Part shown: positions 1-64,000 of the stretch, piece after piece
How the letters are laid out: every line of letters starts with the position of its first letter
Position numbering within the stretch: position 1 is the stretch's first letter
Source: an uncultured Desulfobulbaceae bacterium
GTDB taxonomy: Bacteria > Desulfobacterota > Desulfobulbia > Desulfobulbales > BM004
Direction: 5' to 3'
Assembly: GCA_945787325.1 (NCBI GenBank)
Contig: CALZHP010000003.1
Span: 6,070-70,069, forward strand
DNA length: 64,000 nt
Made by a program: the position numbers and the translations under genes
Notes under the pieces: model-generated
What the model was told of the DNA's origin: nothing
Databases searched by the model: none
Seen by the model: only the letters and a program-made list of their open reading frames with translations

Positions 1-527
1 TATCCATTTTCAGTTCCGTCGTTTATTATCGAAGCTGTAATCCCGCTCGTACTGGACTCTGCGTTAATCTTCTCTTTGATTCCTTCTAAAGAATCGTCGG
101 CATCAAGTGTGATTGTGGTCAGATTGTCCGAATCAAGATCGAGGGTAATGGTGCCGCCATGGAAGATATTGTCAGTTCTGCTGGAATATCCGCCTATGGC
201 AACATCTTTCTGTACTCGTGCCATGGTCATGGCCCTGATATCATAGACCCCGGCAGTAGCCGAACTGGAGGCAGTGGCACTGAAATAATCTTCCGAGCTG
301 AGAGAGGTTCGGTGCGGCTGCAGATCAGAGGCGGTGTCGAGACTTTTTATGCTGTCCAATACCGCATTCAGTTTGGTATTGAGTTCGGTATAGGCGCTGA
401 GACGGTTATTGAAATATACCTTGTCGGTTTCCAGTCGAACTATGGGCTGACGCTCAATCTCCATCAGTGATTGTATAAGCGCAGTTGTGTCTAAGCCTGT
501 AGCGAGGCCGCCGAAACTGATTGCCAT
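1..527 (-). CDS. fliD: Flagellar filament cap protein FliD, N-terminal part only (3' end runs off the window)
   Basis: Manual reverse translation from the ATG at 527-525 gives MAISFGGLATGLDTTALIQSLMEIERQPIVRLE..., a typical FliD N-terminus. A GGAGG-type SD (aggaggtaaaacaATG) precedes it. Position after fliC-flaG is canonical. Not in the ORF track because no stop codon lies inside the window. Confidence 0.8.
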   Translation of the reverse strand, partial: MAISFGGLATGLDTTALIQSLMEIERQPIVRLETDKVYFNNRLSAYTELNTKLNAVLDSIKSLDTASDLQPHRTSLSSEDYFSATASSSATAGVYDIRAMTMARVQKDVAIGGYSSRTDNIFHGGTITLDLDSDNLTTITLDADDSLEGIKEKINAESSTSGITASIINDGTENG

Positions 528-565
528 TGTTTTACCTCCTTTCTCTCGTATCGGATGCGTTTGGA

Positions 566-910
566 TCAGCTTTCGGTGTTAACGAAAAGGCCTCGCAGAT
601 CTTGGAGTTGCTTGCTGACTTCAAGCAGTTCTTCGGACGGGAATTGACGAATTACTTCACCGGAGTCTTTGCTGACAACCTGTATGATTAACTCATCAAC
701 GTCCTTGTTCATCTCGAAACGGACACTGTAGATTCCGTCTTCCGTTAAAGCCTTTATTTTGTTTAACACTTCTTCCGGTGCTACTTTTTTTACATCCTGG
801 CTTGTTTCTGTTGGGGAAAGTGAAGCCTTACGCTGTTTCTCGACTTTTTCGGAAGAAGAATCCTGGTTACTGAAATTTGCGCCGCTAAGCGCTGTTGATT
901 CAACTTTCAT
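566..910 (-). CDS. flaG: FlaG family flagellar protein
   Basis: C-terminal ...YSVRFEMNKDVDELIIQVVSKDSGEVIRQFPSEELLEVSKQL is FlaG-like and it sits between fliC and fliD. I prefer the start at the internal Met (MKVEST) at 910 because GGAGG lies 5 nt upstream. The track ORF extends to 931. Confidence 0.75.
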   Translation of the reverse strand: MKVESTALSGANFSNQDSSSEKVEKQRKASLSPTETSQDVKKVAPEEVLNKIKALTEDGIYSVRFEMNKDVDELIIQVVSKDSGEVIRQFPSEELLEVSKQLQDLRGLFVNTES

Positions 911-1017
911 TGTATCCTCCATGATAAGCATACTATCTTTAGCTGAACATTTATATTCAGCTTGGTAACGCTACCCTTTCGATTACCGGCATTCCTTTGC
1001 CGCAAGTTGCAAGGGTA

Positions 1018-1051
1018 CGGCAGGGAGACGGTGTTACACATCCCCCTGCCG
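1018..1051 (-). terminator. GC-rich hairpin downstream of fliC (CGGCAGGG ... CCCTGCCG), with no U-run
   Basis: An 8-bp perfect stem is read directly from the sequence about 40 nt after the fliC stop. There is no T/U tract, so at best it is a partial or stabilising terminator allowing readthrough into flaG-fliD. Confidence 0.3.
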
Positions 1052-1090
1052 GTTGAATTATTGGTTAATTATTACCTGTTAACGCCTGAT

Positions 1091-2587
1091 TTAGCTAAGC
1101 AGTGACAGGGCAAGCTGCGGAGTCTGATTTGCCTGGGCCAGAATGGCAACACCAGCTTGCTGCAGGATGTTGGCCTTGGTCATCTCAGCAGTTTCCTGAG
1201 CGATATCAGCATCCATAATCCTTGAACGAGCAGCAGACAGATTCTCCGATACGTTCTGCAGGTTAGAGATAGTTGATTCAAAACGGTTCTGGATCGCACC
1301 CAGTTTACCGCGGGTGGAGTTGATGGAACTAAGCGCTGCATCAACGATGGTGATAGCAGTATTTGCGCCAGCGGCTGAACTGATATCAATTTCGTCGAGG
1401 GTGTCCTGAGAAACGGTTACAGCTGTATCAGCAGCCGCAGTGAAGATAGATCCGTCTGCGGTAGCAACGCTTGAAGAAGCTGAAAAACTTTTATTTGAAT
1501 AGAGCTCTACCGTACCAGATGCAACAACACTGTCGGTGGTTGTTAATGCACCAATTGTTGTCGCGCCGGTTCCACTGGATCCAGTAACGTCAATAGTTGC
1601 TGTTGCAGCACCCAACCAGTCCTGGATCTGAATGTCTTTACCCTCGGCTTGAGTCAAGGTGACCGATAACGTATCGGTGGACAGAGTCGCGGTAACACCG
1701 GTCTGACCACTTGCGTCGTTAATCGCGTCAGAAAGGGCAGAGAGATTGGTGTCAACAAGACCGACCACGCTGATAGAGGACAGGGTACCACCGGTTCCCA
1801 AGCTGAAGGTGATATTGTCGGAGGCGCTTAAGTTATCCAGTGTAACAGATGTTGTTGCCGTTGCATTGACTCCGGTTGTAGAGGCTTGCGCATTAATAGC
1901 CGCAGCAACAGCTCCAGCAGTGTCACCAGCTGTAACAGTCACATCCGCAGCAGCTTCACCTGTAATTGTCAATGTCTGGGTGGCAATGGAGTTATTCCCG
2001 GCAGCCGTTGCTGCTGCAGCCGTTGTAGAACCAGTACCATCCTGTGCGGAGGTGTTTTCGCCGGTATGGGAATAACGTCCTAATGAGGTTGACTGCATAT
2101 TGTCAACGGTGACAGAGATAGTCTGGTTGGCTTCGGCGCCTACCTGGAAGGACTGCGCGGTAAATGTTCCATCGAGCAAATTCCGACCATTAAAGCTGGT
2201 AGTCGTGGCGATTCTCTGCAGCTCACTCTGCAGTTCGTTAACTTCGGCCTGCAAAGAAGAGCGGTCAGCTGCTGAGTTGGTGCTATTGGCAGACTGGATT
2301 CCCAGCTCACGGATACGTTGCAGAATGTTGGTGCTTTCGGATAGCGCGCCTTCAGCAGTCTGCGCAAGAGAGATACCATCGTTGGCATTACGGGCTGCCT
2401 GGTTAAGGCCGCGTATCTGGGATGTCATGCGGCTGGAAATAGCCAATCCTGCCGCATCGTCTTTGGCGCTGTTAATACGAAGGCCAGAAGACAGACGCTG
2501 CATTGCTTGATTGAGTGTGCTTTGTGATTTTGAAAGGTTGCGTTGTGCGTTAAGTGATCCGATATTACTATTGATTGTTAAAGCCAT
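1091..2587 (-). CDS. fliC: Flagellin
   Basis: N-terminus [51 protein letters not shown]... and C-terminus ...[25 protein letters not shown] are the conserved D0/D1 flagellin segments. The central region is Thr/Ser/Ala-rich and variable. Confidence 0.96.
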
Positions 2588-2594
2588 TATTTTT

Positions 2595-2628
2595 CCTCCG
2601 TGAAAAATATTTTCGGGCTTCCTTGCCC
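2595..2628 (-). promoter_or_regulatory. Candidate CsrA-binding elements in the fliC 5' leader (GGA in a hairpin loop plus GGA in the SD)
   Basis: The mRNA-sense leader reads ...taGGGCAAGGAAGCCCga...cacGGAGGaaaaataATG. A 4-bp stem (GGGC/GCCC, 2615-2628) presents AAGGAA in its loop, and a second GGA lies in the Shine-Dalgarno (2595-2599). Two further GGA motifs lie upstream (about 2688-2715). csrA and fliW are encoded immediately upstream. Confidence 0.4.
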
Positions 2629-2725
2629 TATTGTTAGAATAATACTTTTGGTGAAGCCTGGAGACAGTGTGTACTACTTATTTATGTCACCTCCTTTTCT
2701 ATGGATTTCTCCTGCTTCAAAAATC

Positions 2726-2753
2726 TTTTCGGCAATTTTAAAAAGAAGCTTTA
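2726..2753 (-). promoter_or_regulatory. Sigma-28 (FliA)-type promoter for fliC
   Basis: The minus-strand sequence reads TAAA-gcttctttttaaaatt-GCCGAAAA (consensus TAAA-N15/16-GCCGATAA), about 135 nt upstream of the fliC ATG. It has the same 16-nt spacing as the flgM and cheA sites. Confidence 0.6.
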
Positions 2754-2937
2754 GAAAAAAGTGCAGTATGTGAAAATTACCGAACTTTTAAATATTCCCA
2801 GCACTGTGTATTAATATTTGATAGGATAGCCAAAGCTATTGAGTAAAGAGGATCGGTCAATACGTATATATAAAAAAAGAATAAATTAAGGGAATATAGA
2901 TCGTGGGGTATATTTATTACGTTCAGAGAGTTCACTC

Positions 2938-2977
2938 AAAAAAAGGCCCTCTGTCTTGTTATTTTACAGAGGGCCTT
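2938..2977 (-). terminator. Rho-independent terminator after fliW
   Basis: The minus-strand RNA reads AAGGCCCUCUG-(13 nt loop)-CAGAGGGCCUU followed by UUUUUU. It is about 30 nt downstream of the fliW stop and insulates csrA-fliW from fliC. Confidence 0.8.
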
Positions 2978-3004
2978 ATGATGTTAAGCTGCTATAAATG
3001 GTTG

Positions 3005-3433
3005 TCAGGTTGGAAGAGGCTCTCTGGTTGAATAAGGCAGATTCTCAAGTATTACCTGTATTGCCTTGTTAGTCTCGGGAGAAAAGAGTATGGGGGCCTT
3101 CATATTGAGAGTTACCTGTTTCTCCGGAGAAACAGTTACTACTGAAAGAACGAAGCACAGACCGTCTTCCTTGATGCCCAGCTTTTGCCGATCTGTCTTT
3201 TCCGGTTTCACCATGAAATCCGGAAAGAAATTTGTTGGATCAGTTATAACGAAGGCAACTTCGGGATCTTCAACGCTCTGGATCCAGAATAGGGGTCCCT
3301 TCTTAACATTGGGCATTATTATAAAATTTCGAAGCGATTCGAACCCGAGAAGACCTTCCGGGAAGGAGACTGTATTGTCAGGATCATATTCCACTTCACC
3401 GAAACGGGTATTTATCTTTTTCATGGCAGGCAT
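3005..3433 (-). CDS. fliW: Flagellar assembly factor FliW (CsrA antagonist)
   Basis: ...INTRFGEVEYDPDNTVSFPEGLLGFESLRNFIIMP...PLFWIQSVEDPEVAFVITDP is the FliW signature region. Start chosen at MPAMKK (3433), which has a GGAG SD. The longer track ORF (to 3538) would overlap csrA. Confidence 0.85.
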   Translation of the reverse strand: MPAMKKINTRFGEVEYDPDNTVSFPEGLLGFESLRNFIIMPNVKKGPLFWIQSVEDPEVAFVITDPTNFFPDFMVKPEKTDRQKLGIKEDGLCFVLSVVTVSPEKQVTLNMKAPILFSPETNKAIQVILENLPYSTREPLPT

Positions 3434-3444
3434 TTTTACTCCAT

Positions 3445-3690
3445 TTATTTCTGGCTTGTATTTTTGCCGGAAATCATCTCGCTCACGACATCCAGGTCCG
3501 TAATGTTCCATTGACTGGCCTCTTTGTTTTCTTGACATATCCGGTCGTATATTTCCTGCCGGAAGATCTTTTTACCTTTTGGAGCCTCAATACCTATTCG
3601 AATGCTCCCACCTTTTACTTCAATAACTGTGATCTTAATGTCGTCACCTACAACGATTCCCTCGCCTGGCTTTCTGGTTAATACCAGCAT
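3445..3690 (-). CDS. csrA: Carbon storage regulator CsrA (long, FliW-interacting type)
   Basis: MLVLTRKPGEGIVVGDDIKITVIEVKGGSIRIGIEAPKGKKIFRQEIY is the near-invariant CsrA core. At 81 aa it has a C-terminal extension, as in flagellar CsrA proteins. Confidence 0.93.
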   Translation of the reverse strand: MLVLTRKPGEGIVVGDDIKITVIEVKGGSIRIGIEAPKGKKIFRQEIYDRICQENKEASQWNITDLDVVSEMISGKNTSQK

Positions 3691-3855
3691 GTCGCCCTCC
3701 CTGGCTTTCCCGTTTTATTTGGTAAAATTGATTCTTTATGAGAAATGCGGGCAATAATTCAGATAAAAAACTGATTGCAGATTATAATTTGCCCATACAA
3801 CTTACTTTCGCATAAAGAGTATTTGTACCGTTTTTTGGGATTAGGCGCGAGAAAT

Positions 3856-4815
3856 TTATCTCAAATAATTAAGAATCGATAGCCTTGAGACATTTGCTGT
3901 TACTTGCAGGGCTGCCTGAAAGGCGGTTTCCTGCTGTGTTATATTCGTGATTATTTCAATAGCGTCAACGTCTTCGTAGCGCGAGATGATCTGCTGCAGG
4001 TCGACCTGTGAGTTTTCCAGGCTCGCCATTGCACTTTCAATGTGCTGGGCTTTATTACCCATAATGCCTCGCATACGCCTACCCTGATCAGTTACACTTT
4101 CAATATCGTTCATCAAAGCTTCCACGCCTGACGGGTTATGGGCCCTCAGCTCCTCTTCTAATTTTGTAAGTGTAGCAAAAACATTCATTCCACCTGGGTC
4201 TACAGCTCCGTCATTATCAGCATCGCCAAGAAAAAGGGCATTCCCGGTAAGGCTGATTGTAACCGTTTCACCTGGGGATATTTCAAGAGTAGTAGAGTTG
4301 GCGTCACCATTGTACTGAACAGGCCAGGTAAGGCTGTCAGCAGGGTCATAAAGGGCAGGGTCATAAGCAGGATTAATCGTGAAAGGTTGTGTCGCTTCCT
4401 CGAATCCTGCAAAGATGTATTTCCCATTAACCTGGGTGTTGGCAGCTGCCAGGAGTTCGTTCTTTATTTCACTGATATTATCAGCAAGGCTTTCCATGTC
4501 AGAGTTGCTCATTACACCATTGATGGATTGAATAGCTATTTCTTTGCTTCGGACCAGCAGATTTTCAACCTGGTCAAGTTGGTTTTCAGTCTGGTTAAGA
4601 TTGTCCAGGCCAAAACCCATTATTTTAATGTAACGATCATTTGCCCTTATCTGCGCGCGCGCGTTAAGAACCGGCTTAATTGCAGTGGGTTCGTCCGAGG
4701 GTTTGTTCAGTTTTTTTCCTGACGCGGCAACAGTACGTAAATCCTGAAGTCGAGTGGTAATATCGTTAATATGAGACTGAAGTGTCCTGAAAGTTGTTCC
4801 CTGGGTGGCCTTCAT
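3856..4815 (-). CDS. flgL: Flagellar hook-filament junction protein FlgL (HAP3)
   Basis: It has flagellin-like N- and C-terminal heptads (…ITTRLQDLRTVAASGKKLNKPSDEP…; …AALQVTANVSRLSILNYLR). It sits directly after flgK. Confidence 0.85.
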   Translation of the reverse strand: MKATQGTTFRTLQSHINDITTRLQDLRTVAASGKKLNKPSDEPTAIKPVLNARAQIRANDRYIKIMGFGLDNLNQTENQLDQVENLLVRSKEIAIQSINGVMSNSDMESLADNISEIKNELLAAANTQVNGKYIFAGFEEATQPFTINPAYDPALYDPADSLTWPVQYNGDANSTTLEISPGETVTISLTGNALFLGDADNDGAVDPGGMNVFATLTKLEEELRAHNPSGVEALMNDIESVTDQGRRMRGIMGNKAQHIESAMASLENSQVDLQQIISRYEDVDAIEIITNITQQETAFQAALQVTANVSRLSILNYLR

Positions 4816-4818
4816 GAA

Positions 4819-6198
4819 TTACCTCTTTATAGTAAGGAGAGTGGCCATCATTTCATCAACTGTTGAGAGGACTTTTGCCGATGCTTCGAAACCACGTTGA
4901 AATTGAATAAGGTTGATCATTTCTTCTTCAAGGGAGACGCCGACCTTGCCATCGCGCAGGTTCTGAAGTTGTACCAGAGCGTCTTCAGATCCACCCAAGG
5001 AAAGCCGGTTTTGGCTGGATTCGATTCCGACTCTTGCGGTAATATCTCCGTAGAAACTGACAAAAGTATCGGTGCCATTAACGGTATTTGCAGTACTTAA
5101 ACCTGAAATTGCGATGGCGTTAGTATTATCACCTGGTGCAGAGCTTGTGCCGGCGGCGATGTGACTGCTGTTATTAACCATGACTGCAATGTTATCACTT
5201 GCATTAGTCTGTACCGCGAGCGTCGTGAAGAAATCACGCCCACCTATTCCATCCAACCCGACACCTGCCTGATGCTGGGTATTTATTTCATTGGTCAAGT
5301 TGTATGCAAGTTTGTCCAGATCGTCTTTTATAGAAGGGAGGAGGCTGTCTCGAACTGTGAGTAATCCCTTGAATTCGCCGCCAAGCATTCCCATTCCAAC
5401 GTCCAGAGTAGTATTGTCGTATTGAATTTGTAGTTGAACATTATTTCCGGATATAACTCCATTAATTGGTAATGCCTTGGCGCTTTCGACCAACGGCAGA
5501 CCGCTGGGGAGTTGTACTGAAACCATATGGTTGTTTTCTTCGTATGACTGTATGCCGAGGCTGTAGGACAATTCTTCAAGAAGAAGGTCCCGACGGTCAC
5601 GGAATGTGTTTGCCGGTTGGCCGGCCATTTCTATGGAACCGATTTGAACATTGAGCTCTGCTACTTCCTGAAGTTTTAGATTGATCTCATCAATTTTTGA
5701 GGAAATTGTAAAGTTAATATTCTGGCGAACATTTTCCAGTTCCTGCGACGTACTATGAAATTTGTTGGCGAGAATGTTCCCCCGCTGGACCACTACATCT
5801 CGCTCGATAGAGCCGCTTGGGTTGGCAGATAGCTCTTGCCATGCATCGAAAAAACGGTCTATTTCAGTTGAAAGATTTTCTTCGGAAATATTGAAAACCC
5901 TCTCAATTTCTGCGAGTGGAGAAGCCTGCGCGCTTTCTTCGCCAAAGCTTGCATTTTGTTCACGTAATTGGCGGGTAAGAAAAACATCATGCTCACGGGT
6001 AACAGTGCTTAATTTAACTCCCTGTCCAATAAAATATCCATTGAAATTAAGTGCCGGATAAGGTGTGAGCTCCGGCCTTTGACGGGAATATCCGGGAGTA
6101 TTGATATTGGCAATATTATTGCCGGTAATCTCAATTGATTTCTGATTGGTGAAGATACTGGTTTTTGCAGCATCCATTGCGGAAGTAAGTCCACTCAT
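4819..6198 (-). CDS. flgK: Flagellar hook-filament junction protein FlgK (HAP1)
   Basis: MSGLTSAMDAAKTSIFTNQKSIEITGNNIANINTPGYSRQ is the rod/hook family N-terminus. The C-terminus ...EEMINLIQFQRGFEASAKVLSTVDEMMATLLTI is also conserved. Confidence 0.9.
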   Translation of the reverse strand: MSGLTSAMDAAKTSIFTNQKSIEITGNNIANINTPGYSRQRPELTPYPALNFNGYFIGQGVKLSTVTREHDVFLTRQLREQNASFGEESAQASPLAEIERVFNISEENLSTEIDRFFDAWQELSANPSGSIERDVVVQRGNILANKFHSTSQELENVRQNINFTISSKIDEINLKLQEVAELNVQIGSIEMAGQPANTFRDRRDLLLEELSYSLGIQSYEENNHMVSVQLPSGLPLVESAKALPINGVISGNNVQLQIQYDNTTLDVGMGMLGGEFKGLLTVRDSLLPSIKDDLDKLAYNLTNEINTQHQAGVGLDGIGGRDFFTTLAVQTNASDNIAVMVNNSSHIAAGTSSAPGDNTNAIAISGLSTANTVNGTDTFVSFYGDITARVGIESSQNRLSLGGSEDALVQLQNLRDGKVGVSLEEEMINLIQFQRGFEASAKVLSTVDEMMATLLTIKR

Positions 6199-6201
6199 AA
6201 C

Positions 6202-6555
6202 CTATACCTTTCCAGAGAGAAGTCCACCACCGCTATTATTGTGGACTATATTGCCGTTAGGATTGTATGAGGCTGATGAAACTTGTTTACCGAAAAATTC
6301 CATAGACTCACGGATCCATTTCAGTGCAGACCAAAAAAGATAAGCGTTTCGCCTGTTTTCTGTTCTAATAATTTCGGCAAATTCCTGATCCGACTTGTTC
6401 AGGTCCGACAGAGAACTCATTACGTGAATCAGTTCTTGTTTTTCCTGTGATGCGGCGAGCATATCTTCGATAGCAAGGGCTTTAGCACACTCTCGCTCCT
6501 TCAGAATTACAGAGTGCAGTTTATTTAGCTGATCGCGAGGAGTCTGACCAATCAT
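6202..6555 (-). CDS. flgN: FlgN-like export chaperone for FlgK/FlgL
   Basis: A small helical protein in the conserved flgM-flgN-flgK slot. It is abutted tightly to both neighbours. The call rests mainly on position. Confidence 0.55.
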   Translation of the reverse strand: MIGQTPRDQLNKLHSVILKERECAKALAIEDMLAASQEKQELIHVMSSLSDLNKSDQEFAEIIRTENRRNAYLFWSALKWIRESMEFFGKQVSSASYNPNGNIVHNNSGGGLLSGKV

Positions 6556-6849
6556 TTATATTTTCTCCTCGATTAGGAATCTCAGGAGGCTGGCGGCGAC
6601 CTTTTGTAAATCTGGCTGGTAGGAACCTTCCGCGATCTGCTCTTTGAGCGCCTGAATTTTTTCAGTCCGCTCAGCGCCTGCTGCTGAATTAGCCTGTTTT
6701 GCATGGCTAACTTCCTGCAGGACAGAGGAAAAGGCTACTTTGTCTACCGATCCCGCTTTTCCTGTCCCTTTGGCCGACTGGGACTTATTTGATTTCTTGG
6801 CCTCGTTGACCGGCGCGAAACCTTTATTGCCGTTTATTTTAATTGACAT
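6556..6849 (-). CDS. flgM: Anti-sigma-28 factor FlgM
   Basis: C-terminal ...DKVAFSSVLQEV...RTEKIQALKEQIAEGSYQPDLQKVAASLL matches the FlgM sigma-28-binding region. Start preferred at MSIKINGNKG (6849); the track ORF extends to 6879. Confidence 0.75.
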   Translation of the reverse strand: MSIKINGNKGFAPVNEAKKSNKSQSAKGTGKAGSVDKVAFSSVLQEVSHAKQANSAAGAERTEKIQALKEQIAEGSYQPDLQKVAASLLRFLIEEKI

Positions 6850-6914
6850 AATCTTTACCTGAAAAATTGAAACACTCAATATTTCCCAAAATGGAAATCA
6901 CTTCCTTATTGATA

Positions 6915-6942
6915 TTATCGGTGCAGGTAATGGAGAACTTTA
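6915..6942 (-). promoter_or_regulatory. Sigma-28-type promoter for flgM-flgN-flgK-flgL(-csrA-fliW)
   Basis: The minus-strand sequence reads TAAA-gttctccattacctgc-ACCGATAA, with 16-nt spacing. It is flanked by the same ctttagaaaaaa context as the fliC promoter. Confidence 0.6.
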
Positions 6943-7100
6943 GAAAAAAACGTAATGGCAAAAACAGGGTTTATTATAAAGGATATTTATTGTTGCCAAT
7001 GTATTGAGATCAGATGAAAAACATGGGGGTGTATTCGTGATTTGCAAGTTGATCAGGAGGGTTACTTTTTTAGCAACCAAGAACATGATGAACAGATGAG

Positions 7101-7415
7101 TTATTCCTCTTCTGATTTTAACTGCCTAAACAGAGTCTCTGCGAGGCCAATACTTTGATGACGTGCCATTTGTTCCGCAACAGACTGGTCTCTTAATTCC
7201 TGGTAAATCTCTGCATCGGTTCCTTTTTCAATAAGCCCACCATCAGGTATGGTAGAACGCATTCCCTTGAACATTGTATTAAGTAGAATTGCCTCAAATT
7301 GTTGGCAGAGTTTTTTAAGGTGCTCAGGGTTTTTACTCCTGTTTGCTTGTTTATTATTTAAATCAGCTTGGGAGGCTTGGCTGAGGAGTAATTTGGGATC
7401 TATATATGTGTTCAT
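7101..7415 (-). CDS. flgJ: Rod-binding protein (FlgJ N-terminal domain only, no muramidase domain)
   Basis: ...LKKLCQQFEAILLNTMFKGMRSTIPDGGLIEKGTDAEIYQELRDQSVAEQMA... is the FlgJ rod-binding domain pattern. It is only 104 aa and follows flgI. Confidence 0.75.
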   Translation of the reverse strand: MNTYIDPKLLLSQASQADLNNKQANRSKNPEHLKKLCQQFEAILLNTMFKGMRSTIPDGGLIEKGTDAEIYQELRDQSVAEQMARHQSIGLAETLFRQLKSEEE

Positions 7416-7436
7416 GTAAATACCTGTGGGTTACTT

Positions 7437-8543
7437 TTATAGAACGACGAGATCGGCGTGCAAGCCACCGGCAGCCTTGATTGCCTGGAAAATGGCTATA
7501 AGGTCACGGGGAGTTGCTCCGATCGCATTCAATGCATTTGCTACATCGCCGATACTGACACCCATTTGCAGGACCACCAGGTTACCCTGATCCTCTATCG
7601 CAGTGATTTCTGTCTGCGGTACGACCACTGTTTCGCCTTCTCCAAGAGGATTGGGCTGTGAAACTTCAGCAGATTCACTGATGACCAGATTCAGGTTGCC
7701 GTGTGAAATAGCGACGGTTGCCAACCTGACATCATTACCCATAACAATGGTCCCTGTTTTTTCATTCACCACAATTTTTGCGGTGGTATCTGGTTTCACA
7801 GGCAAACCTTCCAGAGAAGCAATAAATCCAATGGTGTTGCCACGGTGTTCATCAGGTATTCTCACTTTAAAGCTGCCGCTGTCTGCGGCTTTGGCAATAT
7901 TGCTGGAATAAAAATTATTAATTACGCTTACAATCCTTGATACGGTAGTGAAATCTGCCCGGGCAAGACGATAAGATAGTTCCGAACCCGGATTCAGTTT
8001 GAAAGGAACTTCTCTTTCCACCAAGGCACCACCTGGAAGCCTCCCCACTGTTGGATGATTTTTCTGTACCGATGCAGCTTTGCCGCCGAAAGCCAGAGCC
8101 CCGACTGCTAGGGGGCCTTGTGCTACAGCGTATATGTGCCCATCAGGTCCTTTGAGGGGGGTCATAAGCAAGCTGCCACCCGCAAGACTTTTAGCGTCAC
8201 CTATTGATGAAACCAGCACATCAATGGTACTGCCAGCCTTTGCAAAGGGGGGCAGGTCGGCCGTGACAATAACAGCTGCTATATTATTTACTTTCACTTT
8301 GTCCTGATCAACAGTTATACCAAGCTTCTGCATCATGTTGACCAGTGACTGAATAGTAAATTCTGTGCTGGCACTGTCTCCACTTCCGTTTAAGCCAACA
8401 ACCAGACCGTAACCGACCAGCTGATTATTACGGACTCCTTCAATCTGAGCAATGTCCTTGATTCGTGCAGACATTGACGTGGCAGGAAGTACAAGTTGGA
8501 GCAGCAGCAGAATAAGTATTGGTTTTGAAAGTAGGTTGTGCAT
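7437..8543 (-). CDS. flgI: Flagellar P-ring protein FlgI
   Basis: Signal peptide MHNLLSKPILILLLLQLVLPATSMSA, then RIKDIAQIEGVRNNQLVGYGLVVGLNGSGD, the FlgI hallmark. Start set at 8543 (the track ORF extends into flgH). Confidence 0.93.
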   Translation of the reverse strand: MHNLLSKPILILLLLQLVLPATSMSARIKDIAQIEGVRNNQLVGYGLVVGLNGSGDSASTEFTIQSLVNMMQKLGITVDQDKVKVNNIAAVIVTADLPPFAKAGSTIDVLVSSIGDAKSLAGGSLLMTPLKGPDGHIYAVAQGPLAVGALAFGGKAASVQKNHPTVGRLPGGALVEREVPFKLNPGSELSYRLARADFTTVSRIVSVINNFYSSNIAKAADSGSFKVRIPDEHRGNTIGFIASLEGLPVKPDTTAKIVVNEKTGTIVMGNDVRLATVAISHGNLNLVISESAEVSQPNPLGEGETVVVPQTEITAIEDQGNLVVLQMGVSIGDVANALNAIGATPRDLIAIFQAIKAAGGLHADLVVL

Positions 8544-8556
8544 CCCTATATTCCTG

Positions 8557-9246
8557 TTAGAAAGGCCATACGTTGTCAAGCAATCGGACCAGCCAGCCGG
8601 GTTTCTGTTTATCACTAATTATCCCTTTACCGGTATATTCAATATCGGCATCGAGGATATGCTTTGAATCGACCAGATTCTGTGGAGAAATATCTTCCTG
8701 TCGCACAACCCCTGACAAGCGAATAATTTGGTTCTCGTTGTTAACGGCAACAGTTTTGCCACCGTTTATGCGGAGATTACCGTTAGGAAGTACTTCAACG
8801 ACTCGCGTAGTGAGAGTTGCGATCAAATCTTCTTTGCGTTTTGTTGTTCCAGTGCCCTCAAAGTCATTTTCATAACTGGCACTTACCAGACTTGTTGGAT
8901 CTATTGATTTATTGATCTTGGCGATATTGTCTTCAAGCCCGAACAGTTTACTAATACCTGCAGAAGCAGTACTGTTTCTACCAGTTGAAGTGCTTGCCTC
9001 CTTGCTGGCGCTAGCTTTTTCATATATTGCTACGGTCACGATATCACCGACGTTCCTGGCTTTATTGTCATAAAAAAGGCCCCCTCGGCGATCGGTCCAG
9101 AGAGAGCCGGCGGTTTCAGGCACAGCCGGAACAGCAACCGGTGGGGAAGAGGGGATGTGTACTTCCTCTACTTTAACGGTGCTTGTAGCACAGCCGGAAA
9201 GTAAAAATGCAACTGTTAGCAATAATGCGGTTGTTTTGTGCATCAA
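8557..9246 (-). CDS. flgH: Flagellar L-ring lipoprotein FlgH
   Basis: Lipobox LLSGC, then ...GSLWTD...LFYDNKARNVGDIVTVAI..E.ASASKEAST..., the FlgH pattern. Confidence 0.93.
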   Translation of the reverse strand: MMHKTTALLLTVAFLLSGCATSTVKVEEVHIPSSPPVAVPAVPETAGSLWTDRRGGLFYDNKARNVGDIVTVAIYEKASASKEASTSTGRNSTASAGISKLFGLEDNIAKINKSIDPTSLVSASYENDFEGTGTTKRKEDLIATLTTRVVEVLPNGNLRINGGKTVAVNNENQIIRLSGVVRQEDISPQNLVDSKHILDADIEYTGKGIISDKQKPGWLVRLLDNVWPF

Positions 9247-9247
9247 A

Positions 9248-9976
9248 TCAGATCTCCACTTTAACCAGACCGGGAGCCACCACTTTACATAGAATCTCTT
9301 TCTGGGAGTTGGTATTACGAACTTTTATCCAGGCACCTTTTTTACCGTTCCTGCGGGCAACACCCTTGGCTGTAACAGTAAGGGCGCCTTTACGAACAAC
9401 CATTGAAACAATATCACCGCGCTTGACCAGGGATGGGAACTCAACGGATGTACGATCTATCGGTTTGCCCAGTCTTAAGGAGCGCTTTACTTTTTTGCCG
9501 ATAAGTTCTTTGGGATCAAAGCTCGGGTTGCGCAAAGGGACTATATCCATTCGAACGAGATTGATATCACGCCTGTTAATTATTGATCCACGCTGCAGGT
9601 CTCCAGAAGCAACTGCAACCGGTGCAATTGCTTCCAACTTGGCGCGTACAGCTATATTTTTTTCAACCCTACCATCTACCCTGAAAATCAGAGTGAAGCG
9701 GTGGCTTTTCAGGATAGCCGGGTCCGATGGAATAACTTCGATGTCGAGTTTTCCCTTCGGCAGTGTGAAAGGTTTCGCGAGCTGGATATTCCTTAAACGT
9801 ATTTCTGCCTGTGGAAGAAAGCTTTTGTTTCTTTCGATATAATCAGATAGAACTCTATCTATGCTATTCTGGTCTATCGTTACTGAATTGTCCGTGCTGT
9901 TTACCGCTTTACCAAATGCGGTTGAATTGATACACAGAACCAGAAGCAGAGTGATAGACCATTTGTAGATTTTCAC
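9248..9976 (-). CDS. flgA: P-ring assembly chaperone FlgA
   Basis: It has a signal peptide and a C-terminal SAF-like segment ...VKRGDIVSMVVRKGALTVTAKGVARRNGKKGAWIKVRNTNSQKEILCKVVAPGLVKV. It sits in the flgA slot. Confidence 0.8.
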   Translation of the reverse strand: MKIYKWSITLLLVLCINSTAFGKAVNSTDNSVTIDQNSIDRVLSDYIERNKSFLPQAEIRLRNIQLAKPFTLPKGKLDIEVIPSDPAILKSHRFTLIFRVDGRVEKNIAVRAKLEAIAPVAVASGDLQRGSIINRRDINLVRMDIVPLRNPSFDPKELIGKKVKRSLRLGKPIDRTSVEFPSLVKRGDIVSMVVRKGALTVTAKGVARRNGKKGAWIKVRNTNSQKEILCKVVAPGLVKVEI

Positions 9977-9986
9977 GATTTATTCA

Positions 9987-10772
9987 CTACAATAAGTTGT
10001 TTGTCATCTGGACCATTTCATCAGCTGTCTTAATGGCCTTCGAGTTAATTTCATACGCACGCTGGCCGGCAATCATATTGACCATTTCTTCCATGATACT
10101 TACGTTTGAACCTTCCAGGAATCCCTGTGAGATCACTCCAAGGCCACTCTCGCCAGGAACACCTGTTACAGGTGCCCCTGAAGCCGGTGTTTCTGAGTAC
10201 AGGTTTCTGCCCATACTGAAAAGTCCGGCCGGGTTGCTGAAGTTAGCAAGTTCAATCGTGCCGACTTGTGTACTGGAGGTACTGCCATCTAGATGGACAC
10301 TTACAGTGCCGTCTTCACCGATTGAAATTTTTGTGGCGTTTTCCGGGATAATGATTTCGGGGGCAAGAGGGTAGCCGTCCGAGGTTACCACTCTGCCGGT
10401 TCCATCTTTTTTGAAAGCTCCTGATCGTGTGTAAGCTGATTCGCCATTGGGAAGCTGAACTTGGAAGAGACCTGGACCTTCAATGCCAAGGTCGAGTTCG
10501 TTACTTGTCTGCTGGAAATCGCCAACTGTAAAAACCTTCTGGACCGCAGCGGGCCTGGTACCAAGACCGACCTGGATTCCAGTAGGAGACTCTGTTTCAG
10601 AAGATGTTGGGCTGCCGGGGGCTTTAGTGCTCTGATAGAGCAACTCCTGAAAGTCTGCCCGGCTTTTTTTGAAACCTGCAGTATTGACATTTGCCAGGTT
10701 GTTGGCAATCACATCCATGTTAAGCTGTTGTGATTCCATTCCTGTTGCTGCTGTCCATAATGCTCTGATCAT
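9987..10772 (-). CDS. flgG: Distal rod protein FlgG
   Basis: [42 protein letters not shown]... and C-terminal ...[35 protein letters not shown]. Confidence 0.94.
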
Positions 10773-10824
10773 AATAATTCTCCTTTGTTATACTGCTGTC
10801 GCTGCGAAGTCCTCAGCTATTTAA

Positions 10825-11553
10825 TTATCCTAAGGACCCAAGTTCGTCGAGTTTGGACCCAATAGCTCCATAGGACTTTATTATTTTCTGGTATGATTCA
10901 AATGTGCGCAGGCTGTCCATCATCAAGGCCATTTCCTGCATCATATTTACGTTTGATGCTTCAAGATGTCCTTGTTGAACACGCGGTTGATCTACTTCCT
11001 GGTCATTTATGTCATCGGGTAAAGAAAACATCCCGTGTTCCTTTTTTTTCAGCAGAGATGTATCTTCAACAGTATATATAGCCAGCTGATCAACCTGACT
11101 GTCGCCGTCAAAGATCCTTCCCTCTTCGTCAACATCAACATCTGCGTTTGGAAGTGTGATGGGGCTGTTACCGGAATTCAAAACTGTCAGATCTGTTGTG
11201 GTTTTCAGGGTGCTGTCACCATCAAGTACGAAGTTCCCCGATCGCGTATAAAAGATATTGCCATCATCGTCCTGCACCTTGAAAAAACCCTCACCGTTGA
11301 TTGAAAAATCAAGATTTCTGCCAGTCGGCTGGCTTGCGCCCTGACTGAAGTCCACATAGTTATTGCGAGCGCGGGTGAAATTTATACCTTTTGCGCTAGT
11401 ATTTTGTTTAGCATCGTTAAGAACAGATTCAAAAATCAGACGTTCTTTTTTGAATCCGAAAGTAGTGGCGTTAGTCAGGTTATTAGTAATTATGTCCAGC
11501 GTTTTCATTTTTGCCAGATTGCCTGATAACGCGCTATACATTCCTGAACTCAT
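10825..11553 (-). CDS. flgF: Proximal rod protein FlgF
   Basis: It has rod-family termini (…ITNNLTNATTFGFKKERLIFES…; …LEASNVNMMQEMALMMDSLRTFESYQKIIKS). It is located upstream of flgG. Confidence 0.85.
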   Translation of the reverse strand: MSSGMYSALSGNLAKMKTLDIITNNLTNATTFGFKKERLIFESVLNDAKQNTSAKGINFTRARNNYVDFSQGASQPTGRNLDFSINGEGFFKVQDDDGNIFYTRSGNFVLDGDSTLKTTTDLTVLNSGNSPITLPNADVDVDEEGRIFDGDSQVDQLAIYTVEDTSLLKKKEHGMFSLPDDINDQEVDQPRVQQGHLEASNVNMMQEMALMMDSLRTFESYQKIIKSYGAIGSKLDELGSLG

Positions 11554-11589
11554 TTTTGCTCCCCTGTTATATTATCCCTATACAAATAC

Positions 11590-11616
11590 TTGTCGGTCTT
11601 TTGGTTAATAACTTTA
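11590..11616 (-). promoter_or_regulatory. Possible sigma-28-like promoter upstream of flgF
   Basis: The minus-strand sequence reads TAAA-gttattaaccaaaag-ACCGACAA (15-nt spacing). The -10 is weaker, and rod genes are not usually sigma-28 dependent, so this is tentative. Confidence 0.3.
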
Positions 11617-11622
11617 ACTGTT

Positions 11623-12021
11623 TTACATTGCTACGTTGCTGGCAACGTTTGACAAATTAATGAGTTGTCCAGCTTCTCTGGTAGAAATATTGAGAACCAT
11701 AGCGATTTCTTCGGTGTCCATCCCATGACTGATAAGTGATTTAATATGACGATATTTTGAAGGTATTTCACTGTTCCGGTTACTGCTCATGAGCTGTGTT
11801 TTAATCTCTGCTTCATCAAGTTGCGCATGGAAGCTGTTATCTTTTTCACAGGAATTGGATGTGTTAGTGTTCAGGCATTGCAGAGCCTTATCAAGCTCCA
11901 GAACAAGCTTGGCGATTACCCGTTGCTGCAGATTCAACCTGCGGCGTAAAAAGAGGTAGGTCATCAGTAGTAAACTGCAAAAGCTGACGGAAGTGATAAG
12001 TGTCATATTCAGAGGTGTCAT
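11623..12021 (-). CDS. Small membrane-anchored protein with C-terminal helix-turn-helix-like segment (DUF2802-like by recollection)
   Basis: One N-terminal TM helix (LITSVSFCSLLLMTYLFL). The C-terminal ...SLISHGMDTEEIAMVLNISTREAGQLINL resembles a sigma-70 region-4/LuxR-type HTH. It lies immediately downstream of fliA. Confidence 0.5.
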   Translation of the reverse strand: MTPLNMTLITSVSFCSLLLMTYLFLRRRLNLQQRVIAKLVLELDKALQCLNTNTSNSCEKDNSFHAQLDEAEIKTQLMSSNRNSEIPSKYRHIKSLISHGMDTEEIAMVLNISTREAGQLINLSNVASNVAM

Positions 12022-12075
12022 ATCTTATGTACCTGTATGTTTTAACTTCCTGCCTGTTTGTATATGGATGAATTT

Positions 12076-12837
12076 TTAGTAAGATTCATTTCTATTTTTT
12101 AAAGCCTTTTTTATTTTCACTTTGAGCTTCATGAGTGCTTGGCTGTGAAGCTGTGAGACACGCCCTTCAGACACTTCCAGTATCCCAGCTATCTCTTTCT
12201 GATTGAGCTCTTCGTAGTAGTATAATGAAATGACCAACCGTTCTTTTTCGGAAAGTTTTCTGAGATGAGCGGCAATATCCTTAGTCAGTTCTTTTGATTC
12301 AATCCTTTCTGTAGGGGCTTTACCGTTTTCGTCCATCAGACTTTCCAAGAAATCACGGCCGTTTCTTGACCTATCGAGTGTTTCATGCAGGCTGACACAT
12401 CCCAGGTGACAGACTTGTCCCATCAACTTATGATAGTCTTCGAGATTCATATCCATAGCAGCAGCCATTTCTTCCTCCTCTGGAGAACGCCCCAGGGTTT
12501 TTTCCAGCCAGTCCATTGTTTTTGTCAGCCTGGAATGTTTTTCCCTTAAAGACCTTGAGAACCAGTCCATTTTTCGTACTTCATCAAAAATTGCTCCTCG
12601 TATACGATGCTCTGCAAAGGTTTTGAAAAGTATACCCTTGGATTCATCAAAACGGCTTGCAGCATCCAGCAATCCCATCATGGCAGCGCTTGCCATGTCG
12701 TCTCGTGTAAGAAAAGAAGGAACTTGAGGAACCATCCTTTCAACAATGCACTCAATCATCGGCATGTGACTCTTTATGAGAGCGTTTCTGTCATCTTCCT
12801 GATTTGTGTAGGGATTGTATTGTCTGTTCATCTTCAA
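12076..12837 (-). CDS. fliA: Flagellar sigma factor sigma-28 (FliA/SigD)
   Basis: It has sigma-70 family regions 2-4 (…DDMASAAMMGLLDAASRFDESKGILFKTFAEHRIRGAIFDEVRK…; …LNQKEIAGILEVSEGRVSQLHSQALMKLK). It follows flhG with a 4-bp overlap. Confidence 0.9.
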   Translation of the reverse strand: MKMNRQYNPYTNQEDDRNALIKSHMPMIECIVERMVPQVPSFLTRDDMASAAMMGLLDAASRFDESKGILFKTFAEHRIRGAIFDEVRKMDWFSRSLREKHSRLTKTMDWLEKTLGRSPEEEEMAAAMDMNLEDYHKLMGQVCHLGCVSLHETLDRSRNGRDFLESLMDENGKAPTERIESKELTKDIAAHLRKLSEKERLVISLYYYEELNQKEIAGILEVSEGRVSQLHSQALMKLKVKIKKALKNRNESY

Positions 12838-13757
12838 GTCTCACTGCCAAATGTTAGAAGGCTCTTCCAGAAAAACTGGACAGTTCCTTTTGGCATTTTC
12901 TCACGTTTTTCAGATGTAATACTTCCTGCCAGTGATTCGAAAGCTGCACTTGCTTTGGTTGCCGGGTAAAGATCAACCATGGCTTTCTGCTGTCTGATAG
13001 ATTCATGCATACGACGGTCAAAAGGAATGCCCCCTAGAAAGTCAATGGATATGTCCAGGTAGTGATCGGAAACCATTGTAAGTTTTCTAAAAACATTGAG
13101 GGCTTCATCCTCATCTTTTACCGAATTGACTATGAGGCAGAATTTCTTTTCATGATATTGCGTGGATAACAGTTTCATCAGGGCATAAGCGTCGGTAATT
13201 GCTGTCGGTTCAGGGGAAGTGACTACCAAAATGTCCTGGGCGGCTGTGTTGAAAAAAGTAACGTTTTCCGAGATACCAGCTTCGGTATCAATCAGAACGA
13301 CGTCGAAATAATCATGAAGTGTGTCAAGTTCTTCCATCAGCCGAATTTTATGGTCGGATTCAAGACGCGTAAATTTCTGAACACCCGAACCTGCAGGCAA
13401 TATTTTTATGCCATAGGGGCCTTCGACGATAATTGAGTTAAGGTCCTGTTCGCCGTTAAAGAAATGATTTAGGTTGTATTTAGGAGTTAGCCCGAAAACG
13501 ACATCAATATTGGCAAGTCCGAGATCGGCATCAATTATCAGGATTTTTTTGCCGGTTTTTGCAAGAGATATTGCTACATTTGCTACAACAGCTGTTTTGC
13601 CGACTCCTCCCTTGCCACTGGTGACTGAAAGAACCCACGAAGCCTTACCATTATCACCCGTCATTAATGCTGGAGACGTTTTTTGTCCGTTTAATGTCCG
13701 AAGAGTTTCAGCCTGATCAACAGGTTCTGCTGCAATATTAGCCATTTTGTTACCCAT
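12834..13757 (-). CDS. flhG: MinD/ParA-type ATPase FlhG (FleN/YlxH), flagellar number regulator
   Basis: It has the N-terminal FlhF-activating motif DQAETLR and the deviant Walker A SGKGGVGKT. It also has a C-terminal amphipathic tail, ...VQFFWKSLLTF. Confidence 0.88.
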   Translation of the reverse strand: MGNKMANIAAEPVDQAETLRTLNGQKTSPALMTGDNGKASWVLSVTSGKGGVGKTAVVANVAISLAKTGKKILIIDADLGLANIDVVFGLTPKYNLNHFFNGEQDLNSIIVEGPYGIKILPAGSGVQKFTRLESDHKIRLMEELDTLHDYFDVVLIDTEAGISENVTFFNTAAQDILVVTSPEPTAITDAYALMKLLSTQYHEKKFCLIVNSVKDEDEALNVFRKLTMVSDHYLDISIDFLGGIPFDRRMHESIRQQKAMVDLYPATKASAAFESLAGSITSEKREKMPKGTVQFFWKSLLTFGSET

Positions 13758-15036
13758 GTCGTTTACCCATGATGAGATCTGATATTTTCTTCGGGTTTGC
13801 CAGCATCAAATCTTCAGGAACTTTCTGGCCGTTAGTTAAATATGATATTGGATATTCATTATTGTTGTTGACACTGAGCAGATTGCCCAGTGTTGCACAT
13901 TCATCAATTTTACTGAAAACAATATTGTGAACAGGAAGTATACTGAAGCGATTAACGGAGTTTTCAAGGTTGTCTTCGCTATTGGTCGCAGATAAAACGA
14001 GATGATTTTCTATACCGAATTCCGGGCGAAGAAATGATGACAGCTCCTTTATGCTCATTTCATCCCTTGGGCTGCGCCCGGCAGTATCAATAAGGATAAG
14101 TTTTTTGTCATCGTGCTTGTTAAGCACATTTTCCATCTGGTCCGGTGAAATTACTACCTCTACCGGAAGGTTCATTATTTCCCCGTAAACTTTGAGCTGC
14201 TCTACGGCGGCTATCCTGTAAGTGTCTATAGTGACTAAAGCCACATTTTTATCAAAGTGTTTGAGGTAGCTTGCAGCAAGTTTTGCAACTGTTGTTGTTT
14301 TTCCTACACCTGTAGGTCCTATGAGTGCCAGACGTTTTGATTCTTTGCTGCTGACCTTTATAGGTCCACTTACCTTGAATTGACGTGAAATTTCATTATT
14401 GAAAAATGTTTTTAGAGTCTTTTTATCAGCAACTTGCTGGATGGATAGTTTTTTTGCAGCCGATCGCATCAGGTTCTCAGCAGCTCTCCCTCTGATGCCA
14501 TATGCAGCAAGTTCATCAAAACCCGATGCAAGCCAGTTACTATCAGTGATGTTGCTGGACTGTACATCTTTGTAAGAAGTGAAATCATCTACAATTTTTA
14601 TATCAGGTTTTTGGTGACTCGATATCTCTTCCATTGCATTATTGAAAAGGCCCTTGAGCTCCTTAATTTCATCTTGAAATTTGTCAAAATCAAGGGTTTC
14701 AACGCTCTGCCTGAGTTCTTTTACCTCTTCTTCGAGGGGGTCGATAACTTTGCGGTTTCGCCAGAGTTGTTCATAAGTGAGATTATCATCTATAGTCCTG
14801 ATATTTTCAGAATCTGAATGAATAGAAGTACTTTCTTGCGGAACGCGAGGGGCAGAACCTTTGTCAACATCGTTATCTATGGCAGCCGTTACTTCGACGA
14901 CCTGCTTGCTAAGTAAACCCTTACCTCTTTTGCGTACAGTTCTTGTCGATAGTATCAGAGCGTCTGGCCCGAGGGTCTCTTTCACTTTGCGAAGAGTGGA
15001 TTTTATGTCTTCAGATTCAAAAACTTTAACTTGCAT
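13750..15036 (-). CDS. flhF: SRP-type GTPase FlhF
   Basis: G1 GPTGVGKTTT, DTAGR, and an NG-domain layout, located between flhA and flhG. Confidence 0.88.
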   Translation of the reverse strand: MQVKVFESEDIKSTLRKVKETLGPDALILSTRTVRKRGKGLLSKQVVEVTAAIDNDVDKGSAPRVPQESTSIHSDSENIRTIDDNLTYEQLWRNRKVIDPLEEEVKELRQSVETLDFDKFQDEIKELKGLFNNAMEEISSHQKPDIKIVDDFTSYKDVQSSNITDSNWLASGFDELAAYGIRGRAAENLMRSAAKKLSIQQVADKKTLKTFFNNEISRQFKVSGPIKVSSKESKRLALIGPTGVGKTTTVAKLAASYLKHFDKNVALVTIDTYRIAAVEQLKVYGEIMNLPVEVVISPDQMENVLNKHDDKKLILIDTAGRSPRDEMSIKELSSFLRPEFGIENHLVLSATNSEDNLENSVNRFSILPVHNIVFSKIDECATLGNLLSVNNNNEYPISYLTNGQKVPEDLMLANPKKISDLIMGKRHG

Positions 15037-17107
15037 GGAGTTTCACCGTTCCTAATGATCTGACTTTAAGGTGTGGAGCGATCTCATTATGAGAAATAAC
15101 TGACAAGTTAGGGAGGTAACGTTCGGTCAATCTTTTGACATGAGGTCGGATAGTTGGCGTGCAAAGTAGAACCGGCTGCATTGAACCATCAAAGTTGTTC
15201 ATGCTTTGAGATAGGCCGTCGAGAATAGACTGGGCTTTCTGAGGGTCTATGGCTAAATAACTGCCTTGTCCCTTGTTTTGAACAGCCTGTTGAATGGTCT
15301 CCTCCACTTCTCTGTCAAATGTAAGCAGTGGTAGTATGTTGTCGCCCTGAGTGTATTTTGAGCTTATCTGCCGGGACATAGCGTGCCTGACGTGCTCGGT
15401 AAGTACATCAACTTCCTGAGTTGAAGGTGCCAGATCAGCCAGGGTTTCTAGAATCGACCTGAGATCCCTAATAGATACATCTTCTCTTAATAAGTTTTGT
15501 AGTACCTGCATAACTGTTCCAAGGCTTAAAAGGTTTGGCACCAGCTCTTCTACTAGCTTCGGATACGTCTTTGCAAGGTTATCTAGCAAGTTCTGTGCCT
15601 CTTGCCTTCCAAGTAGTTCATGAGCATGTTGATTTATTATCTCGCTGATATGAGTGGCCATTACTGTCGTACAATCAACAACTGTATAACCCGCTATCTG
15701 GGCGCGTTCTTTCTTGTCTTCATTGATCCAGATGGCGGGAAGACCAAAGGCTGGTTCTACTGTTTCGACTCCTTTGAGATTTTCAGTTGCAGTGCCGGGG
15801 TTCATTGCAAGGAAGTGGCCGGGAAGCATTTCTCCGTCAGCTAAAGGAACACCTTTCAGTGAAATACGGTATCCGTTAGGTTTGAGCTCAAGATTATCTT
15901 TTATATGTATTGGAGGGACTATAAACCCGCTGTTCATTGCAAACTGTTTTCGTATGGATCGGATCCGATTCAATAGCTCGCCGTTCTGAGCTGCGTCAAC
16001 AAATGGAACCAGGCCGTATCCTACTTCAAGCTCAAGCAGGTCGATGGCAAGATCCTGGTTGAAATCTTCTTCAGCAGGTGGCAACATTGGTTGTTCCTCT
16101 GATAATGTTTCTTCTTCAGTATTTTTTTTGCGGTCCAGATGATAAGCAAGATAAGCTGTCATCCCAGAAAGAAGGAGAAATGGGATAAATGGCAGGCCAG
16201 GTATAAGAGCGAAAATGAGAAGAACAGTAGAAACAACCCATATTGCCTGCGGGTGAAGTGAGAATTGAGTTTTAAGCTCGGAGGCAAAGTCTGAAGTACC
16301 CGCAGTTCTTGTAACCAGAAGGCCTGCAGTTGTTGAAATGATGAGAGCAGGTATCTGCCCCACGAGACCGTCACCAACAGTTAGAATTGTATAATTGGCT
16401 GCTGCTTCTCTCACCGGCATCCCTTTTTGCAACACACCAATTACAAATCCGGCACCAATATTTATAAAGGTAATAATAATACCGGCAATGGCATCTCCTT
16501 TTACAAACTTGCTGGCACCGTCCATGGCGCCGTGAAATCCGGCTTCATCGGATATCTCTTTGCGCCGCATGCGAGCTTCATCATCATCAATGAGTCCGGC
16601 ATTCAAATCTGCGTCGATAGCCATCTGTTTTCCGGGCATGGCGTCGAGGGTAAATCGTGCTGCAACTTCGGCTATTCTTCCTGCGCCTTTTGTGATAACT
16701 AGAAAATTTATAACGACGAGAATTATAAAAACTACAAGACCGACGACATAGTTGCCCCCCACTACAAACTGTCCGAAAGACTGAATAACAGTACCTGCGG
16801 CACTGGGTCCTTCATCACCACGGAGCAGAATGAGCCTGGTGGAAGCTACATTCAGTGATAATCTGAAAAGAGTTGTTGCAAGAAGAACTGACGGAAATAT
16901 AGCAAAGTCTAGAGCGCGAACGGTGTATAGACTTATGATAAGAATTAATAGTGCAATAGTGATATTGAGTGAAAGAAAAACGTCCAGGACTAGTGGAGGT
17001 AAAGGTATTATCATCACCATGAGAATGGTGACAAGCCCCAGTGCAACAAGGATGTCGCTTCTGATTATATTTTCAGACCATTTTTTCTGAGCAAGAGCCT
17101 GTATCAT
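15026..17107 (-). CDS. flhA: Flagellar export gate protein FlhA
   Basis: At 693 aa, it has an N-terminal polytopic domain with ...FPSVLLATTLFRLSLNVASTRLIL... and the FHIPEP region. Confidence 0.96.
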   Translation of the reverse strand: MIQALAQKKWSENIIRSDILVALGLVTILMVMIIPLPPLVLDVFLSLNITIALLILIISLYTVRALDFAIFPSVLLATTLFRLSLNVASTRLILLRGDEGPSAAGTVIQSFGQFVVGGNYVVGLVVFIILVVINFLVITKGAGRIAEVAARFTLDAMPGKQMAIDADLNAGLIDDDEARMRRKEISDEAGFHGAMDGASKFVKGDAIAGIIITFINIGAGFVIGVLQKGMPVREAAANYTILTVGDGLVGQIPALIISTTAGLLVTRTAGTSDFASELKTQFSLHPQAIWVVSTVLLIFALIPGLPFIPFLLLSGMTAYLAYHLDRKKNTEEETLSEEQPMLPPAEEDFNQDLAIDLLELEVGYGLVPFVDAAQNGELLNRIRSIRKQFAMNSGFIVPPIHIKDNLELKPNGYRISLKGVPLADGEMLPGHFLAMNPGTATENLKGVETVEPAFGLPAIWINEDKKERAQIAGYTVVDCTTVMATHISEIINQHAHELLGRQEAQNLLDNLAKTYPKLVEELVPNLLSLGTVMQVLQNLLREDVSIRDLRSILETLADLAPSTQEVDVLTEHVRHAMSRQISSKYTQGDNILPLLTFDREVEETIQQAVQNKGQGSYLAIDPQKAQSILDGLSQSMNNFDGSMQPVLLCTPTIRPHVKRLTERYLPNLSVISHNEIAPHLKVRSLGTVKLHAS

Positions 17108-17110
17108 TAA

Positions 17111-18169
17111 CTAGTTCCCTTTTAAAGTGTATACATAGGCCAGAATCTCTGCTACAGCTTTAAACATCTCTTCAGGAATACTGGACCCTATTTCCACTTT
17201 ATGCAACGCCCGTGCCACAGGAACGTTTTCAATAATGGGAACACCATTTTCTCTTGCAATCTCTCGGATTTTCATAGCGAGATGATCTGCACCTTTTGCC
17301 ACAACCTGTGGAGCTTCCATTTCTCCTCGTCTGTAAGCAAGCGCCACTGATATGTGTGTCGGGTTTGTTATTATCACATCGGCCTTGGGAACCTCGGCCA
17401 TCATTCGTTTTCTGGCGATCTGGAACTGTATTGATCGGATGCGTGATTTTACATGCGGATCACCCTCTGCTTCTTTGAATTCTTCTTTTGTTTCCTGCTT
17501 TGTCATCATCATCTGCTGTTCCATACTCCACCGAACAAACATGTAGTCGAGCACAGCCAGAAAAATAAGAATACCACAGCATTTCAGCAGTATAAGTGCA
17601 GCCACCTTTCCTACAAAAAGGAGTGTCTGATTCACATCCATGTCTACCAGAATGAGGGCCCCATCAAATTTATCAATAACAGTACTGTAAGCTACAGCGC
17701 CCACCAGCAGTACTTTAGCAAGTGATTTTATTACCTCGACCAGTGATTTTTTAGAGAAGAACTTCTTGGCCCCTTTTATAGGATCCAGTTTAGCAATGTC
17801 AGGAATCAACGGTTTGGTGGTAAAAAGCCAGCCGATCTGCAGAAAACTTGAGAAAAAGCTGATGACCAGCACAAGCAATAGTAATGGACCTATCAAGAAC
17901 GCCAATTTCTGGAGAATGAAGCCGGTAAGGTCTACTATAGCATCGGGAGAAACCGTAAACTCTCCTGCTTTATTCCATAATCCTGAAGTGAGAGATGAAA
18001 GTTGGTTCCAGAAACGCGGCGCATAAAAAAACCAGAACAGAAGGGTGGTAGATAATAATACCGCAGTGTGGACTTCTTTGCTTTGCGCGACCTGCCCTTT
18101 CTCACGAAAATCGGCACGTCGCTTGGCAGTCGCTTTTTCTGTACGTTCTTGTTGAGAAGTCTCTGGCAT
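17111..18169 (-). CDS. flhB: Flagellar export switch protein FlhB
   Basis: N-terminal ...QERTEKATAKRRADFREKGQVAQSKE and the autocleavage motif NPTH (ITNPTHISVALAY). Confidence 0.95.
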   Translation of the reverse strand: MPETSQQERTEKATAKRRADFREKGQVAQSKEVHTAVLLSTTLLFWFFYAPRFWNQLSSLTSGLWNKAGEFTVSPDAIVDLTGFILQKLAFLIGPLLLLVLVISFFSSFLQIGWLFTTKPLIPDIAKLDPIKGAKKFFSKKSLVEVIKSLAKVLLVGAVAYSTVIDKFDGALILVDMDVNQTLLFVGKVAALILLKCCGILIFLAVLDYMFVRWSMEQQMMMTKQETKEEFKEAEGDPHVKSRIRSIQFQIARKRMMAEVPKADVIITNPTHISVALAYRRGEMEAPQVVAKGADHLAMKIREIARENGVPIIENVPVARALHKVEIGSSIPEEMFKAVAEILAYVYTLKGN

Positions 18170-18177
18170 TTATTATC

Positions 18178-18954
18178 TCAAAGCATCTGGAATATGTTAA
18201 GGAATCGGTCACCCAGGGCGTCAAATTCCCGACTTAAAAGAACTGCAACGATATTTAGTGTCAAACCAATGACAAAAAACGACAGCCCTATATTCAGAGG
18301 AAATGAAAGCAGAAAAACGTTTAATTGTGGAAATACCCGTGCGAGTATCCCGAGAACGAGTCCCGAAAGGAGCAGGACTGCTAAAATCGGTGCACTGAAT
18401 TTTATACCCAGAACAAACATGCCGCTTGCCAGTTTCATAAGAAACGGAACGGCCCCACCTGAAAAGTCGAGCGCCCCAGGTACTATCAATTGATACGATT
18501 CAACTATGGCGCGAAGAAAAATATGATGGACATCGAGTGCAAGAAAAATGAGTATTGCAAAAACATTCTGGAACTGAGAAATCTGAGAGATCTGATGGTT
18601 TGTTTGCGGGTCAAAAACATTCGCCGCAGCAAAACCCATCTGATAGCCGATAACTGTCCCACCATATTCAATGGCTGTGAAAATAAGTCGTGCAGTCAGA
18701 CCTATCATGAAACCCAGAAGTGCCTCATTGGTTATAATGAATGCGAGGTTGAGCAGAGTCAGATTCCGAGTGGGAATATAAGGTTCGAGCACGGGAAAAA
18801 GCAGGAGTGCGAGGCCAATTGAAAGTCCAACACGAATCTTTGCCGGAACTTGAATACTACTGAAAACTGGAATACTTCCGAAAAGAGCTGCAACCCTGGC
18901 AGCACAAATCAGAAATATCTGGATTTTTTCTATAGAAATGAAGGGGATTTCCAA
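18178..18954 (-). CDS. fliR: Flagellar export apparatus protein FliR
   Basis: A 258-aa polytopic membrane protein in the fliPQR-flhB order. Confidence 0.9.
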   Translation of the reverse strand: MEIPFISIEKIQIFLICAARVAALFGSIPVFSSIQVPAKIRVGLSIGLALLLFPVLEPYIPTRNLTLLNLAFIITNEALLGFMIGLTARLIFTAIEYGGTVIGYQMGFAAANVFDPQTNHQISQISQFQNVFAILIFLALDVHHIFLRAIVESYQLIVPGALDFSGGAVPFLMKLASGMFVLGIKFSAPILAVLLLSGLVLGILARVFPQLNVFLLSFPLNIGLSFFVIGLTLNIVAVLLSREFDALGDRFLNIFQML

Positions 18955-19045
18955 AGTAACCCTCAGTATTTCTCGGAATTATTATATTTAGTAGTCCGGT
19001 TGTCTTTGATTGAAATTATGAAGGAACTGGTTGCCAGTTTTATTC

Positions 19046-19312
19046 TTATTGGATGGTAGCGATACTATCGAATATGCCGTTTGTAAAAATAATTAGGGTA
19101 TTCATAATCCAGGGTGCAAAGAAGAGCAGGGCAACAAGAACTGCTACTATTTTTGGTACAAATGTCATAGTCTGTTCATTAATCTGGGTCGCGGCCTGAA
19201 ATATGCTGACAATAAGACCCACAATCATACCCGAAAGAAGCATTGGGGCAGCCACCATGAGAACGGTCTGAACCGCTTTGCGTCCTATCTCGATTACTAA
19301 TTCAGGAGTCAT
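19046..19312 (-). CDS. fliQ: Flagellar export apparatus protein FliQ
   Basis: MTPELVIEIGRKAVQTVLMVAAPMLL... is the typical FliQ start. The start is set at 19312; the longer track ORF overlaps fliP. Confidence 0.9.
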   Translation of the reverse strand: MTPELVIEIGRKAVQTVLMVAAPMLLSGMIVGLIVSIFQAATQINEQTMTFVPKIVAVLVALLFFAPWIMNTLIIFTNGIFDSIATIQ

Positions 19313-19322
19313 TGATTTTCCC

Positions 19323-20063
19323 CTAGAAGAAACTCTGAACAATCGACCCTACAACGAGGCTCCATCCATCCACGAGGACAAAAAGAAGCAACTTAAAGGG
19401 CAATGAAATAATGGGTGGCGGCAACATCATCATACCCATGGCTAGCAGAACTGAAGCGACAACCATATCTATAATGAGAAATGGGACATAAACCATAAAT
19501 CCCATTTGAAAGGCCCGTTTTAATTCGGAAAGCATGAACGCCGGAATCAGAGCTGTTGTCGGGACATCATCAGGATTATCCGGCGAAATGTTACCGGAGA
19601 TGTCCATCAGCAGTCCCAGGTCTTTCTCGTTGGTTTGATTGAACATGAAATTACGCATCGGCTGAACAGCAAGCTGCAGAGCCTGGTTCTGATCAATCTG
19701 CTCATTGAAGTAAGGCTGTAATGCGGTTGTATTTATTTCATTGAAAACTGGTGACATAATGAAAAATGTCAGGAAAAGAGCCAACCCAATGATAACCTGG
19801 TTGGGAGGCATCTGCTGGGTTCCCATGGATTGACGCACAAATGATAAAACGATGACTGTCCGGGTGAAAGCTGTCGTCATCAGAAGGATTGCCGGAGCCA
19901 GAGACAAAACTGTAAACAGGAACAATACCTGAAGCGCGGTGGAAACCTGTTGTGGTGATGTTGACTCATTAACACCTAATGTAATGGTTGGTATACCTTG
20001 GGCCCATGCAGACTGGGAAAAGAACAAAAGAATAATGCTGCCGAATATGACGTAACGTCTCAT
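19323..20063 (-). CDS. fliP: Flagellar export apparatus protein FliP
   Basis: ...LAPAILLMTTAFTRTVIVLSFVRQSMGTQQMPPNQVIIGLALFLTFFIM... is the conserved FliP core. Confidence 0.95.
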   Translation of the reverse strand: MRRYVIFGSIILLFFSQSAWAQGIPTITLGVNESTSPQQVSTALQVLFLFTVLSLAPAILLMTTAFTRTVIVLSFVRQSMGTQQMPPNQVIIGLALFLTFFIMSPVFNEINTTALQPYFNEQIDQNQALQLAVQPMRNFMFNQTNEKDLGLLMDISGNISPDNPDDVPTTALIPAFMLSELKRAFQMGFMVYVPFLIIDMVVASVLLAMGMMMLPPPIISLPFKLLLFVLVDGWSLVVGSIVQSFF

Positions 20064-20440
20064 TTTTTTTCCTCAATGTTAGACTGCAAAGTCTCTTCAA
20101 AGGAAGGGCAGTTGTAATCTTCAATGGGTGATATCAATTCAATGCTGTTAACACCCAAGCCTAGCAGCAGTTCCTTTCCTCTGATCTCAATAAGGCATAA
20201 TGATTTCTTGGGCATAAGGTGCTTCATTTCAACAATTTTTATGATGCCGCTTTTGGGGGTTGGCATGAAGCTGAAACCTTTGCGACTTAAAGCATAGAGC
20301 AAAAGAACAATTCCTAAAACGAGCCCCAACCCCCCCACAAGTTTGAGAGTGGCCGGTAGAAGCCCGTCTGATAATCCATCAGCTGCATAAAGCTGAGTAG
20401 GAATTAGCAGAAATGAAAGTAGGTAGATTAATCGAATCAT
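20060..20440 (-). CDS. fliO: FliO/FliZ family protein
   Basis: A single-TM small protein between fliN and fliP. It overlaps fliP by 4 bp. Confidence 0.7.
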   Translation of the reverse strand: MIRLIYLLSFLLIPTQLYAADGLSDGLLPATLKLVGGLGLVLGIVLLLYALSRKGFSFMPTPKSGIIKIVEMKHLMPKKSLCLIEIRGKELLLGLGVNSIELISPIEDYNCPSFEETLQSNIEEKK

Positions 20441-20489
20441 TGTACTATTTATTTGTTATGAAATTATTCATTGCAGAACAGATCACAGA

Positions 20490-20870
20490 TCAACCCAGTT
20501 TTTCTATTCTTTCAGCCTGGCTGACAACCTCGGTCAGTCTGAGACCGAACTTTTCGTTCACAATTACTGCTTCGCCGCGTGCAATAAGCCGTGAGTTGAC
20601 GTAAAGGTCTAGTGGTTCATCGGCAAGTTTATCCAGCTCGATCACATATCCTTCTCTCATTTGCAGCAGCTCTTTTATCAGCAGGCTGGAGCGGCCGACC
20701 TCAACTGATATCTGCAGAGGGATATCAAAGAGGAACTTGAGGTCTTTATCGCCGTTTTCCGATGCCTGCATTGTTTCCGGTGCTGTCTCCTGCGGAGTTT
20801 CCGGCATGGTTTCCGGCTGGTCAGTTGGTAAGGTTTCTTCAGCAGTAGTTTGGTTTTCAGTTGCTTCCAT
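20490..20870 (-). CDS. fliN: C-ring protein FliN
   Basis: The C-terminal SpoA domain reads ...LLFDIPLQISVEVGRSSLLIKELLQMREGYVIELDKLADEPLDLYVNSRLIARGEAVIVNEKFGLRLTEV. The N-terminus is acidic and PET-repeat rich. There is no CheC domain, so this is FliN rather than FliY. Confidence 0.9.
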   Translation of the reverse strand: MEATENQTTAEETLPTDQPETMPETPQETAPETMQASENGDKDLKFLFDIPLQISVEVGRSSLLIKELLQMREGYVIELDKLADEPLDLYVNSRLIARGEAVIVNEKFGLRLTEVVSQAERIEKLG

Positions 20871-21855
20871 TGGTATCCTCCTGTGAGAATCTACACGTTA
20901 CGCGCACAGCTTTCTTGCCGTTATGAACACCGGCATGGGCAAAATATTTAGGCTTTTGGCCAACAAGTATGCGCAATGGAGTGTTAGGGTCATAGTTAAG
21001 ATCGATGATGTCTCCTTCCTGTAAATCAAGAATATCTTTAATGTTCAGTGTTATTTCTCCGGATTGGGCGGTAATTTCTGTTCTCATGTCCTGCAGCCCG
21101 TCGGCAATTGTATTTGACCAGGATGTGCCTTGATCCTGTATATCGGTTACACCTTCTTTAAGCTTTTCCCTCAAGGGTTCCATCGAAGAGTATGAAATTA
21201 CAAAGGTGAGCAGACCCGAAAGATTATCAATTGAGACTGTGAATTTTGCTACCAGTACTTCCGTGTCGGGTGCAGCTATATTTACCATCCTCGGATCAAT
21301 TTCTAGTGTAGCTAAGGATGTGAAAAGTTCCTGGATAGGCTTAAAGGACTTTTGAAGATTTTCACAGGAAGTGCTTAAAACACCCTTGATGACGTTGACT
21401 TCAATTGTTGTCATCGGGCGAGTTACAGGTGAAGTCGATATTTCAGTAGATCCTCCAAGCATAACCTCAACGAGAGAATACGAGAGTGCAGGGTCGAGAA
21501 TAAGAAGTCCAGCACCTTTGAGAGGATCCATTCTCACTACACCTATCAATCCATGATCGTCAAGTTGCATGAGGAATGGATCTATTTCTGCAGACTCCAC
21601 GATAGTTTTTTTAACAGAGACAGACCTTTGTAACCTGTTGGTAAGAGATATTCCCAGATTTTTTGCAAAAGAATCCAGGACAACATCAAAATCGTTGTGC
21701 TGCCAACGACCGGCTCCGCGGGAGCGGGCCAGATCCAGTCGGGTTACATTTTTATCGGTTGTCGATGCAGTTTGATCAACTTCCGTTTTTATGTCGCCTT
21801 CACGCAGAGCAGAAAGCAGTTCTGATATTTCATCTTTGGAAAGAATTCGCTCCAC
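20857..21855 (-). CDS. fliM: C-ring protein FliM
   Basis: It has an N-terminal CheY-P binding peptide, ILSKDEISELLSAL, and a central FliM domain. Its C-terminus is SpoA-like. Confidence 0.92.
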   Translation of the reverse strand: MERILSKDEISELLSALREGDIKTEVDQTASTTDKNVTRLDLARSRGAGRWQHNDFDVVLDSFAKNLGISLTNRLQRSVSVKKTIVESAEIDPFLMQLDDHGLIGVVRMDPLKGAGLLILDPALSYSLVEVMLGGSTEISTSPVTRPMTTIEVNVIKGVLSTSCENLQKSFKPIQELFTSLATLEIDPRMVNIAAPDTEVLVAKFTVSIDNLSGLLTFVISYSSMEPLREKLKEGVTDIQDQGTSWSNTIADGLQDMRTEITAQSGEITLNIKDILDLQEGDIIDLNYDPNTPLRILVGQKPKYFAHAGVHNGKKAVRVTCRFSQEDTNGSN

Positions 21856-21868
21856 AGGTTATTCCCCC

Positions 21869-22405
21869 TTACTGGATGACGAAGTTTGTAAAGTAAATAT
21901 GTTTCAGCGTCCCTTTATGGAGCAGGCTGTTGATTTTTCCAGCTAACTCTGCACGTAGCTGCATTTTCCCCTGCAGGTCTCGTAATTCATCAAATGTCTT
22001 GTTGCTAATCAGGAGTAGAGTTGCGTCCCGTATTTGAGGCATTCGGGCCTCCACCTCTTCCTGTGATTCTTCAGAATTAACTTCAAGGGTGATTGCCGCT
22101 TTAAGGAAACGGGGGTCACCGCTGGTGAGGATATTCACAATGAAATTGTCGATTTTGACCATTGGGCCAATTTCAGAGTCAGAAACAATTTCAATATCTT
22201 CTTCCTGCTTTTTGGAAGTTTTTTCTTTTTCCTCATTTTGGTCATCAGCGGATATTGTAGCAATGGCCGACTTTGTTCCCATAATGTAGGCTCCGGCACC
22301 TATTCCTGCTATCAATAAAAGCGCGACAACTGCTCCGATTATAATTTTCAGTTTGTTGCTTTTGGGGGGGCTTTCCTGTTGTTCTTCCTGTTTCTTTTCA
22401 GCCAT
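21869..22405 (-). CDS. fliL: Flagellar basal-body-associated protein FliL
   Basis: A single N-terminal TM helix and the C-terminal ...FLKAAITLEV...RDATLLLISNKTFDELRDLQGKMQLRAEL... Confidence 0.85.
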   Translation of the reverse strand: MAEKKQEEQQESPPKSNKLKIIIGAVVALLLIAGIGAGAYIMGTKSAIATISADDQNEEKEKTSKKQEEDIEIVSDSEIGPMVKIDNFIVNILTSGDPRFLKAAITLEVNSEESQEEVEARMPQIRDATLLLISNKTFDELRDLQGKMQLRAELAGKINSLLHKGTLKHIYFTNFVIQ

Positions 22406-22423
22406 TATTCTCTCCGTTTCTAC

Positions 22424-23182
22424 TTAAAAAGGAAGTTGATCACGTGCATCGATGAGATATGGAAGCTCCTCAGAGTATCCTCCGATGCTTTCAAGTATAA
22501 AATCTACTCTTCTGTTTAATGCCCTGTTAACTTGTGAATCGTTAGGAGCGACAGGACGTTGAGAGCCAAACGCAGTGGCGGACATTCGATCTACTGGATA
22601 AAGTTTTTCATGCGCAAAGAATTTTAGAACAGAAATTGACCGCATCATCGATAAATCCCAGTTACTTGTGTCCTTCTTTGTGAAAGGTGTTGAGTCGCTA
22701 TGTCCGGCAATCCTGAGTTGCAGGGGTAGCGGCCGTATCAGATCGGCCACTCTTTTCAATACATCGTGTGCTTCAGGTTTAACCTCATATTCACCGGGGC
22801 CAAACAGGATGGAATTGTTTACACGCAGCACAACGGCACCACGATCTTTAACAAGAGTAATGTCTTCATCAATTCGCAAGCGATTGAATTTCGTCATGAT
22901 GCGGTTGTAGACTCTCTGGAGCAGGTCATCTTCTACTGGTGGTATTTCTATGACAGCAGGAGGAGCAATTCTTCGCTGTTCAATGGCCCCTATTACTCCG
23001 AAAGCGTTTTTCAGGGAAACTATTGCCTGATTAAATTTAAGTTGGTCAAGGCTGGCCATGGAGAGGAGCAATACAAAAAAGGTCAGAAGGAGCGTTACGA
23101 GGTCACTGTATGTGACCATCCACTGAGGTGCGCCCGCCGGTTGTTTTTTCTGTTTTTTTTTGGAGCCTTTATTAGATGCCAT
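22424..23182 (-). CDS. motB: Stator protein MotB
   Basis: The TM helix carries the conserved Asp (WMVTYSDLVTLLLTFF). The C-terminal OmpA-like domain reads ...GHSDSTPF...NRRVDF. Confidence 0.88.
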   Translation of the reverse strand: MASNKGSKKKQKKQPAGAPQWMVTYSDLVTLLLTFFVLLLSMASLDQLKFNQAIVSLKNAFGVIGAIEQRRIAPPAVIEIPPVEDDLLQRVYNRIMTKFNRLRIDEDITLVKDRGAVVLRVNNSILFGPGEYEVKPEAHDVLKRVADLIRPLPLQLRIAGHSDSTPFTKKDTSNWDLSMMRSISVLKFFAHEKLYPVDRMSATAFGSQRPVAPNDSQVNRALNRRVDFILESIGGYSEELPYLIDARDQLPF

Positions 23183-23199
23183 ATTCAGAACTTTTGAAT

Positions 23200-23964
23200 C
23201 TAGTTAAAATTGCTTTCACGTAATTTCGGGGCGAGAAACGCGTGTAATTTCTGTTCCATTATACGCGGGTTCTCCCCAGCTAGTATGGATTCCATTCCCT
23301 CTGCGATAAGATTTTTTCTTAACACTTCAGTCTGGGAGCGGTGTTTCAGTTTGCCTGCTATCGGTAAGCAGACAACGTTGGCTATAACTGCACCGTAAAA
23401 CGTTGTCAGCAGCGCTATGGCCATAGCAGGGCCAATGGTAGATGGGTCCGACATTGTCTGCAGCATCTGTACGAGTCCGATCAACGTTCCGATCATGCCG
23501 AGCGCTGGAGCAAATGTTCCCATGGTGGTGAATATTTCAGCCCCTTTATCATGCCTTTCCTGGATGTATTCTATTTCTCTGAACAACATATCTTTAAGTG
23601 ACTCAGGTTCCTGGCCGTCTACAGCCATCTGCAGTCCTTTCTGAAAAAAACTGTCTTCAACTTCATTCATCATTGATTGAAGAGAAAGGATACCTTCCTT
23701 TCTGGCTTTGCTAGAAAATTTGATGAGCTGCTCAATTACTTCATTATGGGTAGTCTCTTTGTGATGAAAAGCTTTCTTTAGGATAGCAAAAGCTCCAAAA
23801 ATATCTTTGAATGGATAATTAACCAGGACAACGCCGGTAGTACCACCAAAGACAATGAGCAGGGAAGGGACGTTGACAAACAGCATGATTGAGCCGCCTG
23901 ACAACATGGCGGAAATCATAAGAGCAAATGCTGCAACAATTCCTAGAACCGTAGAAAGATCCAC
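23200..23964 (-). CDS. motA: Stator protein MotA
   Basis: Four-TM MotA/TolQ/ExbB layout, with ...TFAPALGMIGTLIGLVQML... and ...ALLTTFYGAVIAN... Confidence 0.9.
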   Translation of the reverse strand: MDLSTVLGIVAAFALMISAMLSGGSIMLFVNVPSLLIVFGGTTGVVLVNYPFKDIFGAFAILKKAFHHKETTHNEVIEQLIKFSSKARKEGILSLQSMMNEVEDSFFQKGLQMAVDGQEPESLKDMLFREIEYIQERHDKGAEIFTTMGTFAPALGMIGTLIGLVQMLQTMSDPSTIGPAMAIALLTTFYGAVIANVVCLPIAGKLKHRSQTEVLRKNLIAEGMESILAGENPRIMEQKLHAFLAPKLRESNFN

Positions 23965-24034
23965 GATACCATCTCTCCGTTATTATTTTTCTTATGCATA
24001 GAGCAGTTGAATTTTCTTAACGTAACTTTGTTTA

Positions 24035-24049
24035 GCAATTTAAATGCCA
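24035..24049 (-). promoter_or_regulatory. Sigma-54 (-24/-12) promoter for the motA...fliA operon
   Basis: The minus-strand sequence reads TGGCAT-TTAAA-TTGCT, an exact GG-N10-GC geometry against the consensus TGGCAC-N5-TTGCW. It is about 70 nt upstream of the motA ATG. Confidence 0.6.
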
Positions 24050-24161
24050 TAAAAGCCAAGATAGCCAATGTGTCTCGTAACATATTGTTATAAAAAGATT
24101 AAAGTGAAAACCTTTAGGGGAATTCTAATTCTGTGTGACGGGAATTCGTCATGCGGAAATG

Positions 24162-24192
24162 AAAAAGCGACCGGTCCTGGTGGACCAGCCGC
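24162..24192 (-). terminator. Rho-independent terminator after flgE
   Basis: The minus-strand RNA reads GCGGCUGGUCC-ACCA-GGACCGGUCGC (11 bp including two G-U pairs) followed by UUUUUC. It is about 27 nt after the flgE stop. Confidence 0.7.
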
Positions 24193-24218
24193 TTTAATGC
24201 CATTATTTTGACTGATTA

Positions 24219-25490
24219 TTACCGTTTCAGATTAATGAGTTCGCTCATCATTTCATCTGTAGTAGTAATAATTTTTGAGTTTGCCTGAAAACCACGCTGG
24301 ATGGTAATCATTTCAACAAACTCCTGGGCCAGGTCCACATTGGACTGTTCCAGTGAATTTGTAAATATCTTACCAACACCAGAGCCAACAGTACCAATAA
24401 TAGGAGTTCCTGATTCACTGGTTTCATTGTATAGATTGTTCCCCTGCTTTGATAAGCCGTTAGTATTGGTAAAAGCAGATAAAGCAATCTGGGAAAGTTT
24501 CAGGGGCTCTCCGTTTGAATAGGTTCCTACAATATTACCATTGCTGTCGATATCTATTTTTAATAGAGAACCAGCAGCATACCCATCCTGGTTTTGAGAG
24601 TTAACAACTGAATCACTGGCATACTGGGTTGTTTGCATATCGAATGATATCTGCTGTGCCGGATCAGAGTTGTTTGCCCATGTGAGCAGCCCTGCACCAG
24701 TTGTTAATGTGACTGGAGCAGTCAAAGCACCATCAACACCAAATGTAATGTTTCCAGTTCCTATCTGGGTGAGAGTACCTGGTACACCACCAATTTCTGA
24801 TCCATCAACAGTTGTGGTCACTTGCCATTCCAGTGGATTTGTTGCCGGATCGAGTTTCGTAAAATAGTTTGTTATCAGGTGAGTCTCTCCTAGAGAATCA
24901 AAGACCTGAATGGAGGCGGCGTAATTTGAGGTGTTGGCTGGATCCAAAATATCAAATGCACCGAGGTATGGAGCGTTGCCATTTAGGTTGGTGGATAGGG
25001 TAACGTTTGCTGTTGAATTCGCAGGTGTATAACTTAAAGGGTCAACCACGATATCATTTATGTCACCAACTGTATTTCCATTTACGTCAAGAGGATATCC
25101 CTGAACCTTGTATCCTTCGGCATTAACCAGTGTGCCTATAGAGTCAAAACGGAAAGCACCGGCCCTGGTATAACTGATAGCCTGACTAAAAGGATCACGG
25201 ACCATAAAAAAGCCGTCACCCTCAATGGCGAGGTCTGTATTAGATTCGGTGCTGACAAATGTACCCTGGCTGAAGATGTTGTCGATAATTGAGAGCCCGA
25301 CTCCCCTGCCCACCTGTGAGTTACCACCAGAGCCTGAGACTGTGCTTGAGAGCAGGTCGGAAAAGATAGTTCGGCTTGTTTTAAAACCGATAGTGTTGGT
25401 GTTGGCTATATTATTACCAATAACACTCATGGCATCGCCGTTGGTAGATAGACCACTGATGCCACTGTACAATGAACTTTGTACACTCAT
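24219..25490 (-). CDS. flgE: Flagellar hook protein FlgE
   Basis: MSVQSSLYSGISGLSTNGDAMSVIGNNIANTNTIGFKTSR... and C-terminal ...LEQSNVDLAQEFVEMITIQRGFQANSKIITTTDEMMSELINLKR. Confidence 0.93.
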   Translation of the reverse strand: MSVQSSLYSGISGLSTNGDAMSVIGNNIANTNTIGFKTSRTIFSDLLSSTVSGSGGNSQVGRGVGLSIIDNIFSQGTFVSTESNTDLAIEGDGFFMVRDPFSQAISYTRAGAFRFDSIGTLVNAEGYKVQGYPLDVNGNTVGDINDIVVDPLSYTPANSTANVTLSTNLNGNAPYLGAFDILDPANTSNYAASIQVFDSLGETHLITNYFTKLDPATNPLEWQVTTTVDGSEIGGVPGTLTQIGTGNITFGVDGALTAPVTLTTGAGLLTWANNSDPAQQISFDMQTTQYASDSVVNSQNQDGYAAGSLLKIDIDSNGNIVGTYSNGEPLKLSQIALSAFTNTNGLSKQGNNLYNETSESGTPIIGTVGSGVGKIFTNSLEQSNVDLAQEFVEMITIQRGFQANSKIITTTDEMMSELINLKR

Positions 25491-25566
25491 TATAATTCTC
25501 CTTGTGTGAGGCTGCTTCTGTCGGTCAGCAGCCCACGAACCTCCTTTACAAGGACCGGTTCGTATA

Positions 25567-25953
25567 TTATGCGATTATCGCACTGTCAATGTTTGTAAAA
25601 ACATTTCCCTGAAGACTGTTTTTATCAACTACCGTAACGACTGTATTGTTTTTTACGCTGACTACCAGAGCCGTATCATTTAATAATACAAGTGATTCTC
25701 TGGAGCCCTTTGCATTGACAAGGTTTACGGCATTTGAAAGTCTGTCCATTTCTTCATTGTTGAAATTAATCCCTCTGCTTTGCATACGTTCAGAAGCGTG
25801 ACGGGAGAATTTCAGCTTTTCTGTTTTGAGTTGATCATCCAACACCTTATCAAAGGATATGGACGAAGTTTTACCCTGCTTGACCGGCTTCCCGGATGGG
25901 GTTGTTCCTGCAGGCATTATTGGTTGAGGCATAATCACCAGCTTATCACTCAT
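25567..25953 (-). CDS. Small flagellar operon protein (the family found between flgD and flgE in Bacillus/spirochete-type operons; TIGR02530-like by recollection)
   Basis: ...KFSRHASERMQSRGINFNNEEMDRLSNAVNLVNAKGSRESLVLL... plus the flgD-X-flgE position. It overlaps flgD by 8 bp. Confidence 0.6.
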   Translation of the reverse strand: MSDKLVIMPQPIMPAGTTPSGKPVKQGKTSSISFDKVLDDQLKTEKLKFSRHASERMQSRGINFNNEEMDRLSNAVNLVNAKGSRESLVLLNDTALVVSVKNNTVVTVVDKNSLQGNVFTNIDSAIIA

Positions 25954-26620
25954 TGTCCTGGCTCCTTACACTCAAAATGTCTGACATTTGGAAAACACCA
26001 GCATCCGTAATAAGCTTGTTTTCCGCGCCATTCAGGTCTACCCCGGTAACGATTCCTTTAATGAGCGCTGTACCTGCAAAAACATCATCGTTGCTTCTCT
26101 GAGCGCTTACAATCATTGTGTATTCGCCAGGAGGAATGATGTTGCCGGCCTCGTCGGTCCCATCCCAGGAAAAAAAGTGGTCTCCTGCTTCAGTCTCTGT
26201 GGCAGGCAGAGTGGCAAGCGTTCGACCCAATTGATCTTGGATAATAAGATTAACGGAGTTTGCAGGTCTGTCGAGCCGGTAACCCAGTTCGACGCCATTT
26301 TCTCCAAGAAGGAAACTATTACTCGTGGAGACAACTTCTCTGTCAATAAGCGATAGAGCTGAAAAACGCTCCATGCCGCCATTTTCAGCAACCATTTTTT
26401 CGAGGTTATCATTTACAGCAAAGAGCTGTTCCAGTGAACTGAACTGGGAAAGTTGAGCTGTAAATTCCGTGGGATCAGCAGGATTAAGCGGATCCTGGTG
26501 CTGTAGCTGGGCAACCAGAAGCTTCAGGAAATCATCTTTCCCCATGACACCGCTTGCTCCTGCGGTAGAAGAGGCAATAGTTGTACCAGCTGTTGTCGTC
26601 ACATCAGATATGGACGTCAT
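25946..26620 (-). CDS. flgD: Hook assembly/capping protein FlgD
   Basis: ...GKDDFLKLLVAQLQHQDPLNPADPTEFTAQLSQFSSLEQL... is the FlgD N-domain. The C-terminus is FlgD Ig-like/Tudor-like. Confidence 0.88.
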   Translation of the reverse strand: MTSISDVTTTAGTTIASSTAGASGVMGKDDFLKLLVAQLQHQDPLNPADPTEFTAQLSQFSSLEQLFAVNDNLEKMVAENGGMERFSALSLIDREVVSTSNSFLLGENGVELGYRLDRPANSVNLIIQDQLGRTLATLPATETEAGDHFFSWDGTDEAGNIIPPGEYTMIVSAQRSNDDVFAGTALIKGIVTGVDLNGAENKLITDAGVFQMSDILSVRSQDNE

Positions 26621-26656
26621 TGAAGGCTCACCTCCTTATGTTGAAGTTTATCATGT

Positions 26657-28144
26657 TCATATTCTTAGACTAAGTCCTTCTGATTCCCGCTGCACTAATA
26701 CGGGGCTATCTTCCGGCGCCGTATCTGCTCGCCAGTTTCTCGAATGCTGATTGTCATGTCCGGTAAAGGGGAATGATTCCCTGTCCTGAAATAGTGCCCT
26801 GCCGCCATCCCGATCGCTGCTAACGCTCACTTGAATGTCGTCCAGTTTTAGGCCCTGTTGTTCAAGACTTTCCCTTAATCTGTGGATATGACGTTCGAGA
26901 ATATCCTGAGCCTGGTGGTTTTGCGCTTGCAAATGCGCGGTTACATGTTCTTTGATTATTACCAGGTCCACCTTAAGATGTCCGAGTTCCTCGGGCTGCA
27001 TCCTGATAGTAATACTGCTAGACTCATTTCTAGGTGACACATGTAATTGTTCGACAACCTGTCTGACAACCTGACTTTCGGCAACTATGTTACCGGAAGG
27101 AAGTTTGGCAAAAGTTTCATACTTGTCACTGGTAAGGGCTTGCGCAGTATTTTGGAATTGTCCCAAAGTCGTCCCGAATCCTTCTCCAACAGTCTTCATT
27201 GCATCAGCTGGAGATGGAGTGTCAGATGATTTACCGGAAAAGATATTTTGTCTGGTGTTCTCACCAAACAGAAAATCTGTCTTTTCCTGGTTCGCATCGT
27301 TTGTGGGCTGGATTGATTGACTCTGGACTGAGGTTGAACCTGTCAAGTCGTTTTCCCTCACTTGAACACCCTCTGCAAGAGATGATTTAATACGGCTAAC
27401 CTTTTCCAAAAGTCCGTGAAAACGTGGGTCCATTGTTTCACTGACACTTTTTAAAGTGTCGGTATTTTGTTGGACAGCTAGGAGATCTTGACTTTGCATT
27501 TTTTCAACTAGACGCGGGTCAAGAATCTCTAGCGTTGCTTTCACTTTTTCAATGTTGTTTCCGCTGACAAGTTCCATAAGGTCAGCGACTGTTTTCGGTA
27601 CAGGTTTTCTTACGACTTGAGAGGAAGGAATTTCTCCTTCGGATATACTATCTCTCGGTATGGTAATACTAACACTGTCATCTTCATTAGCGGCTTGCAG
27701 AACTTTTGAAAGATCTGCTGAACCTGTCGATTCAGAACTGAAACCGGAAGTTTGCGGCCATAGTTGTTTAAGGCCAGATTGTTCCGGCTGGTTATTGGCC
27801 GTTAGCATTTCACCTTCAGATCCGTTAAACAGGTTTGTTTTGGCCTGTGTTTCGGGAAAAAGAAAAATGTTATCGGCTGATTGAGTTAGTGCGATCTCTG
27901 CGGATATTTCGAACTGTTCCGCAGTTTGATCGGGGTTGATTCCCTCGGGGGTCTCGAAAATAGCTGCTGCCATCAGCCATCCTGCCTCCGTTACGGATTC
28001 CTGGACTATAGAGCCAGGCCCCGTCATTTCCTTCGCCAGTAGAGAGTCCATAAGACCAGGACTTGCCCCATCCGGCGGTTTGTTTTGTCCGGAAACCGCT
28101 GGGGCTCCGAACAGGTTGATCGGCAGTGTCTGCATCATAGGCAC
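26657..28144 (-). CDS. fliK: Hook-length control protein FliK
   Basis: The long N-terminal region is low-complexity. The C-terminal Flg_hook-type domain reads ...ITIRMQPEELGHLKVDLVIIKEHVTAHLQAQNHQAQDILERHIHRLRESLEQQGLKLDDIQV. Confidence 0.75.
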   Translation of the reverse strand: MPMMQTLPINLFGAPAVSGQNKPPDGASPGLMDSLLAKEMTGPGSIVQESVTEAGWLMAAAIFETPEGINPDQTAEQFEISAEIALTQSADNIFLFPETQAKTNLFNGSEGEMLTANNQPEQSGLKQLWPQTSGFSSESTGSADLSKVLQAANEDDSVSITIPRDSISEGEIPSSQVVRKPVPKTVADLMELVSGNNIEKVKATLEILDPRLVEKMQSQDLLAVQQNTDTLKSVSETMDPRFHGLLEKVSRIKSSLAEGVQVRENDLTGSTSVQSQSIQPTNDANQEKTDFLFGENTRQNIFSGKSSDTPSPADAMKTVGEGFGTTLGQFQNTAQALTSDKYETFAKLPSGNIVAESQVVRQVVEQLHVSPRNESSSITIRMQPEELGHLKVDLVIIKEHVTAHLQAQNHQAQDILERHIHRLRESLEQQGLKLDDIQVSVSSDRDGGRALFQDRESFPFTGHDNQHSRNWRADTAPEDSPVLVQRESEGLSLRI

Positions 28145-28265
28145 TTTCCTCTCAGTTTATGGTTGATAATCTGCCAGCCTCACAACAGTGAGGCTGACTC
28201 CATGGTATTATGTGTTTTGCAAAGTAATATTTTGAAATAATACGGTTTGCTACATGCATAGGAAA

Positions 28266-28772
28266 TTATTTTGGTTTCAAAGTCGAAAAGGCCACGCTTA
28301 GATGTGCTGCTTTCTCTTTATCCATATTGTTCAGTATCTTGGCAGCAGATTTTTTTTTCATTCCAGAAAGTATTCCTGTTACAAGGTTATCTTCAAGATC
28401 CGAGAGTATTGTAGCGGCTTTGACCGAGTCCATTTTCTCGTACATCTTGCTGAGATCTCTCACTCTTTGTTCTTCTTCTGTATCTTTTTGCGACAGAAGA
28501 TTTTTCACTTCTACCCTCAGTGCTTTAAGCTCGTTTAACTTATTATCGACTTCATCCTGCAAACTCTTTAGCTCCAACTCCCTTTGATCAAGAAGTATAT
28601 TGCGTTCTTCGAGTTTGGCCTGTTGTTCTTTGAGAGAAACAATGATGCGCCTCTCTTCTACTGAGCCGATGTGACCATCTTTCTTAACAGTTTCACTGTT
28701 TGCCAAATGAGAGTGAAAAAATATTGCTAAAAGAAAGAACATAATTGGGATGGCAGTCTGTTTGATTTTCAT
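28266..28772 (-). CDS. Flagellar operon protein with MgtE-intracellular-N-like domain (B. subtilis YlxF position)
   Basis: It has a signal/TM helix, a coiled coil, and then ...MDSVKAATILSDLEDNLVTGILSGMKKKSAAKILNNMDKEKAAHL. It lies between fliJ and fliK, as ylxF does. Confidence 0.6.
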   Translation of the reverse strand: MKIKQTAIPIMFFLLAIFFHSHLANSETVKKDGHIGSVEERRIIVSLKEQQAKLEERNILLDQRELELKSLQDEVDNKLNELKALRVEVKNLLSQKDTEEEQRVRDLSKMYEKMDSVKAATILSDLEDNLVTGILSGMKKKSAAKILNNMDKEKAAHLSVAFSTLKPK

Positions 28773-28774
28773 AG

Positions 28775-29206
28775 TTACCTCTTGTGAATCCGGAGAGCGA
28801 CTTCATCTGTTGCAATGGTTTCTTTTTTACGGTATTGCTGTTCCTGGTCAGTGATATGCTTTTCTTTAAGTGTATCAAGAACTTTTTTGTCTTTGCTTGC
28901 TTCGTATAGAGTTTGACGCCGTTTCTCAATCTCTTGACGTGTTTTTTCAAGTTCTTCTTTCAATAGAGAAATGTGGTCAGATTTGTGAGAAAGCCGGTTT
29001 TCATAAATAGAAAGCTCATGGGGAGTGATGCCTATTTTCTGTCTTTCTTCCAAGTCATCATAAAGTTGATCGAGTTCGCTGAGTTCAGAATTAATTGCGA
29101 ATAGGATTTCTTTTTCTAAGCTGATAACTGTAGAAAGCTCCTGATGAGCTATATTTTTCAAGAGTTTTCGATAATCGAGAACAGATTGCAGCTTAAAAGG
29201 CTTCAT
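28775..29206 (-). CDS. fliJ: Flagellar export chaperone/stalk protein FliJ
   Basis: A 143-aa coiled-coil protein starting MKPFKLQSVLDYR, directly after fliI. Confidence 0.75.
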   Translation of the reverse strand: MKPFKLQSVLDYRKLLKNIAHQELSTVISLEKEILFAINSELSELDQLYDDLEERQKIGITPHELSIYENRLSHKSDHISLLKEELEKTRQEIEKRRQTLYEASKDKKVLDTLKEKHITDQEQQYRKKETIATDEVALRIHKR

Positions 29207-29255
29207 ACTTTTCTCTTTTGTTTTCTGTTGACCTGTACATTCATTGTCTTAGGGC

Positions 29256-30587
29256 TTATGTATCCCGTGATGATTTTCTGCGGTCGAGTAGTAGTTTATC
29301 CATGGCAGACATTGTTGTAGCAAGGTCTGCTTCTTCATCCATCTCCTGTCGCAGGAAACTGTTTACGGCATCTATTCGCGTAAGAGCGTAATCTATTTTT
29401 GGGTTACTGCCGGCAGAATAGGCACCAATATTGACAAGGTCTTCAGCCTCACGGTAAGTGGCAATTACCTCTCTGAGCTGACCGCTTATTTTATTATGTT
29501 CAGGTGACACGATATCGCGCATGACCCTGCTTGTTGAATTGAGGATGTCAATTGACGGGTAATGGTTTTTGGCAGCCAGGTCTCTGGAAAGAGCGATATG
29601 GCCATCTAGAATTGATCGTACGGCATCAGCAATTGGCTCGTTCATATCATCACCTTCTACCAGGACAGTATAGAGGCCAGTAATACTTCCGGCACCCTTA
29701 AAACTGCCAGCACGCTCGAGGAGTTTTGGCAGAGCTGCAAATACGGATGGCGTGTAGCCTTTTGTTGTTGGAGGCTCCCCGATTGCAAGACCGACTTCAC
29801 GCATGGCCATGGCAAAACGGGTGATGGAATCCATCATGAACAGGACTTCTTTGCCCTGTGAGCAGAAATATTCTGCGATGGTTGTTGCTACAAAAGCACC
29901 ACGCATTCGCAACAGGGGAGAGCGGTCTGAAGATGCAACCAGAACAACAGAGCGCTCCAAGCCCTCAGGTCCTAGATCTCTTTCGATAAACTCTCTTACC
30001 TCTCGGCCACGCTCACCAATCAGAGCTATGACATTTACATCAGCCCGAGTATGTTTCGCCATCATTCCAAGCAAAACACTTTTACCAACACCTGAGCCTG
30101 CCATGATTCCCATTCGTTGTCCGGAACCACTGGTAAGCAGTCCATTGATTGCCCGGACTCCGAGATCAAGGGGAGTACTAATTTTTTTCCGTTGCATGGG
30201 ACCAGGAGGAAGAGCATAGATAGGCATTTCTTTTTCCGGCAATATTGCGGGGCCGTCATCAATAGGATTTTCCATCGCATCAATGACTCTTCCTAACAGA
30301 TTATCCCCGACTCCGACAGTAGCACTGCTTTGGCATACTTTTATCAGGCTGCCCGGCCCAAGGCCGCGTAGTTCTCCAAGGGGCATTAACAAAGCGCGGT
30401 TTTCCCGAAAACCAACAACTTCAGCATGTACAACAGAACTGCCGTCAAGTGGGGTCAGTTCGCAAAGTGTACCGACAGATGCCTCAGGACAGTAACCTTC
30501 CACAACAAGGCCAACAATTTTGGTAACTTTACCGCGGACTCGGATCGTATTAAGACCCTTGATGGATTCAGCTAGCTGCTCCATCAT
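29256..30587 (-). CDS. fliI: Flagellum-specific ATPase FliI
   Basis: Walker A GSGVGKS, Walker B ...VLFMMDSITR, and an F1-beta-like layout. Confidence 0.96.
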   Translation of the reverse strand: MMEQLAESIKGLNTIRVRGKVTKIVGLVVEGYCPEASVGTLCELTPLDGSSVVHAEVVGFRENRALLMPLGELRGLGPGSLIKVCQSSATVGVGDNLLGRVIDAMENPIDDGPAILPEKEMPIYALPPGPMQRKKISTPLDLGVRAINGLLTSGSGQRMGIMAGSGVGKSVLLGMMAKHTRADVNVIALIGERGREVREFIERDLGPEGLERSVVLVASSDRSPLLRMRGAFVATTIAEYFCSQGKEVLFMMDSITRFAMAMREVGLAIGEPPTTKGYTPSVFAALPKLLERAGSFKGAGSITGLYTVLVEGDDMNEPIADAVRSILDGHIALSRDLAAKNHYPSIDILNSTSRVMRDIVSPEHNKISGQLREVIATYREAEDLVNIGAYSAGSNPKIDYALTRIDAVNSFLRQEMDEEADLATTMSAMDKLLLDRRKSSRDT

Positions 30588-31273
30588 TCATTTTCCATGG
30601 ATTTCTGCAGATGGTTGTATAACTTTTCCAGCTGAGACTCAATTGTGGCATCTACCTGGCCAAGAGAAGATTCTACCAGGCAGCCACCTTTTGCAACGCT
30701 GGGGTCTGGTTCAACAGTTATATTTTTCAAACCACTGATACTTGTCAAAAACAGGGGTTTCTTATCATTGACTGTTGCGAGATCATCAGGGTTAATCTTG
30801 ATGTGATACTCGTCGGTTTTAATTGCCGCCCGTAAGGCCTTGCTCAGAGTTTCAAGAATGATGTCATCATCCAAGGATGTTTCCTTATGGATAATCTGAC
30901 GGCTGATTGCCATAACAAGGCGCAACATGTCCTGGCTGCTGTTATTGATAATTGATTCACGCAATCCGCTAACTTCACTCAAAAGGTCTGCTAAAGCGTT
31001 GCTTGTGTCCCCAAATCGTGCTTCAGCCTCTTTGATGCCTGCCTGCTTTCCCTGTTCGAAGGCTTGTTTTTTTAAATCTTCCAGCGCCATTGTTGTAGTG
31101 CCCCCGACAGATGTTTCTGAATCGCTTGTATTTGGCGAAAACTCACCTGAAGAGGAGTTGTTGGAAGAATGGAATACTTTTTCAGCAAGTGTGTTTGGAC
31201 CGTTGAAGACGTTGGAAAGTAACCTCAGCGGTTTAAAGTCATTATTTCCTTTATAAACCTTAGACCAAGACAT
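30584..31273 (-). CDS. fliH: Flagellar export protein FliH
   Basis: The FliH/YscL-type C-terminal region reads ...LRLVMAISRQIIHKE...IKINPDDLATV...GGCLVESSLGQVDATIESQLEKL. Start taken at MSWSKV (31273); it overlaps fliI by 4 bp. Confidence 0.8.
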   Translation of the reverse strand: MSWSKVYKGNNDFKPLRLLSNVFNGPNTLAEKVFHSSNNSSSGEFSPNTSDSETSVGGTTTMALEDLKKQAFEQGKQAGIKEAEARFGDTSNALADLLSEVSGLRESIINNSSQDMLRLVMAISRQIIHKETSLDDDIILETLSKALRAAIKTDEYHIKINPDDLATVNDKKPLFLTSISGLKNITVEPDPSVAKGGCLVESSLGQVDATIESQLEKLYNHLQKSMENE

Positions 31274-32267
31274 CGCGTCCTCCTCTTCCTGGCAGGACAA
31301 GTGTCCCTTCATCTTCAAGTCTTAAGGCTATTTTTACAATCTCCTGCTGCACCGCTTCAACTTCTGAAAGACGGGTTGGCCCCATAACATCCAGGTCTTC
31401 CTGGATCATGTCTGCGGCACGTTGCGAGATATTGTTGAATATCTTGGTTTTTAATTCATCCGAGGCAGTTTTTAGTGCCAATGTTAAGGAATCGGTGTTG
31501 ACTTCTTTTAGAATCGTCTGCATCGAGGAGTTATCTACAGTAGTCAGATCCTCGAAGGTAAACATTTTCTTTCTAATTGCTTCTGCCATTTCCTGATCTG
31601 TTTCTTCCATCCTAATAAGGATGTTACGGTCAACGCCCTTATCCATGCGGCTCAGTATTTCAACAACTTTATCTATACCACCAACCTTCTGCTGTTCCTT
31701 ATTTACTACAACACCAATTTCACGCTGTAGAGCATCCTCGATCTGGTTGATGACTTCGGGTGATACTTTGTCGATCTTTGCAATCCTGTACATTACGTCG
31801 GCTTTCAGTTCCTCCGGAAGATGAGAAAGAATTCGGCCGGTATGTTCTGATTTTTGGGTAGAAAGAATAAGTGCTAATGTTTGTGGATGTTCGCTCTCGA
31901 GTAGGCTTGCAACCATCCTCGGCTGCATCATGGATATTGTTTCCAGAGAGCTTGATTCTGTACCGGAAATGACCTGGTCCATGAGCGCCTCAACTCGTTG
32001 TCGGTCCCCAGAAGCCGCAAGAGCTTTTCTAACAAATTCAGTGCCTTTCACAAATATTCCGTTGGAATCCTGCAGGTTTTTTGTGAAGGATGATAAGGCC
32101 TCATTTGCTACGTCAGCAGGAATATGGTCAATGGCCATCATGTTCCTGCTGATCATACGGACTTCACTGTCTGAAAGTTCCTCAAACACCTTTGCGGAGG
32201 CTTCTTCACCAAGACAAAGTAAGAATACAGCAGCTTTTTCCGGACCTGAGAGCTTAGAAAATTGCAT
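31260..32267 (-). CDS. fliG: Rotor/switch protein FliG
   Basis: ...LSGPEKAAVFLLCLGEEASAKVFEEL... and the C-terminal torque helix region ...ISQRAADMIQEDLDVMGPTRLSEVEAVQQEIV. Confidence 0.94.
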   Translation of the reverse strand: MQFSKLSGPEKAAVFLLCLGEEASAKVFEELSDSEVRMISRNMMAIDHIPADVANEALSSFTKNLQDSNGIFVKGTEFVRKALAASGDRQRVEALMDQVISGTESSSLETISMMQPRMVASLLESEHPQTLALILSTQKSEHTGRILSHLPEELKADVMYRIAKIDKVSPEVINQIEDALQREIGVVVNKEQQKVGGIDKVVEILSRMDKGVDRNILIRMEETDQEMAEAIRKKMFTFEDLTTVDNSSMQTILKEVNTDSLTLALKTASDELKTKIFNNISQRAADMIQEDLDVMGPTRLSEVEAVQQEIVKIALRLEDEGTLVLPGRGGRDVLV

Positions 32268-32281
32268 AGTTGCTGAATCCT

Positions 32282-33841
32282 TTATTCGTTATTGAGCCAG
32301 GATTTAATAACCTGAGTCGGAGGGGTTTCCGACCTGAGAATCTGGTCCCTGAGTAATAGAGTAGGATCTTTTGGCGCCAAGAGCTGCTCACTGGCATGAA
32401 GCTCGGCTTCAAGCTCTTGAACGGTTTGATATCCACTGCCGGTTGATCCGCCCTGCATGCTCCTGATTATGGGTTTTACCATCAGAATGTAGAGTAGGAT
32501 TCCAGCCAGTCCTAGAAGACCATATTTAATAAATGGCATGTATTCATAAATCTTATCTGATGGTGTTGGTTCGCTTATCGCCTGATCGAAAAATGAGTTT
32601 TCAAAAGGCATAGATACAACGGAGATCTGGTCACCCCGACTCATGTCAAGACCCAGTGCACTTGTGATCATGTCTTGAATTGCCTGGATTTCCTTTTTAT
32701 CTCGTGGAACGTGTGTAGGTTCTTTTCCTTCTGCACCAGGGACTACATTGTCAGCAATAAGGACTGCTACGGAAAGACTTTTCACTGTTCCGACAGGCGC
32801 TATTACCCTGTTGACAATTTTGCTGATTTCATAGTTTATCGTTTCGGAAGATCTGCTTGAAGTAGTGCCACCGGTTGATTGTGCGACATTATTTCCATTT
32901 AGGTTGGACTGTACACCAGGAATTCCACCACCACCGAAGCCTCCATCATCAGATTTTTCCTCAGTAACCTGTTCGCTTCGGGGAACGGAACCGTTTGGAT
33001 CAAACCGCTCTTCAGTCTTTTCTACTTGTGAAAAGTCAATCTGTGCGGTTACCTGTGCGAGTGAATTGCTGGCACCCAATGCTCTGTCGAGGAGGGACTG
33101 GGCCCTTTTTTCAAGCCGCTGTTCAATTGTCTGTTGGTAGTCCAGCATGCCTGCTGTCATTTGGCCGCTGGAATTATCACCAACTGCTTTTGAAAGCACT
33201 CTGCCGTTTGAGTCAACAATTGCGATATTCTCGACCTCCAGACCTTCAATGCTGCCAGCCACGAGATGGATAATACCCTGAATCTGGTTCTCTCTTAAGT
33301 TGCGGCCTGCCGCCAATTTTACAATAATGGATGCTGTAGCTTCTTTCTGTTGTTCTCTGAAGAGTCTTTTCTCAGGAATGGCCAATAGCACCCTGGCACC
33401 TTCGACAGGAGAAAGGGAAACTATTGTCCTGGATAATTCCCCCTGCAATGCTCTCTGATAATTGACTTTTTGCGCAAAATCAGTCATGCCAAAATTTTGT
33501 TTGTCAAAAATCTCAAAACCAACTGAGCCCCCCCGCGGCATTCCGGCCCCGGCAAGTTCAAGCCTCGTTTCATATACTTTATCTGCCGGAATCTGAATCG
33601 CTTTACCCCCGTCTTTGAGCTGATAAGGAATTTTTCGGTCTTTAAGCCAGGTCATTACCGACGAGGCATCTGTTTCCGAAAGATTTGCAAAAAGGAGCCT
33701 GTAATCAGCTACACGGGCCTGCATAATCATGATGACAAATATTGATAATGATAACAGTGTAACAACAATCAAGCTGATTTTACGGGATAAAGGCAAGCTG
33801 TTAACTGTATTTAGTAGTGAGTTGCCAGTTGCTTCAGCCAT
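32282..33841 (-). CDS. fliF: MS-ring protein FliF
   Basis: At 519 aa, it has an N-terminal TM helix and ...LFANLSETDASSVMTWLKDRKIPYQL... It also has the RBM domains and a C-terminal TM helix. Confidence 0.94.
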   Translation of the reverse strand: MAEATGNSLLNTVNSLPLSRKISLIVVTLLSLSIFVIMIMQARVADYRLLFANLSETDASSVMTWLKDRKIPYQLKDGGKAIQIPADKVYETRLELAGAGMPRGGSVGFEIFDKQNFGMTDFAQKVNYQRALQGELSRTIVSLSPVEGARVLLAIPEKRLFREQQKEATASIIVKLAAGRNLRENQIQGIIHLVAGSIEGLEVENIAIVDSNGRVLSKAVGDNSSGQMTAGMLDYQQTIEQRLEKRAQSLLDRALGASNSLAQVTAQIDFSQVEKTEERFDPNGSVPRSEQVTEEKSDDGGFGGGGIPGVQSNLNGNNVAQSTGGTTSSRSSETINYEISKIVNRVIAPVGTVKSLSVAVLIADNVVPGAEGKEPTHVPRDKKEIQAIQDMITSALGLDMSRGDQISVVSMPFENSFFDQAISEPTPSDKIYEYMPFIKYGLLGLAGILLYILMVKPIIRSMQGGSTGSGYQTVQELEAELHASEQLLAPKDPTLLLRDQILRSETPPTQVIKSWLNNE

Positions 33842-33918
33842 TGAAGAAAAACCTCCGGATTAGAGTGTATTAAGTTGTGTGACTAGTTTATGAAATCGTG
33901 TAAACGTCATAGTCCCGG

Positions 33919-34212
33919 TTACACACTCATTCTCATTATTTCTTTGTAAGCATCCACAATTTTATTACGCATCTGCACAAGTAGGCGCATGGAGATATCC
34001 GCTTTTTCCATAGCAATCATCACTTCATGAAGATTTTTTGATTCGCCTGTATTGAGCTTTTGGGCCGCATTGTCTGCTTTAACCTGCATTTTGTTTGTTT
34101 CATCGATAACGTTTTTCAGCGTCTCGGTAAAACCTTCCGCGGTCTTTTCTGTTTTACCGGCTTGTTGTCCGGCCATGGATTGCAGATGGTTAACAAGTGT
34201 AATATCTTTCAT
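33919..34212 (-). CDS. fliE: Hook-basal body complex protein FliE
   Basis: ...LHEVMIAMEKADISMRLLVQMRNKIVDAYKEIMRM is the FliE C-terminus. Confidence 0.85.
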   Translation of the reverse strand: MKDITLVNHLQSMAGQQAGKTEKTAEGFTETLKNVIDETNKMQVKADNAAQKLNTGESKNLHEVMIAMEKADISMRLLVQMRNKIVDAYKEIMRMSV

Positions 34213-34219
34213 GATTCAC

Positions 34220-34654
34220 CTACCTCCCTATTTCCAAGGCTTTTAGGGCCATTCTTTTGGCAGATTTAATAGTAGTTACATTAGCCTCATAAGCTCTTGT
34301 GGCAGCCATCAGGTCCGCCATTTCCTCCAGGAGATTGATGTTTGGCAGAGCAACATACCCTTTCTCATCAGCATCAGGGTGAGAAGGATCGTATATTGTC
34401 TTGGGTGGTGAATTGCTGGTAATGATTCTGGAAACTTCCACACCTTTTGCTGCACCTTTCATGCTTTGGTTCAGGTGTTTTTCAAAAGGCGGGTTATCAA
34501 CCGGCTTAAACACAACAGATTTTTTTCTGTAAGGTCCGCCATTAGGTGTACGGGTTGTTTCAATATTTGCCAGGTTAGAACTTATTGTGTTCAGCCTTAT
34601 CTGCTGGGCTTTTAGAGCTGATGAGCTTATTTTCAGTGTCTGGAAAATATCCAT
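34220..34654 (-). CDS. flgC: Proximal rod protein FlgC
   Basis: MDIFQTLKISSSALKAQQIRLNTISSNLANIETTRTPNGGPYRKK... and ...VALPNINLLEEMADLMAATRAYEANV. Confidence 0.93.
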   Translation of the reverse strand: MDIFQTLKISSSALKAQQIRLNTISSNLANIETTRTPNGGPYRKKSVVFKPVDNPPFEKHLNQSMKGAAKGVEVSRIITSNSPPKTIYDPSHPDADEKGYVALPNINLLEEMADLMAATRAYEANVTTIKSAKRMALKALEIGR

Positions 34655-34688
34655 AATTTACCTCCGATAAAATTTCTTAAGCATGCTC

Positions 34689-35105
34689 TTAGCGCCCATC
34701 CTGGGCAACATATTTCAAGAGTCCCAGTTTTTTTTTGAGCATCTGGGTTGTTGCTTCATAAAGTAATTGGTTTTCAGCAAGGGCAACCATTTCCTGGTCA
34801 ACACTCACTCCATTTCGATCACCAATACCGGTCTTGTCTGGAGTTCGTATTATTGTTCCCTGCACAGACTCTACCCCTCCACCTCCAATGTTAATGTGGG
34901 CAGGGTGTGTGGTTGTTGGTTTATTTTCTTTATTATTGACTGCACGTTGGAGTTTCTGCTCAAACTCCAGACGGGCAGGTGCATATCCGGGAGTGTCGGC
35001 GTTGGCAATGTTTGATGCAATAGTCTGCTGGTTCTGGAGTCTGAGGTCCAACACCTTCTGCAGCAGAGTCAGGGAGTTATCAAATAGATTGGCTTTTGGC
35101 ATCAT
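34689..35105 (-). CDS. flgB: Proximal rod protein FlgB
   Basis: ...LDLRLQNQQTIASNIANADTPGYAPARLEFE... and ...DQEMVALAENQLLYEATTQMLKKKL. Confidence 0.9.
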   Translation of the reverse strand: MMPKANLFDNSLTLLQKVLDLRLQNQQTIASNIANADTPGYAPARLEFEQKLQRAVNNKENKPTTTHPAHINIGGGGVESVQGTIIRTPDKTGIGDRNGVSVDQEMVALAENQLLYEATTQMLKKKLGLLKYVAQDGR

Positions 35106-35143
35106 CAGTACCTTTACATATTATATTCATTTACCCTGTTAAG

Positions 35144-37582
35144 TTATGGTACTTTCAGGGCAAGGGTTTCGACGGCCATTTTTTGCCAGAGAGTACTCTT
35201 AGCTTCATCGACAAGGCGTTGTAAAAGTTTAAGACCATCGTTGGATCTGTCAGTTGCAAAATAAATCTGAGCGTTTCGAAAAGTTGCCTGGTCAGAATAG
35301 TCATCCATCTTTTCGAGATGTTCGTAAAGTTTCTGCGCTTTTTTATTGTCTCCTTTACGGAAAAGTGCCTCCGCAAGCAGCATAATGTGTTCAGGTTTTG
35401 CTTCATCGAAACTGTTGCCGACAACTTTACTGAGATGTCTTTCTACTTCATCATACCTGGCAAGATCCCAGAATATTTGGCCGGCTATGAGATCAAGTTC
35501 GGTACTTTCAGGTCTGTCCTTCGAACTGAGAATTTTTGCAGCTTCTTCGAGTTGGCCTGTTTCTATTTTTCCTTTTATAGACAGCGAGAAGAGATCTATA
35601 CTGCTTGGGCCTTCTGGAAATTTGTTGAAATATAGTTCAGTATATTCTTCTACCAGTCTGTGATCACCCTTGGCATAAAGAGCCTCTACTAAAGGTAAAT
35701 ATATTTTTTCTTCATCAGAATTATCTTTGCTTACATCGAGCAGGTAAAGATATACTCTTGCGGCCCGGTTCCATAACCAGAGCCCTGCAAAGGCAAGTCC
35801 AAGGTCTGTGAGAAAGTTGCCGTTTATCCTGCCGCTAAGAAGCAGGTTTCTATTCTGTTCAGCAAGCACCAAGGCATTTATATAATCATTGTTGTCTGTT
35901 AATTTTTTTATGGCAACGGGCAGAATTTCTACTTGCAGTGCCTCTGCTTGGCTATGGAGTGTGCCGTTACTGTAGTCACGCAAGAAATTGTTTAATAGTT
36001 CAACACTTTTGACTTTCTCACCCTGGAGGTGAAGTGCAATTACCTGTTTAAGGGCACCTTCTTCGCGAAGTTCCCTGGAGGGTGCATAGGAAGCTATTTT
36101 CGCATAGTCAATAATGAGTTCAGGAGCATCTTCTCCCAGGAGGATGGCCAGATCACTTAATTTCATTCTGGCGCGATAAGATGCATCTGATTTTGGGAAA
36201 TCAGATATAATATTTTTAAATATATCTATAGCTTGATCTTTTTGCCCCACCTTCAGCCAGTTTACAGCTGCAGCATAAGTTGCAAGGCCTTTTTCGTGCT
36301 GTTTAGAAGCCTGTTTTGCAATTTTTTTATAACGTGTATACGCTTCACCGTACTCTCCCTGCCGGTGGAATAATTCGGCAAGATTGGCAAATGAATATGG
36401 GTGATATTTTAGAACGGTAGAACTTTCGCTTATCTCTTTATAAATTGCCGTAGCATCGTCGAATCTTCCGATGGCAAAACAGGTATCAGCTTGACGCATT
36501 TGTTTTAATATACCGGCCATACCACCGCCGGTGTAAGAATTGCGTGATAATATCTGCTGGGCCTTTTCATACTGGCTGTTTGTCAAAGCTATTTCAGCTT
36601 CTAGAATGTCATAATATGGTGAAAGAGGATCGTTGGTTGTGCTGTCTTGTTTAATCGACAGACGGTATTGAGCGCCATATGAATCACCCGAAGATGCCAG
36701 CGCAATTGATGTAAGATACGTGGCACATCTTCTCACATCCAATACAGGATTGGTCAAGAACAATTCTGTAAATAAAGAAAGCGCTTCACTTAACTCTCCT
36801 TTTCGTATAAGTACTTCTCCGTAGGTAAGCTGAAGATATACTTTTTCAGTGGCAACAGATGAATATTCGACAGCTTTTTGCAGCGTTGAACTGATATTGT
36901 CCCAATTTGTATTATTGGAATATTGACCGACAGATGAAAGGTCATTTTCACCCCAATTTTCAATAATTGTGGCATTGATATCATCCTTTACACTGGGTTT
37001 GAAAAGGGCAATAACAGGAAAAGGTGGAAGTGTATGCTTAAGTGAAACAGGTATGGTAACTGGAGTTTCGTACTTTTCTATAAAAGCTATCCAATTTCCT
37101 GTGTATTCAGAAGTTACAGCTCGCTGAAGAATTGGGGTTCCGGGAATTTTGGAAATACTCCGGGGAAGGTTGTTAGTAATGGCAGGACGCATTTTAGACG
37201 TTTTTTTGTCCCAAAGTATATCCAGAACAAGTTGATCTTCTGATTCATTTAAGGAACTTTCGACCTGCAGCGGTGGTCTGTGAAAGAAAAATGATAGTAC
37301 TGTTTCAGAATCCTTTTCACTCCATTCAGTTTTTATTATAGTACTATCCGATGAAAGGCCCTTAAAAGCATTATCAACAGAACTCATGTGTATAAACAGG
37401 TCTATACGTTGGCCCGATGTTTTTATCTGGTACTTTGGAAGGCCGCTAAACTGAAGAGTTATGCGTGAAGTTTCCTGCCCTTCCTTTTTTTTCACATGCG
37501 TTAACTTGGTTTTTTCCGCAGCAAAGGTGCCCGTTGCGAAAAAAAACGTTATGATAAGAAGACAGAATATTTTTCGAGTCAT
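35144..37582 (-). CDS. Secreted AMIN-like beta-domain plus long TPR-repeat protein, first gene of the flgB operon
   Basis: Signal peptide MTRKIFCLLIITFFFATGTFA|AE. The N-terminal region ...ETSRITLQFSGLPKYQIKTSGQRIDLFIHMSSV... resembles an AMIN domain. After that, about 550 aa carry repeated A/Y/L-patterned TPR-like helices (…GEYGEAYTRYKKIAKQ…, …GDNKKAQKLYEHL…). It is 38 bp from flgB on the same strand. The track ORF extends to 37636. Confidence 0.8.
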   Translation of the reverse strand: MTRKIFCLLIITFFFATGTFAAEKTKLTHVKKKEGQETSRITLQFSGLPKYQIKTSGQRIDLFIHMSSVDNAFKGLSSDSTIIKTEWSEKDSETVLSFFFHRPPLQVESSLNESEDQLVLDILWDKKTSKMRPAITNNLPRSISKIPGTPILQRAVTSEYTGNWIAFIEKYETPVTIPVSLKHTLPPFPVIALFKPSVKDDINATIIENWGENDLSSVGQYSNNTNWDNISSTLQKAVEYSSVATEKVYLQLTYGEVLIRKGELSEALSLFTELFLTNPVLDVRRCATYLTSIALASSGDSYGAQYRLSIKQDSTTNDPLSPYYDILEAEIALTNSQYEKAQQILSRNSYTGGGMAGILKQMRQADTCFAIGRFDDATAIYKEISESSTVLKYHPYSFANLAELFHRQGEYGEAYTRYKKIAKQASKQHEKGLATYAAAVNWLKVGQKDQAIDIFKNIISDFPKSDASYRARMKLSDLAILLGEDAPELIIDYAKIASYAPSRELREEGALKQVIALHLQGEKVKSVELLNNFLRDYSNGTLHSQAEALQVEILPVAIKKLTDNNDYINALVLAEQNRNLLLSGRINGNFLTDLGLAFAGLWLWNRAARVYLYLLDVSKDNSDEEKIYLPLVEALYAKGDHRLVEEYTELYFNKFPEGPSSIDLFSLSIKGKIETGQLEEAAKILSSKDRPESTELDLIAGQIFWDLARYDEVERHLSKVVGNSFDEAKPEHIMLLAEALFRKGDNKKAQKLYEHLEKMDDYSDQATFRNAQIYFATDRSNDGLKLLQRLVDEAKSTLWQKMAVETLALKVP

Positions 37583-38084
37583 AGAATTTCCCTTCAAAAA
37601 TTTGTTTCGACTGGAAAACAGCAAAATGTGTTCCATTCTGACCTGCTATTTTCTTTATTCTAATGATTACAGATATATAGGTTTTTTGCAGATTGAATCT
37701 GTGTATGGATTTGCTCGTTAGGTTATTAAAGGAGCTATGAAGGGTCATTTTTTTGACAATTAATTCGATGAACTTGAAACATTCACTTGGGCCAGGGAAA
37801 AGAGACAGAACGAGATTCCAGAAATACACAAAGCAGATTAATGAGTTGATTACTTCTCAATGGTCATATTTTATAAATGTTACTTTAATAATATCGGGGA
37901 GATATGTTCACGAATGTCGACTGAGTGATTGTTGCCTTGATGTCATAAATACGAAGCCGAAACTATTAATGTAATGTAATGAAATGAACTTAATGAAGAT
38001 GTTACTCATTAACGGCATAAAAATTGTATAAGTGCTCTTGTGGTGTAACAATTAGAATGTATAGTGTTGAGTGGATTTTTTCTG

Positions 38085-38112
38085 TAAAGATCAGTATTCC
38101 TTTGGCCGATAT
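38085..38112 (+). promoter_or_regulatory. Sigma-28-type promoter for the che operon
   Basis: TAAA-gatcagtattcctttg-GCCGATAT with 16-nt spacing, 38 nt upstream of the cheA ATG (SD GAGG). Confidence 0.6.
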
Positions 38113-38150
38113 ATAAAAATGATTCTGGAACAAAATCCATCGAGGTAGAT

Positions 38151-40721
38151 ATGAGCAAAGATATTTCTTCAGAAGACATTGAAATAATTCAAGACTTTAT
38201 CCAAGAAAGTCATGACATGCTTGATCAATTGGAACCAACGATTATTGAACTTGGTGAGAGTTGTCAAAGTGTGAACTGCTGGGAAATCCTTAAGTGTGAA
38301 AGTGATGACTGCCACCGACAAGGAAAAGAAATAGATATTCCCTGCTGGCTGCACACCGGTTATGTGGGAAACGGTCTTGGTATATGTACCCACGGCAGTT
38401 CTGAGGCCGAATGTCTGTCTTGCCAGGTCTTTGTAATGACAAACGGAGATACTGAAACAATGAACGCCATATTCCGTTTGTTTCATTCAATGAAAGGGAG
38501 TGCCGGGTTCCTTGAGTTCGACAATATTTCTCGCAGCGCGCATGCGGCTGAAAACCTGCTGGATTTGATCCGTTCCGGCAACATTCAAATGGTGCCAGAA
38601 CATGTTGATCTTCTCTGCAAAGCATGTGACTTTGCCAATGAAGCTCTCGACTACGTAGAGGAACATTTTAACGACGAAGGTATGGCTGAAAAAGCAGAAG
38701 AAATTACTTCCCTTCTTAGAGATGCTATTGAAGATGCTCAAAACAGGGCAAAATTTATTCAGGAAGATACTGTTCAACAAGGCAAGAAAAACGATACCCA
38801 TAGCTCTGATGAAAAAGCATCTGCTTCTGAAGAGTCTGAGCCAGATCAGCAGGATCTGATTGGTCCGGAAATGATAGAGACATTCGTGCTTGATGCTGAA
38901 GATTTACTCAGAAGGGTAGAGCTGAATCTTTTAAAATTAATTGAACAGCCGAGCGATGAGATCATTTTAGCAGATCTTTTCAGAGAGATGCACACTTTTA
39001 AAGGGAATTGCGGATTCCTAAACCTTGGAGACTTTGAGAGATTAAGCCACAAGGTAGAAAGTGTACTTGGGGAATATAAGGAAGGAGATGTCCTAACAGA
39101 TAGTGATTCCACTCAACTTCTCATCAATATTGTAGATACAATGCAATCTGGTGTTGCCGATTTTTCTTCTGATGGCGATGGTACAATAGATCAGTTGGAA
39201 ATGCATCTCAAGTCGTTGGACGACCTTCTTCAAAAAATAAGCAATGCCCCCCCTCCAATACCAGATGATGCACCACGCCTGGGTGAATTGCTCGTAGAAA
39301 AAGGAATTATTAATTTTGAAGATATCGAAGAGGCACTGGAAGAACAGCAGAAACCTCTTGGAGATATCTTGATTGATATGGGGAAGGTTACTCCCGAGCT
39401 GATAACAACTACTCTAAAAGAACAACATAAAATTATTTCGCAGGATGCAGATAAAAAAGGGAAACCGAAGCCAAGATCTTTACCTGTAAAACGCCAAGAC
39501 ATAAGAGTTGATCTTGAAAAGCTCGACAACCTAATAAATCTTATCGGCGAGATGGTTATCGCCGAAAACATGTTAGTTCACAACCCCGATCTGGAAGGAA
39601 TGGAGTTGGAGAACTTCAATAAGGCCGCCCAACAGATGGGTAAGCTTGTCCGTGAGCTGCAGGAGATGGCCATGATAATCAGGATGATTCCTGTGTCGGG
39701 TCTATTCAGGCGAATGATTCGTCTGGTTCACGATCTGTCTACAAAGTCTGGGAAAAAGGTAGATCTGCAGCTTGCAGGTGAAGAAACAGAGATAGATAAA
39801 ACTGTCATAGAAACAATCACGGATCCCCTTGTCCATTTGTTGCGTAATTCTTTGGACCACGGTCTAGAACCTCCGGAAGAAAGAAACAAGGCGGGAAAAC
39901 CTGAAATAGGTGTACTTATCTTGTCGGCAAGACATGAAGAAGGCGAGGTCTGGATTACCCTGGAAGATGACGGCAGGGGACTTAACCGTGAAAAGATTAT
40001 CGCAAAAGCAATAAAGAACGGATTATTAGAAGAAGAATCTCCAGATTTGAGCGACAAGGAGGTTTATAATCTTATTTTTCAGCCGGGATTTTCAACTGCT
40101 GAAGTGATAACAAATGTATCTGGCCGTGGTGTGGGGATGGATGTTGTAAAGCAGAATCTTAACAAAATAAGAGGTAAGGTTGAGGTTCAGAGTAAACCCG
40201 GACGCGGCACTAAAATAACCCTTCGTATTCCCCTTACCCTGGCTATTATCGACGGAATGCTCGTTCGCGTAGGGTTATCTAAGTGTATTCTTCCCATCCT
40301 GAATATCCGGGAGGCTTTTTGTCCAAAAAGCAGTTCGATAACAATTACCCCAGATGGTGAAGAGATTGTTCGTGTCCGGGAAAACTTTTTTCCTGTCATA
40401 AGACTTCATGAAATTCTAGGTAAAGAACCGGACTGTATGGAGCTTGAGAAAGGAATTCTGATTGTTCTTGAGTATCAGGACAATAGCGCCTGCCTGTTCG
40501 TGGATGAAATAATGGGGCAGCAGCAGACGGTTATTAAGGGGTTGTCAGATTATATTGGCAGCATTCCAGTTATTTCAGGTTGTACTATCCTCGGCAACGG
40601 GCAAGTCTGTCTCATTCTTGACACTGGTAACCTGGTTGAACTGAAAGAAGGAAGTGAGCATGCCGCTGCACTGCAGGAACTGGCCCAACAACAAAGTGCG
40701 GCCGAACAGGCTGCTAATTAA
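38151..40721 (+). CDS. cheA: Chemotaxis histidine kinase CheA, non-canonical: Hpt(with Cys-rich insert)-Hpt-MshEN-like-P3-P4-P5
   Basis: It carries two Hpt phospho-His boxes, FRLFHSMKGSAGF (H112) and FREMHTFKGNCGF (H281). The dimerisation segment is DIRVDLEKLDNLINLIGEMVI. The HATPase region has the N box HLLRNSLDHG, G1 DDGRG and G2 GRGVGMD. The C-terminus is CheW-like. Confidence 0.93.
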   Translation: MSKDISSEDIEIIQDFIQESHDMLDQLEPTIIELGESCQSVNCWEILKCESDDCHRQGKEIDIPCWLHTGYVGNGLGICTHGSSEAECLSCQVFVMTNGDTETMNAIFRLFHSMKGSAGFLEFDNISRSAHAAENLLDLIRSGNIQMVPEHVDLLCKACDFANEALDYVEEHFNDEGMAEKAEEITSLLRDAIEDAQNRAKFIQEDTVQQGKKNDTHSSDEKASASEESEPDQQDLIGPEMIETFVLDAEDLLRRVELNLLKLIEQPSDEIILADLFREMHTFKGNCGFLNLGDFERLSHKVESVLGEYKEGDVLTDSDSTQLLINIVDTMQSGVADFSSDGDGTIDQLEMHLKSLDDLLQKISNAPPPIPDDAPRLGELLVEKGIINFEDIEEALEEQQKPLGDILIDMGKVTPELITTTLKEQHKIISQDADKKGKPKPRSLPVKRQDIRVDLEKLDNLINLIGEMVIAENMLVHNPDLEGMELENFNKAAQQMGKLVRELQEMAMIIRMIPVSGLFRRMIRLVHDLSTKSGKKVDLQLAGEETEIDKTVIETITDPLVHLLRNSLDHGLEPPEERNKAGKPEIGVLILSARHEEGEVWITLEDDGRGLNREKIIAKAIKNGLLEEESPDLSDKEVYNLIFQPGFSTAEVITNVSGRGVGMDVVKQNLNKIRGKVEVQSKPGRGTKITLRIPLTLAIIDGMLVRVGLSKCILPILNIREAFCPKSSSITITPDGEEIVRVRENFFPVIRLHEILGKEPDCMELEKGILIVLEYQDNSACLFVDEIMGQQQTVIKGLSDYIGSIPVISGCTILGNGQVCLILDTGNLVELKEGSEHAAALQELAQQQSAAEQAAN

Positions 40722-40915
40722 CGGGAAATGACCAATTAGAAATCAATTGAAGCAGGCTTAAGTCAATCAGTTTGGGGAAGTACTTAATTTAAAATCAATG
40801 GAATAACTGATAGACAGCTGTAGCCGAGAATTCAGGGGGGGAGGACCCCCAAATGCATTATTGTGGTCGTTCAGAAAAACTGCAATAAATGCGTAAAATT
40901 CAAGGGAGGATTTCG

Positions 40916-41710
40916 ATGAGTAAAAGAGTTATGAAATTGTTTTTTGTTACTATGAGTTTGGTCCTGTTTTTTTCCTATTCCGCAAATGCTGCAGAGGTCC
41001 TGTTGTGGGGGTCAACTACCTGTCAGAAGCGTTTTCTGGAGCCTGGCAAGGAAGCGCTCAATAATGCTACAGGAGTTAACATCAAGGTTTTTGGGGTTGG
41101 TACAGGTAAGGGAATGCTTGCCCTTTTTGAAGGAAAGACCAATGTGGCAATTTCTTCGAATACCTTGGATGAGAGTGTTAAATCCGCCCAGAAGGTTCGA
41201 AAAAAAACAGGCAAGGAGCCTGTGGAAGTGCCAGAAGGACTTCAGTATCATGAGATAACCAAAGACGTCATTGTCCCTATAGTACACAAAGAAAACACTG
41301 TCAATAAACTGAGCTGGGAACAGCTGGCAGATCTGAACACCGGTAAAATCACCAACTGGAAAGATGTCGGTGGCCCAGATATGTCTGTTCAGGTTGTAAC
41401 AAGCCATGCCGGCAGTTCAACAAAAGCAGTATTCCGGAAGATGGTCATGAAGAAGGCAGAGTATGATGCCGGTGCAATCGAGGTAAAAAGCACCAGGTTG
41501 GAGATAAACAAAGTATCCAAAAATAAAGGTGGTGTAGGTGCTGTCAGTAGCGGTTTTCATACGCTGAATCCCGGCAAAACAAAAGTAGTTGAAACAAACA
41601 CGATTCAGAGACCTCTCGGTCTTGTAACAATTGGTGATCCGGCTCCTGATGTACAGAAAATAATTGATTTTTTTCGTTCAGCAGAAGGCAAGAAACATAT
41701 ACTAGATTAA
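40916..41710 (+). CDS. Periplasmic substrate-binding protein, PstS/PBP-like-2 family
   Basis: Signal peptide ...LVLFFSYSANA|AE, then ...LLWGSTTCQKRFLEPGKEAL...IKVFGVGTGKGMLALFEGKTNVAISSNTL..., the pattern of phosphate-type type-2 binding proteins. There is a strong SD (GGGAGGA) before the ATG at 40916. Confidence 0.8.
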   Translation: MSKRVMKLFFVTMSLVLFFSYSANAAEVLLWGSTTCQKRFLEPGKEALNNATGVNIKVFGVGTGKGMLALFEGKTNVAISSNTLDESVKSAQKVRKKTGKEPVEVPEGLQYHEITKDVIVPIVHKENTVNKLSWEQLADLNTGKITNWKDVGGPDMSVQVVTSHAGSSTKAVFRKMVMKKAEYDAGAIEVKSTRLEINKVSKNKGGVGAVSSGFHTLNPGKTKVVETNTIQRPLGLVTIGDPAPDVQKIIDFFRSAEGKKHILD

Positions 41711-41769
41711 GGCCGAAATTGCGGAAAATGTAGTAATCTTTAGTGTTTTTGATAGTTACAATTATGATA

Positions 41770-41813
41770 GTTGATGCCTGCTTCGATACGATCCGTTTGA
41801 AGCAGGCATCAAC
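41770..41813 (+). other. Perfect 15-bp inverted repeat (stem-loop) between the binding-protein gene and mcp
   Basis: GTTGATGCCTGCTTC-(14 nt)-GAAGCAGGCATCAAC. No T-run follows, so this may be an attenuator, an mRNA stability element or a protein-binding palindrome. Confidence 0.5.
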
Positions 41814-41911
41814 AAGCGATTCAAAATATATCGAACGAGTGTGGCAGTTTACTCAGAAAGTCATCGGCAAAAAAACTTGGGATAGTTGGAAAACCTGATA
41901 GCGAGGAAGGC

Positions 41912-44356
41912 ATGAAGAATAGTTGGAAGCTAAACATTCAGGAGAAATTGATCGGTGGTTTCGGCATTGTTGCGTTTGTATGCGCTACTGTGGGCTATGT
42001 CGGGTGGTATGGGGCTTCTAAATTAGAAGAAAATATCGTTGTAACCGGTGAAGTCAGTGTACCTTCTTTGCAGGCAGTAATGAACCTTAAAGAAGCGCAG
42101 CTTTCTATTAAGGCATCTGGGCGAACTCTTCTTAACCCATCTCTTTCAGTTGAAAATAAGGCTAAAGAATACGCGGATATTGATGCCGCTTTCTCAAGGG
42201 CAAACAGCGCGCTTGAAATGTACGAAGCCCTTGACATCGATGGTAGTGAGAAAGCTTTGTGGCAAAATTTTCTGGCCAGCTGGAGTGAATGGAAAATGAG
42301 TATTGAAAATTTTATTACTCTCAGCAAGAAGAATGATGCATTAAATATCCACAACCCCCAAAAACTGATCAGCGATATAGAGAGAAATTTTGGTGAATAC
42401 AGAACCTGGGCCGCTGAAAGTGTAAAAGCTGTCCTCGAAAACAGTGAATTCTCAGGTAACCTGGACCCGGATAAATCACCCTTCGGGATATGGTTGTCAT
42501 CACTACAGGTCGATAACCAGGTTGTTCAGGAAGCTGTCATCAAACTAAAAAATCAGTTGATCAGTGTATATTCTTCGGTTGGTTCAATTGCAGATTTTTT
42601 ATCAATTGAAGAATATGAACTGGCCAAGGAAGTATATGTTTCAGAGGTGCTGCCAAGTATAGAAAGTATTCAGATCTATGTAGATAACCTCATGGCACCT
42701 ATTGAAGAATCCCTGGATCTATATGAGGAGATGGCTGTTTATGAGCGTGAAACCTTCTCAATATCACTGGCAAAAACAGAAAAACTCTTGAATCAGGTTG
42801 TGATGAAGACCAACGCAAAAGTCGCGGAAGATGTGAATGAAGGCCGTGCATTTGCTGGTAATATTACAATGGCTCAAATTGTTGTGGCAATGCTTGGTGC
42901 AATAGCAGCTTTTGTGTTTGGTTTTTTTCTTGCCCGCCATATAATTATTCCCATTAAAAAGGCTATTGGTGTTATAAGCAAGCTTTCACAGGGTAATACA
43001 GATGTGACTATGCCGGTTGGCAAATTTTTTAATTGTTCTGAAGAGAAAAAATGCGGTCATGAGGATTGTCCAAGTTATGGCAAAGTTGACCCCTGCTGGG
43101 TAACAAGTGGTTCTTTTGCGGCAATAAAACATTGTCCTCGAGCGAAAAGCGGTGAAGATTGCCGCTCATGTAATTTGTATGGCAAGCGCACTGAACTTGA
43201 AGAGCTGGGTTCAATTATCATGGCATTATCAAATATTATAAAAGAACGGGAAAATCTGGCGCTTGCAATTGCCGAGGGTGATCTGAATAAAGAAGTGGAA
43301 GTTGCATCTGACAATGATACACTCGGCAAAGCTCTCAAATTGATGCAGGATAGTCTCAGCGATATTATCGGCAAGGTCCAAATGGCGGGAGAGCAAATAG
43401 CTAACGGTTCTACTCAGATTTCCGGTTCCAGCCAGTCTCTTTCTGAAGGAGCGACCAAGTCTGCTGCGTCGCTTGAAGAGATGACCACGTCCATGTCGCA
43501 AATGGGCACGCAAACCAAGCGAACCGCCAAGCACGCAATTGAGGCTAATGATCTTTCCGAACAATCCAAAAATGCTGCCGAGGATGGTAATCAGCGAATG
43601 GCCGACATGGTTGAAGCCATGAAACAGATAAGTGCATCCAGCCAGAGTATCTCAAAGATAATAAAAGTGATTGATGAGATCGCTTTTCAGACAAATCTAC
43701 TTGCTTTGAACGCGGCTGTGGAAGCTGCGCGAGCAGGGCGGCATGGCAAAGGTTTTGCAGTAGTGGCTGAAGAGGTAAGGAACCTTGCTGCGCGAAGTGC
43801 CAAAGCTGCGCGGGAAACAGCTGACTTAATAGAGGGGTCAGTAAAAAGAACTGATAATGGTGCTGAAATAGCAGGTAAAACTGAGGATGCCCTGTTGGAT
43901 ATAGTGGGCAAAACCTCAAAGGTGTCTGACATTGTTGCAGAAATAGCGTCATTGTCTAACCAGCAGGCCCAGGGGATAGATCAGGTAAATTTGGGTTTGG
44001 AGCAGGTGGATAAAGTTACCCATGAAAATACAACCACTGCTGAAGAAGGAGCAGCCGCCGCTGAAGAGTTGTCCTCCCAGGCAAATCACCTGTATAATAT
44101 GTTACGGCATTTCAAACTTAAGGAAAATTATCGGAATAAAATCAGGACTGAACAGCCACAGCAATTAGAACCTTTAGAGGAGGTTCGGAATAATGACCAT
44201 AATGAACAGCCGCAGCTGATTGAACCTGTAAAGAAGGCGGTTGAAACATGGGGTGTGAATAGCGAGGAACCTGAAGAAAGTAATGAGTTTAAAGATGAAC
44301 CCCGTTTTCAGGATGATTTTATAGCGTTGGATGATAACGAATTTGGTAAGTACTAA
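41912..44356 (+). CDS. Methyl-accepting chemotaxis protein with a Cys-rich module inserted in its HAMP domain
   Basis: It has TM1, a periplasmic region of about 290 aa, and TM2 ([24 protein letters not shown]). The split HAMP is followed by a signalling domain, ...[44 protein letters not shown]... The C-terminus is a long acidic tail. Confidence 0.93.
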
Positions 44357-44485
44357 TTATATAGCGGAAGTGAACAACATAATTTAATAATAATGCTACA
44401 TAAGTCAAAGGATCGTAAACCATGAATATAAAGTGATTGTAGACTTAATATTCGATTATGCAGGACATGTTTGAGAGGAGTAAAT

Positions 44486-45010
44486 ATGGTGCAATATACC
44501 AGGGACGAAATGTTGGATGATGATTTTTACGGTGAAGATGAAGATACCCAGAAGGGAAAATTTTTAACATTTCACATGGCGAATGAGGATTATGGAATAG
44601 AGATCAAACATGTTACTGAAATAATTGGAATTCAAAATGTTACGGAAGTGCCGGATATGCCGGACTATGTCCGTGGTGTTATCAATCTGCGCGGCAAAGT
44701 AATACCCATAATGGATGTGCGTACCAGGTTCAAACTTCCCCCCCGGGAATACGACGAGCGCACCTGCATCATTGTTGTCAACATTGATGATAAGTCAGTG
44801 GGACTTGTAGTAGACAAGGTGAATGAGGTCGCGGATATTCCCGATGACCAGATAGAACCGCCTCCCAGGACAAAAAGAGAGGGAGGAGGGTATATCCAGG
44901 GTATGGGTAAGATTGACGAGGAAGTCAAGATACTGCTGGACGTCACTAAGCTACTTTATGAGGATGAACTTGAAGAGCTTGATGCCGTGTCCCAGAATTC
45001 CTCTGAGTAG
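44486..45010 (+). CDS. cheW: Coupling protein CheW
   Basis: ...FLTFHMANEDYGIEIKHVTEIIGIQNVTEVPDMPDYVRGVINLRGKVIPIMDVR... Start at MVQYT, with SD GAGGAG. Confidence 0.9.
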   Translation: MVQYTRDEMLDDDFYGEDEDTQKGKFLTFHMANEDYGIEIKHVTEIIGIQNVTEVPDMPDYVRGVINLRGKVIPIMDVRTRFKLPPREYDERTCIIVVNIDDKSVGLVVDKVNEVADIPDDQIEPPPRTKREGGGYIQGMGKIDEEVKILLDVTKLLYEDELEELDAVSQNSSE

Positions 45011-45149
45011 TAAAAGCAGTAATATATGTTCGTAAAATTGATTATGACAACTTTATAGGTTTGTCATTTATTTCAACTCATATCAATGTTAGAATGTCAC
45101 TATTATTCACAAAGATTGCGGACACTTGTTGTCTGAAAAGCTGAACGGT

Positions 45150-45992
45150 ATGAATGGATATCTGCTTAGCATTTCAGACGAAGAATTCCAATTAATGCGC
45201 TCTTTGATCTATGAGCGTTTCGGTATCAATCTCACCGAACAAAAACGTTCGCTGTTGATCGGGCGTCTCCAGAAGATAATCAAAACATCTGGATTTCATT
45301 CTTTTCAACAGTATTACGAACACATAATTAATTCCCAGAACGAACAGGCCCTCAGTAATCTGATTGACCGTGTTTCAACCAATCATACTTATTTCTACAG
45401 AGAGAAAGACCATTTTGATTACTTTCTTCAAACCGCATTGCCTAATGTCGTATCAAGACTAGAAGCAAAAGGTTCCCGAGAATTGCGAGTGTGGTGCGCC
45501 GGATGCTCGTCAGGTGAAGAACCTTATATGATTCTCATGCTGATGCAGAAATACTTTGGTATGGATTATTTGAAATGGGATGCAGGAGTTTTAGCCACTG
45601 ATATCTCTTTGAGAGCACTGAATACTGCTAAGGCAGGGATTTATAATCAGGAAAAAATCGATATGATTCCTGAGGAGCTCGTAAGTAAACATTTTTATAA
45701 GAGTGGCAAAAGTGAGTGGGTCGTAAAAGATTCATTAAAGAAAGAGGCTACCTTCCGCCGATTTAATTTAATGAATAGTCATTTTCCTTTTAAGAAGCCA
45801 TTTCAAATAATTTTCTGCAGGAATGTGATGATTTATTTTGATCAGCCGACCCGGGACAATCTTGTGAAAAAATTTTATCAATTCACGGATCCGGGTGGAT
45901 ATTTTTTTATCGGCCACTCAGAATCTCTAGGCCGTAGCCATGATCACTACCAATATGTAAAACCGGCCGTTTATCAGAAGAGGTATAAGTAG
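45150..45992 (+). CDS. cheR: Chemoreceptor methyltransferase CheR
   Basis: ...FQLMRSLIYERFGINL... and the SAM-binding VWCAGCSSGEEPY ...IFCRNVMIYFD. The start is uncertain (ATG at 45150 or TTG at 45126). Confidence 0.9.
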   Translation: MNGYLLSISDEEFQLMRSLIYERFGINLTEQKRSLLIGRLQKIIKTSGFHSFQQYYEHIINSQNEQALSNLIDRVSTNHTYFYREKDHFDYFLQTALPNVVSRLEAKGSRELRVWCAGCSSGEEPYMILMLMQKYFGMDYLKWDAGVLATDISLRALNTAKAGIYNQEKIDMIPEELVSKHFYKSGKSEWVVKDSLKKEATFRRFNLMNSHFPFKKPFQIIFCRNVMIYFDQPTRDNLVKKFYQFTDPGGYFFIGHSESLGRSHDHYQYVKPAVYQKRYK

Positions 45993-47054
45993 ATGCTTAA
46001 AAAAATACGTGTTCTTGTTGTTGATGATTCTTTGCTTGTCAGGCAAGTACTTACCAAGGGACTTTCCGCTGATCCAGCTATAGAAGTTGTTGGAGCTGCT
46101 GAAGATCCATATGTTGCCAGGGATAAGATTGTGGAGCTGAAGCCCGATGTCCTGACCCTGGATGTGGAGATGCCCCGCATGAACGGTGTTGATTTCCTTC
46201 GCCGACTAATGGCCCAGCGGCCCATGCCGGTTGTTATGGTAAGTTCTCTTACACAGAAAGGACAAAAAGTTACACTTGATGCTCTGGAGGCGGGTGCAGT
46301 GGATTTCGTTTCCAAACCATCTGTATCCGGTATCAGTGGACTAAGTGGGATGCTGACAGAGTTGCGGGTTAAGGTAAAAACAGCAGTTACGGCAAATCTT
46401 CTTCAGCTCAAAGAGAAAAAAGAACGGGCTCCTCAAGAATCGGTTTCTAAGGACAATGTTAGAGCACTTGCAGAGCTGGCTGGAAAAGTAGTTGCGATAG
46501 GAGCATCGACCGGTGGAACTGAAGCTTTAAATACAATTTTATCGCAGTTTCCGGCAACTATGCCGGGTGTTGTTGTTGTTCAGCATATGCCACCAGGATT
46601 CACCAAGATGTTTGCAGAAAACTTGAATAATGCCTGTGCTATGAAAGTGAAGGAAGCGGAAACAGGTGACAGAATAATGTCTGGACGTATCCTCGTTGCA
46701 CCGGGAGGTGTGCAGACTAAGGTAGTAGAAAAAGGGGGTGTCCTGCAGGTCTCTTGCGGTTCTTCGGAAAAGGTAAGCGGTCATTGCCCTTCTGTAGATG
46801 TAATGATGCAATCAGTAGCAGAAAGCGTTGGGGCAGATGCTGTTGGAGTCATGCTGACTGGAATGGGTAATGATGGTACCAAAGGAATGCTTGCCATGAA
46901 AAATGCCGGAGCTAAAAATATGGCTCAGGATGAAGCATCTTCAGTTGTTTTCGGTATGCCTAAACAGGCTTATGAGGCTGGAGGTGCAAAAGCACTTGTC
47001 CCCCTTAATAGGATATCGGCTAAAATTATCAGTTTTCTCCTGGAGAAACGTTAG
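45993..47054 (+). CDS. cheB: Chemoreceptor methylesterase/response regulator CheB
   Basis: REC domain (VLVVDDS..., DVLTLDVEMPRMNG) plus an esterase domain (IGASTGG..., ...HMPPGFT..., ...GMGNDG). Confidence 0.94.
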   Translation: MLKKIRVLVVDDSLLVRQVLTKGLSADPAIEVVGAAEDPYVARDKIVELKPDVLTLDVEMPRMNGVDFLRRLMAQRPMPVVMVSSLTQKGQKVTLDALEAGAVDFVSKPSVSGISGLSGMLTELRVKVKTAVTANLLQLKEKKERAPQESVSKDNVRALAELAGKVVAIGASTGGTEALNTILSQFPATMPGVVVVQHMPPGFTKMFAENLNNACAMKVKEAETGDRIMSGRILVAPGGVQTKVVEKGGVLQVSCGSSEKVSGHCPSVDVMMQSVAESVGADAVGVMLTGMGNDGTKGMLAMKNAGAKNMAQDEASSVVFGMPKQAYEAGGAKALVPLNRISAKIISFLLEKR

Positions 47055-47539
47055 TGAGCGGAACCTTTCTAGGAATCGGCGATTATGCCGTCTCAAATGA
47101 GGCAGACTCCGTGTTGAAAACGTACCTTGGTTCTTGTGTTGCGGTTATCCTGCTTGATCCTATAACACGAACCGTTGGTATGGTGCACATAGCTCTGCCG
47201 GATTCAAGTCTAGATCCATCTAAGAAGGAATTATTACCTGGGTATTTTGCAGACTCAGGTATTGCTGTTCTTTTCAACAAGATGAAAGAGTACGGCTTCA
47301 GTGAAAAAAGCCATAAACTTATTGTAAAACTGGTGGGAGGGGCATCGGTAATGTCTCAATGTGATGTTTTTAACATTGGATTAAGAAATGTTGAGGCTGC
47401 AAAAAGTATACTGAAATCCATGGGTTTACATATATCATCAGAAGATGTTGGAGAGAAATACAGCAGATCTGTTGCCATTGAGGTGGATACAGGAAAGGTA
47501 ACTGTAAGCAGCCCAGGTCGCGGCCAGTGGGATATATGA
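47054..47539 (+). CDS. cheD: Chemoreceptor glutamine deamidase CheD
   Basis: ...LKTYLGSCVAVILLDP...GMVHIALP... with catalytic Cys/His contexts. It overlaps the cheB stop. Confidence 0.88.
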   Translation: MSGTFLGIGDYAVSNEADSVLKTYLGSCVAVILLDPITRTVGMVHIALPDSSLDPSKKELLPGYFADSGIAVLFNKMKEYGFSEKSHKLIVKLVGGASVMSQCDVFNIGLRNVEAAKSILKSMGLHISSEDVGEKYSRSVAIEVDTGKVTVSSPGRGQWDI

Positions 47540-47549
47540 GGTAGAAAGT

Positions 47550-48416
47550 ATGAACAAGAAACTTGTTAATAAAGAAATCATGATTGCTATCAAAAGCGCA
47601 CCGCTTCTTTCTCCAAGCGTTTATGATATTATAAGAAAAATAGCAGAACCTGACCACAGCCTGGCTGATGTGGTCAAGATTGTGAAGCATGATTCCGCAC
47701 TTACAGCAAGATTATTGAGGGTAGTTAACTCAGCGGCTTTTGCGACGTTAGATCCGGTTAATTCTGTTGACCGGGCTATATCATTACTTGGAGAACGTAT
47801 GGTTGTCGGTTTGGCTATATCAGAAAGTACAGGTAATTTATTCCATAAACCTCTAGAGGGCTACGATGGCAAAAAAGGTGACCTTTGGAGTCATGATCTT
47901 ATTGTTGCTTATGCAACAAGAAAAATAGCGGGACTAGCTAAGATTAATATCGATCCCGAACTGGCATTTACCGGTGGGTTATTACATGATATCGGCAAGG
48001 CGATTATTTCCGATTTTCTAAAAGGAACTGCGGAGGAGTTACTGCAGAGTATTGATAAAGGTCATGTCGATGATTATGCCTCGGCCGAAAAAAATTTCCT
48101 GGGAGTCAACCACCAGGCGGTGGGTTACGAACTTGCCATGAACTGGAATTTACCTGAATCAATCCAACAGATGATCCTCCATCACCACAGCCCTGCCGAA
48201 TCGGATGATGAGTTCAAACCTTATGTTTATGCAGTTCATTTAGGAGATATTATATCAATGATGTCCGGATTTGGTACCGGCACAGATATTATGCAATATA
48301 ACCTGGACCAGGGATATGAAGAGTATTTTAATCTTAAATTTGAATCGATAGCATCTGTAATGCTGGAAATTAAGGATAAATGTAAAAGAGTAATTGGGGT
48401 GGAGGACTGCATGTAG
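47550..48416 (+). CDS. HDOD domain protein
   Basis: ...ADVVKIVKHDSALTARLLRVVNSAAF... and ...GGLLHDIGKAIIS... are HDOD hallmarks. Confidence 0.8.
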   Translation: MNKKLVNKEIMIAIKSAPLLSPSVYDIIRKIAEPDHSLADVVKIVKHDSALTARLLRVVNSAAFATLDPVNSVDRAISLLGERMVVGLAISESTGNLFHKPLEGYDGKKGDLWSHDLIVAYATRKIAGLAKINIDPELAFTGGLLHDIGKAIISDFLKGTAEELLQSIDKGHVDDYASAEKNFLGVNHQAVGYELAMNWNLPESIQQMILHHHSPAESDDEFKPYVYAVHLGDIISMMSGFGTGTDIMQYNLDQGYEEYFNLKFESIASVMLEIKDKCKRVIGVEDCM

Positions 48417-48496
48417 ATCCATTTAACGTTCTTAATATGATCGGTATCTGCATTTATTTAGCTGTAATTATACGTCAACCATAGGCGGAGGTAAGC

Positions 48497-48868
48497 ATGG
48501 GTAAGAAGGTATTAATTGTTGATGATTCAAGCACTATGCGTAAGATCGTAACCAGGTGCCTGAGACAGGCGGGTCTGGAGTTCGAAGAGGTACTGGAAGC
48601 AGGAGACGGCCAGGAAGCCCTCCAGGTTCTTCAGGGTGCAAAAGTGGATCTTATTTTAAGCGACATAAATATGCCCAATATGGATGGTTTGGCATTCCTC
48701 AAGGAAAAAGCAGGTAATGATGCAATCAAAGACATTCCTGTGGTTATGATATCAACTGAAAGTGGGGACGATATTGTAACTGAAGCCAAAAAATTGGGTG
48801 CTGCAGGCAGTATAAAGAAACCATTTACGCCAGATCAGGTCAACGAGACAATAATGCCGTTAATATAG
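48497..48868 (+). CDS. cheY: Response regulator CheY
   Basis: KVLIVDDSSTMRKI..., DLILSDINMPNMDG, ...VVMISTE..., ...IKKPF. All canonical receiver residues are present. Confidence 0.93.
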   Translation: MGKKVLIVDDSSTMRKIVTRCLRQAGLEFEEVLEAGDGQEALQVLQGAKVDLILSDINMPNMDGLAFLKEKAGNDAIKDIPVVMISTESGDDIVTEAKKLGAAGSIKKPFTPDQVNETIMPLI

Positions 48869-48887
48869 ACTTGATAAGGTAGTATAC

Positions 48888-49346
48888 ATGGTTGAACCAC
48901 AAGAGTTGATTAGCTTCACCCAAGAAATATTCTCTACGATGATCATGATGGATGTAAGGCCGGGTGAACCTATTACAGGAAAATATGAGTTTTTTCAATC
49001 TTCCATTACCGGTATGGTTGGTCTGGCAGGGAAATATAAAGGAATGATCGCTATTCATGTTCCCGACAATGTAGCAAAAACGATAACAGGAAACTTTCTT
49101 GGCTGTGGTGTTGAAGAGATTAATGAAGATGTCCATGATGCAATTGGAGAGCTAGCGAATATGTTAGGAGGTAGCATAAAAGCCTGCTTAGCTGAATCCA
49201 GTAAAGATATCGAGCTTTCATTGCCTACTACTGTTTTAGGGATGCAATATTCCCTGCAGAGTCAGGATGATGTTAAGGTTATGACAATTCCTTTCAGCGT
49301 TGAAGGTGGTGAGTTTCTGGTTGAAATACAGTTGCAAGAAAAATAA
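48888..49346 (+). CDS. cheX: CheX-type CheY-P phosphatase (CheC/CheX/FliY family)
   Basis: A single active-site motif, D-x3-E-x2-N (DAIGELANMLGG), followed by a Pro about 22 residues later. CheX-like size (152 aa). Confidence 0.8.
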   Translation: MVEPQELISFTQEIFSTMIMMDVRPGEPITGKYEFFQSSITGMVGLAGKYKGMIAIHVPDNVAKTITGNFLGCGVEEINEDVHDAIGELANMLGGSIKACLAESSKDIELSLPTTVLGMQYSLQSQDDVKVMTIPFSVEGGEFLVEIQLQEK

Positions 49347-49446
49347 TTACTGATTGATATGATGTTTAATAATGTCAAATATACAAATCGAGTTCAATAA
49401 CTTTATAAGTAGCGACATTATAATCATGGCTTCATAATAGGAGACA

Positions 49447-50586
49447 ATGAAAGCAAGGGAGACAATTGATAACACACTGGATGCGGCGAAATTGCATCTA
49501 CAGAAAGAAGTTGGTGATCTTCTTGGACACAAAGTCAGTCTATCAGATCCCAGGGGCCGCTTCATTTCCAAGGTGAACTTTTTTTCAAGATTCGAAAGTA
49601 AAAACGTTCTTGTCAAATTTGAGGTAAGTGGTGAACTGGAAGGGATTATATATCTTAATTTTTCTATGAAAGATGCTATTACACTTGGCGGTACGCTCAT
49701 AATGCTTCCCGATGCTGAACTGGAGGCACACATCTCTAAAGGTGAATTTGGTGAGGATGAAGCAGATGCATTTGGTGAAATAACAAATATCATTTGCGGT
49801 CTCTACACGAAAAGTTTTACTGAGCAATTTCCCCAAAAAATCCATTTTAAAAAAACGGACCTTGTAGTTTTCCAACCATCTGAAATAGATATTGATTCTC
49901 CCGACCCTATTCCGGACGTAGGTTACTATTTGGTATCTTTTCCAATGGTTCTCGGGGAAAAACAACTTGGTGAATTTGATACCCTATTTCCTGCAGAATT
50001 GTTCGGAATGGAGTTTGTTGAAGAACAAGGCGTCGCAGAGAAAGTTCAGGGTGAAGAGGGTGAAAAGCAGGCGGAACCAGCGGCTTCAGATGATGGGATA
50101 ACAGAGTCCCCGCCGACTGATGTTGGAGCATCAGAAACTGAACTGGGGGCTCCTGCAGCCCAGGAAGATGCAGCAGTGACTCCTGCTCAAGACGTAAGCG
50201 CTTCTGCTGCAATAAATCAGGAAAGCACCCGAGTGATCATACTTGCAGATGAAGTCCAGGACGCTCAACCCTTTATGAGTACACTTCAGGAATGCGGGTT
50301 CGAGCCGAATATTATGAATTTTAATGATAATATAAAGGATGTTGTCGCCCAGGGAGTACGCGGAATTTTTATTATCTTGAACGAAGTGAACGAGCAGGGT
50401 ATGGCGGCTCTAATAAAAATAAGCTCAGCCTGTAGTGGTGGTTATCCACTTGTAATAGCAGGGCCGGAATGGACGCGAAAAACTGTTATGCAGGCTGTTA
50501 AATATGGTGCCTGTGACATAGTTATGACCCCGGCGTCACCTGATGAAATAAAAGGAAAAATTTGCCAGCACTTCGGAAGCGTCTAA
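49447..50586 (+). CDS. CheC-like domain - acidic linker - degenerate receiver (pseudo-REC) fusion protein
   Basis: A D-x3-E-x2-N motif is present (DAFGEITNIICG, codons 107-114). A Glu/Ala/Pro-rich linker of about 70 aa follows. The C-terminal 120 aa have a REC fold pattern (VIILADE..., GIFIILNEVN, PLVIAGP, DIVMTP), but Asn, Ala/Gly and Thr replace the phospho-Asp, Thr/Ser and Lys. Confidence 0.65.
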   Translation: MKARETIDNTLDAAKLHLQKEVGDLLGHKVSLSDPRGRFISKVNFFSRFESKNVLVKFEVSGELEGIIYLNFSMKDAITLGGTLIMLPDAELEAHISKGEFGEDEADAFGEITNIICGLYTKSFTEQFPQKIHFKKTDLVVFQPSEIDIDSPDPIPDVGYYLVSFPMVLGEKQLGEFDTLFPAELFGMEFVEEQGVAEKVQGEEGEKQAEPAASDDGITESPPTDVGASETELGAPAAQEDAAVTPAQDVSASAAINQESTRVIILADEVQDAQPFMSTLQECGFEPNIMNFNDNIKDVVAQGVRGIFIILNEVNEQGMAALIKISSACSGGYPLVIAGPEWTRKTVMQAVKYGACDIVMTPASPDEIKGKICQHFGSV

Positions 50587-50612
50587 CCAGAATATTTTAT
50601 GAGAAATATTAT

Positions 50613-52088
50613 TTACGAGTCCGGAATTATATTTTTCTTTTTAATTTTTTCCAGAAGAGTAGTCCTTTTCAGATTCAGTAATTTTGCAGCTTCCTTTTTA
50701 TTGCCTTTCGAAACCTCCAGTGCCTGAAGGATCAGCTTCCTTTCATAATTATCAACCAGGGTGTTGAAGTCTATTCCATTTTCATCCAGTTCTAATTCCT
50801 GATCATGCTGAATTTCAGATGATACAGGATCAGGTTCGGTAGTGATGTTATCAATATGTGCCGTGTATTTAGGAGGCAGGTCAGTCAGTGCGACTTTTTT
50901 CCCACCGTGCAGGATAGACATATGTTGTACCAGGTTTTCAAGTTCCCGCACATTGCCTCGCCAAGGATACTCCTGCATTTGTTCGATGGTTTCAGACTCA
51001 AATCCCTGTAAGGGCTTTTTTTTGTTGCGGTTAAAAATCTGTACGAACTTGTTAATCAGAATCGGAATATCAGGTTTACGTTCACGGAGAGGAGGGATGT
51101 TAATAGGAACGACACTCAGACGGTAGAATAAATCTTCTCGAAAATTTCCTGAAGCGACCTTATCCTCAAGGTCACAGTGAGTGGCGGCGATTATTCGAAC
51201 ATTGGCCGGAATGGGTTTAAGTCCTCCCACCGGTTCAAATTCCTTTTCCTGGAGCACTCTCAGCAGTTTGGCCTGCAGGGAAGGTTTCATATCACCAATT
51301 TCATCAAGAAAAAGTGTTCCCCCGTCAGCATACTGTATACGACCCATTTTTGACTTAGTTGCTCCTGTGAAAGCGCCTTTGACATACCCAAAAAGTTCAC
51401 TTTCAAGAAGCTCGTCAGGAATTGCCGTACAGTTAACAGGCACGAGGTTTTTTCCTTTCCGAGGGCTGTGGGCATGAATTGCCTGTGCTACCAGTTCTTT
51501 TCCAGTCCCGCTTTCGCCATGTATGAGGACTGTACTGATGTCATCATCTGCAACTTTACTAATGAGGTAGAATAGATTCTGCATTACAGAGGAGTCACCG
51601 ATAATTCCATGGAATCCCTCCGACTTTCTGCTCTTAACACTCGCCTTCTTCTCTTGAGACATGCTGGCCGAATAGTTTAGCCCACGGCTGACAGCAATGA
51701 CTGCTTCACCATAGTCATACGGAGAATTAATATAGAAAAACGTGCCGAGACGCAGCACCTCGGTGATTATCTCCCTGTTTCCGGAAGGTATAGCGGCAAT
51801 TGTAATAATTTCAGGGTTTGATGCATGTGTTTCTTTTAATAGAGCTATCCCTTCTCTTTTAGGAAGGAAAAGGTCTGTTAGAAGAAGAGAGATGTTCCCA
51901 TCGTTTAACAACTCCTGAGCATCTTCCGTTGACCCGGCTTCAAGTACTACGCATCCAATTTCTTTGCGCAGCATGACGGCAAGGCTTTCCCTTGCTTTAG
52001 TGTCTGGATCTACAAGAAGAATAGTGCAGTAGGCTTGATTGTTATTCTGATCTTTATTTTCAGTATTTTTTCTCATTGAAGGTGTCAT
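50613..52088 (-). CDS. Sigma-54-dependent response regulator (NtrC/FlrC/FleR-type enhancer-binding protein)
   Basis: REC (ILLVDPD..., LLLTDLFLP), AAA+ (GESGTGKE, GAFTGA, ...RVIAAT...) and a C-terminal Fis-type HTH (...GNKKEAAKLLNLKRTTLLEKIKK). No adjacent histidine kinase. Confidence 0.92.
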   Translation of the reverse strand: MTPSMRKNTENKDQNNNQAYCTILLVDPDTKARESLAVMLRKEIGCVVLEAGSTEDAQELLNDGNISLLLTDLFLPKREGIALLKETHASNPEIITIAAIPSGNREIITEVLRLGTFFYINSPYDYGEAVIAVSRGLNYSASMSQEKKASVKSRKSEGFHGIIGDSSVMQNLFYLISKVADDDISTVLIHGESGTGKELVAQAIHAHSPRKGKNLVPVNCTAIPDELLESELFGYVKGAFTGATKSKMGRIQYADGGTLFLDEIGDMKPSLQAKLLRVLQEKEFEPVGGLKPIPANVRIIAATHCDLEDKVASGNFREDLFYRLSVVPINIPPLRERKPDIPILINKFVQIFNRNKKKPLQGFESETIEQMQEYPWRGNVRELENLVQHMSILHGGKKVALTDLPPKYTAHIDNITTEPDPVSSEIQHDQELELDENGIDFNTLVDNYERKLILQALEVSKGNKKEAAKLLNLKRTTLLEKIKKKNIIPDS

Positions 52089-52264
52089 TTGTTGGAAATG
52101 CTATGGAGTGATGTATAACATGTTGAATATATGATTGATTCATGAAATCAATTTAATGTTATGAGGCGTCAAAAATTTGACTTTAAAGGAAGTTCGTAGA
52201 TTTTGCAATTTAATAATACAGCGAATCATAAAAAAAATAATTTGAGTTTATTTCACTGATATTC

Positions 52265-52293
52265 TTGACATCAAAATTCCTGTCCTTTACATT
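52265..52293 (+). promoter_or_regulatory. Sigma-70-like promoter for the mla operon
   Basis: TTGACA-N17-TACATT, about 70 nt upstream of the mlaE ATG. Confidence 0.45.
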
Positions 52294-52365
52294 CAACCGA
52301 TCTCATTTTAATATCTTGCCAGCATTTATTGGAACACAACTACACATATTCTGACAATTGATCTG

Positions 52366-53157
52366 ATGATCGCTCAACGCATAGAAAAGATAGGAAGTTA
52401 TACGCTCTACTATCTGCATGATATTGGAAGAATGGGGCTGTTTCTGTTTTATGCTCTTTTGGGAACATTTAAACGTCCATTCAGATTTGCAGCGTTGGTA
52501 AAGGAAATCCGCCTGATAGGTGCCAATTCGTTCGCTGTAATTTTTTTCACGGCGGCATTTACCGGGATGGTTTTGGGACTGCAAGGTTATTATACCCTTC
52601 GCCAGTTCGGTTCTGAAGGTTTATTGGGTTCCGCGGTTGCATTGAGCCTGATCCGGGAACTTGGGCCGGTTCTTACCGCTCTGATGGTCACTGGAAGGGC
52701 GGGCTCAGCGATGTGTGCTGAAATAGGCATAATGAGGATTTCAGAGCAGATTGATGCATTGGACTGTATGGCAATTGATCCATTTCGTTTTTTAATTACC
52801 CCTAAACTCTGGGCCACAATCATTTCAGTTCCTTTACTTACTCTCATCTTCAATGTTGTTGGTATTTATGGTGGCTATGTCGCCGGCGTATATATTCTCG
52901 GAGTTAACCCTGGCGCTTATTTTACGGGCATGGAACATAGTGTGATAAATAAGGATATAAATCTAGGAATTATTAAATCTTTCGCATTTGCGCTGATTAT
53001 TATTTGGGTTTGTGCGGGACGTGGTTATTTTGTACAGGAGATAAAAGGGGCAGGTTTTGGGGCCGAGAGTGTGAGCCGGGTGACGACCCAGGCTGTTGTC
53101 ATCTCTTCTATTTCTATATTGATCTGTGATTATTTAATAACGGCTGTGCTGCTATGA
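52366..53157 (+). CDS. mlaE: Mla-type ABC transporter permease MlaE
   Basis: ...FGSEGLLGSAVALSLIRELGPVLTALMVTGRAGSAMCAEIGIMRISEQIDALDCMAIDP... is the MlaE/Ttg2B signature. Confidence 0.88.
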   Translation: MIAQRIEKIGSYTLYYLHDIGRMGLFLFYALLGTFKRPFRFAALVKEIRLIGANSFAVIFFTAAFTGMVLGLQGYYTLRQFGSEGLLGSAVALSLIRELGPVLTALMVTGRAGSAMCAEIGIMRISEQIDALDCMAIDPFRFLITPKLWATIISVPLLTLIFNVVGIYGGYVAGVYILGVNPGAYFTGMEHSVINKDINLGIIKSFAFALIIIWVCAGRGYFVQEIKGAGFGAESVSRVTTQAVVISSISILICDYLITAVLL

Positions 53158-53945
53158 GTACTTCAACTATAAAATTTATAGATGTTTATAAAACATTTGC
53201 CAGGAACTCATCAAATCCCCAGACCGTTTTAGATGGGGTAAACTTTGAACTGAAGCCTGGAAAAACAACTGTTATTGCCGGTGGAAGTGGGCAGGGAAAA
53301 AGTGTAAGTTTGAAACTCATACTTGGTCTGATGAAACCTGATTCAGGTCAAATTCTGGTTGACGGTAAAGATGTAGCCCAAATGGGAAAAAAAGATTTAA
53401 AAGAAGTACGTATGAATTTTGGAGTTCTCTTTCAGGGGTCCGCACTATTTGACTCGCTGACTGTTTATGAGAATGTCGCATTGCCACTTCAGGAAAGAAC
53501 TAAAGCAAGCAGTGATGAAATCAGGGAACGTGTAACCAAAAGCCTGGCACAGTTTGATCTGGCAGGACATGAAGATAAGTATCCTGCTCAACTGAGCGGT
53601 GGTATGAAAAAACGAGTGGGGCTCGCGAGAGCATTACAATTGCAACCGAAATTTATGCTGTTTGATGAGCCGACTACGGGACTTGATCCTGCAAAATCAC
53701 TTGAAATTTATCGGTTGTTTTATAAGACGCAGCAGGAATTCGGTTACACTTCTATAATTGTTAGCCATGATATTCCCAAGATTTTTAATCTTGCCGATCA
53801 GGTTATTGTCCTGCACCAGGGGAAGATGAGTGTTTTTGACAGTCCTGAAGAAATTCAATGGTCAGAAGATCCAAATATAAAATCGTTTGTTGAAATGACT
53901 ATGGGACACGTTTATCAAAGCCATGAGATGGAACGAATACAATGA
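53154..53945 (+). CDS. mlaF: Mla-type ABC transporter ATPase MlaF
   Basis: Walker A GGSGQGKS, the signature LSGGMKKR, and Walker B MLFDEPT. Confidence 0.9.
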   Translation: MSTSTIKFIDVYKTFARNSSNPQTVLDGVNFELKPGKTTVIAGGSGQGKSVSLKLILGLMKPDSGQILVDGKDVAQMGKKDLKEVRMNFGVLFQGSALFDSLTVYENVALPLQERTKASSDEIRERVTKSLAQFDLAGHEDKYPAQLSGGMKKRVGLARALQLQPKFMLFDEPTTGLDPAKSLEIYRLFYKTQQEFGYTSIIVSHDIPKIFNLADQVIVLHQGKMSVFDSPEEIQWSEDPNIKSFVEMTMGHVYQSHEMERIQ

Positions 53946-54406
53946 AAAAAGTTACTGTTGATTACGTTGTGGGCTTGTTCATGATTCTGGGGTTTCTCGC
54001 CTTTGTCTATTTATCGTTGCAACTGGGAGAGTTTTCCATTTTTTCAATGGAAAAAAATTACTCTGTCTCGGCGCAATTTGATAATGTTTCAGGACTTAAG
54101 GAGGGAGCGGCTGTTGAAATTGCCGGTGTAAGTGTTGGCCGGGTGTCTAAGATAATACTTGGTGAAGATGATCTGGCAGAAGTTACTCTATTGATCAACA
54201 AGGATGTCAAAATAACCATGGATGCTATAGCTTCCATCAGAACTCAAGGTATAATTGGAGATAAATTCATCAGGGTTTTTCAGGGTGGTGATTCAGAGAT
54301 GCTAAAGCATGATGATGTGATCTGGGAAACTGAATCAGCTGTTGATCTTGAAAAATTGATAAGTCAGTATATTTTCGGAAGCGCCCAGGAAAAAAGTGAT
54401 GAATAA
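53942..54406 (+). CDS. mlaD: MCE-domain protein MlaD
   Basis: An N-terminal TM helix plus ...FDNVSGLKEGAAVEIAGVSVGRVSKI.... Confidence 0.85.
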   Translation: MKKVTVDYVVGLFMILGFLAFVYLSLQLGEFSIFSMEKNYSVSAQFDNVSGLKEGAAVEIAGVSVGRVSKIILGEDDLAEVTLLINKDVKITMDAIASIRTQGIIGDKFIRVFQGGDSEMLKHDDVIWETESAVDLEKLISQYIFGSAQEKSDE

Positions 54407-54484
54407 ATATGTACTTTCCTCCTTAATATTATTCGGTTTATCTTTCTGAAATTGAGTGGTGTTAATAATAAAGACAAATAGTAC

Positions 54485-54512
54485 TTGAAAATCCAACAAA
54501 ACACCCTAGAAT
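54485..54512 (+). promoter_or_regulatory. Possible internal sigma-70-like promoter before mlaA
   Basis: TTGAAA-N16-TAGAAT in the 177-bp gap between mlaD and mlaA. Confidence 0.4.
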
Positions 54513-54583
54513 AAATATCCTTTCATTTAATATTTGCACTTTCTTCTAAAGTTCTTCATGGGGCGTCCGATAAATATATTGTT

Positions 54584-55771
54584 ATGAATATATATAAATT
54601 GCCCAGGAAAAATACATCATTTTGGTTGTTTACAATAATTATAGGATTATTGCTATATTGTCCGAATTCCTTTGCCACAGAAGCAATATCTGGTGGGCCT
54701 GAAAACCTTGAGGATATGGAGTGGTTGTCCAGTGAAGAGAGCTCCGGTGGCGTTGAGAATTGGACTGCTAAGGATGATACTGTATTGACAGCAGACCCAT
54801 TGGAGCCTGTCAATCGCCTGTTCTTTCACTTCAATGATAAACTATACTACTGGGTACTTAAACCAGTCGCCACTGTTTACTCCAAGGTGATTCCCAAAGA
54901 CGTGAGGGGTAGTATTCGAAATTGCTTTGATAATCTGCTAACCCCCGTTCGTGTTGTAAATAATTTATTGCAAGGAAAGGTGAAAGGTACTGGTGTTGAG
55001 CTATCACGGTTTGTTATTAATTCAACATTGGGAATATATGGATTTGGCGACCCGGCAGTAGAATTTGGCCTTGAACCTCAGAGTGAGGATTTCGGACAAA
55101 CATTAGGTACTTATGGGATCGGGCGAGGTGTTTACATTCACTGGCCTGTACTTGGACCATCAAATATTCGTGATACTATAGGTTTGGTTGCTGATTCTTT
55201 TCTGGACCCACTTGCATATATTGTTTCCAGTGAGACTTTTGCAACTGCTGCAGTATATGGTGGTAAAAAAGTAAACGAAATTTCTTTACAGCTGGGAGAC
55301 TACGAACTTTTTAAAGAGACTTCCCTTGATCCTTATACCGCGGTACGTGATGCTTATCAGCAGTACAGAGAAGGACAGATTAAAGATTTATCAAGTAAAG
55401 AGAAGGACAATTCCAAACATGCTAGAGCTGCAGTAAAAATGGGCCTTGTAGCAGGAAATTATATGTTAAATGGCGGGAGGTCTGGATTTCCACAATATCA
55501 TGAAGATGATTCGATAGTAGGTGAAAGTGCGGTCGATGAAAGTACATATTTTATTCAAGTAGGTACTTTTTCTGACCCAGACCAAGTTGATAAAGTGATA
55601 GATGAATTAAGCTCGATTAAAATTAATCCGGTTGTTAAAGTATATGAAAGAGAAGATTATTCGATCTTTGGTGTGCAGGTTGCAGCCGGTACTAATTTTT
55701 ATATGGCAAAAAAACAGGAAATACAGTTGGCGGCGGCTGGTTACAATGGTGCTTTTGTCGTCACCAGGTAA
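54584..55771 (+). CDS. mlaA: MlaA/VacJ family lipoprotein fused to a C-terminal SPOR domain
   Basis: The VacJ core reads ...DPLEPVNRLFFHFNDKLYYWVLKPVATVYSKVIP...VRNCFDNLLTPVRVVNNLLQGK... The C-terminal ...YFIQVGTFSDPDQVDKVIDELSS...IFGVQVAAGTNFYMAKKQEIQLAAAGYNGAFVV is SPOR-like. Confidence 0.8.
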   Translation: MNIYKLPRKNTSFWLFTIIIGLLLYCPNSFATEAISGGPENLEDMEWLSSEESSGGVENWTAKDDTVLTADPLEPVNRLFFHFNDKLYYWVLKPVATVYSKVIPKDVRGSIRNCFDNLLTPVRVVNNLLQGKVKGTGVELSRFVINSTLGIYGFGDPAVEFGLEPQSEDFGQTLGTYGIGRGVYIHWPVLGPSNIRDTIGLVADSFLDPLAYIVSSETFATAAVYGGKKVNEISLQLGDYELFKETSLDPYTAVRDAYQQYREGQIKDLSSKEKDNSKHARAAVKMGLVAGNYMLNGGRSGFPQYHEDDSIVGESAVDESTYFIQVGTFSDPDQVDKVIDELSSIKINPVVKVYEREDYSIFGVQVAAGTNFYMAKKQEIQLAAAGYNGAFVVTR

Positions 55772-55804
55772 CTATTCTTAAGTTCAATACGGACAGGTTA
55801 TTTA

Positions 55805-56431
55805 ATGAAACACTTATTTTTTGCCAGAAGAATAACAACATTCTTTGTAATTATCTCTGCCTTGTTTGGGTTTTGCAGTGTGAGTGCATCATCTGATACG
55901 CCTTTGGATCAGATGAAAACATCTGTTGAAAAACTGCTTGAAATACTCAGCGATGATCAGCTGAAGACTCCTGAAATGCAGAGTGAGAGGAAAAAACGTG
56001 TTGTGAGTGTTGTAGATGGAATTTTTGACTTTCATGGCATGGCTCGAAGCTCTCTTGCAAAAGAATGGCAGAAAATCTCAGCTGAGGACCAGAAAGAATT
56101 TGTTGATTTGTTTTCAAAGCTGATTAAACAGAGATATATTGGTAAAATAGATGCTTACGACGGACAAAAAGTTGTATTTGGCAAAGAGATTATTCGCGGT
56201 GAACGTGCCCTTATCTATAGTACTTTGCAGGATAATTCAAGCAGCTACTCCATGGTATATTTTCTAAAAAAGAATCAAGATAAGTGGCTTATTATTAATA
56301 TGAAAATTGAAAATGTGAGTCTTGTAGCAAACTACAGAAGTGATTTTTCCAGCATAATCAGAAAGGATAAATATGCAGGGCTAGTTAAAATGCTTAAAGA
56401 TAAAGTAAGTGGGTTCAAGGAATCCTGGTAA
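55805..56431 (+). CDS. mlaC: Periplasmic lipid-binding protein MlaC (Ttg2D family)
   Basis: A signal peptide, then ...FDFHGMARSSLAKEWQKISAEDQKEFVDLFSKLIKQRYIGKIDAYDGQKV... Confidence 0.8.
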   Translation: MKHLFFARRITTFFVIISALFGFCSVSASSDTPLDQMKTSVEKLLEILSDDQLKTPEMQSERKKRVVSVVDGIFDFHGMARSSLAKEWQKISAEDQKEFVDLFSKLIKQRYIGKIDAYDGQKVVFGKEIIRGERALIYSTLQDNSSSYSMVYFLKKNQDKWLIINMKIENVSLVANYRSDFSSIIRKDKYAGLVKMLKDKVSGFKESW

Positions 56432-56434
56432 ATC

Positions 56435-56905
56435 ATGATATCCGATAAATCATCAATATGTTCTTCCTTATCCGAGGAAATCGGTTCAGTATTCAGTTTT
56501 TTAACAAATGAAGAGGTAGAGGATCTTTGCTGTTACCTCGAAATGAAAGAATGCTCCGCAGACCAAGTTTTGTTGAAACAGGGAGAAGCTGGTGAATATC
56601 TGGGCTTCCTTTTAAGTGGAAGGCTGGCAGTAAAAAAAGAAACAGGATTTCCAGGTAAGTACGTAATTCTTGCCATTCTAGAAGCCGGTACAATGGTTGG
56701 AGAAATTGCTGCAGTATTGAAATGGGCCCGTTCAGCAACTGTTGTAGCCCTTGAGGATTGCAAGTTATTAACCATGTCTGTTGAGAACATGGCACGGGTA
56801 AGCGAAGAAAAGCCAGCCCTTGCAATTAAACTGTATAAAAGAATTATTTATATAATCAGCCTTAGGCTGCGTAAATCCGGAGAAAGATTATCCCATTTGT
56901 TGTAA
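56435..56905 (+). CDS. Stand-alone cyclic-nucleotide-binding domain protein
   Basis: ...FLTNEEVEDL...LLKQGEAGEYLGFLLSGRLAV... and the phosphate-binding cassette GEIAAVLKWARSATVVA. Confidence 0.8.
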   Translation: MISDKSSICSSLSEEIGSVFSFLTNEEVEDLCCYLEMKECSADQVLLKQGEAGEYLGFLLSGRLAVKKETGFPGKYVILAILEAGTMVGEIAAVLKWARSATVVALEDCKLLTMSVENMARVSEEKPALAIKLYKRIIYIISLRLRKSGERLSHLL

Positions 56906-56958
56906 TTAGTAATTTAATTATCTGAATAGTCTCAGTTAATATATTTTTATTACGATAT

Positions 56959-56997
56959 GCCCCGTTTCCTTATGATCAGGAACGGGGCATTGTTTTT
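56959..56997 (+). terminator. Rho-independent terminator ending the mla cluster
   Basis: GCCCCGTTTCC-(9 nt)-GGAACGGGGC followed by ATTGTTTTT. Confidence 0.75.
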
Positions 56998-57189
56998 CAG
57001 ACATTGGTAGATCAAATATTCATAATTTCATGTATCCAACTGTTTCGTATAGAAAAAATAATATTATTAAATATAAAAGCTGATGAATTTATTCAATGTC
57101 AAAGTGTTAATCATACCCGGTAAGTTTAAATGTGTTGATAAAAGGCTGATTTTAGGTGATAGAGTTAATGGCTCTGTAAGTAAAATGAC

Positions 57190-57219
57190 TTGACAAGATT
57201 GGATGATTTTTCTTATAGT
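57190..57219 (+). promoter_or_regulatory. Sigma-70-like promoter for rpmF-plsX-fab operon
   Basis: TTGACA-N18-TATAGT, about 100 nt upstream of rpmF. Confidence 0.45.
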
Positions 57220-57322
57220 CAACGGCTATTTAAAAAATATTTTATTTAATGTTCACTACTGAAAAAGTATGCTTTCAGTAGAATAAAAAATCAACAATTA
57301 TAAGTTGTTAATGGAGGATATA

Positions 57323-57511
57323 ATGGCATTACCAAAAAGGCGTCACTCTCATGCGCGAACAAGAAAAAGGCGCTCTCATGACGCGCTCACCCCATCTTCG
57401 ATTGCTACATGCTCAAATTGCGGTGAACCTAAACTTCCGCACCGACTTTGCGGAGGATGTGGAACTTACAAGGGTAGGACAGTTATCAAACTGGACGATG
57501 AATTGAGCTAG
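57323..57511 (+). CDS. rpmF: 50S ribosomal protein L32
   Basis: MALPKRRHSHARTRKRRSHDAL... with a CxxC...CxxC zinc ribbon. SD GGAGGA. Confidence 0.94.
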   Translation: MALPKRRHSHARTRKRRSHDALTPSSIATCSNCGEPKLPHRLCGGCGTYKGRTVIKLDDELS

Positions 57512-57514
57512 GGG

Positions 57515-58573
57515 GTGACGGTGCATATTGCCCTGGATGTTATGGGCGGTGATCGAGGCCCCTTGGAGCTGGTAGCTGGGGCAGTGCAAGCCGTGCGCGA
57601 TTTCAGCCTGGAAGTAACACTTCTGGGAGATGAGGGTCAGATTAAGCAGGCTCTCAAACATCATTCAATTTCAGATTCCAGACTTCATACAGTCCACACC
57701 TCTCAGACTATTTCCATGATAGAACCCCCTTTTGAGGCGGTTCGTAAGAAGAGGGACGCTTCTGTTGTAGTGGCGTTTGAATTACTCAAGAAGGGTGAAG
57801 TGGACGCTGTTGTCAGCGCCGGAAATTCAGGTGCGACAATGGCTGCTGCAATAAGGAAGCTAGGCCGATTGAAACAGATTTCACGGCCTGGAATTGCGAG
57901 TATTTTCCCAACCCAGAAAAATCCCCTGGTGATGATGGATGTGGGTGCAAATGTTGATTGCCGTCCACAGCATCTGTTCCAGTTTGGGGTTATGGCGTCA
58001 GCGTTTTCAACAGTTTTATTAGGTATTGATAAACCGAGAATAGGGTTGTTGAGTATAGGAGAGGAAGGGGGGAAGGGAAACCTGTTAGTTAAGAATTCCC
58101 ATGAACTTTTTCAGAAAAGCTCACTTAATTTTATTGGCAATGTTGAAGGCAGGGATACTTTCCTGGGTGATGTTGACGTCATAGTTTGTGATGGGTTTGT
58201 CGGCAATGTGTGCTTGAAGGTAAGCGAAGGGCTTGCTGAAACAGTTCTTGCTATGCTTGGCGAAGAAATATCAAAAAGTTTTTCTGCAAAGATGGGATAC
58301 CTGCTGGCAAAACAGGCGTTTGCCAACTTTAAAAAACGTGTGGACTATGCCGAATATGGAGGAGCACCTCTCCTGGGTTTGAATGGTACCGGTATAGTTT
58401 GCCATGGTCGTTCCAATGCAAAGGCTATAAAAAATGCCATCAAGGTTGCAATTGAAATGGTTCGAAATAAAGTAAATGATCATATCATAGAATTATTGCC
58501 CGAAGACAACTTCACAGATGTTAATGGGCACCAGCAAGAGGAAGATGCTGAACTTCCGGTTGAAGGCTCATGA
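57515..58573 (+). CDS. plsX: Phosphate acyltransferase PlsX
   Basis: ...IALDVMGGDRGP...VDAVVSAGNSGATMAAA... GTG start. Confidence 0.93.
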   Translation: MTVHIALDVMGGDRGPLELVAGAVQAVRDFSLEVTLLGDEGQIKQALKHHSISDSRLHTVHTSQTISMIEPPFEAVRKKRDASVVVAFELLKKGEVDAVVSAGNSGATMAAAIRKLGRLKQISRPGIASIFPTQKNPLVMMDVGANVDCRPQHLFQFGVMASAFSTVLLGIDKPRIGLLSIGEEGGKGNLLVKNSHELFQKSSLNFIGNVEGRDTFLGDVDVIVCDGFVGNVCLKVSEGLAETVLAMLGEEISKSFSAKMGYLLAKQAFANFKKRVDYAEYGGAPLLGLNGTGIVCHGRSNAKAIKNAIKVAIEMVRNKVNDHIIELLPEDNFTDVNGHQQEEDAELPVEGS

Positions 58574-59568
58574 ACAGGGCGGTAATCATTGGCACAGGTT
58601 CCTGTTTACCCGAGCGGGTTTTGACGAATGCTGATCTTGAGCAGATAGTCGATACTTCGGATGAATGGATTACCACCCGAACAGGCATCAGTACCAGGCG
58701 CATAGCTGAGAGAGATGAGAGAACCTCCGCCCTGGCTACTAAAGCAGCACGCGAAGCACTAAGCATGGCTAATGTTTCTCCGAAGGAGTTGGACCTGATC
58801 TTTCTTGGTACAATTACCTCCGATATGGCAATGCCTTCCTGTGCCTGTCTTGTCCAGAAAGAACTCGGGGCGGTGAATGCTGCAGCCATGGATCTAAACG
58901 CTGCATGTTCTGGGTTTGTCTATGGTCTTGATATTGCTGAGAAGTATATTAAGAGCGACCCTTCGATGAAAATTCTTGTGATTGGCGCTGAAACCCTTTC
59001 AACGAGGACAAACTGGAAAGATCGTAATACATGTGTTTTGTTTGGAGATGGGGCTGGCGCGAGTGTTCTAACAGGTAGTAATAACGGAAGTGGTATTCTT
59101 TCCAGCAGGTTATATTCTGACGGCAGTCTTTGGCAGTTGCTCAGCATGGAAAGTGCACCACGACAGGTTTGCCCGGTACTTAACGACAATCCTGCTGATG
59201 CTGACAAGCAACATGACGGTTCATATATTAAGATGGTGGGTAAAGATGTTTTCAGGTATGCCGTGCGCTCGATGGAGCAAGCAGTTTTAAGCCAGCTCGA
59301 AAAAGAAGGTGTTTCCATCAATGATGTTAACCTGATGATACCTCATCAGGCAAATATACGTATTTTGCGGAGTTTGGTGGAAAAGCTCAACATTCCAATT
59401 GAAAAAGTATTCATTACTGTATCTAAATATGGTAATACATCTGCGGCGAGTATTCCGATTTGTATAGATGAAGCAAACCGATCCGGGAGACTTACTGAAG
59501 GAGATTTAGTCTTATTGTGTGTGTTCGGAGGTGGATTTACCTGGGGTGTAACTCTCATCAGATGGTAA
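58570..59568 (+). CDS. fabH: 3-oxoacyl-ACP synthase III FabH
   Basis: ...IGTGSCLPERVLTNADLEQIVDTSDEWITTRTGI..., active-site Cys context LNAACSGF, and ...HQANIRIL..., ...GNTSAASIP. Confidence 0.93.
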   Translation: MNRAVIIGTGSCLPERVLTNADLEQIVDTSDEWITTRTGISTRRIAERDERTSALATKAAREALSMANVSPKELDLIFLGTITSDMAMPSCACLVQKELGAVNAAAMDLNAACSGFVYGLDIAEKYIKSDPSMKILVIGAETLSTRTNWKDRNTCVLFGDGAGASVLTGSNNGSGILSSRLYSDGSLWQLLSMESAPRQVCPVLNDNPADADKQHDGSYIKMVGKDVFRYAVRSMEQAVLSQLEKEGVSINDVNLMIPHQANIRILRSLVEKLNIPIEKVFITVSKYGNTSAASIPICIDEANRSGRLTEGDLVLLCVFGGGFTWGVTLIRW

Positions 59569-59659
59569 CCATTTAATTCACGAATCTTTAATATTGACTT
59601 TAATATACTGTAAACGTTAAAAAAATGTAAACTGATGGCTAAAAGCCAGAGGAGAGACA

Positions 59660-60808
59660 GTGGATTATTTTTTAACCGAAGAACAACAGATGATTGTTGA
59701 GGTCGCCCAGCAGATTACCGATGAAAAAATTATTCCTCAGCGGGCAGAACTTGACGAAAAAGAAGAATTTGCTACAGAAATTCTGAAAGATATTGCCAAG
59801 GCGGATCTGTTCGGGCTCTATATCCCTGAAGAATATGGTGGGTATGGAGGTGGCTGCTTTGAGGTAGTACTGGCCCTGGAACAATTTGGACGGGGATGCG
59901 TTGCTGTAGCGACTAGTTTTGCCGCCAGTGCGCTCGGTGCGTATCCAATTCTGTTGTCCGGAAGTAAAGAAATGAAACAGAAGTATCTGCCTGATGTCGC
60001 CAGTGGTAGCATGAAGGCGGCTTTTGCCCTCACTGAGGCGAATGCTGGGAGTGATGCATCGGGAATCCAGACCACAGCGGTGCTTGATGGTGATGAGTGG
60101 GTCCTGAACGGTACTAAGCAATGGATTACCAATGCTGGGGAAGCACAGATTTATTCAATTGTTGCTATTACAGATAAAAGCAAGGGAGCACGTGGTGCTT
60201 CCATGTTTGTAGTCGAAGATACAGATCCGGGATTTTCTTACGGACCCAAAGAGAAAAAAATGGGTATCAGGGCGTCTGCTACCCGGGAATTGATATTCAA
60301 GGACTGTCGTATCCCAAAGGATCGTCTAATCGGCCGCCAGGGTATGGGTTTCATTACGGTCATGAAAACTTTGGATCTGTCTCGACCCGGTATAGCAATA
60401 TTAGGTGTTGGTCTTGGCCAGGCAGCCTTGGATGAATCCGTTACATATGCAAAGCAAAGGGTTCAGTTCGGCAAGCCGATCATTTCATTCCAGGCCATTC
60501 AACATATGCTTGCCGATATGGCAATTCAGGTTGAAGCTTCCCGGGCACTTGTATACGCAGCCGCTAAGCATATTGCAGCTCACCAGAAAGATATGTCAAA
60601 AGCTTCTTCCATGTGTAAAGTGTTTGCCACCGACATGGCAATGAAAGTTACTACAGATGCCGTACAGGTCCTTGCAGGGTATGGCTACATGCGCGAGTAC
60701 CCGGTAGAAAAAATGATGCGTGACGCAAAAATCCTGCAGATCTATGAAGGTACAAACCAGATCCAGCGGAATGTAGTTGGCCAGGAACTGAACAAAGAAT
60801 ACACCTAG
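59660..60808 (+). CDS. Acyl-CoA dehydrogenase (short-chain/butyryl-CoA dehydrogenase-like)
   Basis: ...FALTEANAGSDASGIQTTA...GTKQWITNAG... and the catalytic-base context ...AKILQIYEGTNQIQRNVV. GTG start. Confidence 0.9.
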   Translation: MDYFLTEEQQMIVEVAQQITDEKIIPQRAELDEKEEFATEILKDIAKADLFGLYIPEEYGGYGGGCFEVVLALEQFGRGCVAVATSFAASALGAYPILLSGSKEMKQKYLPDVASGSMKAAFALTEANAGSDASGIQTTAVLDGDEWVLNGTKQWITNAGEAQIYSIVAITDKSKGARGASMFVVEDTDPGFSYGPKEKKMGIRASATRELIFKDCRIPKDRLIGRQGMGFITVMKTLDLSRPGIAILGVGLGQAALDESVTYAKQRVQFGKPIISFQAIQHMLADMAIQVEASRALVYAAAKHIAAHQKDMSKASSMCKVFATDMAMKVTTDAVQVLAGYGYMREYPVEKMMRDAKILQIYEGTNQIQRNVVGQELNKEYT

Positions 60809-60822
60809 GAAGTCTAACTGTT

Positions 60823-61602
60823 ATGAATATTATTGTATGTGTAAAACAAGTTCCTGATGCAAAGGATGTTCGGTTGGACCCTAAGACCAATACCCTCTCC
60901 AGAGAAGGCGTGGAGAGCATAATGAATCCTTATGACCGCCATGCTCTGGAAGCAGCAGTTCAGCTTAAGGAAAACTATGGAGGCACTGTGACAGTTGTCA
61001 GTATGGGGCCGCCTCAAGCGGAAGAAGTCTTACGGGAAGCAGTTTCATGTGGTGCCGATGAGGCCGTGCTTGTTTCAGACCGGGCCTTTGCCGGAGCCGA
61101 CACCTGGGCAACTACCTACACCTTAATGAAGGCAATCAAAAAAATAGGTACTTTCGACCTCATTATATGCGGGAAACAGGCCATCGATGGTGACACAGCT
61201 CAGGTAGGCCCTGGCCTTGCACATAGACTTAATATCCCATTTGTGACCTGTATCAGAAATATAACCAATTGTGAGGATTCCCTTCTGAAGGCTGAACGCC
61301 TCATGGATGACGGTTATGATGTGCTTGAGATTCAACTTCCTGCTCTTCTTACCGTAGTTAAAGATATAAATGAGCCTCGTGTCCCTTCGTTGAAGGGCAA
61401 GATGAAAGCGAAGAAGATATCAATTACCTCTATGTCTGCTGAAGACATTGGCGCTAATCCTGAGCAAATAGGCTTGAACGGGTCAACAACACAGGTAGTT
61501 CGAGTCTTTTCTCCGGAACCCAGAGGCGAAAAAACGATGCTCACCGGTTCTGTCGCAGAACAGGTTGAACAGTTAATCGAAAAACTGGAAGCCATTCAAT
61601 AA
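60823..61602 (+). CDS. etfB: Electron transfer flavoprotein beta subunit EtfB
   Basis: MNIIVCVKQVPD...NPYDRHALEAAVQLKE... Confidence 0.9.
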   Translation: MNIIVCVKQVPDAKDVRLDPKTNTLSREGVESIMNPYDRHALEAAVQLKENYGGTVTVVSMGPPQAEEVLREAVSCGADEAVLVSDRAFAGADTWATTYTLMKAIKKIGTFDLIICGKQAIDGDTAQVGPGLAHRLNIPFVTCIRNITNCEDSLLKAERLMDDGYDVLEIQLPALLTVVKDINEPRVPSLKGKMKAKKISITSMSAEDIGANPEQIGLNGSTTQVVRVFSPEPRGEKTMLTGSVAEQVEQLIEKLEAIQ

Positions 61603-61608
61603 AAAGCT

Positions 61609-62802
61609 ATGTTGCAGATTAATATTGATGCCTGTATAGGTTGCGGTTTATGTGAGGAAGAGTGCACTTACGAGGCGATTTCGGTTGTCGATGGAATTGC
61701 TGAGGTTAATGATAAGTGCACCCTCTGCGGATCTTGTGTCGATGTTTGCGAAGTTGAAGCACTTCACATAGAGCGTGAAGAAAAGCAAGTCCAATCTGAT
61801 TTTGGCGATTGGTCTGGTGTCTGTGTTTTCGCTGAACACAGAAATGGCAGGATTGCGCCGGTGACTTTTGAACTCCTTGGCATTGGGCGTCAACTTGCAG
61901 ATGATTTGGAAGTCAAACTATCCGCAGTCCTCTTGGGCTCAGACCTGTCTGACAAAGCTTCAAAATTGATAGCCTTTGGCGCCGATACCGTCTACCAGGT
62001 TGATGATACTGCTCTTGAAGATTTTACAGATGATGCATATGGCAATGTTTTCGAAGACATTGTTCGTGAGCACAAGCCCGAGATTGTCCTTGCCGGGGCA
62101 ACAGCTATCGGACGTTCATTTATCCCCCAGGTGGCCACAGCCTTGGAAACAGGGCTTACTGCCGACTGCACGGAACTCGCAATCCGTAAGGAAGACCGAA
62201 CGCTTCTGCAAACCAGACCCGCGTTTGGTGGCAATGTAATGGCAACTATTGAGTGCCCATACAGCAGGCCCCAGATGGCCACTGTAAGACCTATGGTCAT
62301 GAAAAGCCTTCCTGAAGATCAGGGTAGAAAGGGTGAGATCATTTCGTATACACCGAAACCGGAAAGGCTGCAGTCCAGAGTTAAGGTCTTGAACAGTGTG
62401 AAAGAGGACAGGGACCAGATAAATATAACTGAAGCAGAAATAATAGTTTCAGGTGGCAGAGGTCTTGATGATGAGAAAGGATTTGCGCTCATAAGAGAAC
62501 TTGCAGATGCGCTTGGAGGTGCGGTCGGTGCCTCAAGGGCTGCTGTAGATTCAGAATGGATTCCTTATCCGCACCAGGTTGGTCAAACTGGTAAAACAGT
62601 GTGCCCTAAACTGTATATTGCTTGTGGTATTTCCGGTGCAATTCAGCATATAGTTGGAATGCAATCTTCTGACATGATTGTAGCAATTAATAAAGATCCT
62701 GATGCACCAATATTTGATGTGGCCACTTGTGGTATTGTTGGAGACTTGTTTGAAGTGGTCCCAATGCTTACCGAAAAGATCAAGGAGAGGAAAACATCAT
62801 GA
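61609..62802 (+). CDS. etfA: Electron transfer flavoprotein alpha subunit EtfA with N-terminal 2x[4Fe-4S] ferredoxin domain
   Basis: Two CxxCxxCxxxC motifs (CIGCGLCEEEC, CTLCGSCVDVC), then the EtfA core with ...IVSGGRGL... and ...YIACGISGAIQHIVGM.... Confidence 0.9.
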   Translation: MLQINIDACIGCGLCEEECTYEAISVVDGIAEVNDKCTLCGSCVDVCEVEALHIEREEKQVQSDFGDWSGVCVFAEHRNGRIAPVTFELLGIGRQLADDLEVKLSAVLLGSDLSDKASKLIAFGADTVYQVDDTALEDFTDDAYGNVFEDIVREHKPEIVLAGATAIGRSFIPQVATALETGLTADCTELAIRKEDRTLLQTRPAFGGNVMATIECPYSRPQMATVRPMVMKSLPEDQGRKGEIISYTPKPERLQSRVKVLNSVKEDRDQINITEAEIIVSGGRGLDDEKGFALIRELADALGGAVGASRAAVDSEWIPYPHQVGQTGKTVCPKLYIACGISGAIQHIVGMQSSDMIVAINKDPDAPIFDVATCGIVGDLFEVVPMLTEKIKERKTS

Positions 62803-63545
62803 GTCTGGCTGGGAAAATCGCTATGATAACCGGCGGCAGCCGTGGGATTGGCCAGGCTGTCTGCTTGCGTTTGGCAGAAATGGGTGCGGAAGTAGTAGTC
62901 AATTATGTGAGTCGACCTGATGCTGCTGAAGAAACATTATCAGCAATTAAAGGCAATGGTGGTATCGCGCACCTGGCTAAATTCAACGTTGCAGATGCCG
63001 AAGAGGTCCAAGAGGTTTTTAAAAAAATAACCGCGGATCATGGTACTGTCGACATCCTGGTAAATAATGCCGGAATTACAAAAGACGGCCTGCTGGCAAC
63101 AATGAAAGAGGAAGCCTGGGACGATGTTCTTGATATAAATCTTAAGGGTGCTTTTAACTGTACCAAGGCTGCTTGTCGGGCTATGATGAAAAAGAGGTGG
63201 GGCCGGATTATTAATATATCATCGGTCGTCGGCGCTTCCGGAAATGCTGGGCAGGCGAATTATGCTGCAGCAAAAGCCGGTTTGATAGGATTTACGAAAT
63301 CTGCCGCCAGAGAGCTGGCTTCACGCGGAATTACCGTAAACAGTGTTGCTCCGGGGTATATTGATACGGATATGACCAGCGATCTTTCTGAAGCAGTTAA
63401 AGAAAAGATTTTGAGTGAAATTCCATTGGGTGTACTTGGCGAAGGCAAGGATATTGCCGGAGCCGTTGCATTTCTTTCTTCGGAAGACGGGAGATATGTG
63501 ACCGGTCAAGTCATACATGTCAATGGTGGAATGTACATGATTTAA
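62799..63545 (+). CDS. fabG: 3-oxoacyl-ACP reductase FabG
   Basis: TGGSRGIG..., NNAGIT..., and YAAAKAG (the YxxxK catalytic motif). It overlaps the etfA stop by 4 bp (ATGA). Confidence 0.93.
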   Translation: MSLAGKIAMITGGSRGIGQAVCLRLAEMGAEVVVNYVSRPDAAEETLSAIKGNGGIAHLAKFNVADAEEVQEVFKKITADHGTVDILVNNAGITKDGLLATMKEEAWDDVLDINLKGAFNCTKAACRAMMKKRWGRIINISSVVGASGNAGQANYAAAKAGLIGFTKSAARELASRGITVNSVAPGYIDTDMTSDLSEAVKEKILSEIPLGVLGEGKDIAGAVAFLSSEDGRYVTGQVIHVNGGMYMI

Positions 63546-63635
63546 TATATACCATTAGAGATGAATGTTTTTTGCAAATGGTTTGCTGAAACATTTACGA
63601 GAAACCTAAGCACTATGTAATTAAGGAGAAGAAAC

Positions 63636-63863
63636 ATGTCGGCAGAAGAAAAAGTTATCGGTATTATTGTAGAGCAATTAAGCGTAGAAAAAGACAAAGT
63701 TGTGCCAAGCGCTTCCTTTGTTGATGATTTAGGAGCAGATTCACTTGATCTCGTAGAGTTGATCATGGCTATGGAAGAAGCTTTTGACATTGAGATACCA
63801 GATGAGGTCGCTGAGAAAATTACTACCGTTAAAGACGCTATTGATCACGTCCAGGCAGCCTGA
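63636..63863 (+). CDS. acpP: Acyl carrier protein
   Basis: ...[30 protein letters not shown]... with the phosphopantetheine Ser in DSLD. Confidence 0.96.
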
Positions 63864-63986
63864 TATTTAAGATAAAAGAAGACGTTTTGCATGAATCGTC
63901 AGTTTTTTTATGGTTGTTCAATTTCTGTAATAACCACTCTCTGCAATGAATGGATATGTGTGTAAATGATTTCATGGGAGAACAGG

Positions 63987-63999
63987 CATGAATAGAAGA
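63987..63999 (+). CDS. fabF: Probable start of 3-oxoacyl-ACP synthase II (FabF), only the first 4 codons are in the window
   Basis: ATG AAT AGA AGA (MNRR), preceded by GGGAGA. FabF typically starts M-x-R-R-V-V-V-T-G and follows acpP. This call rests on position only. Confidence 0.4.
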
Positions 64000-64000
64000 G

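Follow-up and report, generated by a model that had tools for sequence, protein, structure and literature searches.

MshEN domains in pilus ATPases and chemotaxis kinases

The minimal subdomain for c-di-GMP binding, MshEN_N, was originally described for Vibrio cholerae MshE (Wang et al. 2016, Nat Commun 7:12481, PMC5013675) and consists of two 24-residue motifs in tandem with the pattern (R/K/L)LGxxhhxxGhhxxxxLxxxLxxQ. In the N-terminal domain of MshE (5HTL), which matches PF05157 (T2SSE_N), these motifs make up a four-helix bundle clamping an extended c-di-GMP molecule, and the MshEN_C subdomain and then the T2SS/T4P ATPase follow. Isolated MshEN_N (aa 1-62/65) binds c-di-GMP at 0.35 μM, and the exchanges G11L and G40I abolish binding in VcMshEN (PMC5013675). 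Further described domains are GSPII-B and GSPII-C of the pilus ATPase PilF of Thermus thermophilus (8PDK, 8PKZ, 6EJF; Neissner et al. 2024), with spacers of 3–7 residues and a C-terminal α/β subdomain. GSPII-B, in which motif position 1 is occupied by Lys and Leu instead of Arg, binds c-di-GMP with 6 nM affinity, and for GSPII-C, in which Pro335 opens motif II, the value is ~0.3–0.5 μM (PMC11731258); an Arg at this first position is therefore not required.

The CheA-MshEN_N fusion has been known since 2016, including c-di-GMP binding measured on a CheA fragment. Wang et al. 2016 list the architecture in their supplement, and for aa 261-390 of Aeromonas veronii CheA (EKB11881) a KD of 2.6 μM for c-di-GMP was obtained by ITC (PMC5013675, Supplementary Tables 4 and 6). 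Also, CheA1 of Desulfovibrio vulgaris (DVU1594) was aligned in Supplementary Fig. 3c of this study (PMC5013675); the assignment of this protein as CheA1 follows PMC3944678, according to which a cheA1 mutant was without soft-agar phenotype. Other c-di-GMP inputs to chemotaxis are MapZ-CheR1, PilZ-containing chemoreceptors such as Cbp1, and V. cholerae PlzC; the described routes are PilZ adaptors, receptors and the motor. These PilZ-type inputs have another fold and enter via methyltransferase, receptor or motor, whereas the locus analyzed here has a receptor-like domain inside the kinase polypeptide, which would be the most direct c-di-GMP route into chemotaxis. Our literature search found no paper testing the effect of a CheA-embedded MshEN_N on the kinase. 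Since both the fusion and its c-di-GMP binding date from 2016, the locus represents an extension rather than a new principle, adding a well-conserved, P2-less, short-spacer CheA subfamily.

Domain layout of the P2-less CheA and its operon

The window, i.e. the whole 64-kb stretch of DNA that was analyzed, contains a cheA ORF at 38151..40721 (all features given are on the + strand), encoding 856 aa plus stop in the order Hpt1 - Hpt2 - MshEN_N - P3 - P4 - P5. Hpt1 (P1a; aa ~7-172; 38169..38666; best Pfam Hpt stretch 100-159) carries the phosphorylatable His112 (HSMKGSAG), which is invariant in alignment A1, and its helices lie at 7-37, 101-120, 124-141 and 149-172 in the AlphaFold2 model. Hpt2 (P1b; aa 239-365; 38865..39245), the second Pfam Hpt stretch, carries His281 (HTFKGNCG) and has modelled helices at 239-265, 270-289, 293-310, 318-339 and 349-365. 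The P3 dimerisation domain (H-kinase_dim; aa 449-509; 39495..39677; PF02895, E 7.7e-19), the ATP-binding kinase domain P4 (HATPase_c; aa 558-696; 39822..40238; PF02518, E 1.4e-16) and the CheW-like P5 domain (aa 702-830; 40254..40640; PF01584, E 2.2e-23) follow. Hpt, P3, P4 and P5 were all above the Pfam cutoffs and NCBIfam CheA models matched too, as expected for a CheA kinase.

The gene is the first of a complete che operon adjoined by the flagellar regulon. The remaining operon (40889..50586; Pfam and NCBIfam) encodes a PstS-like binding protein, an MCP (4HB plus a Cys-rich insert), cheW, cheR, cheB, cheD, an HDOD protein, cheY, cheX and a CheC/X-like protein. Because (MshEN_N)2-CheX fusions are known, the CheC/X-like gene (49447-50586) was examined as a possible second MshEN protein of the window and gave no match.

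A CheY-binding P2 domain between P1 and P3 is found in the E. coli type of CheA and is not universal. The sequence-only reading had seen no recognisable P2 here, in agreement with Pfam, which yielded only two Hpt, H-kinase_dim, HATPase_c and CheW, and with the AlphaFold2 model, in which only helix and coil and no β-strand precede residue 512. Orthologues are likewise P2-less; this lineage spans Desulfuromonadales, Desulfobulbales and Nitrospinota. Among species-representative genomes, the top match reached only 63% identity. The MshEN_N module occupies the place of P2 in textbook CheA, and it could for this reason be a nucleotide-independent protein-docking site replacing P2, for which CheY, CheX, the HDOD protein or the CheC/X-like protein encoded in the operon would be possible partners. 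We regard this as highly improbable, as an all-helical 50-residue bundle has no likeness to the α/β P2, the module is entirely missing from many orthologues, its conserved residues are the nucleotide-contact set, and the Aeromonas CheA holds P2 and MshEN_N together. On these grounds, P2 replacement for CheY docking was rejected.

Motif, family assignment and predicted fold of the module

The whole tandem module (39276-39425) comprises 50 residues of CheA. Half-motif 1 (aa 376-399; 39276..39347; RLGELLVEKGIINFEDIEEALEEQ; predicted helices α1 and α2) is connected via the two-residue spacer Q400-K401 (39348..39353) to half-motif 2 (aa 402-425; 39354..39425; PLGDILIDMGKVTPELITTTLKEQ; predicted helices α3 and α4). 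Thereby, both 24-residue copies were found exactly at the residues given in the sequence-only reading, which had also correctly described copy 1 as satisfying all fixed positions of the published motif with the sole exception of Ile for Leu at position 17, and copy 2 as weaker and without the leading Arg. In copy 2, position 1 has Pro instead of Arg, position 11 is Lys and position 17 is Ile. Eleven of the 14 key positions are identical, two are conservatively exchanged (Ile for Leu) and one is changed (P402 for Arg); Pro at motif position 1 is permitted by the relaxed published pattern [RKPN] (Wang et al. 2016, PMC5013675). Scanning all six frames of the window with the relaxed motif revealed only the two CheA sites, while the amino-acid composition predicts ~4e-5 copy-1-type and ~1e-6 relaxed tandem matches for a window of this size. 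The tandem motif in CheA is no chance match.

The curated NCBIfam model NF053729 ('c-di-GMP_motif, MshE-related') matched aa 376-425 over model positions 1-53 of 53 (E 6.6e-15) with 54.7 bits at a cutoff of 38, and the isolated segment reached 59.3 bits. A match to PF05157, suggested earlier as a check, was not obtained at E ≤ 10 with either whole CheA or aa 356-445, unlike for MshE, and Pfam annotations precomputed for 120 homologues likewise lacked PF05157, while some homologues carry PF27543. The gap between the module and P3 is only 22 residues and the MshEN_C subdomain is therefore absent; as PF05157 covers the N and C subdomains together (~110–145 aa), its missing match is explained by this absence and is no evidence against the N-subdomain assignment. 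Among PDB sequences, the PilF GSPII domains matched best (E 3e-16 with the single sequence and 1e-28 with the profile). A homologue search with the 61-aa segment on its own yielded no candidates, and a profile search of 1.84 billion representatives gave 22,067 matches, with mostly multi-repeat proteins at the top of the list.

The spacer is indeed only two residues long (Q400, K401) compared to five in canonical MshEN. HMMER places a three-residue gap here against all PDB homologues. Spacers among accepted MshEN_N members range from 1 to 15 residues with 5 as the commonest length, and diverse MshEN_N proteins included 131 cases with a five-residue and 13 with a two-residue spacer. Since the length varies among accepted members, five residues are taken as typical and not as strictly defining.

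According to AlphaFold2, the module helices are located at 377-383, 389-397, 403-409 and 415-435 of CheA, and four helices are predicted in the models of both full-length CheA and the isolated segment (pLDDT 79). In a Foldseek search against the PDB, the best 11 matches were all c-di-GMP-bound MshE or PilF GSPII-B (rmsd 1.0–1.6 Å, probability 1.00); the best structural match was V. cholerae MshE 5HTL (family-profile E 3e-11), on which the predicted segment superposes with an rmsd of 1.0 Å over 55 columns. The prediction is thus a four-helix bundle like that of MshE and PilF GSPII-B and not the plain linker helix considered as the alternative outcome. On both sides, the model shows low-confidence Pro/Lys-rich linkers: a Pro-rich linker (APPPIPDDAP; 39246..39275; coil in both models) from Hpt2 to the module, and a 22-residue Lys/Pro-rich linker (39426..39491; pLDDT <50 for 433-452) from the module to P3. 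The curated HMM, the homology to c-di-GMP-bound domains, the predicted fold and the conserved Gly and Gln positions agree with the proposed MshEN_N-type identity; together, sequence and model support that CheA aa 376-425 is a genuine MshEN_N-type and putative c-di-GMP-binding module.

Like A. veronii CheA, the CheA of the window has an MshEN_N-only module directly upstream of P3. In A. veronii CheA, one Hpt and a CheY-binding P2 precede the module, the first motif is without Arg (AMLG) and the spacer has ~9 residues, whereas the CheA of the window has two Hpt domains, no P2 and a spacer of 2, with half 2 starting as K-P-L-G. CheA1 of D. vulgaris, likewise from a sulfate reducer, has an MshEN_N-like tandem, a short spacer ('EEQR----PIELL') and a second half beginning with Pro, but this half is without the Gly of 'hG' (PIELL). 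PilF GSPII-C, although part of a pilus ATPase and not of a kinase, resembles half 2 in its K-P-L-G motif and has 'GK' after the turn.

Conservation and the likely ligand

Among 150 unique CheA modules, conservation in half 1 is 90% for G378, 94% for G385 and 88% for Q399, and in half 2 93% for P402, 94% for G404, 99% for L407, 94% for G411 and 88% for Q425; position 401 is basic (K/R) in 97%. Most orthologues, for example those of Desulfuromonas sp. AOP6 and Pelovirga terrestris, carry the module, and most share its 2-residue spacer and a second half opening with "(K/R)-P-h-G"; in the sequences compared, the short spacer and the Pro at the head of copy 2 are conserved hallmarks of this CheA subfamily. 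The module-to-P3 linker has a constrained length in the family (median 22, interquartile range 20–25.5 residues). About one quarter of the orthologues, for example that of Geoalkalibacter, have a Pro/Ala-rich linker of like length instead of the module; in 37 such orthologues, the distance from the Hpt2 His to P3 is similar (~150 vs ~159 residues). Some orthologues carry three half-motifs. In Geothermobacter orthologues, the helices are kept while the Gly and Gln residues are lost; therefore, retention of the module does not require the site to be intact.

This clearly degenerate version and the orthologues managing with a simple linker would fit a degenerate MshEN_N without nucleotide binding, left only with a role as a folded spacer or in packing within the tether between Hpt and P3. 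For such degeneration there is precedent in the XpsE/GspE N-domains, which lost c-di-GMP binding (PMC5013675). Moreover, the spacer is 3 residues shorter than in every solved binder and rare among MshEN_N generally, and the equivalent of R38 is Pro, R38G being among the changes listed for the non-binding XpsE (PMC5013675). However, only one of eight XpsE-type disabling changes is present, and G378, G404 (the equivalents of the residues exchanged in G11L and G40I), Q399 and Q425, which serve ligand contact and not the fold, are conserved to 88–94%. The module also exceeds the curated NF053729 cutoff, functional binders without Arg or with Pro at position 1 are known (PMC11731258), and the predicted fold matches the ligand-bound 5HTL. 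Hence, we consider loss of binding rather unlikely; the short spacer and the missing Arg in copy 2 are real caveats, yet not disqualifying.

Relatives of Geobacter and Desulfuromonas make prominent use of 3′,3′-cGAMP as a messenger. The module family occurs mainly in Desulfuromonadales and relatives, and its halves are consistently asymmetric (R-L-G vs K/R-P-h-G), which would suit an asymmetric ligand, so that binding of another cyclic dinucleotide, most plausibly 3′,3′-cGAMP, was considered. VcMshEN_N binds cGAMP, albeit weakly (KD 0.33 mM; PMC5013675), the affinity of VcMshEN for c-di-GMP being at least 100-fold better. The MshEN backbone amides fit guanine O6/N7 and clash with adenine N6 (PMC5013675), and the G-(D/E) dipeptide supplying those amides is kept in both halves. 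As also no adenine-specific feature could be identified and neither a Hypr-GGDEF gene nor a cGAMP riboswitch was found nearby, this specificity appears improbable for the module.

A possible ligand-responsive tether in CheA

The reading that we prefer, with a probability of about 60%, is that the MshEN_N module acts as a c-di-GMP-binding, ligand-responsive tether steering the CheA phosphate flow. In this P2-less class of CheA, the MshEN_N-type four-helix module is built into the flexible tether connecting the two Hpt domains to P3. By homology, each 24-residue half supplies the elements clamping one guanine of an extended c-di-GMP, namely the terminal Gln, a set of three aliphatic residues and the backbone amides that follow the 'hG' turn, and the module may bind c-di-GMP with roughly micromolar or better affinity. 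Counter-points in half 2 are the missing stacking Arg and the Lys at a core hydrophobic position. One step further, binding might rigidify and compact ~50 residues of the Hpt-to-P3 tether and alter the access of Hpt to the P4 ATP site and to CheY; with the Hpt reach changed by this compaction, the c-di-GMP level would govern how phosphate flows to the flagellar motor. In favour of a tether, the module lies between the low-confidence Pro/Lys-rich linkers, the length of its linker to P3 is constrained, and the span from the Hpt2 His to P3 changes little where a Pro/Ala-rich linker takes its place. That the module influences kinase activity we infer purely by reasoning, and MshE ATPase activity in vitro was barely changed by c-di-GMP (PMC5013675). 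The direction of such an effect is not readable from the sequence; our guess from general c-di-GMP logic is a dampened output at high c-di-GMP.

Counting against this reading, GGDEF, EAL, HD-GYP and PilZ patterns were absent from the window, as was any Rfam riboswitch, those for c-di-GMP included. Also, no c-di-GMP metabolism genes were conserved beside orthologues over 80 related loci, which is weak evidence as only regex patterns were used; one GGDEF-pattern ORF (L069) and a chance GGDEF string within the cheA ORF of L016 were found among these loci.

In a more tentative and rather doubtful version, the short-spacer 'K/R-P-h-G' MshEN_N would be a ligand-gated tether in which either c-di-GMP or 3′,3′-cGAMP, the latter because the halves are asymmetric and because of the taxa concerned, folds and compacts ~50 residues between Hpt2 and P3 and directly switches kinase throughput. 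If so, the second messenger would act on the chemotaxis kinase itself and not on receptors, CheR or motor, and the Pro/Ala-linker orthologues would represent a constitutively 'unplugged' state. The orthologues with a Pro/Ala linker, a degenerate site or three half-motifs are natural controls and would provide a clean comparative system.

Separate from the MshEN finding, a Cys-rich insert (aa 38-95; 38262..38435) with 8 conserved Cys and two CW dipeptides interrupts Hpt1 of the same protein. The match to NF045718 (two_CW_domain) is weak, its 19.4 bits (E 0.001) not reaching the cutoff of 35, while the insert is modelled with a pLDDT of 84–93 (AlphaFold2) and its consensus is kept in alignment A1. 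The neighbouring MCP has an insert homologous to it (BLASTP E 6e-8).

Motif, domain context and predicted fold of the CheA module

The cheA open reading frame (38151-40721, plus strand) encodes 856 aa. Both half-motifs of the sequence-only reading were confirmed by translation at exactly their reported coordinates: copy 1 (RLGELLVEKGIINFEDIEEALEEQ) at aa 376-399 (39276-39347, plus strand) and copy 2 (PLGDILIDMGKVTPELITTTLKEQ) at aa 402-425 (39354-39425, plus strand), separated by a spacer of two residues. Compared with the published MshEN motif, the sole departure of copy 1 is Ile for Leu at position 17, and in copy 2 Pro replaces Arg at position 1, while positions 11 and 17 are Lys and Ile. 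When all six frames of the 64-kb window were scanned with a relaxed form of the motif, only these two sites were detected. Amino-acid composition predicts about 4e-5 matches of the copy-1 type and about 1e-6 tandem ones per window, and the tandem motif is not due to chance.

Pfam assigned two Hpt stretches, H-kinase_dim (P3, aa 449-509), HATPase_c (P4, aa 558-696) and CheW (P5, aa 702-830). Beyond P5, aa 825-856 (40623-40718) are predicted as a long helix with a Gln/Ala-rich tail, AALQELAQQQSAAEQAAN. No CheY-binding P2 domain was found by Pfam, and the AlphaFold2 model contains no beta-strand before residue 512; P2 is therefore absent, as had been supposed. The dedicated 53-position NCBIfam model NF053729 ('cyclic di-GMP-binding domain-containing protein, MshE-related') matched aa 376-425 end to end (E 6.6e-15; 54.7 bits, cutoff 38), and the NCBIfam model of NfrB, a c-di-GMP-activated glycosyltransferase, also aligned over this region. 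The proposed check against PF05157 (T2SSE_N) gave no match even at E<=10 with the isolated segment, because this family covers the N and C subdomains of MshEN and CheA has the N subdomain only; with only 22 residues between module and P3, the C subdomain is absent.

The segment is homologous to Thermus thermophilus PilF (E 3e-16), PilB proteins and the Vibrio cholerae MshE N-terminal domain (5HTL) in the PDB. A profile from 46 orthologous segments reached 1e-28 for PilF and 3e-11 for 5HTL, and the profile alignments always placed a 3-residue gap at the spacer. AlphaFold2 modelling of full CheA (73-sequence alignment, mean pLDDT 82.9) predicted four short helices (377-383, 389-397, 403-409 and 415-435; pLDDT 74-85) between disordered Pro/Lys-rich linkers (pLDDT <50 at residues 433-452). 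Using the isolated segment model (pLDDT 79), all 11 best Foldseek matches in the PDB were c-di-GMP-bound MshE or PilF GSPII-B (probability 1.00 each), 5HTL with an rmsd of 1.0 A across 55 columns; the E-values are merely 0.02-0.3 because the domain is tiny. The predicted four helices match MshE and PilF GSPII-B, and not the simple linker helix that would have spoken against an MshEN fold.

Distribution and conservation in related CheAs

The 120 best CheA homologues are 53-77% identical, with Desulfuromonas, Geoalkalibacter, Geothermobacter, Trichloromonas, Syntrophotaleaceae and Desulfobulbaceae among the named sources. The module occupies the same position in about 85 of them; in about 35, a Pro/Ala-rich low-complexity linker takes its place. 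A search of GTDB species representatives gave 80 related loci (L numbers), in Desulfuromonadales, Desulfobulbales, Desulfurivibrionaceae, Nitrospinota and Desulfomicrobiaceae; CheA was parsed from 76 (closest 63% identical), and the module is present in 69. Linker-type orthologues are of the Geoalkalibacter, Trichloromonas and Desulfuromonas versatilis types and include L014, L017, L018, L021, L022 and L041 as well as the homologous proteins P0007, P0017, P0032 and P0047.

The module lies in the tether between the Hpt domains and P3 and is interchangeable with this linker: from the Hpt2 His to P3 there are about 159 residues with the module versus about 150 in 37 orthologues that lack it. The connection from module to P3 is length-constrained (22 residues, interquartile range 20-25.5). 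A partner-docking site acting independently of nucleotide at this position is very improbable.

In 150 unique modules, G378 (90%), G385 (94%) and Q399 (88%) are conserved in half 1, and P402 (93%), G404 (94%), L407 (99%), G411 (94%) and Q425 (88%) in half 2; spacer position 401 is basic (K/R) in 97%. The conserved residues correspond to ligand-contacting or turn-making residues in 5HTL (PMC5013675). With this pattern, a non-binding structural relic is an unlikely explanation.

Several variants were observed. L031 and L039 have a 12-residue spacer. Three consecutive half-motifs, with 2 residues between halves and thus a 26-residue repeat, occur in orthologous CheAs L006 (aa ~364-449), L074 (aa ~326-409), L007, L009, L010, L075 and L076, raising the question which halves pair, and whether between dimer subunits. 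Geothermobacter-type degenerate modules (L002, L016, L019, L023; P0027, P0080, P0083, P0085, P0090) retain the helical pattern, with the diagnostic Gly and Gln lost (RLADLLV...TKSRPLVDALIGCE...), providing a natural 'dead-site' control.

Searching 1.84 billion representatives with a profile yielded 22,067 matches at E<=0.001. Among the best 149 of these, a 5-residue spacer dominates (131) and a 2-residue spacer is rare (13); they include five further CheAs with the order Hpt-(MshEN_N)n-P3-P4-P5 and no Pfam P2. The best-scoring proteins, P0121-P0127 (~1160-1180 aa), have uncharacterised multi-repeat architectures, with 9-11 MshEN-type half-motifs grouped into several clusters.

Putative c-di-GMP binding and kinase output

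The concept of MshEN_N in CheA is already in the literature, with binding data for one CheA: an Aeromonas veronii fragment (aa 261-390) bound with a KD of 2.6 uM by ITC (Wang et al. 2016, supplement; PMC5013675). The same supplement aligns the short-spacer DVU_1594, which is Desulfovibrio vulgaris CheA1 (PMC3944678). The isolated N subdomain of MshEN (62-65 residues) binds at 0.35 uM (PMC5013675). PilF GSPII-B, in which Lys and Leu replace both Arg, binds at 6 nM, and GSPII-C, whose motif II starts with Pro335 like half 2 here, at ~0.3-0.5 uM (Neissner et al. 2024, PMC11731258). Our CheA belongs to a distinct short-spacer, P2-less, double-Hpt subfamily, of which the spacer of 2 residues and the Pro that opens half 2 are hallmarks and not single-gene defects. 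Both caveats of the sequence-only reading, the short spacer and the missing Arg of copy 2, are real but not disqualifying, as published binders tolerate them.

NF053729, the solved relatives, the predicted fold and conservation support the assignment of aa 376-425 as an MshEN_N-type module, which probably binds c-di-GMP (about 0.7 for binding taken alone); a different dinucleotide, e.g. 3',3'-cGAMP, is an improbable ligand. Binding of c-di-GMP would rigidify or compact the tether, which may modulate how the Hpt domains are delivered to P4 and CheY and thereby render kinase output c-di-GMP-dependent. This effect, which could have either sign, is less certain than binding. Our literature search found no study on a c-di-GMP effect on a CheA, and the importance is modest unless kinase gating by c-di-GMP is demonstrated.

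Cys-rich insert and genomic context

A Cys-rich module of ~55 residues (aa 38-95, 38262-38435) is inserted in Hpt1 between helices A and B, with eight conserved Cys (C-x4-C-W...C-x4-C...P-C-W...C...C-x2-C) and a pLDDT of 84-93. The MCP encoded in the cheA operon (41912-44356) has a homologous copy (BLASTP E 6e-8) at ~43022-43180, in its HAMP-like cytoplasmic region. No Pfam family matched, the match to NCBIfam NF045718 'two-CW domain' was weak (19.4 bits, cutoff 35; E 0.001), and no mention of a 'two-CW domain' was found in the literature. The module occurs in 26 of 76 related CheAs, irrespective of the MshEN module. A possible role is that of a metal or redox sensor common to kinase and receptor, and the module is possibly more novel than the MshEN finding.

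cheA leads an operon continuing with a PstS-like binding protein, MCP, cheW, cheR, cheB, cheD, an HDOD protein, cheY, cheX and a CheC/X-like protein. Since a large flagellar regulon (flgBC, fliFGHIJ, fliK, flhA, flhF, flhG, flgFGI, flgKL, flagellin) adjoins it divergently, this CheA is a kinase of flagellar chemotaxis. Within the 64-kb window, no gene for a diguanylate cyclase, a phosphodiesterase or a PilZ protein and no riboswitch was found, and a pattern-based scan showed none conserved beside CheA orthologues.

The PstS-family periplasmic binding protein (PBP_like_2, 40889-41710) between cheA and MCP may be a ligand-binding partner of the chemoreceptor. An HDOD/HD-domain protein (47550-48416) is encoded between cheD and cheY. 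Of the 80 related loci, 33 have a crude HD-motif pattern in their flanks. In the 379-aa CheC/X-like protein (49447-50586), the N-terminal half weakly resembles CheC/CheX, the middle is acidic and of low complexity, and the C-terminal region is receiver-like by eye; the protein lacks the MshEN motif, although fusions of the (MshEN_N)2-CheX type are known. Directly after the mlaEFD-mlaA-mlaC cluster, a small stand-alone cyclic-nucleotide-binding protein (cNMP_binding) is encoded at 56435-56905.

Follow-up and report, generated by a model that had tools for sequence, protein, structure and literature searches.

A cysteine module of the two-CW type nested in the first HAMP domain of an MCP and its counterpart in the neighbouring CheA

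An MCP encoded in the window (the whole 64,000-nucleotide stretch of DNA that was analysed) carries a compact seven-cysteine module within the connector of its first HAMP domain, and a module of the same kind interrupts the first Hpt domain of the CheA in the same operon, in the helix A-B loop. Profile comparisons assign both, as independent branches, to a larger family that NCBIfam already lists as 'two-CW domain' (NF045718), with the MCP module assigned to a divergent, MCP-specific subfamily in which 'CS...CW' replaces 'CW...CW'. We favour, at slightly better than even odds (probability roughly 0.55), the reading that this nested two-CW variant is a metal-thiolate cytoplasmic input that would act on HAMP packing. 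HAMP, the converter of signals that bacterial receptors use most often, is as a rule compact, at about 50 residues.

Results

A Cys module interrupts the first HAMP domain of the MCP

The MCP gene (814 aa, ORF call) lies at window positions 41912..44356 on the + strand and encodes, in order, TM1, a periplasmic 4HB sensor, TM2, a first HAMP (HAMP1) interrupted by the Cys module, a second HAMP (HAMP2) and an MCP signalling domain. Pfam recognises the signalling domain (MCPsignal, PF00015; 182.3 bits, aa 546-703) and the sensor (4HB_MCP_1; 55 bits, aa 6-143), and the hydrophobic segments are found at aa 12-32 (TM1) and aa 313-349 (TM2). The closest relatives of the protein, at ~59-68% identity, come from Desulfobulbaceae MAGs. 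Seven of its eight Cys fall within the 46 residues C375-C420, the remaining one (C24) being in TM1. Because the module comes after TM2, it is placed on the cytoplasmic side, just below TM2.

The preliminary description had located the Cys core at positions 43034-43171 (+), and this interval encodes precisely residues C375 to C420 of the MCP. The module is a clean ~55-aa insertion in the HAMP1 connector, directly before AS2. The AS1 helix and the start of the connector (aa 346-370; 42947..43021, +), delimited by alignment with module-less Pfam-HAMP homologues and by AF2 helix 2-30, are followed by the nested module (aa 371-425; 43022..43186, +), which as a two-CW domain is of a 'one-CW' variety, and then by the AS2 helix (aa 426-447; 43187..43252, +), which matches the DEIGxLxxxF AS2 of the module-less homologues and starts AF2 helix 99-125. 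HAMP2 is an unbroken HAMP-like unit (aa 448-500; 43253..43411, +; AF2 helices 99-125 and 141-155) with a weak Pfam HAMP match (aa 450-480, E 1.4e-3).

Homologues that lack the module have a contiguous HAMP, whose two halves align with the window MCP and leave a clean gap of ~57 columns between them. At the junction a homologue reads ...G-HIETRLNM/QRSDEIGQM... (slash at the insertion point), where the window MCP reads ...GNTDVTMPV followed by the module, GKFFNC...NLYG. The order AS1, connector, AS2 immediately after TM2 also aligns with that of contiguous, Pfam HAMP-positive proteins (P0012-P0019). This clean gap bears out the earlier claim that the module separates AS1 and the connector of the first HAMP from AS2.

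In a splice test, the module was deleted in silico and the flanks were rescored on PF00672 (gathering cutoff 25 bits). Classical two-CW proteins, which are unrelated sensors (histidine kinases and an HD-domain protein), gave 36-48 bits over profile positions 2-53 in five of five cases, and the homologous MCP P0037 gave 38.5 bits. A second homologue, P0020, reached 21.8 bits and the window MCP 16.2 bits (profile positions 1-40), under the 25-bit cutoff; the unit after TM2 in the intact window MCP has no PF00672 match. Removal of the two-CW domain restores a complete HAMP in the five sensor proteins and one MCP, and nesting in HAMP is the architecture usual for the family. In histidine kinases, as well as in one HD-domain and one GGDEF protein, a split HAMP is where the domain normally resides, and the arrangement is not a peculiarity of the window MCP. 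A published case (PMC13446029) shows that the interhelical linker can tolerate and conserve an insertion at its C-terminal end, but that insertion is only a beta-hairpin, whereas the window MCP has a complete 55-residue Cys-rich domain.

Structure prediction of HAMP plus insert, proposed in the preliminary description, was carried out with AF2 on a monomer and returned a helix, a compact, mostly non-helical module and a long helix (pLDDT 91, pTM 0.81; 84-92 within the module). Predicted alone, the module was confident in one of five models (pLDDT 88 vs 54-66). A Foldseek match of the whole model to the Af1503 HAMP (prob 0.97) has a non-significant E of ~2 and an unreported aligned part, so that it is not assignable to HAMP1.

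The MCP and CheA modules as branches of the two-CW family

The CheA gene (856 aa; 38151..40721, +) was assigned from Pfam and NCBIfam matches and its His motifs. Hpt, dimerisation, HATPase_c and CheW-like domains are present in the order expected of a CheA, the full layout being Hpt1 with the two-CW insert, Hpt2, an MshEN-like c-di-GMP motif, dimerisation, ATPase and CheW-like; the protein scores 459 bits on NF007835, under the equivalog cutoff of 793. Phospho-acceptor motifs are centred on His112 (codon 38484-38486) and His281. The insert occupies the helix A-B loop of Hpt1 (aa 37-97; 38259..38441, +), with its Cys core C43-C91 at 38277-38423, and lies 21 aa before His112. Insert-less CheA orthologues join cleanly across the site (IIELGQ/NSDSETMNAIFRLFHSMKG), and in the splice test the Hpt match grows from profile positions 22-78 to 1-78.

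The MCP module has the pattern C-x5-C-x4-C-x8-C-W-x11-C-x8-C-x2-C (C375-C420) and the CheA module C43-x5-C49-x4-C54-x10-C65-W-x12-C79-x8-C88-x2-C91. As the preliminary description had it, all seven Cys and the central CW can be aligned, with spacer differences of +2 and +1 only; an additional CheA Cys, C38, is not kept in CheA orthologues (absent from P0079). Both alignments that had been suggested as a check connect the two segments, far above chance level: in BLASTP they match at 35% identity across 54 aa (E 6e-8), and hhalign of 65 MCP modules against 5 CheA modules gives a probability of 96.5% (E 9e-10). On this evidence the modules are homologous. All seven Cys are invariant in the 65 MCP-type modules, and conservation in the transducer region is highest within the module (mean column identity 0.76 vs 0.52-0.66 in the flanks).

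At the DNA level the two copies are dissimilar, as first described: blastn finds no significant match between them, the 50 codons that can be aligned are 49% identical in nucleotides, and of 19 identical residues only 7 agree at the third codon base. Scanned in all six frames, the whole window yields no copy of the module beyond these two. Profile comparison, DNA divergence and column conservation together uphold the proposal that the sharing is old and under strong purifying selection rather than the product of recent duplication.

The relationship is nevertheless not private to the MCP-CheA pair. Compared with classical two-CW domains, hhalign gives 98.4% (E 7e-15) for the MCP type and 99.45% (E 5e-22) for the CheA type, against 96.5% between the two, and each module is therefore nearer the two-CW family than the other module. 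The earlier statement that MCP and CheA share the same kind of module holds, with the correction that each belongs to an independent branch of a wider family.

The conserved core C-x5-C-x4-C...CW...C-x2-C aligns column for column in the window modules, which have in common with NF045718 the six-Cys and CW core and the overall length (~50 residues for the two-CW domain). C375, C381, C386, C395-W396, C417 and C420 are invariant in a combined alignment of 62 sequences covering all three types, and all MCP-type and CheA-type modules share the seventh Cys. Classical members are likewise nested between AS1 and AS2 of HAMP. The CheA module retains both CW dipeptides (C43-W, C65-W), while the first Trp is lost in the MCP type (C375-S, then C395-W); this Trp is also absent (CRE) in 2 of 16 classical members. 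The MCP and CheA types place the fifth Cys 12-13 residues past the CW; in the classical type it stands ~7 residues past it or is absent.

Existing models overlook these branches. At E<=10 the window MCP module has no match to NF045718, and the window CheA module scores 19.3-20.2 bits, so both miss the curated cutoff of 35 bits. Weak matches are found in 24 of the 65 MCP-type modules (best E 0.0026), and a CheA-module profile run against 1.84e9 representatives retrieves proteins scoring 36-52 bits on NF045718. Pfam has a model for neither module. The two-CW domain is nearly confined to signalling proteins, where it lies in the HAMP connector, in the Hpt A-B loop or N-terminal to PAS. Literature searches on the bacterial two-CW domain and on Cys-rich HAMP inserts found no paper; matches to 'CW domain' concern the eukaryotic zf-CW histone reader and are unrelated. 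The family is catalogued but uncharacterised, and the window modules are unrecognised offshoots of it.

Searches for a cofactor relative

PDB profile search, Foldseek and hhalign yielded no structural or sequence relative of known cofactor: Foldseek against the PDB found no analogue of the Cys module, and a PDB sequence profile search with the module returned nothing significant. The profile search produced a single metalloprotein lead, to 4-hydroxyphenylacetate decarboxylase and its [4Fe-4S] small subunit (2Y8N_B; hmmsearch E 2.5). This subunit, HPAD gamma, carries two [4Fe-4S] clusters (PMC13450708), and the resemblance lies in the motifs W-x4-C-G-x3-C-P-S-Y and C-x-x-T-x-G...C-P-x8-C-x2-C-x2-F/Y. 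We rejected kinship with this HiPIP-like GRE small subunit on the hmmsearch value, an hhalign probability of 4% and the lack of a Foldseek match.

Operon context and distribution

Between CheA and the MCP lies a periplasmic binding protein gene (PBP_like_2, PF12849, 87 bits; 40889..41710, +), which by synteny belongs to a block inserted in the window operon relative to three related operons (L036-38). Downstream of the MCP, Pfam identifies the remaining che operon, CheW, CheR, CheB, CheD, HDOD, CheY and CheX (44471..49346, +), in a gene order identical to that of the same three operons (L036-L038). Rfam and tRNA scans of the whole window gave no match.

The two modules are distributed separately. 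Four syntenic operons (L025, L026, L027 and L030) have the MCP module but an insert-less CheA. In L036-38 the CheA has its insert but no MCP gene lies next to it, and only the window operon and L005 were seen to encode both modules in neighbouring genes. CheA-type inserts make up the top five or so of 24 significant matches among the 1.84e9 representatives, compared with 65 homologues of the MCP type. Because the DNA is unrelated and related operons have one insert without the other, the comparison indicates that the two inserts were acquired independently, as separate two-CW branches.

Among MCPs the module co-occurs with many sensor types (4HB, dCache, with or without CZB). About 12 module-bearing MCPs have a periplasmic loop of <=10 aa and no periplasmic domain, and the module is therefore their only candidate input. 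The neighbourhoods of three such sensor-less MCPs contain no common partner gene and no consistent redox partner. A thioredoxin is encoded near one of them and a DsbD_2 protein near another.

Discussion

The reading we prefer, a metal-thiolate cytoplasmic input, would work as follows. The Cys set probably binds metal, as an Fe-S cluster or Zn, and a shift in the redox or metal state of the module would alter its fold or rigidity. Because the module is spliced in series between connector and AS2, such a change could in turn affect AS1/AS2 packing in the four-helix HAMP bundle and bias kinase control. In the window MCP this cytoplasmic input would be added to that of the periplasmic 4HB domain and may cooperate with the adjacent binding protein; in CheA, the like module might gate use of the first of the two Hpt domains. 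In favour of a sensor role are the conservation of the module, its combination with many sensor types and, as indirect support, the ~12 MCPs in which it is the only candidate input. A broader proposal, which we regard as tentative, is that two-CW sits in HAMP specifically to register redox or metal state, probably through Fe-S. In receptors, kinases and c-di-GMP enzymes of anaerobic Desulfobacterota it would thereby pass the state of the cytoplasm straight to the HAMP converter, in a manner so far unrecognised; its presence in both MCP HAMP and CheA Hpt1 would then provide two-tier, ligand-independent, energy-taxis-like control.

The strongest competitor, which we consider possible though distinctly less probable than a signalling input, is a structural zinc module: a small Zn-folded knob that makes the HAMP connector stiffer or longer, or offers a docking surface in the receptor array, but does not itself signal. 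Such sites are typically found in small domains rich in Cys and poor in secondary structure, as in the AF2 model, high conservation is equally expected of a structural fold, and both the neighbourhoods devoid of a redox partner and the lack of lasting similarity to known Fe-S proteins are in keeping with it. Yet the domain is found almost exclusively in signalling proteins, at signal-transmitting junctions, the ~12 MCPs with no periplasmic domain would be left with no evident input, and the homologues that lack the module function on ordinary HAMPs with no brace of this sort.

It is improbable that the MCP and CheA modules bind each other, a homotypic docking that would tether Hpt1 to the receptor HAMP for pathway-specific coupling. 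That neighbouring genes of one operon encode both modules, in the window and in L005, speaks for such docking, but the four operons with an insert-less CheA beside the MCP module and the three with a CheA insert and no adjacent MCP speak against it and rule out an obligate pair, as do, for docking generally, the imbalance between 65 MCP-type homologues and the five or so CheA-type inserts and the fact that, for either module, classical two-CW domains from unrelated kinases are closer kin than its counterpart. A recent duplication or gene conversion between neighbouring genes (~4.7 kb apart, with an identical Cys pattern), or a chance Cys-rich stretch, we discard on BLASTP, hhalign and DNA comparison as having almost no likelihood, given DNA identity of only 49% across aligned codons, merely 35% protein identity, conserved orthologues of each module type across Desulfobulbales and Desulfuromonadales, and profile E-values of 1e-9 to 1e-22 that rule out coincidence.

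If the input reading is correct, a complete cofactor-type domain in the HAMP connector would be a new route of signal entry. Module-split HAMPs also constitute a natural experiment relating connector/AS2 geometry to output. Present annotation overlooks the module, naming the proteins plain MCPs or CheA and leaving the split HAMP under the Pfam threshold, and the orphan NCBIfam two-CW family gains a defined structural context. For work on energy or redox taxis in sediment bacteria that cycle sulfur and metals, the sensor-less module MCPs, and the CheA with a module next to its phospho-His, offer tractable candidates.

Comparison with known systems

In Aer-type energy-taxis receptors, a cytoplasmic PAS-FAD domain signals laterally to HAMP. 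By functional analogy the window MCP may resemble Aer, in which a cytoplasmic, redox-responsive input reaches HAMP directly and bypasses the periplasmic and TM route. Aer is defined by a PAS domain with FAD, and the domain search of the window MCP gave no PAS match; the Aer input is packed against HAMP in trans, whereas the module of the window MCP is spliced in series into the HAMP connector. The CZB domain (PF13682) is like the Cys module in being a Cys-containing, metal-binding cytoplasmic domain of chemoreceptors, but it is a helical bundle unrelated to the module, and the window MCP has no PF13682 match. CZB does occur at the C-terminus of several module-bearing homologues (e.g. P0020-25 and P0064), and because both occur in one protein, this co-occurrence suggests that CZB and the Cys module are not redundant.

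A cysteine module divides the HAMP domain of the MCP

The MCP (814 aa; ORF 41912-44356, + strand) combines a 4HB_MCP_1 sensor with an MCP signalling domain, and seven of its eight cysteines fall within the 46 residues C375 to C420 (C-x5-C-x4-C-x8-CW-x11-C-x8-C-x2-C). On translation, positions 43034-43171 correspond exactly to C375 through C420, as given in the preliminary description. A six-frame pattern scan of the window found no module copies besides those in the MCP and CheA. A 99-aa antisense ORF (43075-43374, − strand) overlaps the module region and is presumed spurious.

The closest sensor-domain homologues without the module (P0012-P0019) contain zero to two Cys and an ordinary Pfam HAMP domain. 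Their alignment with the window MCP continues on either side of a clean gap (...G-HIETRLNM joined to QRSDEIGQMAGAM... versus ...GNTDVTMPV followed by the inserted GKFFNC...NLYG), so that the insertion falls at the connector's C-terminal end, immediately ahead of the 'DExG' start of AS2. With the module removed in silico and the flanks joined, the window MCP gives a weak match to Pfam HAMP (PF00672) of 16.2 bits, still under the cutoff of 25, compared to no match for the intact sequence, and the spliced homologue P0037 scores 38.5 bits over profile positions 4-53. The clean gap and the P0037 splice bear out the earlier claim that the module splits the HAMP domain. The HAMP plus insert was also modelled by AF2 (MCP residues 330-485, 45 aligned homologues; pLDDT 91, pTM 0.81), and the confident model shows a long TM2/AS1 helix, a compact, mostly non-helical module with three short helices starting at or beside Cys, and a long helix that spans AS2 and the AS1 of a second HAMP-like unit, with one more helix at the end. 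Foldseek matched this model only to Af1503-type HAMP structures, at probability 0.97 and a non-significant E of about 2.

The MCP module and the CheA insert are related

CheA (ORF 38151-40721, + strand), encoded two genes upstream of the MCP, carries C43-x5-C49-x4-C54-x10-C65W-x12-C79-x8-C88-x2-C91. The two segments share 35% identity over 54 residues (BLASTP, E 6e-8), consistent with the preliminary description of one kind of module in both proteins. A profile-profile comparison of the MCP and CheA types, which could have shown them to be unrelated, found them homologous instead (probability 96.5%, E 9e-10). The DNA sequences of the two modules are dissimilar, as originally reported, with 49% identity over aligned codons, no detectable similarity, and a shared third codon base in just 7 of the 19 identical residues.

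CheA has two Hpt domains (His112 and His281; aa 1-330, 38151-39140), of which only the first holds the insert and the second is uninterrupted. The insert occupies the loop that joins Hpt helix A to the His112-bearing helix, 21 residues before His112; insert-less CheAs have a clean junction here (IIELGQ joined to NSDSETMNAIFRLFHSMKG), and once the insert is spliced out the Pfam Hpt match covers profile positions 1-78 instead of 22-78. CheA also carries an MshEN-like c-di-GMP-binding motif (aa 376-425, 39276-39425; NF053729, 54.7 bits, cutoff 38), placed after Hpt2 and ahead of the dimerisation domain, suggesting c-di-GMP input to this CheA.

Both modules belong to the two-CW superfamily

Pfam has no model for either module. 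The NCBIfam 'two-CW domain' model (NF045718, cutoff 35 bits) matches the window CheA insert weakly (19-20 bits) and does not match the window MCP module; it matches 5/5 CheA-type inserts (best E 2e-5) and, very weakly, 24/65 MCP-type modules (best E 0.0026). An exhaustive search of 1.84 billion representatives with a profile of five CheA-type inserts returned only 24 proteins at E<=1e-3. The top five have CheA Hpt flanks (LGQ...NG...NAIFR), P0103 is a sixth, more divergent case, and most of the remainder are classical two-CW proteins. Six of ten modules scanned reach the NF045718 cutoff (36-52 bits), and among ten host proteins examined with Pfam are histidine kinases, a GGDEF protein, an HD-domain protein and a PAS protein. 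Protein P0102 (782 aa, 29 Cys) matches the CheA-module profile over 14 short segments (E 1e-12), and it resembles a repetitive protein containing Cys and Trp more than a two-CW domain.

Profile-profile comparison with the classical two-CW set gave 98.4% (E 7e-15) for the MCP type and 99.45% (E 5e-22) for the CheA type, the latter inflated because the classical set was picked with the CheA profile. Six cysteines (C375, C381, C386, C395, C417, C420) and W396 are invariant across the 62-sequence combined alignment, and the fifth Cys, C408, varies. Based on these comparisons and invariant residues, both window modules are sub-threshold two-CW branches; judged from sequence, they are divergent members of the superfamily, neither derived from the other. 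The module is an unannotated variant of a catalogued but uncharacterised domain. We put the probability that this identity and the architecture are correct at roughly 0.9; the original observation holds up, and it was right on the structure, a module in the MCP HAMP with a CheA counterpart.

Classical two-CW proteins have TM2 and HAMP AS1 before the domain, and by inspection 12 of 16 have an AS2 signature ('GDEIxxLxxxFNxM' or 'xIGExFNNMM') after it. Splicing restored a full-length HAMP above threshold in 5/5 cases (36-48 bits, profile positions 2-53). Nesting within HAMP is customary for this family. Some members carry two domain copies (P0104, P0106, P0110, P0111, P0117), and P0104 has a second AS2-like motif upstream of its scored copy.

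Distribution of the module

The module is not unique to the window MCP-CheA pair. Among 78 proteins retrieved with MCP residues 1-480, 65 contain it, with seven Cys, W, PS and GS invariant, a mean column identity of 78%, and constant flanks ('...GDTSxxLPMG' before, 'TExEELGSI...' after). Within the transducer region its mean column identity is the highest (0.76, versus 0.52 for AS1, 0.66 for AS2 and 0.65 for HAMP2). The N-terminal regions of these MCPs vary (4HB, TarH, dCache), and some of the proteins end in a CZB domain. About a dozen, roughly 470-540 aa long, consist of a TM hairpin with a periplasmic loop of 1-10 aa leading directly into the HAMP-nested module; these receptors, which have no periplasmic sensor domain, include P0036, P0041, P0047, P0052, P0056, P0058, P0065, P0067 and P0070. 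The C-terminal CZB zinc-binding domain (PF13682) occurs in P0020-P0025, P0027, P0028 and P0064, giving each of these receptors two distinct Cys/metal modules.

Scanning a single genome for each species yielded 35 module loci; almost all are from Desulfobulbales or Desulfuromonadales MAGs, and the few others are from other bins. Orthologous CheA N-termini come in insert-bearing (P0079-83, P0085, P0099-101) and insert-less (P0084, P0086-97) forms. Both inserts are present, as in the window, in a Desulfobulbales MAG (L005); four loci with the CheA-then-MCP order (L025, L026, L027, L030) pair an insert-less CheA with a module-bearing MCP; and three operons (L036-L038) carry the CheA insert and lack the PBP, MCP and CheW block. 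The MCP module and the CheA insert are independent of each other. L036-L038 are otherwise syntenic with the window (flagellar genes, TPR, CheA, CheR, CheB, CheD, HDOD, CheY, CheX), and cluster members of their CheA are named from Desulfuromonadales MAGs. The absence of the block from these operons suggests that it is an inserted receptor cassette. Its PBP_like_2 periplasmic binding protein gene (40889-41710) lies directly upstream of the MCP, whose 4HB sensor possibly responds to a binding-protein-mediated ligand.

In the che operon, an HDOD-domain protein is encoded between CheD and CheY (47550-48416), and the stretch 48888-50586 encodes CheX and, after it, a protein of 379 aa whose N-terminal half is weakly CheX-like. 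Gene orientation switches at ~36000-38000, from minus-strand genes upstream of 37.6 kb to the plus-strand che operon, coincident with a sign change in GC and AT skew. Judging from the syntenic gene order in L036, these minus-strand genes probably encode flagellar proteins (FlgB/C, FliE-I); a large TPR protein gene (35144-37636) lies ahead of them.

Possible function and comparison with known systems

The analysis shows a strongly selected, cytoplasmic Cys-rich domain placed in series at the HAMP connector/AS2 junction and in the Hpt A-B loop. The module could have a purely structural role; we favor an input role, given the sensor-less MCPs and the occurrence of the domain almost only in signalling proteins. 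The invariant six or seven Cys would bind metal, and the state of the metal center would affect how AS2 packs and, through that, the control of the kinase. The redox/metal energy-taxis idea in the preliminary description is plausible, and we rate sensing by a metal/redox mechanism acting on HAMP at slightly under even odds.

No solved relative of the module was found by sequence (PDB profile search) or by fold (Foldseek), and of five AF2 runs on the module alone only one gave a confident model. The small subunit of 4-hydroxyphenylacetate decarboxylase, which carries two [4Fe-4S] clusters (PMC13450708), overlaps in motif but failed the profile test (4%). A search of the available literature library found no paper describing the HAMP-nested two-CW architecture, which appears to be undescribed so far. 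The nearest report is of a beta-hairpin inserted at the same connector end, in a single HAMP of AskA-like poly-HAMP arrays (PMC13446029).

Follow-up and report, generated by a model that had tools for sequence, protein, structure and literature searches.

A CheC/FliY-type phosphatase-like domain tethered to a pseudo-receiver in a Desulfobulbaceae chemotaxis operon belongs to an uncharacterised protein family

The position of the CheY-P phosphatase in the cell shapes the sharpness and uniformity of the chemotaxis signal, and the known solutions to positioning it are unrelated: CheZ works from the receptor array, FliY belongs to the motor, and CheC is paired with CheD. In E. coli, CheZ is located by CheA-short. 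FliY is the CheC-family phosphatase of the flagellar switch; in it, a CheC-type phosphatase domain is joined to FliN, which places FliY in the cell. CheC (class I) and FliY (class II) have two active sites, whereas CheX (class III; B. burgdorferi 3HZH, T. maritima 1XKO, V. vulnificus 6VPW) is a homodimer of approximately 150 aa with one E-x2-N site per domain. The active-site consensus of CheC, CheX and FliY has been given as D/S-X3-E-X2-N-X21-P (PMC12887009). Receivers, on the other side of the reaction, carry an active-site quintet (DD, D, T and K), and a recognisable receiver without the residues needed for phosphotransfer is defined as a pseudo-receiver (PMC12632262). Constitutive dimers are common among pseudo-receivers (PMC12632262); FrzS, a receiver that is not phosphorylated, controls polar localisation (PMC1974792); and atypical receivers act in localisation or dimerisation (PMC1974792, PMC12632262). 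We found none of the known pseudo-receivers (FrzS, CpaE/TadZ, FleQ, HP1043) fused to a CheC-family phosphatase, and the literature searched held no characterised example of such an architecture, in line with what the initial annotation of the locus described here had stated.

The locus encodes a protein of 379 aa and lies in a window of 64,000 nt (i.e., the whole stretch of DNA that was analysed). The operon order is CheA-PBP-MCP-CheW-CheR-CheB-CheD-HDOD-CheY-CheX-379-aa ORF, and a complete flagellar cluster adjoins it (Table 1). Domain matches confirmed that CheD and CheX are encoded in the same operon as the ORF, as had been read from the sequence, and no canonical CheC was found in the operon. 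Its CheA contains two Hpt stretches, and its CheY is the presumed substrate of the 379-aa protein. The window also encodes a TPR protein (35144-37636) and a sigma54 activator (50613-52088). The start at 49447 is supported by the alignments of relatives, which begin at residue 1 or 2, and no terminator-like site was seen on the forward strand between the CheX gene and the ORF.

Table 1. Coordinates of the 379-aa ORF, its sequence features and neighbouring genes in the window (aa, residues of the 379-aa protein).
Feature	Position	Strand	Basis
CheD, same operon	47054..47539	+	Domain match
CheY, canonical active-site residues kept	48497..48868	+	Pfam Response_reg E 4e-27
CheX, stand-alone phosphatase, directly upstream of ORF	48888..49346	+	Pfam CheX E 6.8e-24
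Ribosome-binding site AGGAG, 3 nt 5' of ATG	49439..49443	+	Read from sequence
ORF, 379 aa, ATG start, final gene of che operon	49447..50586	+	
CheC/FliY-type phosphatase-like domain, aa 1-195	49447..50031	+	AlphaFold2, Foldseek, family profile vs PDB
Family-specific motif GGTLIMLP, aa 81-88	49687..49710	+	Conservation in 402 domains
Catalytic-type motif D107-x3-E111-x2-N114 (DAFGEITN), aa 107-114	49765..49788	+	Read from sequence
Disordered acidic Ala/Pro/Glu-rich linker, aa 196-258	50032..50220	+	pLDDT <50 (AlphaFold2)
Pseudo-receiver domain, (beta-alpha)5 fold, aa 259-379	50221..50583	+	AlphaFold2, Foldseek, hhalign, BLAST, profile
End of beta3, Ile310-Leu311-Asn312, phospho-acceptor position in alternative registers	50374..50382	+	Alignments
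Gly339 (Thr/Ser position), Pro340 (T+1), then W342-T343-R344 loop	50461..50478	+	Alignments
Thr361-Pro362 replacing receiver Lys-Pro	50527..50532	+	hhalign, BLAST

AlphaFold2 modelled the N-terminal domain with pLDDT above 90, and Foldseek placed it closest to T. maritima FliY (4hyn; E 1.2e-11, TM 0.73-0.78). CheC (2f9z/1xkr; E 4e-10) showed the same fold over approximately 190 residues, while CheX structures fitted less closely (TM 0.56-0.69, against 0.68-0.78 for FliY and CheC). The family profile, when searched against the PDB, likewise retrieved FliY (E 2e-5) and CheC (E 7.6e-4), with no CheX at E up to 1. In Pfam it is the CheX model (PF13690) that serves as the detector of the family: the 379-aa protein scored E 5.5e-5 and 23.6 bits, below the cut-off of 27, and among the 62 aligned relatives all matched CheX (best E 4e-13) and 61 matched CheC (E up to 1).

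The initial annotation had recognised a CheC-like N-terminal half with a single D-x3-E-x2-N motif, and both the fold prediction and the conservation of the motif bear this out. D107, E111 and N114 sit on a long helix that corresponds to the second active-site helix of CheC/FliY, and the motif aligns with the second active site of T. maritima FliY and CheC (E112/N115 of CheC in the alignment numbering). Across 402 family domains the three residues are conserved at 98% (D), 99% (E) and 95% (N), every repeat of the multi-domain relatives included. The D/S-X3-E-X2-N part of the published consensus is thus present in the 379-aa protein, whereas its trailing proline, 21-22 residues past the Asn, is absent: the sole proline after N114 is P129 (X14), and the residue aligned with the proline of FliY is K136, a position occupied by K or R in 94% of the family. 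The protein has lost the first CheC/FliY active site; positions 9 and 12, opposite E13/N16 of CheC and E14/N17 of FliY, are Asn and Asp here and variable in the family (K30/V16 and K20/A13). With one active-site motif, the domain differs from the two-site classes I and II, and with approximately 190 aa it differs in size from class III, with which it shares the single site. The family has a further motif of its own, GGTLIMLP, whose positions are 90-98% conserved in the 402 domains, except for Thr83 (75%) and Ile85 (87%). An N-terminal I-D-x-L-L was considered as a free FliM-like CheY-binding peptide and rejected, as it lies inside helix 1 of a high-confidence model. The sub-cut-off Pfam CheX score, the missing consensus proline and the lost first site were counted against a phosphatase reading of the protein.

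The C-terminal domain was also modelled with pLDDT above 90, and DSSP on the model gave a strict order of five beta-alpha units. It matched solved receivers (MicA, YycF, MtrA and ArlR) at TM 0.81-0.84 in Foldseek, where its neighbours included the non-phosphorylated CpaE/TadZ-type structures 4dad and 4dn6 (among the first receiver-type matches) and HP1043. By sequence, hhalign aligned it with receivers (Prob 92.8, E 5e-8), the family profile searched against the PDB aligned it with H. pylori CheY1 (E 3.9e-7), and BLAST with the CheY of the same operon (E 3e-5). The proposal of a receiver fold at the C-terminus therefore stands on every one of these comparisons, and the outcome that would have spoken against it, a fold other than a receiver, was not obtained. 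Pfam Response_reg (PF00072) did not match the 379-aa protein even at E up to 10, and matched 20 of the 62 relatives at E up to 1 (best 2.9e-5).

Most of the phosphorylation quintet is replaced. The DD pair is half kept (A267/D268), and the Thr/Ser and Lys positions are taken by Gly339 and Thr361 in all three alignments (hhalign, PDB profile and BLAST), confirming two losses that had been read from the sequence. Opposite the phospho-Asp we found Ile310 in the hhalign and PDB-profile alignments and Glu313 in the pairwise BLAST alignment with CheY. Because there is no Asp within aa 305-318 (RGIFIILNEVNEQG), no register (310, 311, 312 or 313) provides a phospho-acceptor. The initial annotation was therefore right about the missing acceptor, while its placement of the acceptor position at Asn312 needs revision: judging from the alignments, Ile310 is the more likely equivalent. 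In the family, position 310 is V73/I16 and position 311 is M85, while position 312 is variable; position 361 is T in 79%, with Lys outside the four commonest residues. Throughout the family, other residues stand at the acceptor, T and K positions, and Pro occupies T+1. Since the domain has the receiver fold and lacks both the intact quintet and a Pfam Response_reg match, it falls within the definition of a pseudo-receiver, and it is not phosphorylatable. Its most conserved residues (I323, K324, P334, W342, T343, V347, A350, Y353, G354, D357, I358 and P362) lie on the beta3-alpha3 loop/alpha3 and in the beta4-alpha4-beta5 region, and conservation in the W-T-R loop reaches 100% (W342), 98% (T343) and 86% (R344). 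This pattern suggests selection for a surface and not for phosphochemistry.

The two domains are joined by the acidic linker that had been described initially, which is disordered in the model; the wider stretch aa 189-260 contains 25% Asp+Glu and has a net charge of -16. Linkers of the family range from 6 to 127 aa (median 46 aa), carry a net negative charge in 91% of members and are disordered, variable and poorly conserved. The full-length AlphaFold2 model has a pTM of 0.56, which we estimate to be about the value expected of two well-folded domains without a fixed arrangement.

This architecture is that of an uncharacterised, widespread family and not an oddity of one genome. The family comprises 325 representatives at 50% identity, with relatives in 308 species genomes of the Desulfobulbales and Desulfuromonadales (sulfate-, sulfur- and metal-reducing). 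CheC-like domains number one, two and three in 69, 160 and 8 proteins, respectively, and are always accompanied by exactly one pseudo-receiver, so that most often two CheC-like domains stand in tandem before a single pseudo-receiver. The 119 other top matches of the first search were all 576-659 aa long, the origin of the idea that the 379-aa form was a truncated or collapsed copy of a two-domain protein of ~600 aa; this was rejected because an exhaustive search found the 69 single-domain members and because the N-terminal domain of the 379-aa protein stands as far (~40-47%) from domain one as from domain two of the relatives. In the 61 related loci, CheY is upstream in all and CheX directly upstream in 59.

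How far, then, does the protein resemble the described systems? By structure and by sequence profile alike, nothing matched the N-terminal domain better than FliY (T. maritima 4HYN; B. subtilis FliY), which likewise joins a phosphatase domain to a second domain. FliY differs, however, in having two active sites, of which the 379-aa protein keeps the second only, in its partner domain (FliN and not a receiver fold), and in having neither a long acidic linker nor a phosphatase domain repeated in tandem. CheC (T. maritima 1XKR/2F9Z) resembles the 379-aa protein in its second site and in the CheD encoded in the same operon, but the 379-aa protein lacks the first site and has an added pseudo-receiver. 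CheX resembles it in the number of sites per domain; it is nevertheless shorter, a poorer structural match and represented separately, by a genuine CheX gene adjoining the ORF. FrzS, the N-terminal domain of CpaE/TadZ, FleQ and HP1043 share a receiver fold without phosphorylation residues, whereas here this fold is C-terminal, stands behind a disordered linker and carries a family-specific P-x-W-T-R loop. The CheZ/CheA-short pair of E. coli is analogous in function only, in that a CheY-P phosphatase is kept at one particular point of the pathway; the fold and the tethering device are both unrelated.

Considering this, the reading that we favour, with a probability of roughly 55%, is that the 379-aa protein dephosphorylates CheY-P and uses its pseudo-receiver as a docking or oligomerisation module; the phosphatase activity, CheY as the substrate and the role of the pseudo-receiver are what we infer from the features above. 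The protein would be made together with the flagellar chemotaxis proteins, as the product of the last gene of the operon. Its N-terminal domain would retain one active centre, Glu111 and Asn114, on the long helix, which by analogy with CheX and CheC would insert into the active site of CheY-P and position the attacking water; the catalytic mechanism is presumably the same as that of CheX (cf. PMC12887009). A disordered acidic tether of ~65 residues joins this domain to the pseudo-receiver, and the latter might oligomerise the protein or dock it where receivers normally bind, e.g. at the flagellar switch or the kinase. Of the three roles named in the initial annotation, that of a CheA/FliM-docking decoy thus stays a candidate. 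From such an anchor the phosphatase domain, or the two or three of most relatives, could then clear CheY-P locally. One pseudo-receiver set against one to three phosphatase domains fits an anchor or oligomerisation module. Such a family would extend the known positioning solutions by one that borrows the fold of the substrate itself, with one to three catalytic modules, and may reveal a novel means of placing or regulating the enzyme by which chemotaxis signalling is terminated. It would also be a clear case in which the function of bacterial pseudo-receivers, still an open question, can be tested, as an enzymatic read-out can be predicted for the domain attached to it.

A more tentative possibility is that the pseudo-receiver stands in permanently for CheY, independently of phosphorylation, in a CheY-binding site of the kinase, with its two Hpt stretches, or of the switch, and so would bring the one to three phosphatase domains to the very spot at which CheY-P arises or acts. 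If true, phosphatase localisation would have been solved independently for a third time, besides CheZ/CheA-short and FliY in the C-ring, and here with a catalytic valency tuned by domain duplication.

The mimicry could alternatively act in cis, which is how we read the substrate-mimic regulator suggested in the initial annotation: the pseudo-receiver would block the protein's own active-site helix until a signal arrives, making it an autoinhibited, regulated phosphatase. The best profile matches of the C-terminal domain among solved structures are indeed CheY proteins, the domain aligns to the operon's own CheY, and the conserved P-x-W-T-R loop lies at beta4-alpha4, beside the former active site, on the face that corresponds to the one touched by CheX on CheY in the CheX-CheY complex (3HZH). 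We nonetheless regard pure cis mimicry as unlikely and a poor fit. One-to-one blocking is impossible, because a single pseudo-receiver accompanies one to three phosphatase domains; the poorly conserved, disordered linker can be as short as 6 or as long as 127 residues, and the pTM of the model gives no sign of a fixed interface.

The presence of CheD in the operon, together with the lack of a canonical CheC, bears on another earlier suggestion, namely that the protein works as a CheD-sequestering adaptor. Like the CheC of B. subtilis and T. maritima, it would then mainly control the receptor deamidase CheD, with phosphatase activity secondary. CheD is found in the cluster of 8 of the 8 single-domain relatives with enough upstream sequence. 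Over all related loci, however, it occurs within the stretch examined in only 22 of 61 (against 61 for CheY and 59 for CheX), the loci without it having a TPR gene and then CheY-CheX-CheX-family gene. Chao and colleagues reportedly found in 2006 that CheC binds CheD through helix alpha2', and the model of the 379-aa protein has at this position, after the last strand, a helix of four residues (183-186). The structure is, moreover, at least as close to FliY, which is not known to bind CheD, as to CheC. The adaptor role is thereby weakened, and we consider it improbable.

We give similarly little credence to a regulator switched by a ligand or partner, in which the pseudo-receiver would bind a small molecule (e.g. 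a nucleotide second messenger) or a regulatory protein, and oligomerisation would toggle the phosphatase, coupling chemotaxis to another cellular signal. Ligand-binding pseudo-receivers often use the beta3-alpha3/alpha3 region (PMC12632262), which is strongly conserved here (E316, F319, I323 and K324), as is the W-T-R loop, and the operon encodes an HDOD protein; but no known ligand motif was matched, and HDOD is missing from 39 of the 61 related loci. The W-T-R loop was also considered as a VpsT-type c-di-GMP motif, W[FLM][TS]R, and rejected: it is one residue short, and the motif of VpsT is located elsewhere in the fold.

A non-catalytic scaffold, in which the N-terminal domain would be a FliM-like structural module and the protein an accessory of the switch complex or the array, appears very improbable, for although the Foldseek matches to FliM middle domains (E 3e-9 to 1e-8, TM 0.72-0.79) are comparable with those to CheC, the family profile searched against the PDB matches FliY and CheC and not FliM, and the E-x2-N pair, which is not known from FliM, is 95-99% conserved in every repeat.

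As the pseudo-receiver is mostly invisible to Pfam, proteins of the family are annotated as 'hypothetical', 'CheX' or 'CheC'. Its cultured hosts include Desulfuromusa kysingii, Desulfopila aestuarii, Desulfosediminicola flagellatus and Pelovirga terrestris.

The last gene of the che operon encodes a 379-residue protein that we read as a predicted phosphatase of phosphorylated CheY (CheY-P) with a docking or oligomerisation pseudo-receiver, a reading to which we assign a probability of roughly 55%. Its ATG follows an AGGAG ribosome-binding site at a spacing of 3 nt, the start codon is supported because relatives align from residue 1–2, and no terminator-like site was found on the + strand in the 100-nt gap separating the gene from that of CheX. 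In the AlphaFold2 model (alignment of 62 relatives; mean pLDDT 85.4), residues 1–195 and 259–379 both exceed pLDDT 90, the latter forming five strand-helix units in receiver-domain order, and are joined by residues 196–258 at pLDDT <50. Measured over residues 189–260, the linker is 25% Asp+Glu with a net charge of −16; family linkers span 6–127 residues (median 46) and are net negative in 91% of members.

Features of the window discussed in the text
Feature	Position	Strand	Remark
Complete flagellar cluster	1-35105	-	upstream of and divergent from the che operon
FliA (sigma28)	12076-12837		within the flagellar cluster
TPR protein, 830 aa	35144-37636	-	between flagellar and che clusters
CheA	38151-40721		two Hpt domains
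PBP-like gene	40889-41710		periplasmic-binding-protein superfamily; inside che operon
HDOD/HD gene	47550-48416		inside che operon
Target gene	49447-50586	+	open reading frame, 379 aa
GGTLIMLP motif	49687-49710	+	aa 81-88 of target
P-x-W-T-R motif	50464-50478	+	aa 340-344 of target; beta4-alpha4 loop
Sigma54-dependent activator	50613-52088	-	receiver + AAA+ + HTH; convergent with target, 26 nt apart
Mla lipid-transport operon	52366-56431	+	MlaE, MlaF, MlaD, MlaA-SPOR fusion, MlaC

The protein gave weak CheC/FliY matches in NCBIfam, a Pfam CheX match at residues 59–127 (E 5.5e-5; 23.6 bits, under the cut-off of 27) and, in a phmmer search of the PDB, CheC at E 0.02 and receivers at E 1–2. In Foldseek, the best PDB match of the N-domain was T. 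maritima FliY (E 1.2e-11, ~190 aligned columns, TM 0.73–0.78), followed by CheC and FliM middle domains, with CheX poorer (TM 0.56–0.69). In the PDB, a profile of 20 family N-domains matched FliY along its entire length (E 2e-5) and also CheC (E 7.6e-4), CheX being absent from its matches. The stretch DAFGEITN (residues 107–114) lines up with the motif of the second active site in CheC and FliY, and its key residues are conserved in the 402 family domains (D107 98%, E111 99%, N114 95%), including every repeat of multi-domain relatives. Positions 5, 9 and 12, the counterparts of the first CheC/FliY site, vary in the family, and the Pro closing the published consensus D/S-X3-E-X2-N-X21-P (PMC12887009) is missing, Lys136 being aligned there. 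The domain therefore has a fold of CheC/FliY size and, like CheX, a single site: it is closest to CheC and FliY in fold yet lacks their two sites, departs from the CheC/CheX/FliY consensus at the trailing Pro, and is a divergent member of this superfamily. The fold and the Foldseek and profile matches thus bear out the initial annotation, which had described a CheC-like domain with one D-x3-E-x2-N motif. The GGTLIMLP motif is also conserved in the 402 domains (most positions 90–98%; Thr83 75%, Ile85 87%) and is out of register with the FliY GGSG stretch in the profile alignment.

Pfam returned no receiver match anywhere in the protein. In Foldseek the C-domain reached TM 0.81–0.84 against solved receivers, further neighbours being CpaE/TadZ-type non-phosphorylated receiver-like domains (4dad, 4dn6) and HP1043. 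Comparison of 239 family C-domains with a small receiver alignment in hhalign gave Prob 92.8 and E 5e-8, a PDB search with the C-domain family profile found H. pylori CheY1 (E 3.9e-7), NtrC1, LuxO and many CheYs, and BLAST matched the domain to the operon's own CheY (E 3e-5, 24% identity). In all three alignments the Thr/Ser position is occupied by Gly339 and Lys-Pro by Thr361-Pro362; hhalign and BLAST also show Ala267/Asp268 opposite the acidic pair. The acceptor Asp falls opposite Ile310 in both profile alignments (hhalign and PDB profile), consistent with the model's strand 306–310, and opposite Glu313 in pairwise BLAST; no register (Ile310, Asn312 or Glu313) offers an Asp. Across the family, position 310 is Val/Ile, 311 Met and 312 variable; Gly makes up 84% of position 339, Pro 82% of 340 (T+1) and Thr 79% of 361, where Lys is outside the four commonest residues. 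With a receiver fold but without a receiver's active site, the C-domain is thus a pseudo-receiver as defined in PMC12632262, throughout the family. The acidic linker, receiver fold, replaced Thr/Ser and Lys positions and absent acceptor Asp of the initial annotation accordingly stand, whereas its placing of the acceptor at Asn312 gives way to Ile310 in the two profile alignments.

The (near-)invariant residues of the C-domain (I323, K324, P334, W342, T343, V347, A350, Y353, G354, D357, I358, P362) concentrate on alpha3 and the beta4-alpha4-beta5 region; what selection preserves here is a surface, rather than phosphochemistry. The conserved P-x-W-T-R motif, which contains W342 and T343, bears a superficial likeness to the VpsT-type c-di-GMP motif W[FLM][TS]R but is one residue short, and in VpsT the motif sits elsewhere in the fold. 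Two database entries, P0251 (126 aa) and P0242 (158 aa), resemble stand-alone pseudo-receivers with their own Met start and could be split genes or fragments.

A word-indexed search found 224 relatives, nearly all of 576–659 aa, and an exhaustive search 325 representatives at 50% identity. Among 265 retrieved proteins, 160 carry two CheC-like domains and one pseudo-receiver, 69 have one of each (the form in the window) and 8 have three CheC-like domains and one pseudo-receiver; for the other 28, mostly fragments, one or other domain type has no full-length match. The N-domain of the window protein resembles the first and the second domain of its relatives to about the same degree. Scanning one genome per species placed relatives in 308 species genomes, assigned to Desulfobulbales or Desulfuromonadales wherever named. 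They are annotated as 'hypothetical' in some sources and, in part, as 'CheC / ActR-RegA family response regulator' by JGI, and a Desulfuromonas genome paper counted cheC in a self-styled unique che cluster adjoining flagellar genes (PMC8235581). We found no paper describing the fusion, which is weak evidence as most subscription journals lay outside the search, and a 2025 pseudo-receiver review mentions neither CheC nor CheX. Both parts are already familiar; not described before are their conserved combination, its expansion in tandem, and P-x-W-T-R and GGTLIMLP as motifs specific to the family. The family extends known themes without breaking them; to specialists it is worth an experiment, and the function of pseudo-receivers could be tested cleanly in it.

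The operon runs CheA, PBP-like protein, MCP, CheW, CheR, CheB, CheD, HDOD, CheY, CheX, target, confirming the CheD and CheX reported initially. Among 61 related loci for which 8 kb or more of upstream sequence was available, CheY lies upstream of the target in all 61, CheX immediately upstream in 59, and two or more CheX occur in 56. The invariant Glu and Asn of each repeat, these constant CheY/CheX neighbours and the flagellar setting suggest CheY-P dephosphorylation by the family, in which the N-domain(s) would use the CheX/CheC mechanism (PMC12887009). The pseudo-receiver would be an anchoring or oligomerising module, for which FrzS (a non-phosphorylated receiver; PMC1974792) and constitutively dimeric pseudo-receivers (PMC12632262) are precedents. 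Three features jointly speak for such a module and against mimicry in cis, with the pseudo-receiver as a one-to-one inhibitor, which we consider unlikely: each chain has one pseudo-receiver whatever its number of phosphatase domains, the tether is long, variable and disordered, and the pTM of 0.56 is not above expectation for two independent domains. The CheD-adaptor role proposed initially is weakened to an improbable one: CheD occurs in 22 of the 61 loci (HDOD also in 22, side by side with CheD in the locus listing), and the AlphaFold2 model has a very short helix at the site of the CheD-binding helix of CheC. We consider a ligand- or partner-switched regulator similarly improbable, and a non-catalytic scaffold very improbable. 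Overall, the initial interpretation is borne out in part.

In Desulfocapsaceae-type loci (L008, L011-L013, L015, L018, L022 and others), a CheY-CheX-CheX-target module stands alone after the TPR gene, the three-domain form tends to occur, and the opposite strand carries a second cluster of che genes (CheA-CheY fusion, CheW, CheB, CheR, CheY) past the sigma54 activator. Such an activator, probably a flagellar regulator in the window, is the first gene downstream of the target in 54 of the 61 loci and bears a receiver domain in 3 of those 54; a TPR homologue lies upstream, at the same flagellar/che boundary, in 46. Besides FliA, the flagellar cluster encodes flagellin, FlgL/K, FlgI, FlgG/F, FlhG, FlhF, FlhA, FlhB, FliR, FliP, FliM, MotB, FlgE, FliK, FliI, FliG and FliF, with no FliY-type gene seen among those scanned.

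Two HxxKG Hpt motifs occur in 21 of 21 complete CheAs of the cluster type, and one in the N-terminally truncated 22nd. The first Hpt of the window CheA contains, at residues ~36–100, a ~60-aa insertion with 8–9 Cys (SCQSVNCWEILKCESDDCHRQG...PCWLH...CTH...CLSC) preceding the phospho-His motif HSMKG. This insertion, possibly a metal or redox-sensing element of the kinase, is common to four related loci (L005, L007, L020, L073); no Cys occurs at the site in 15 of the 22 related CheAs with two Hpt domains. In the Mla operon, the SPOR domain of MlaA is C-terminal.
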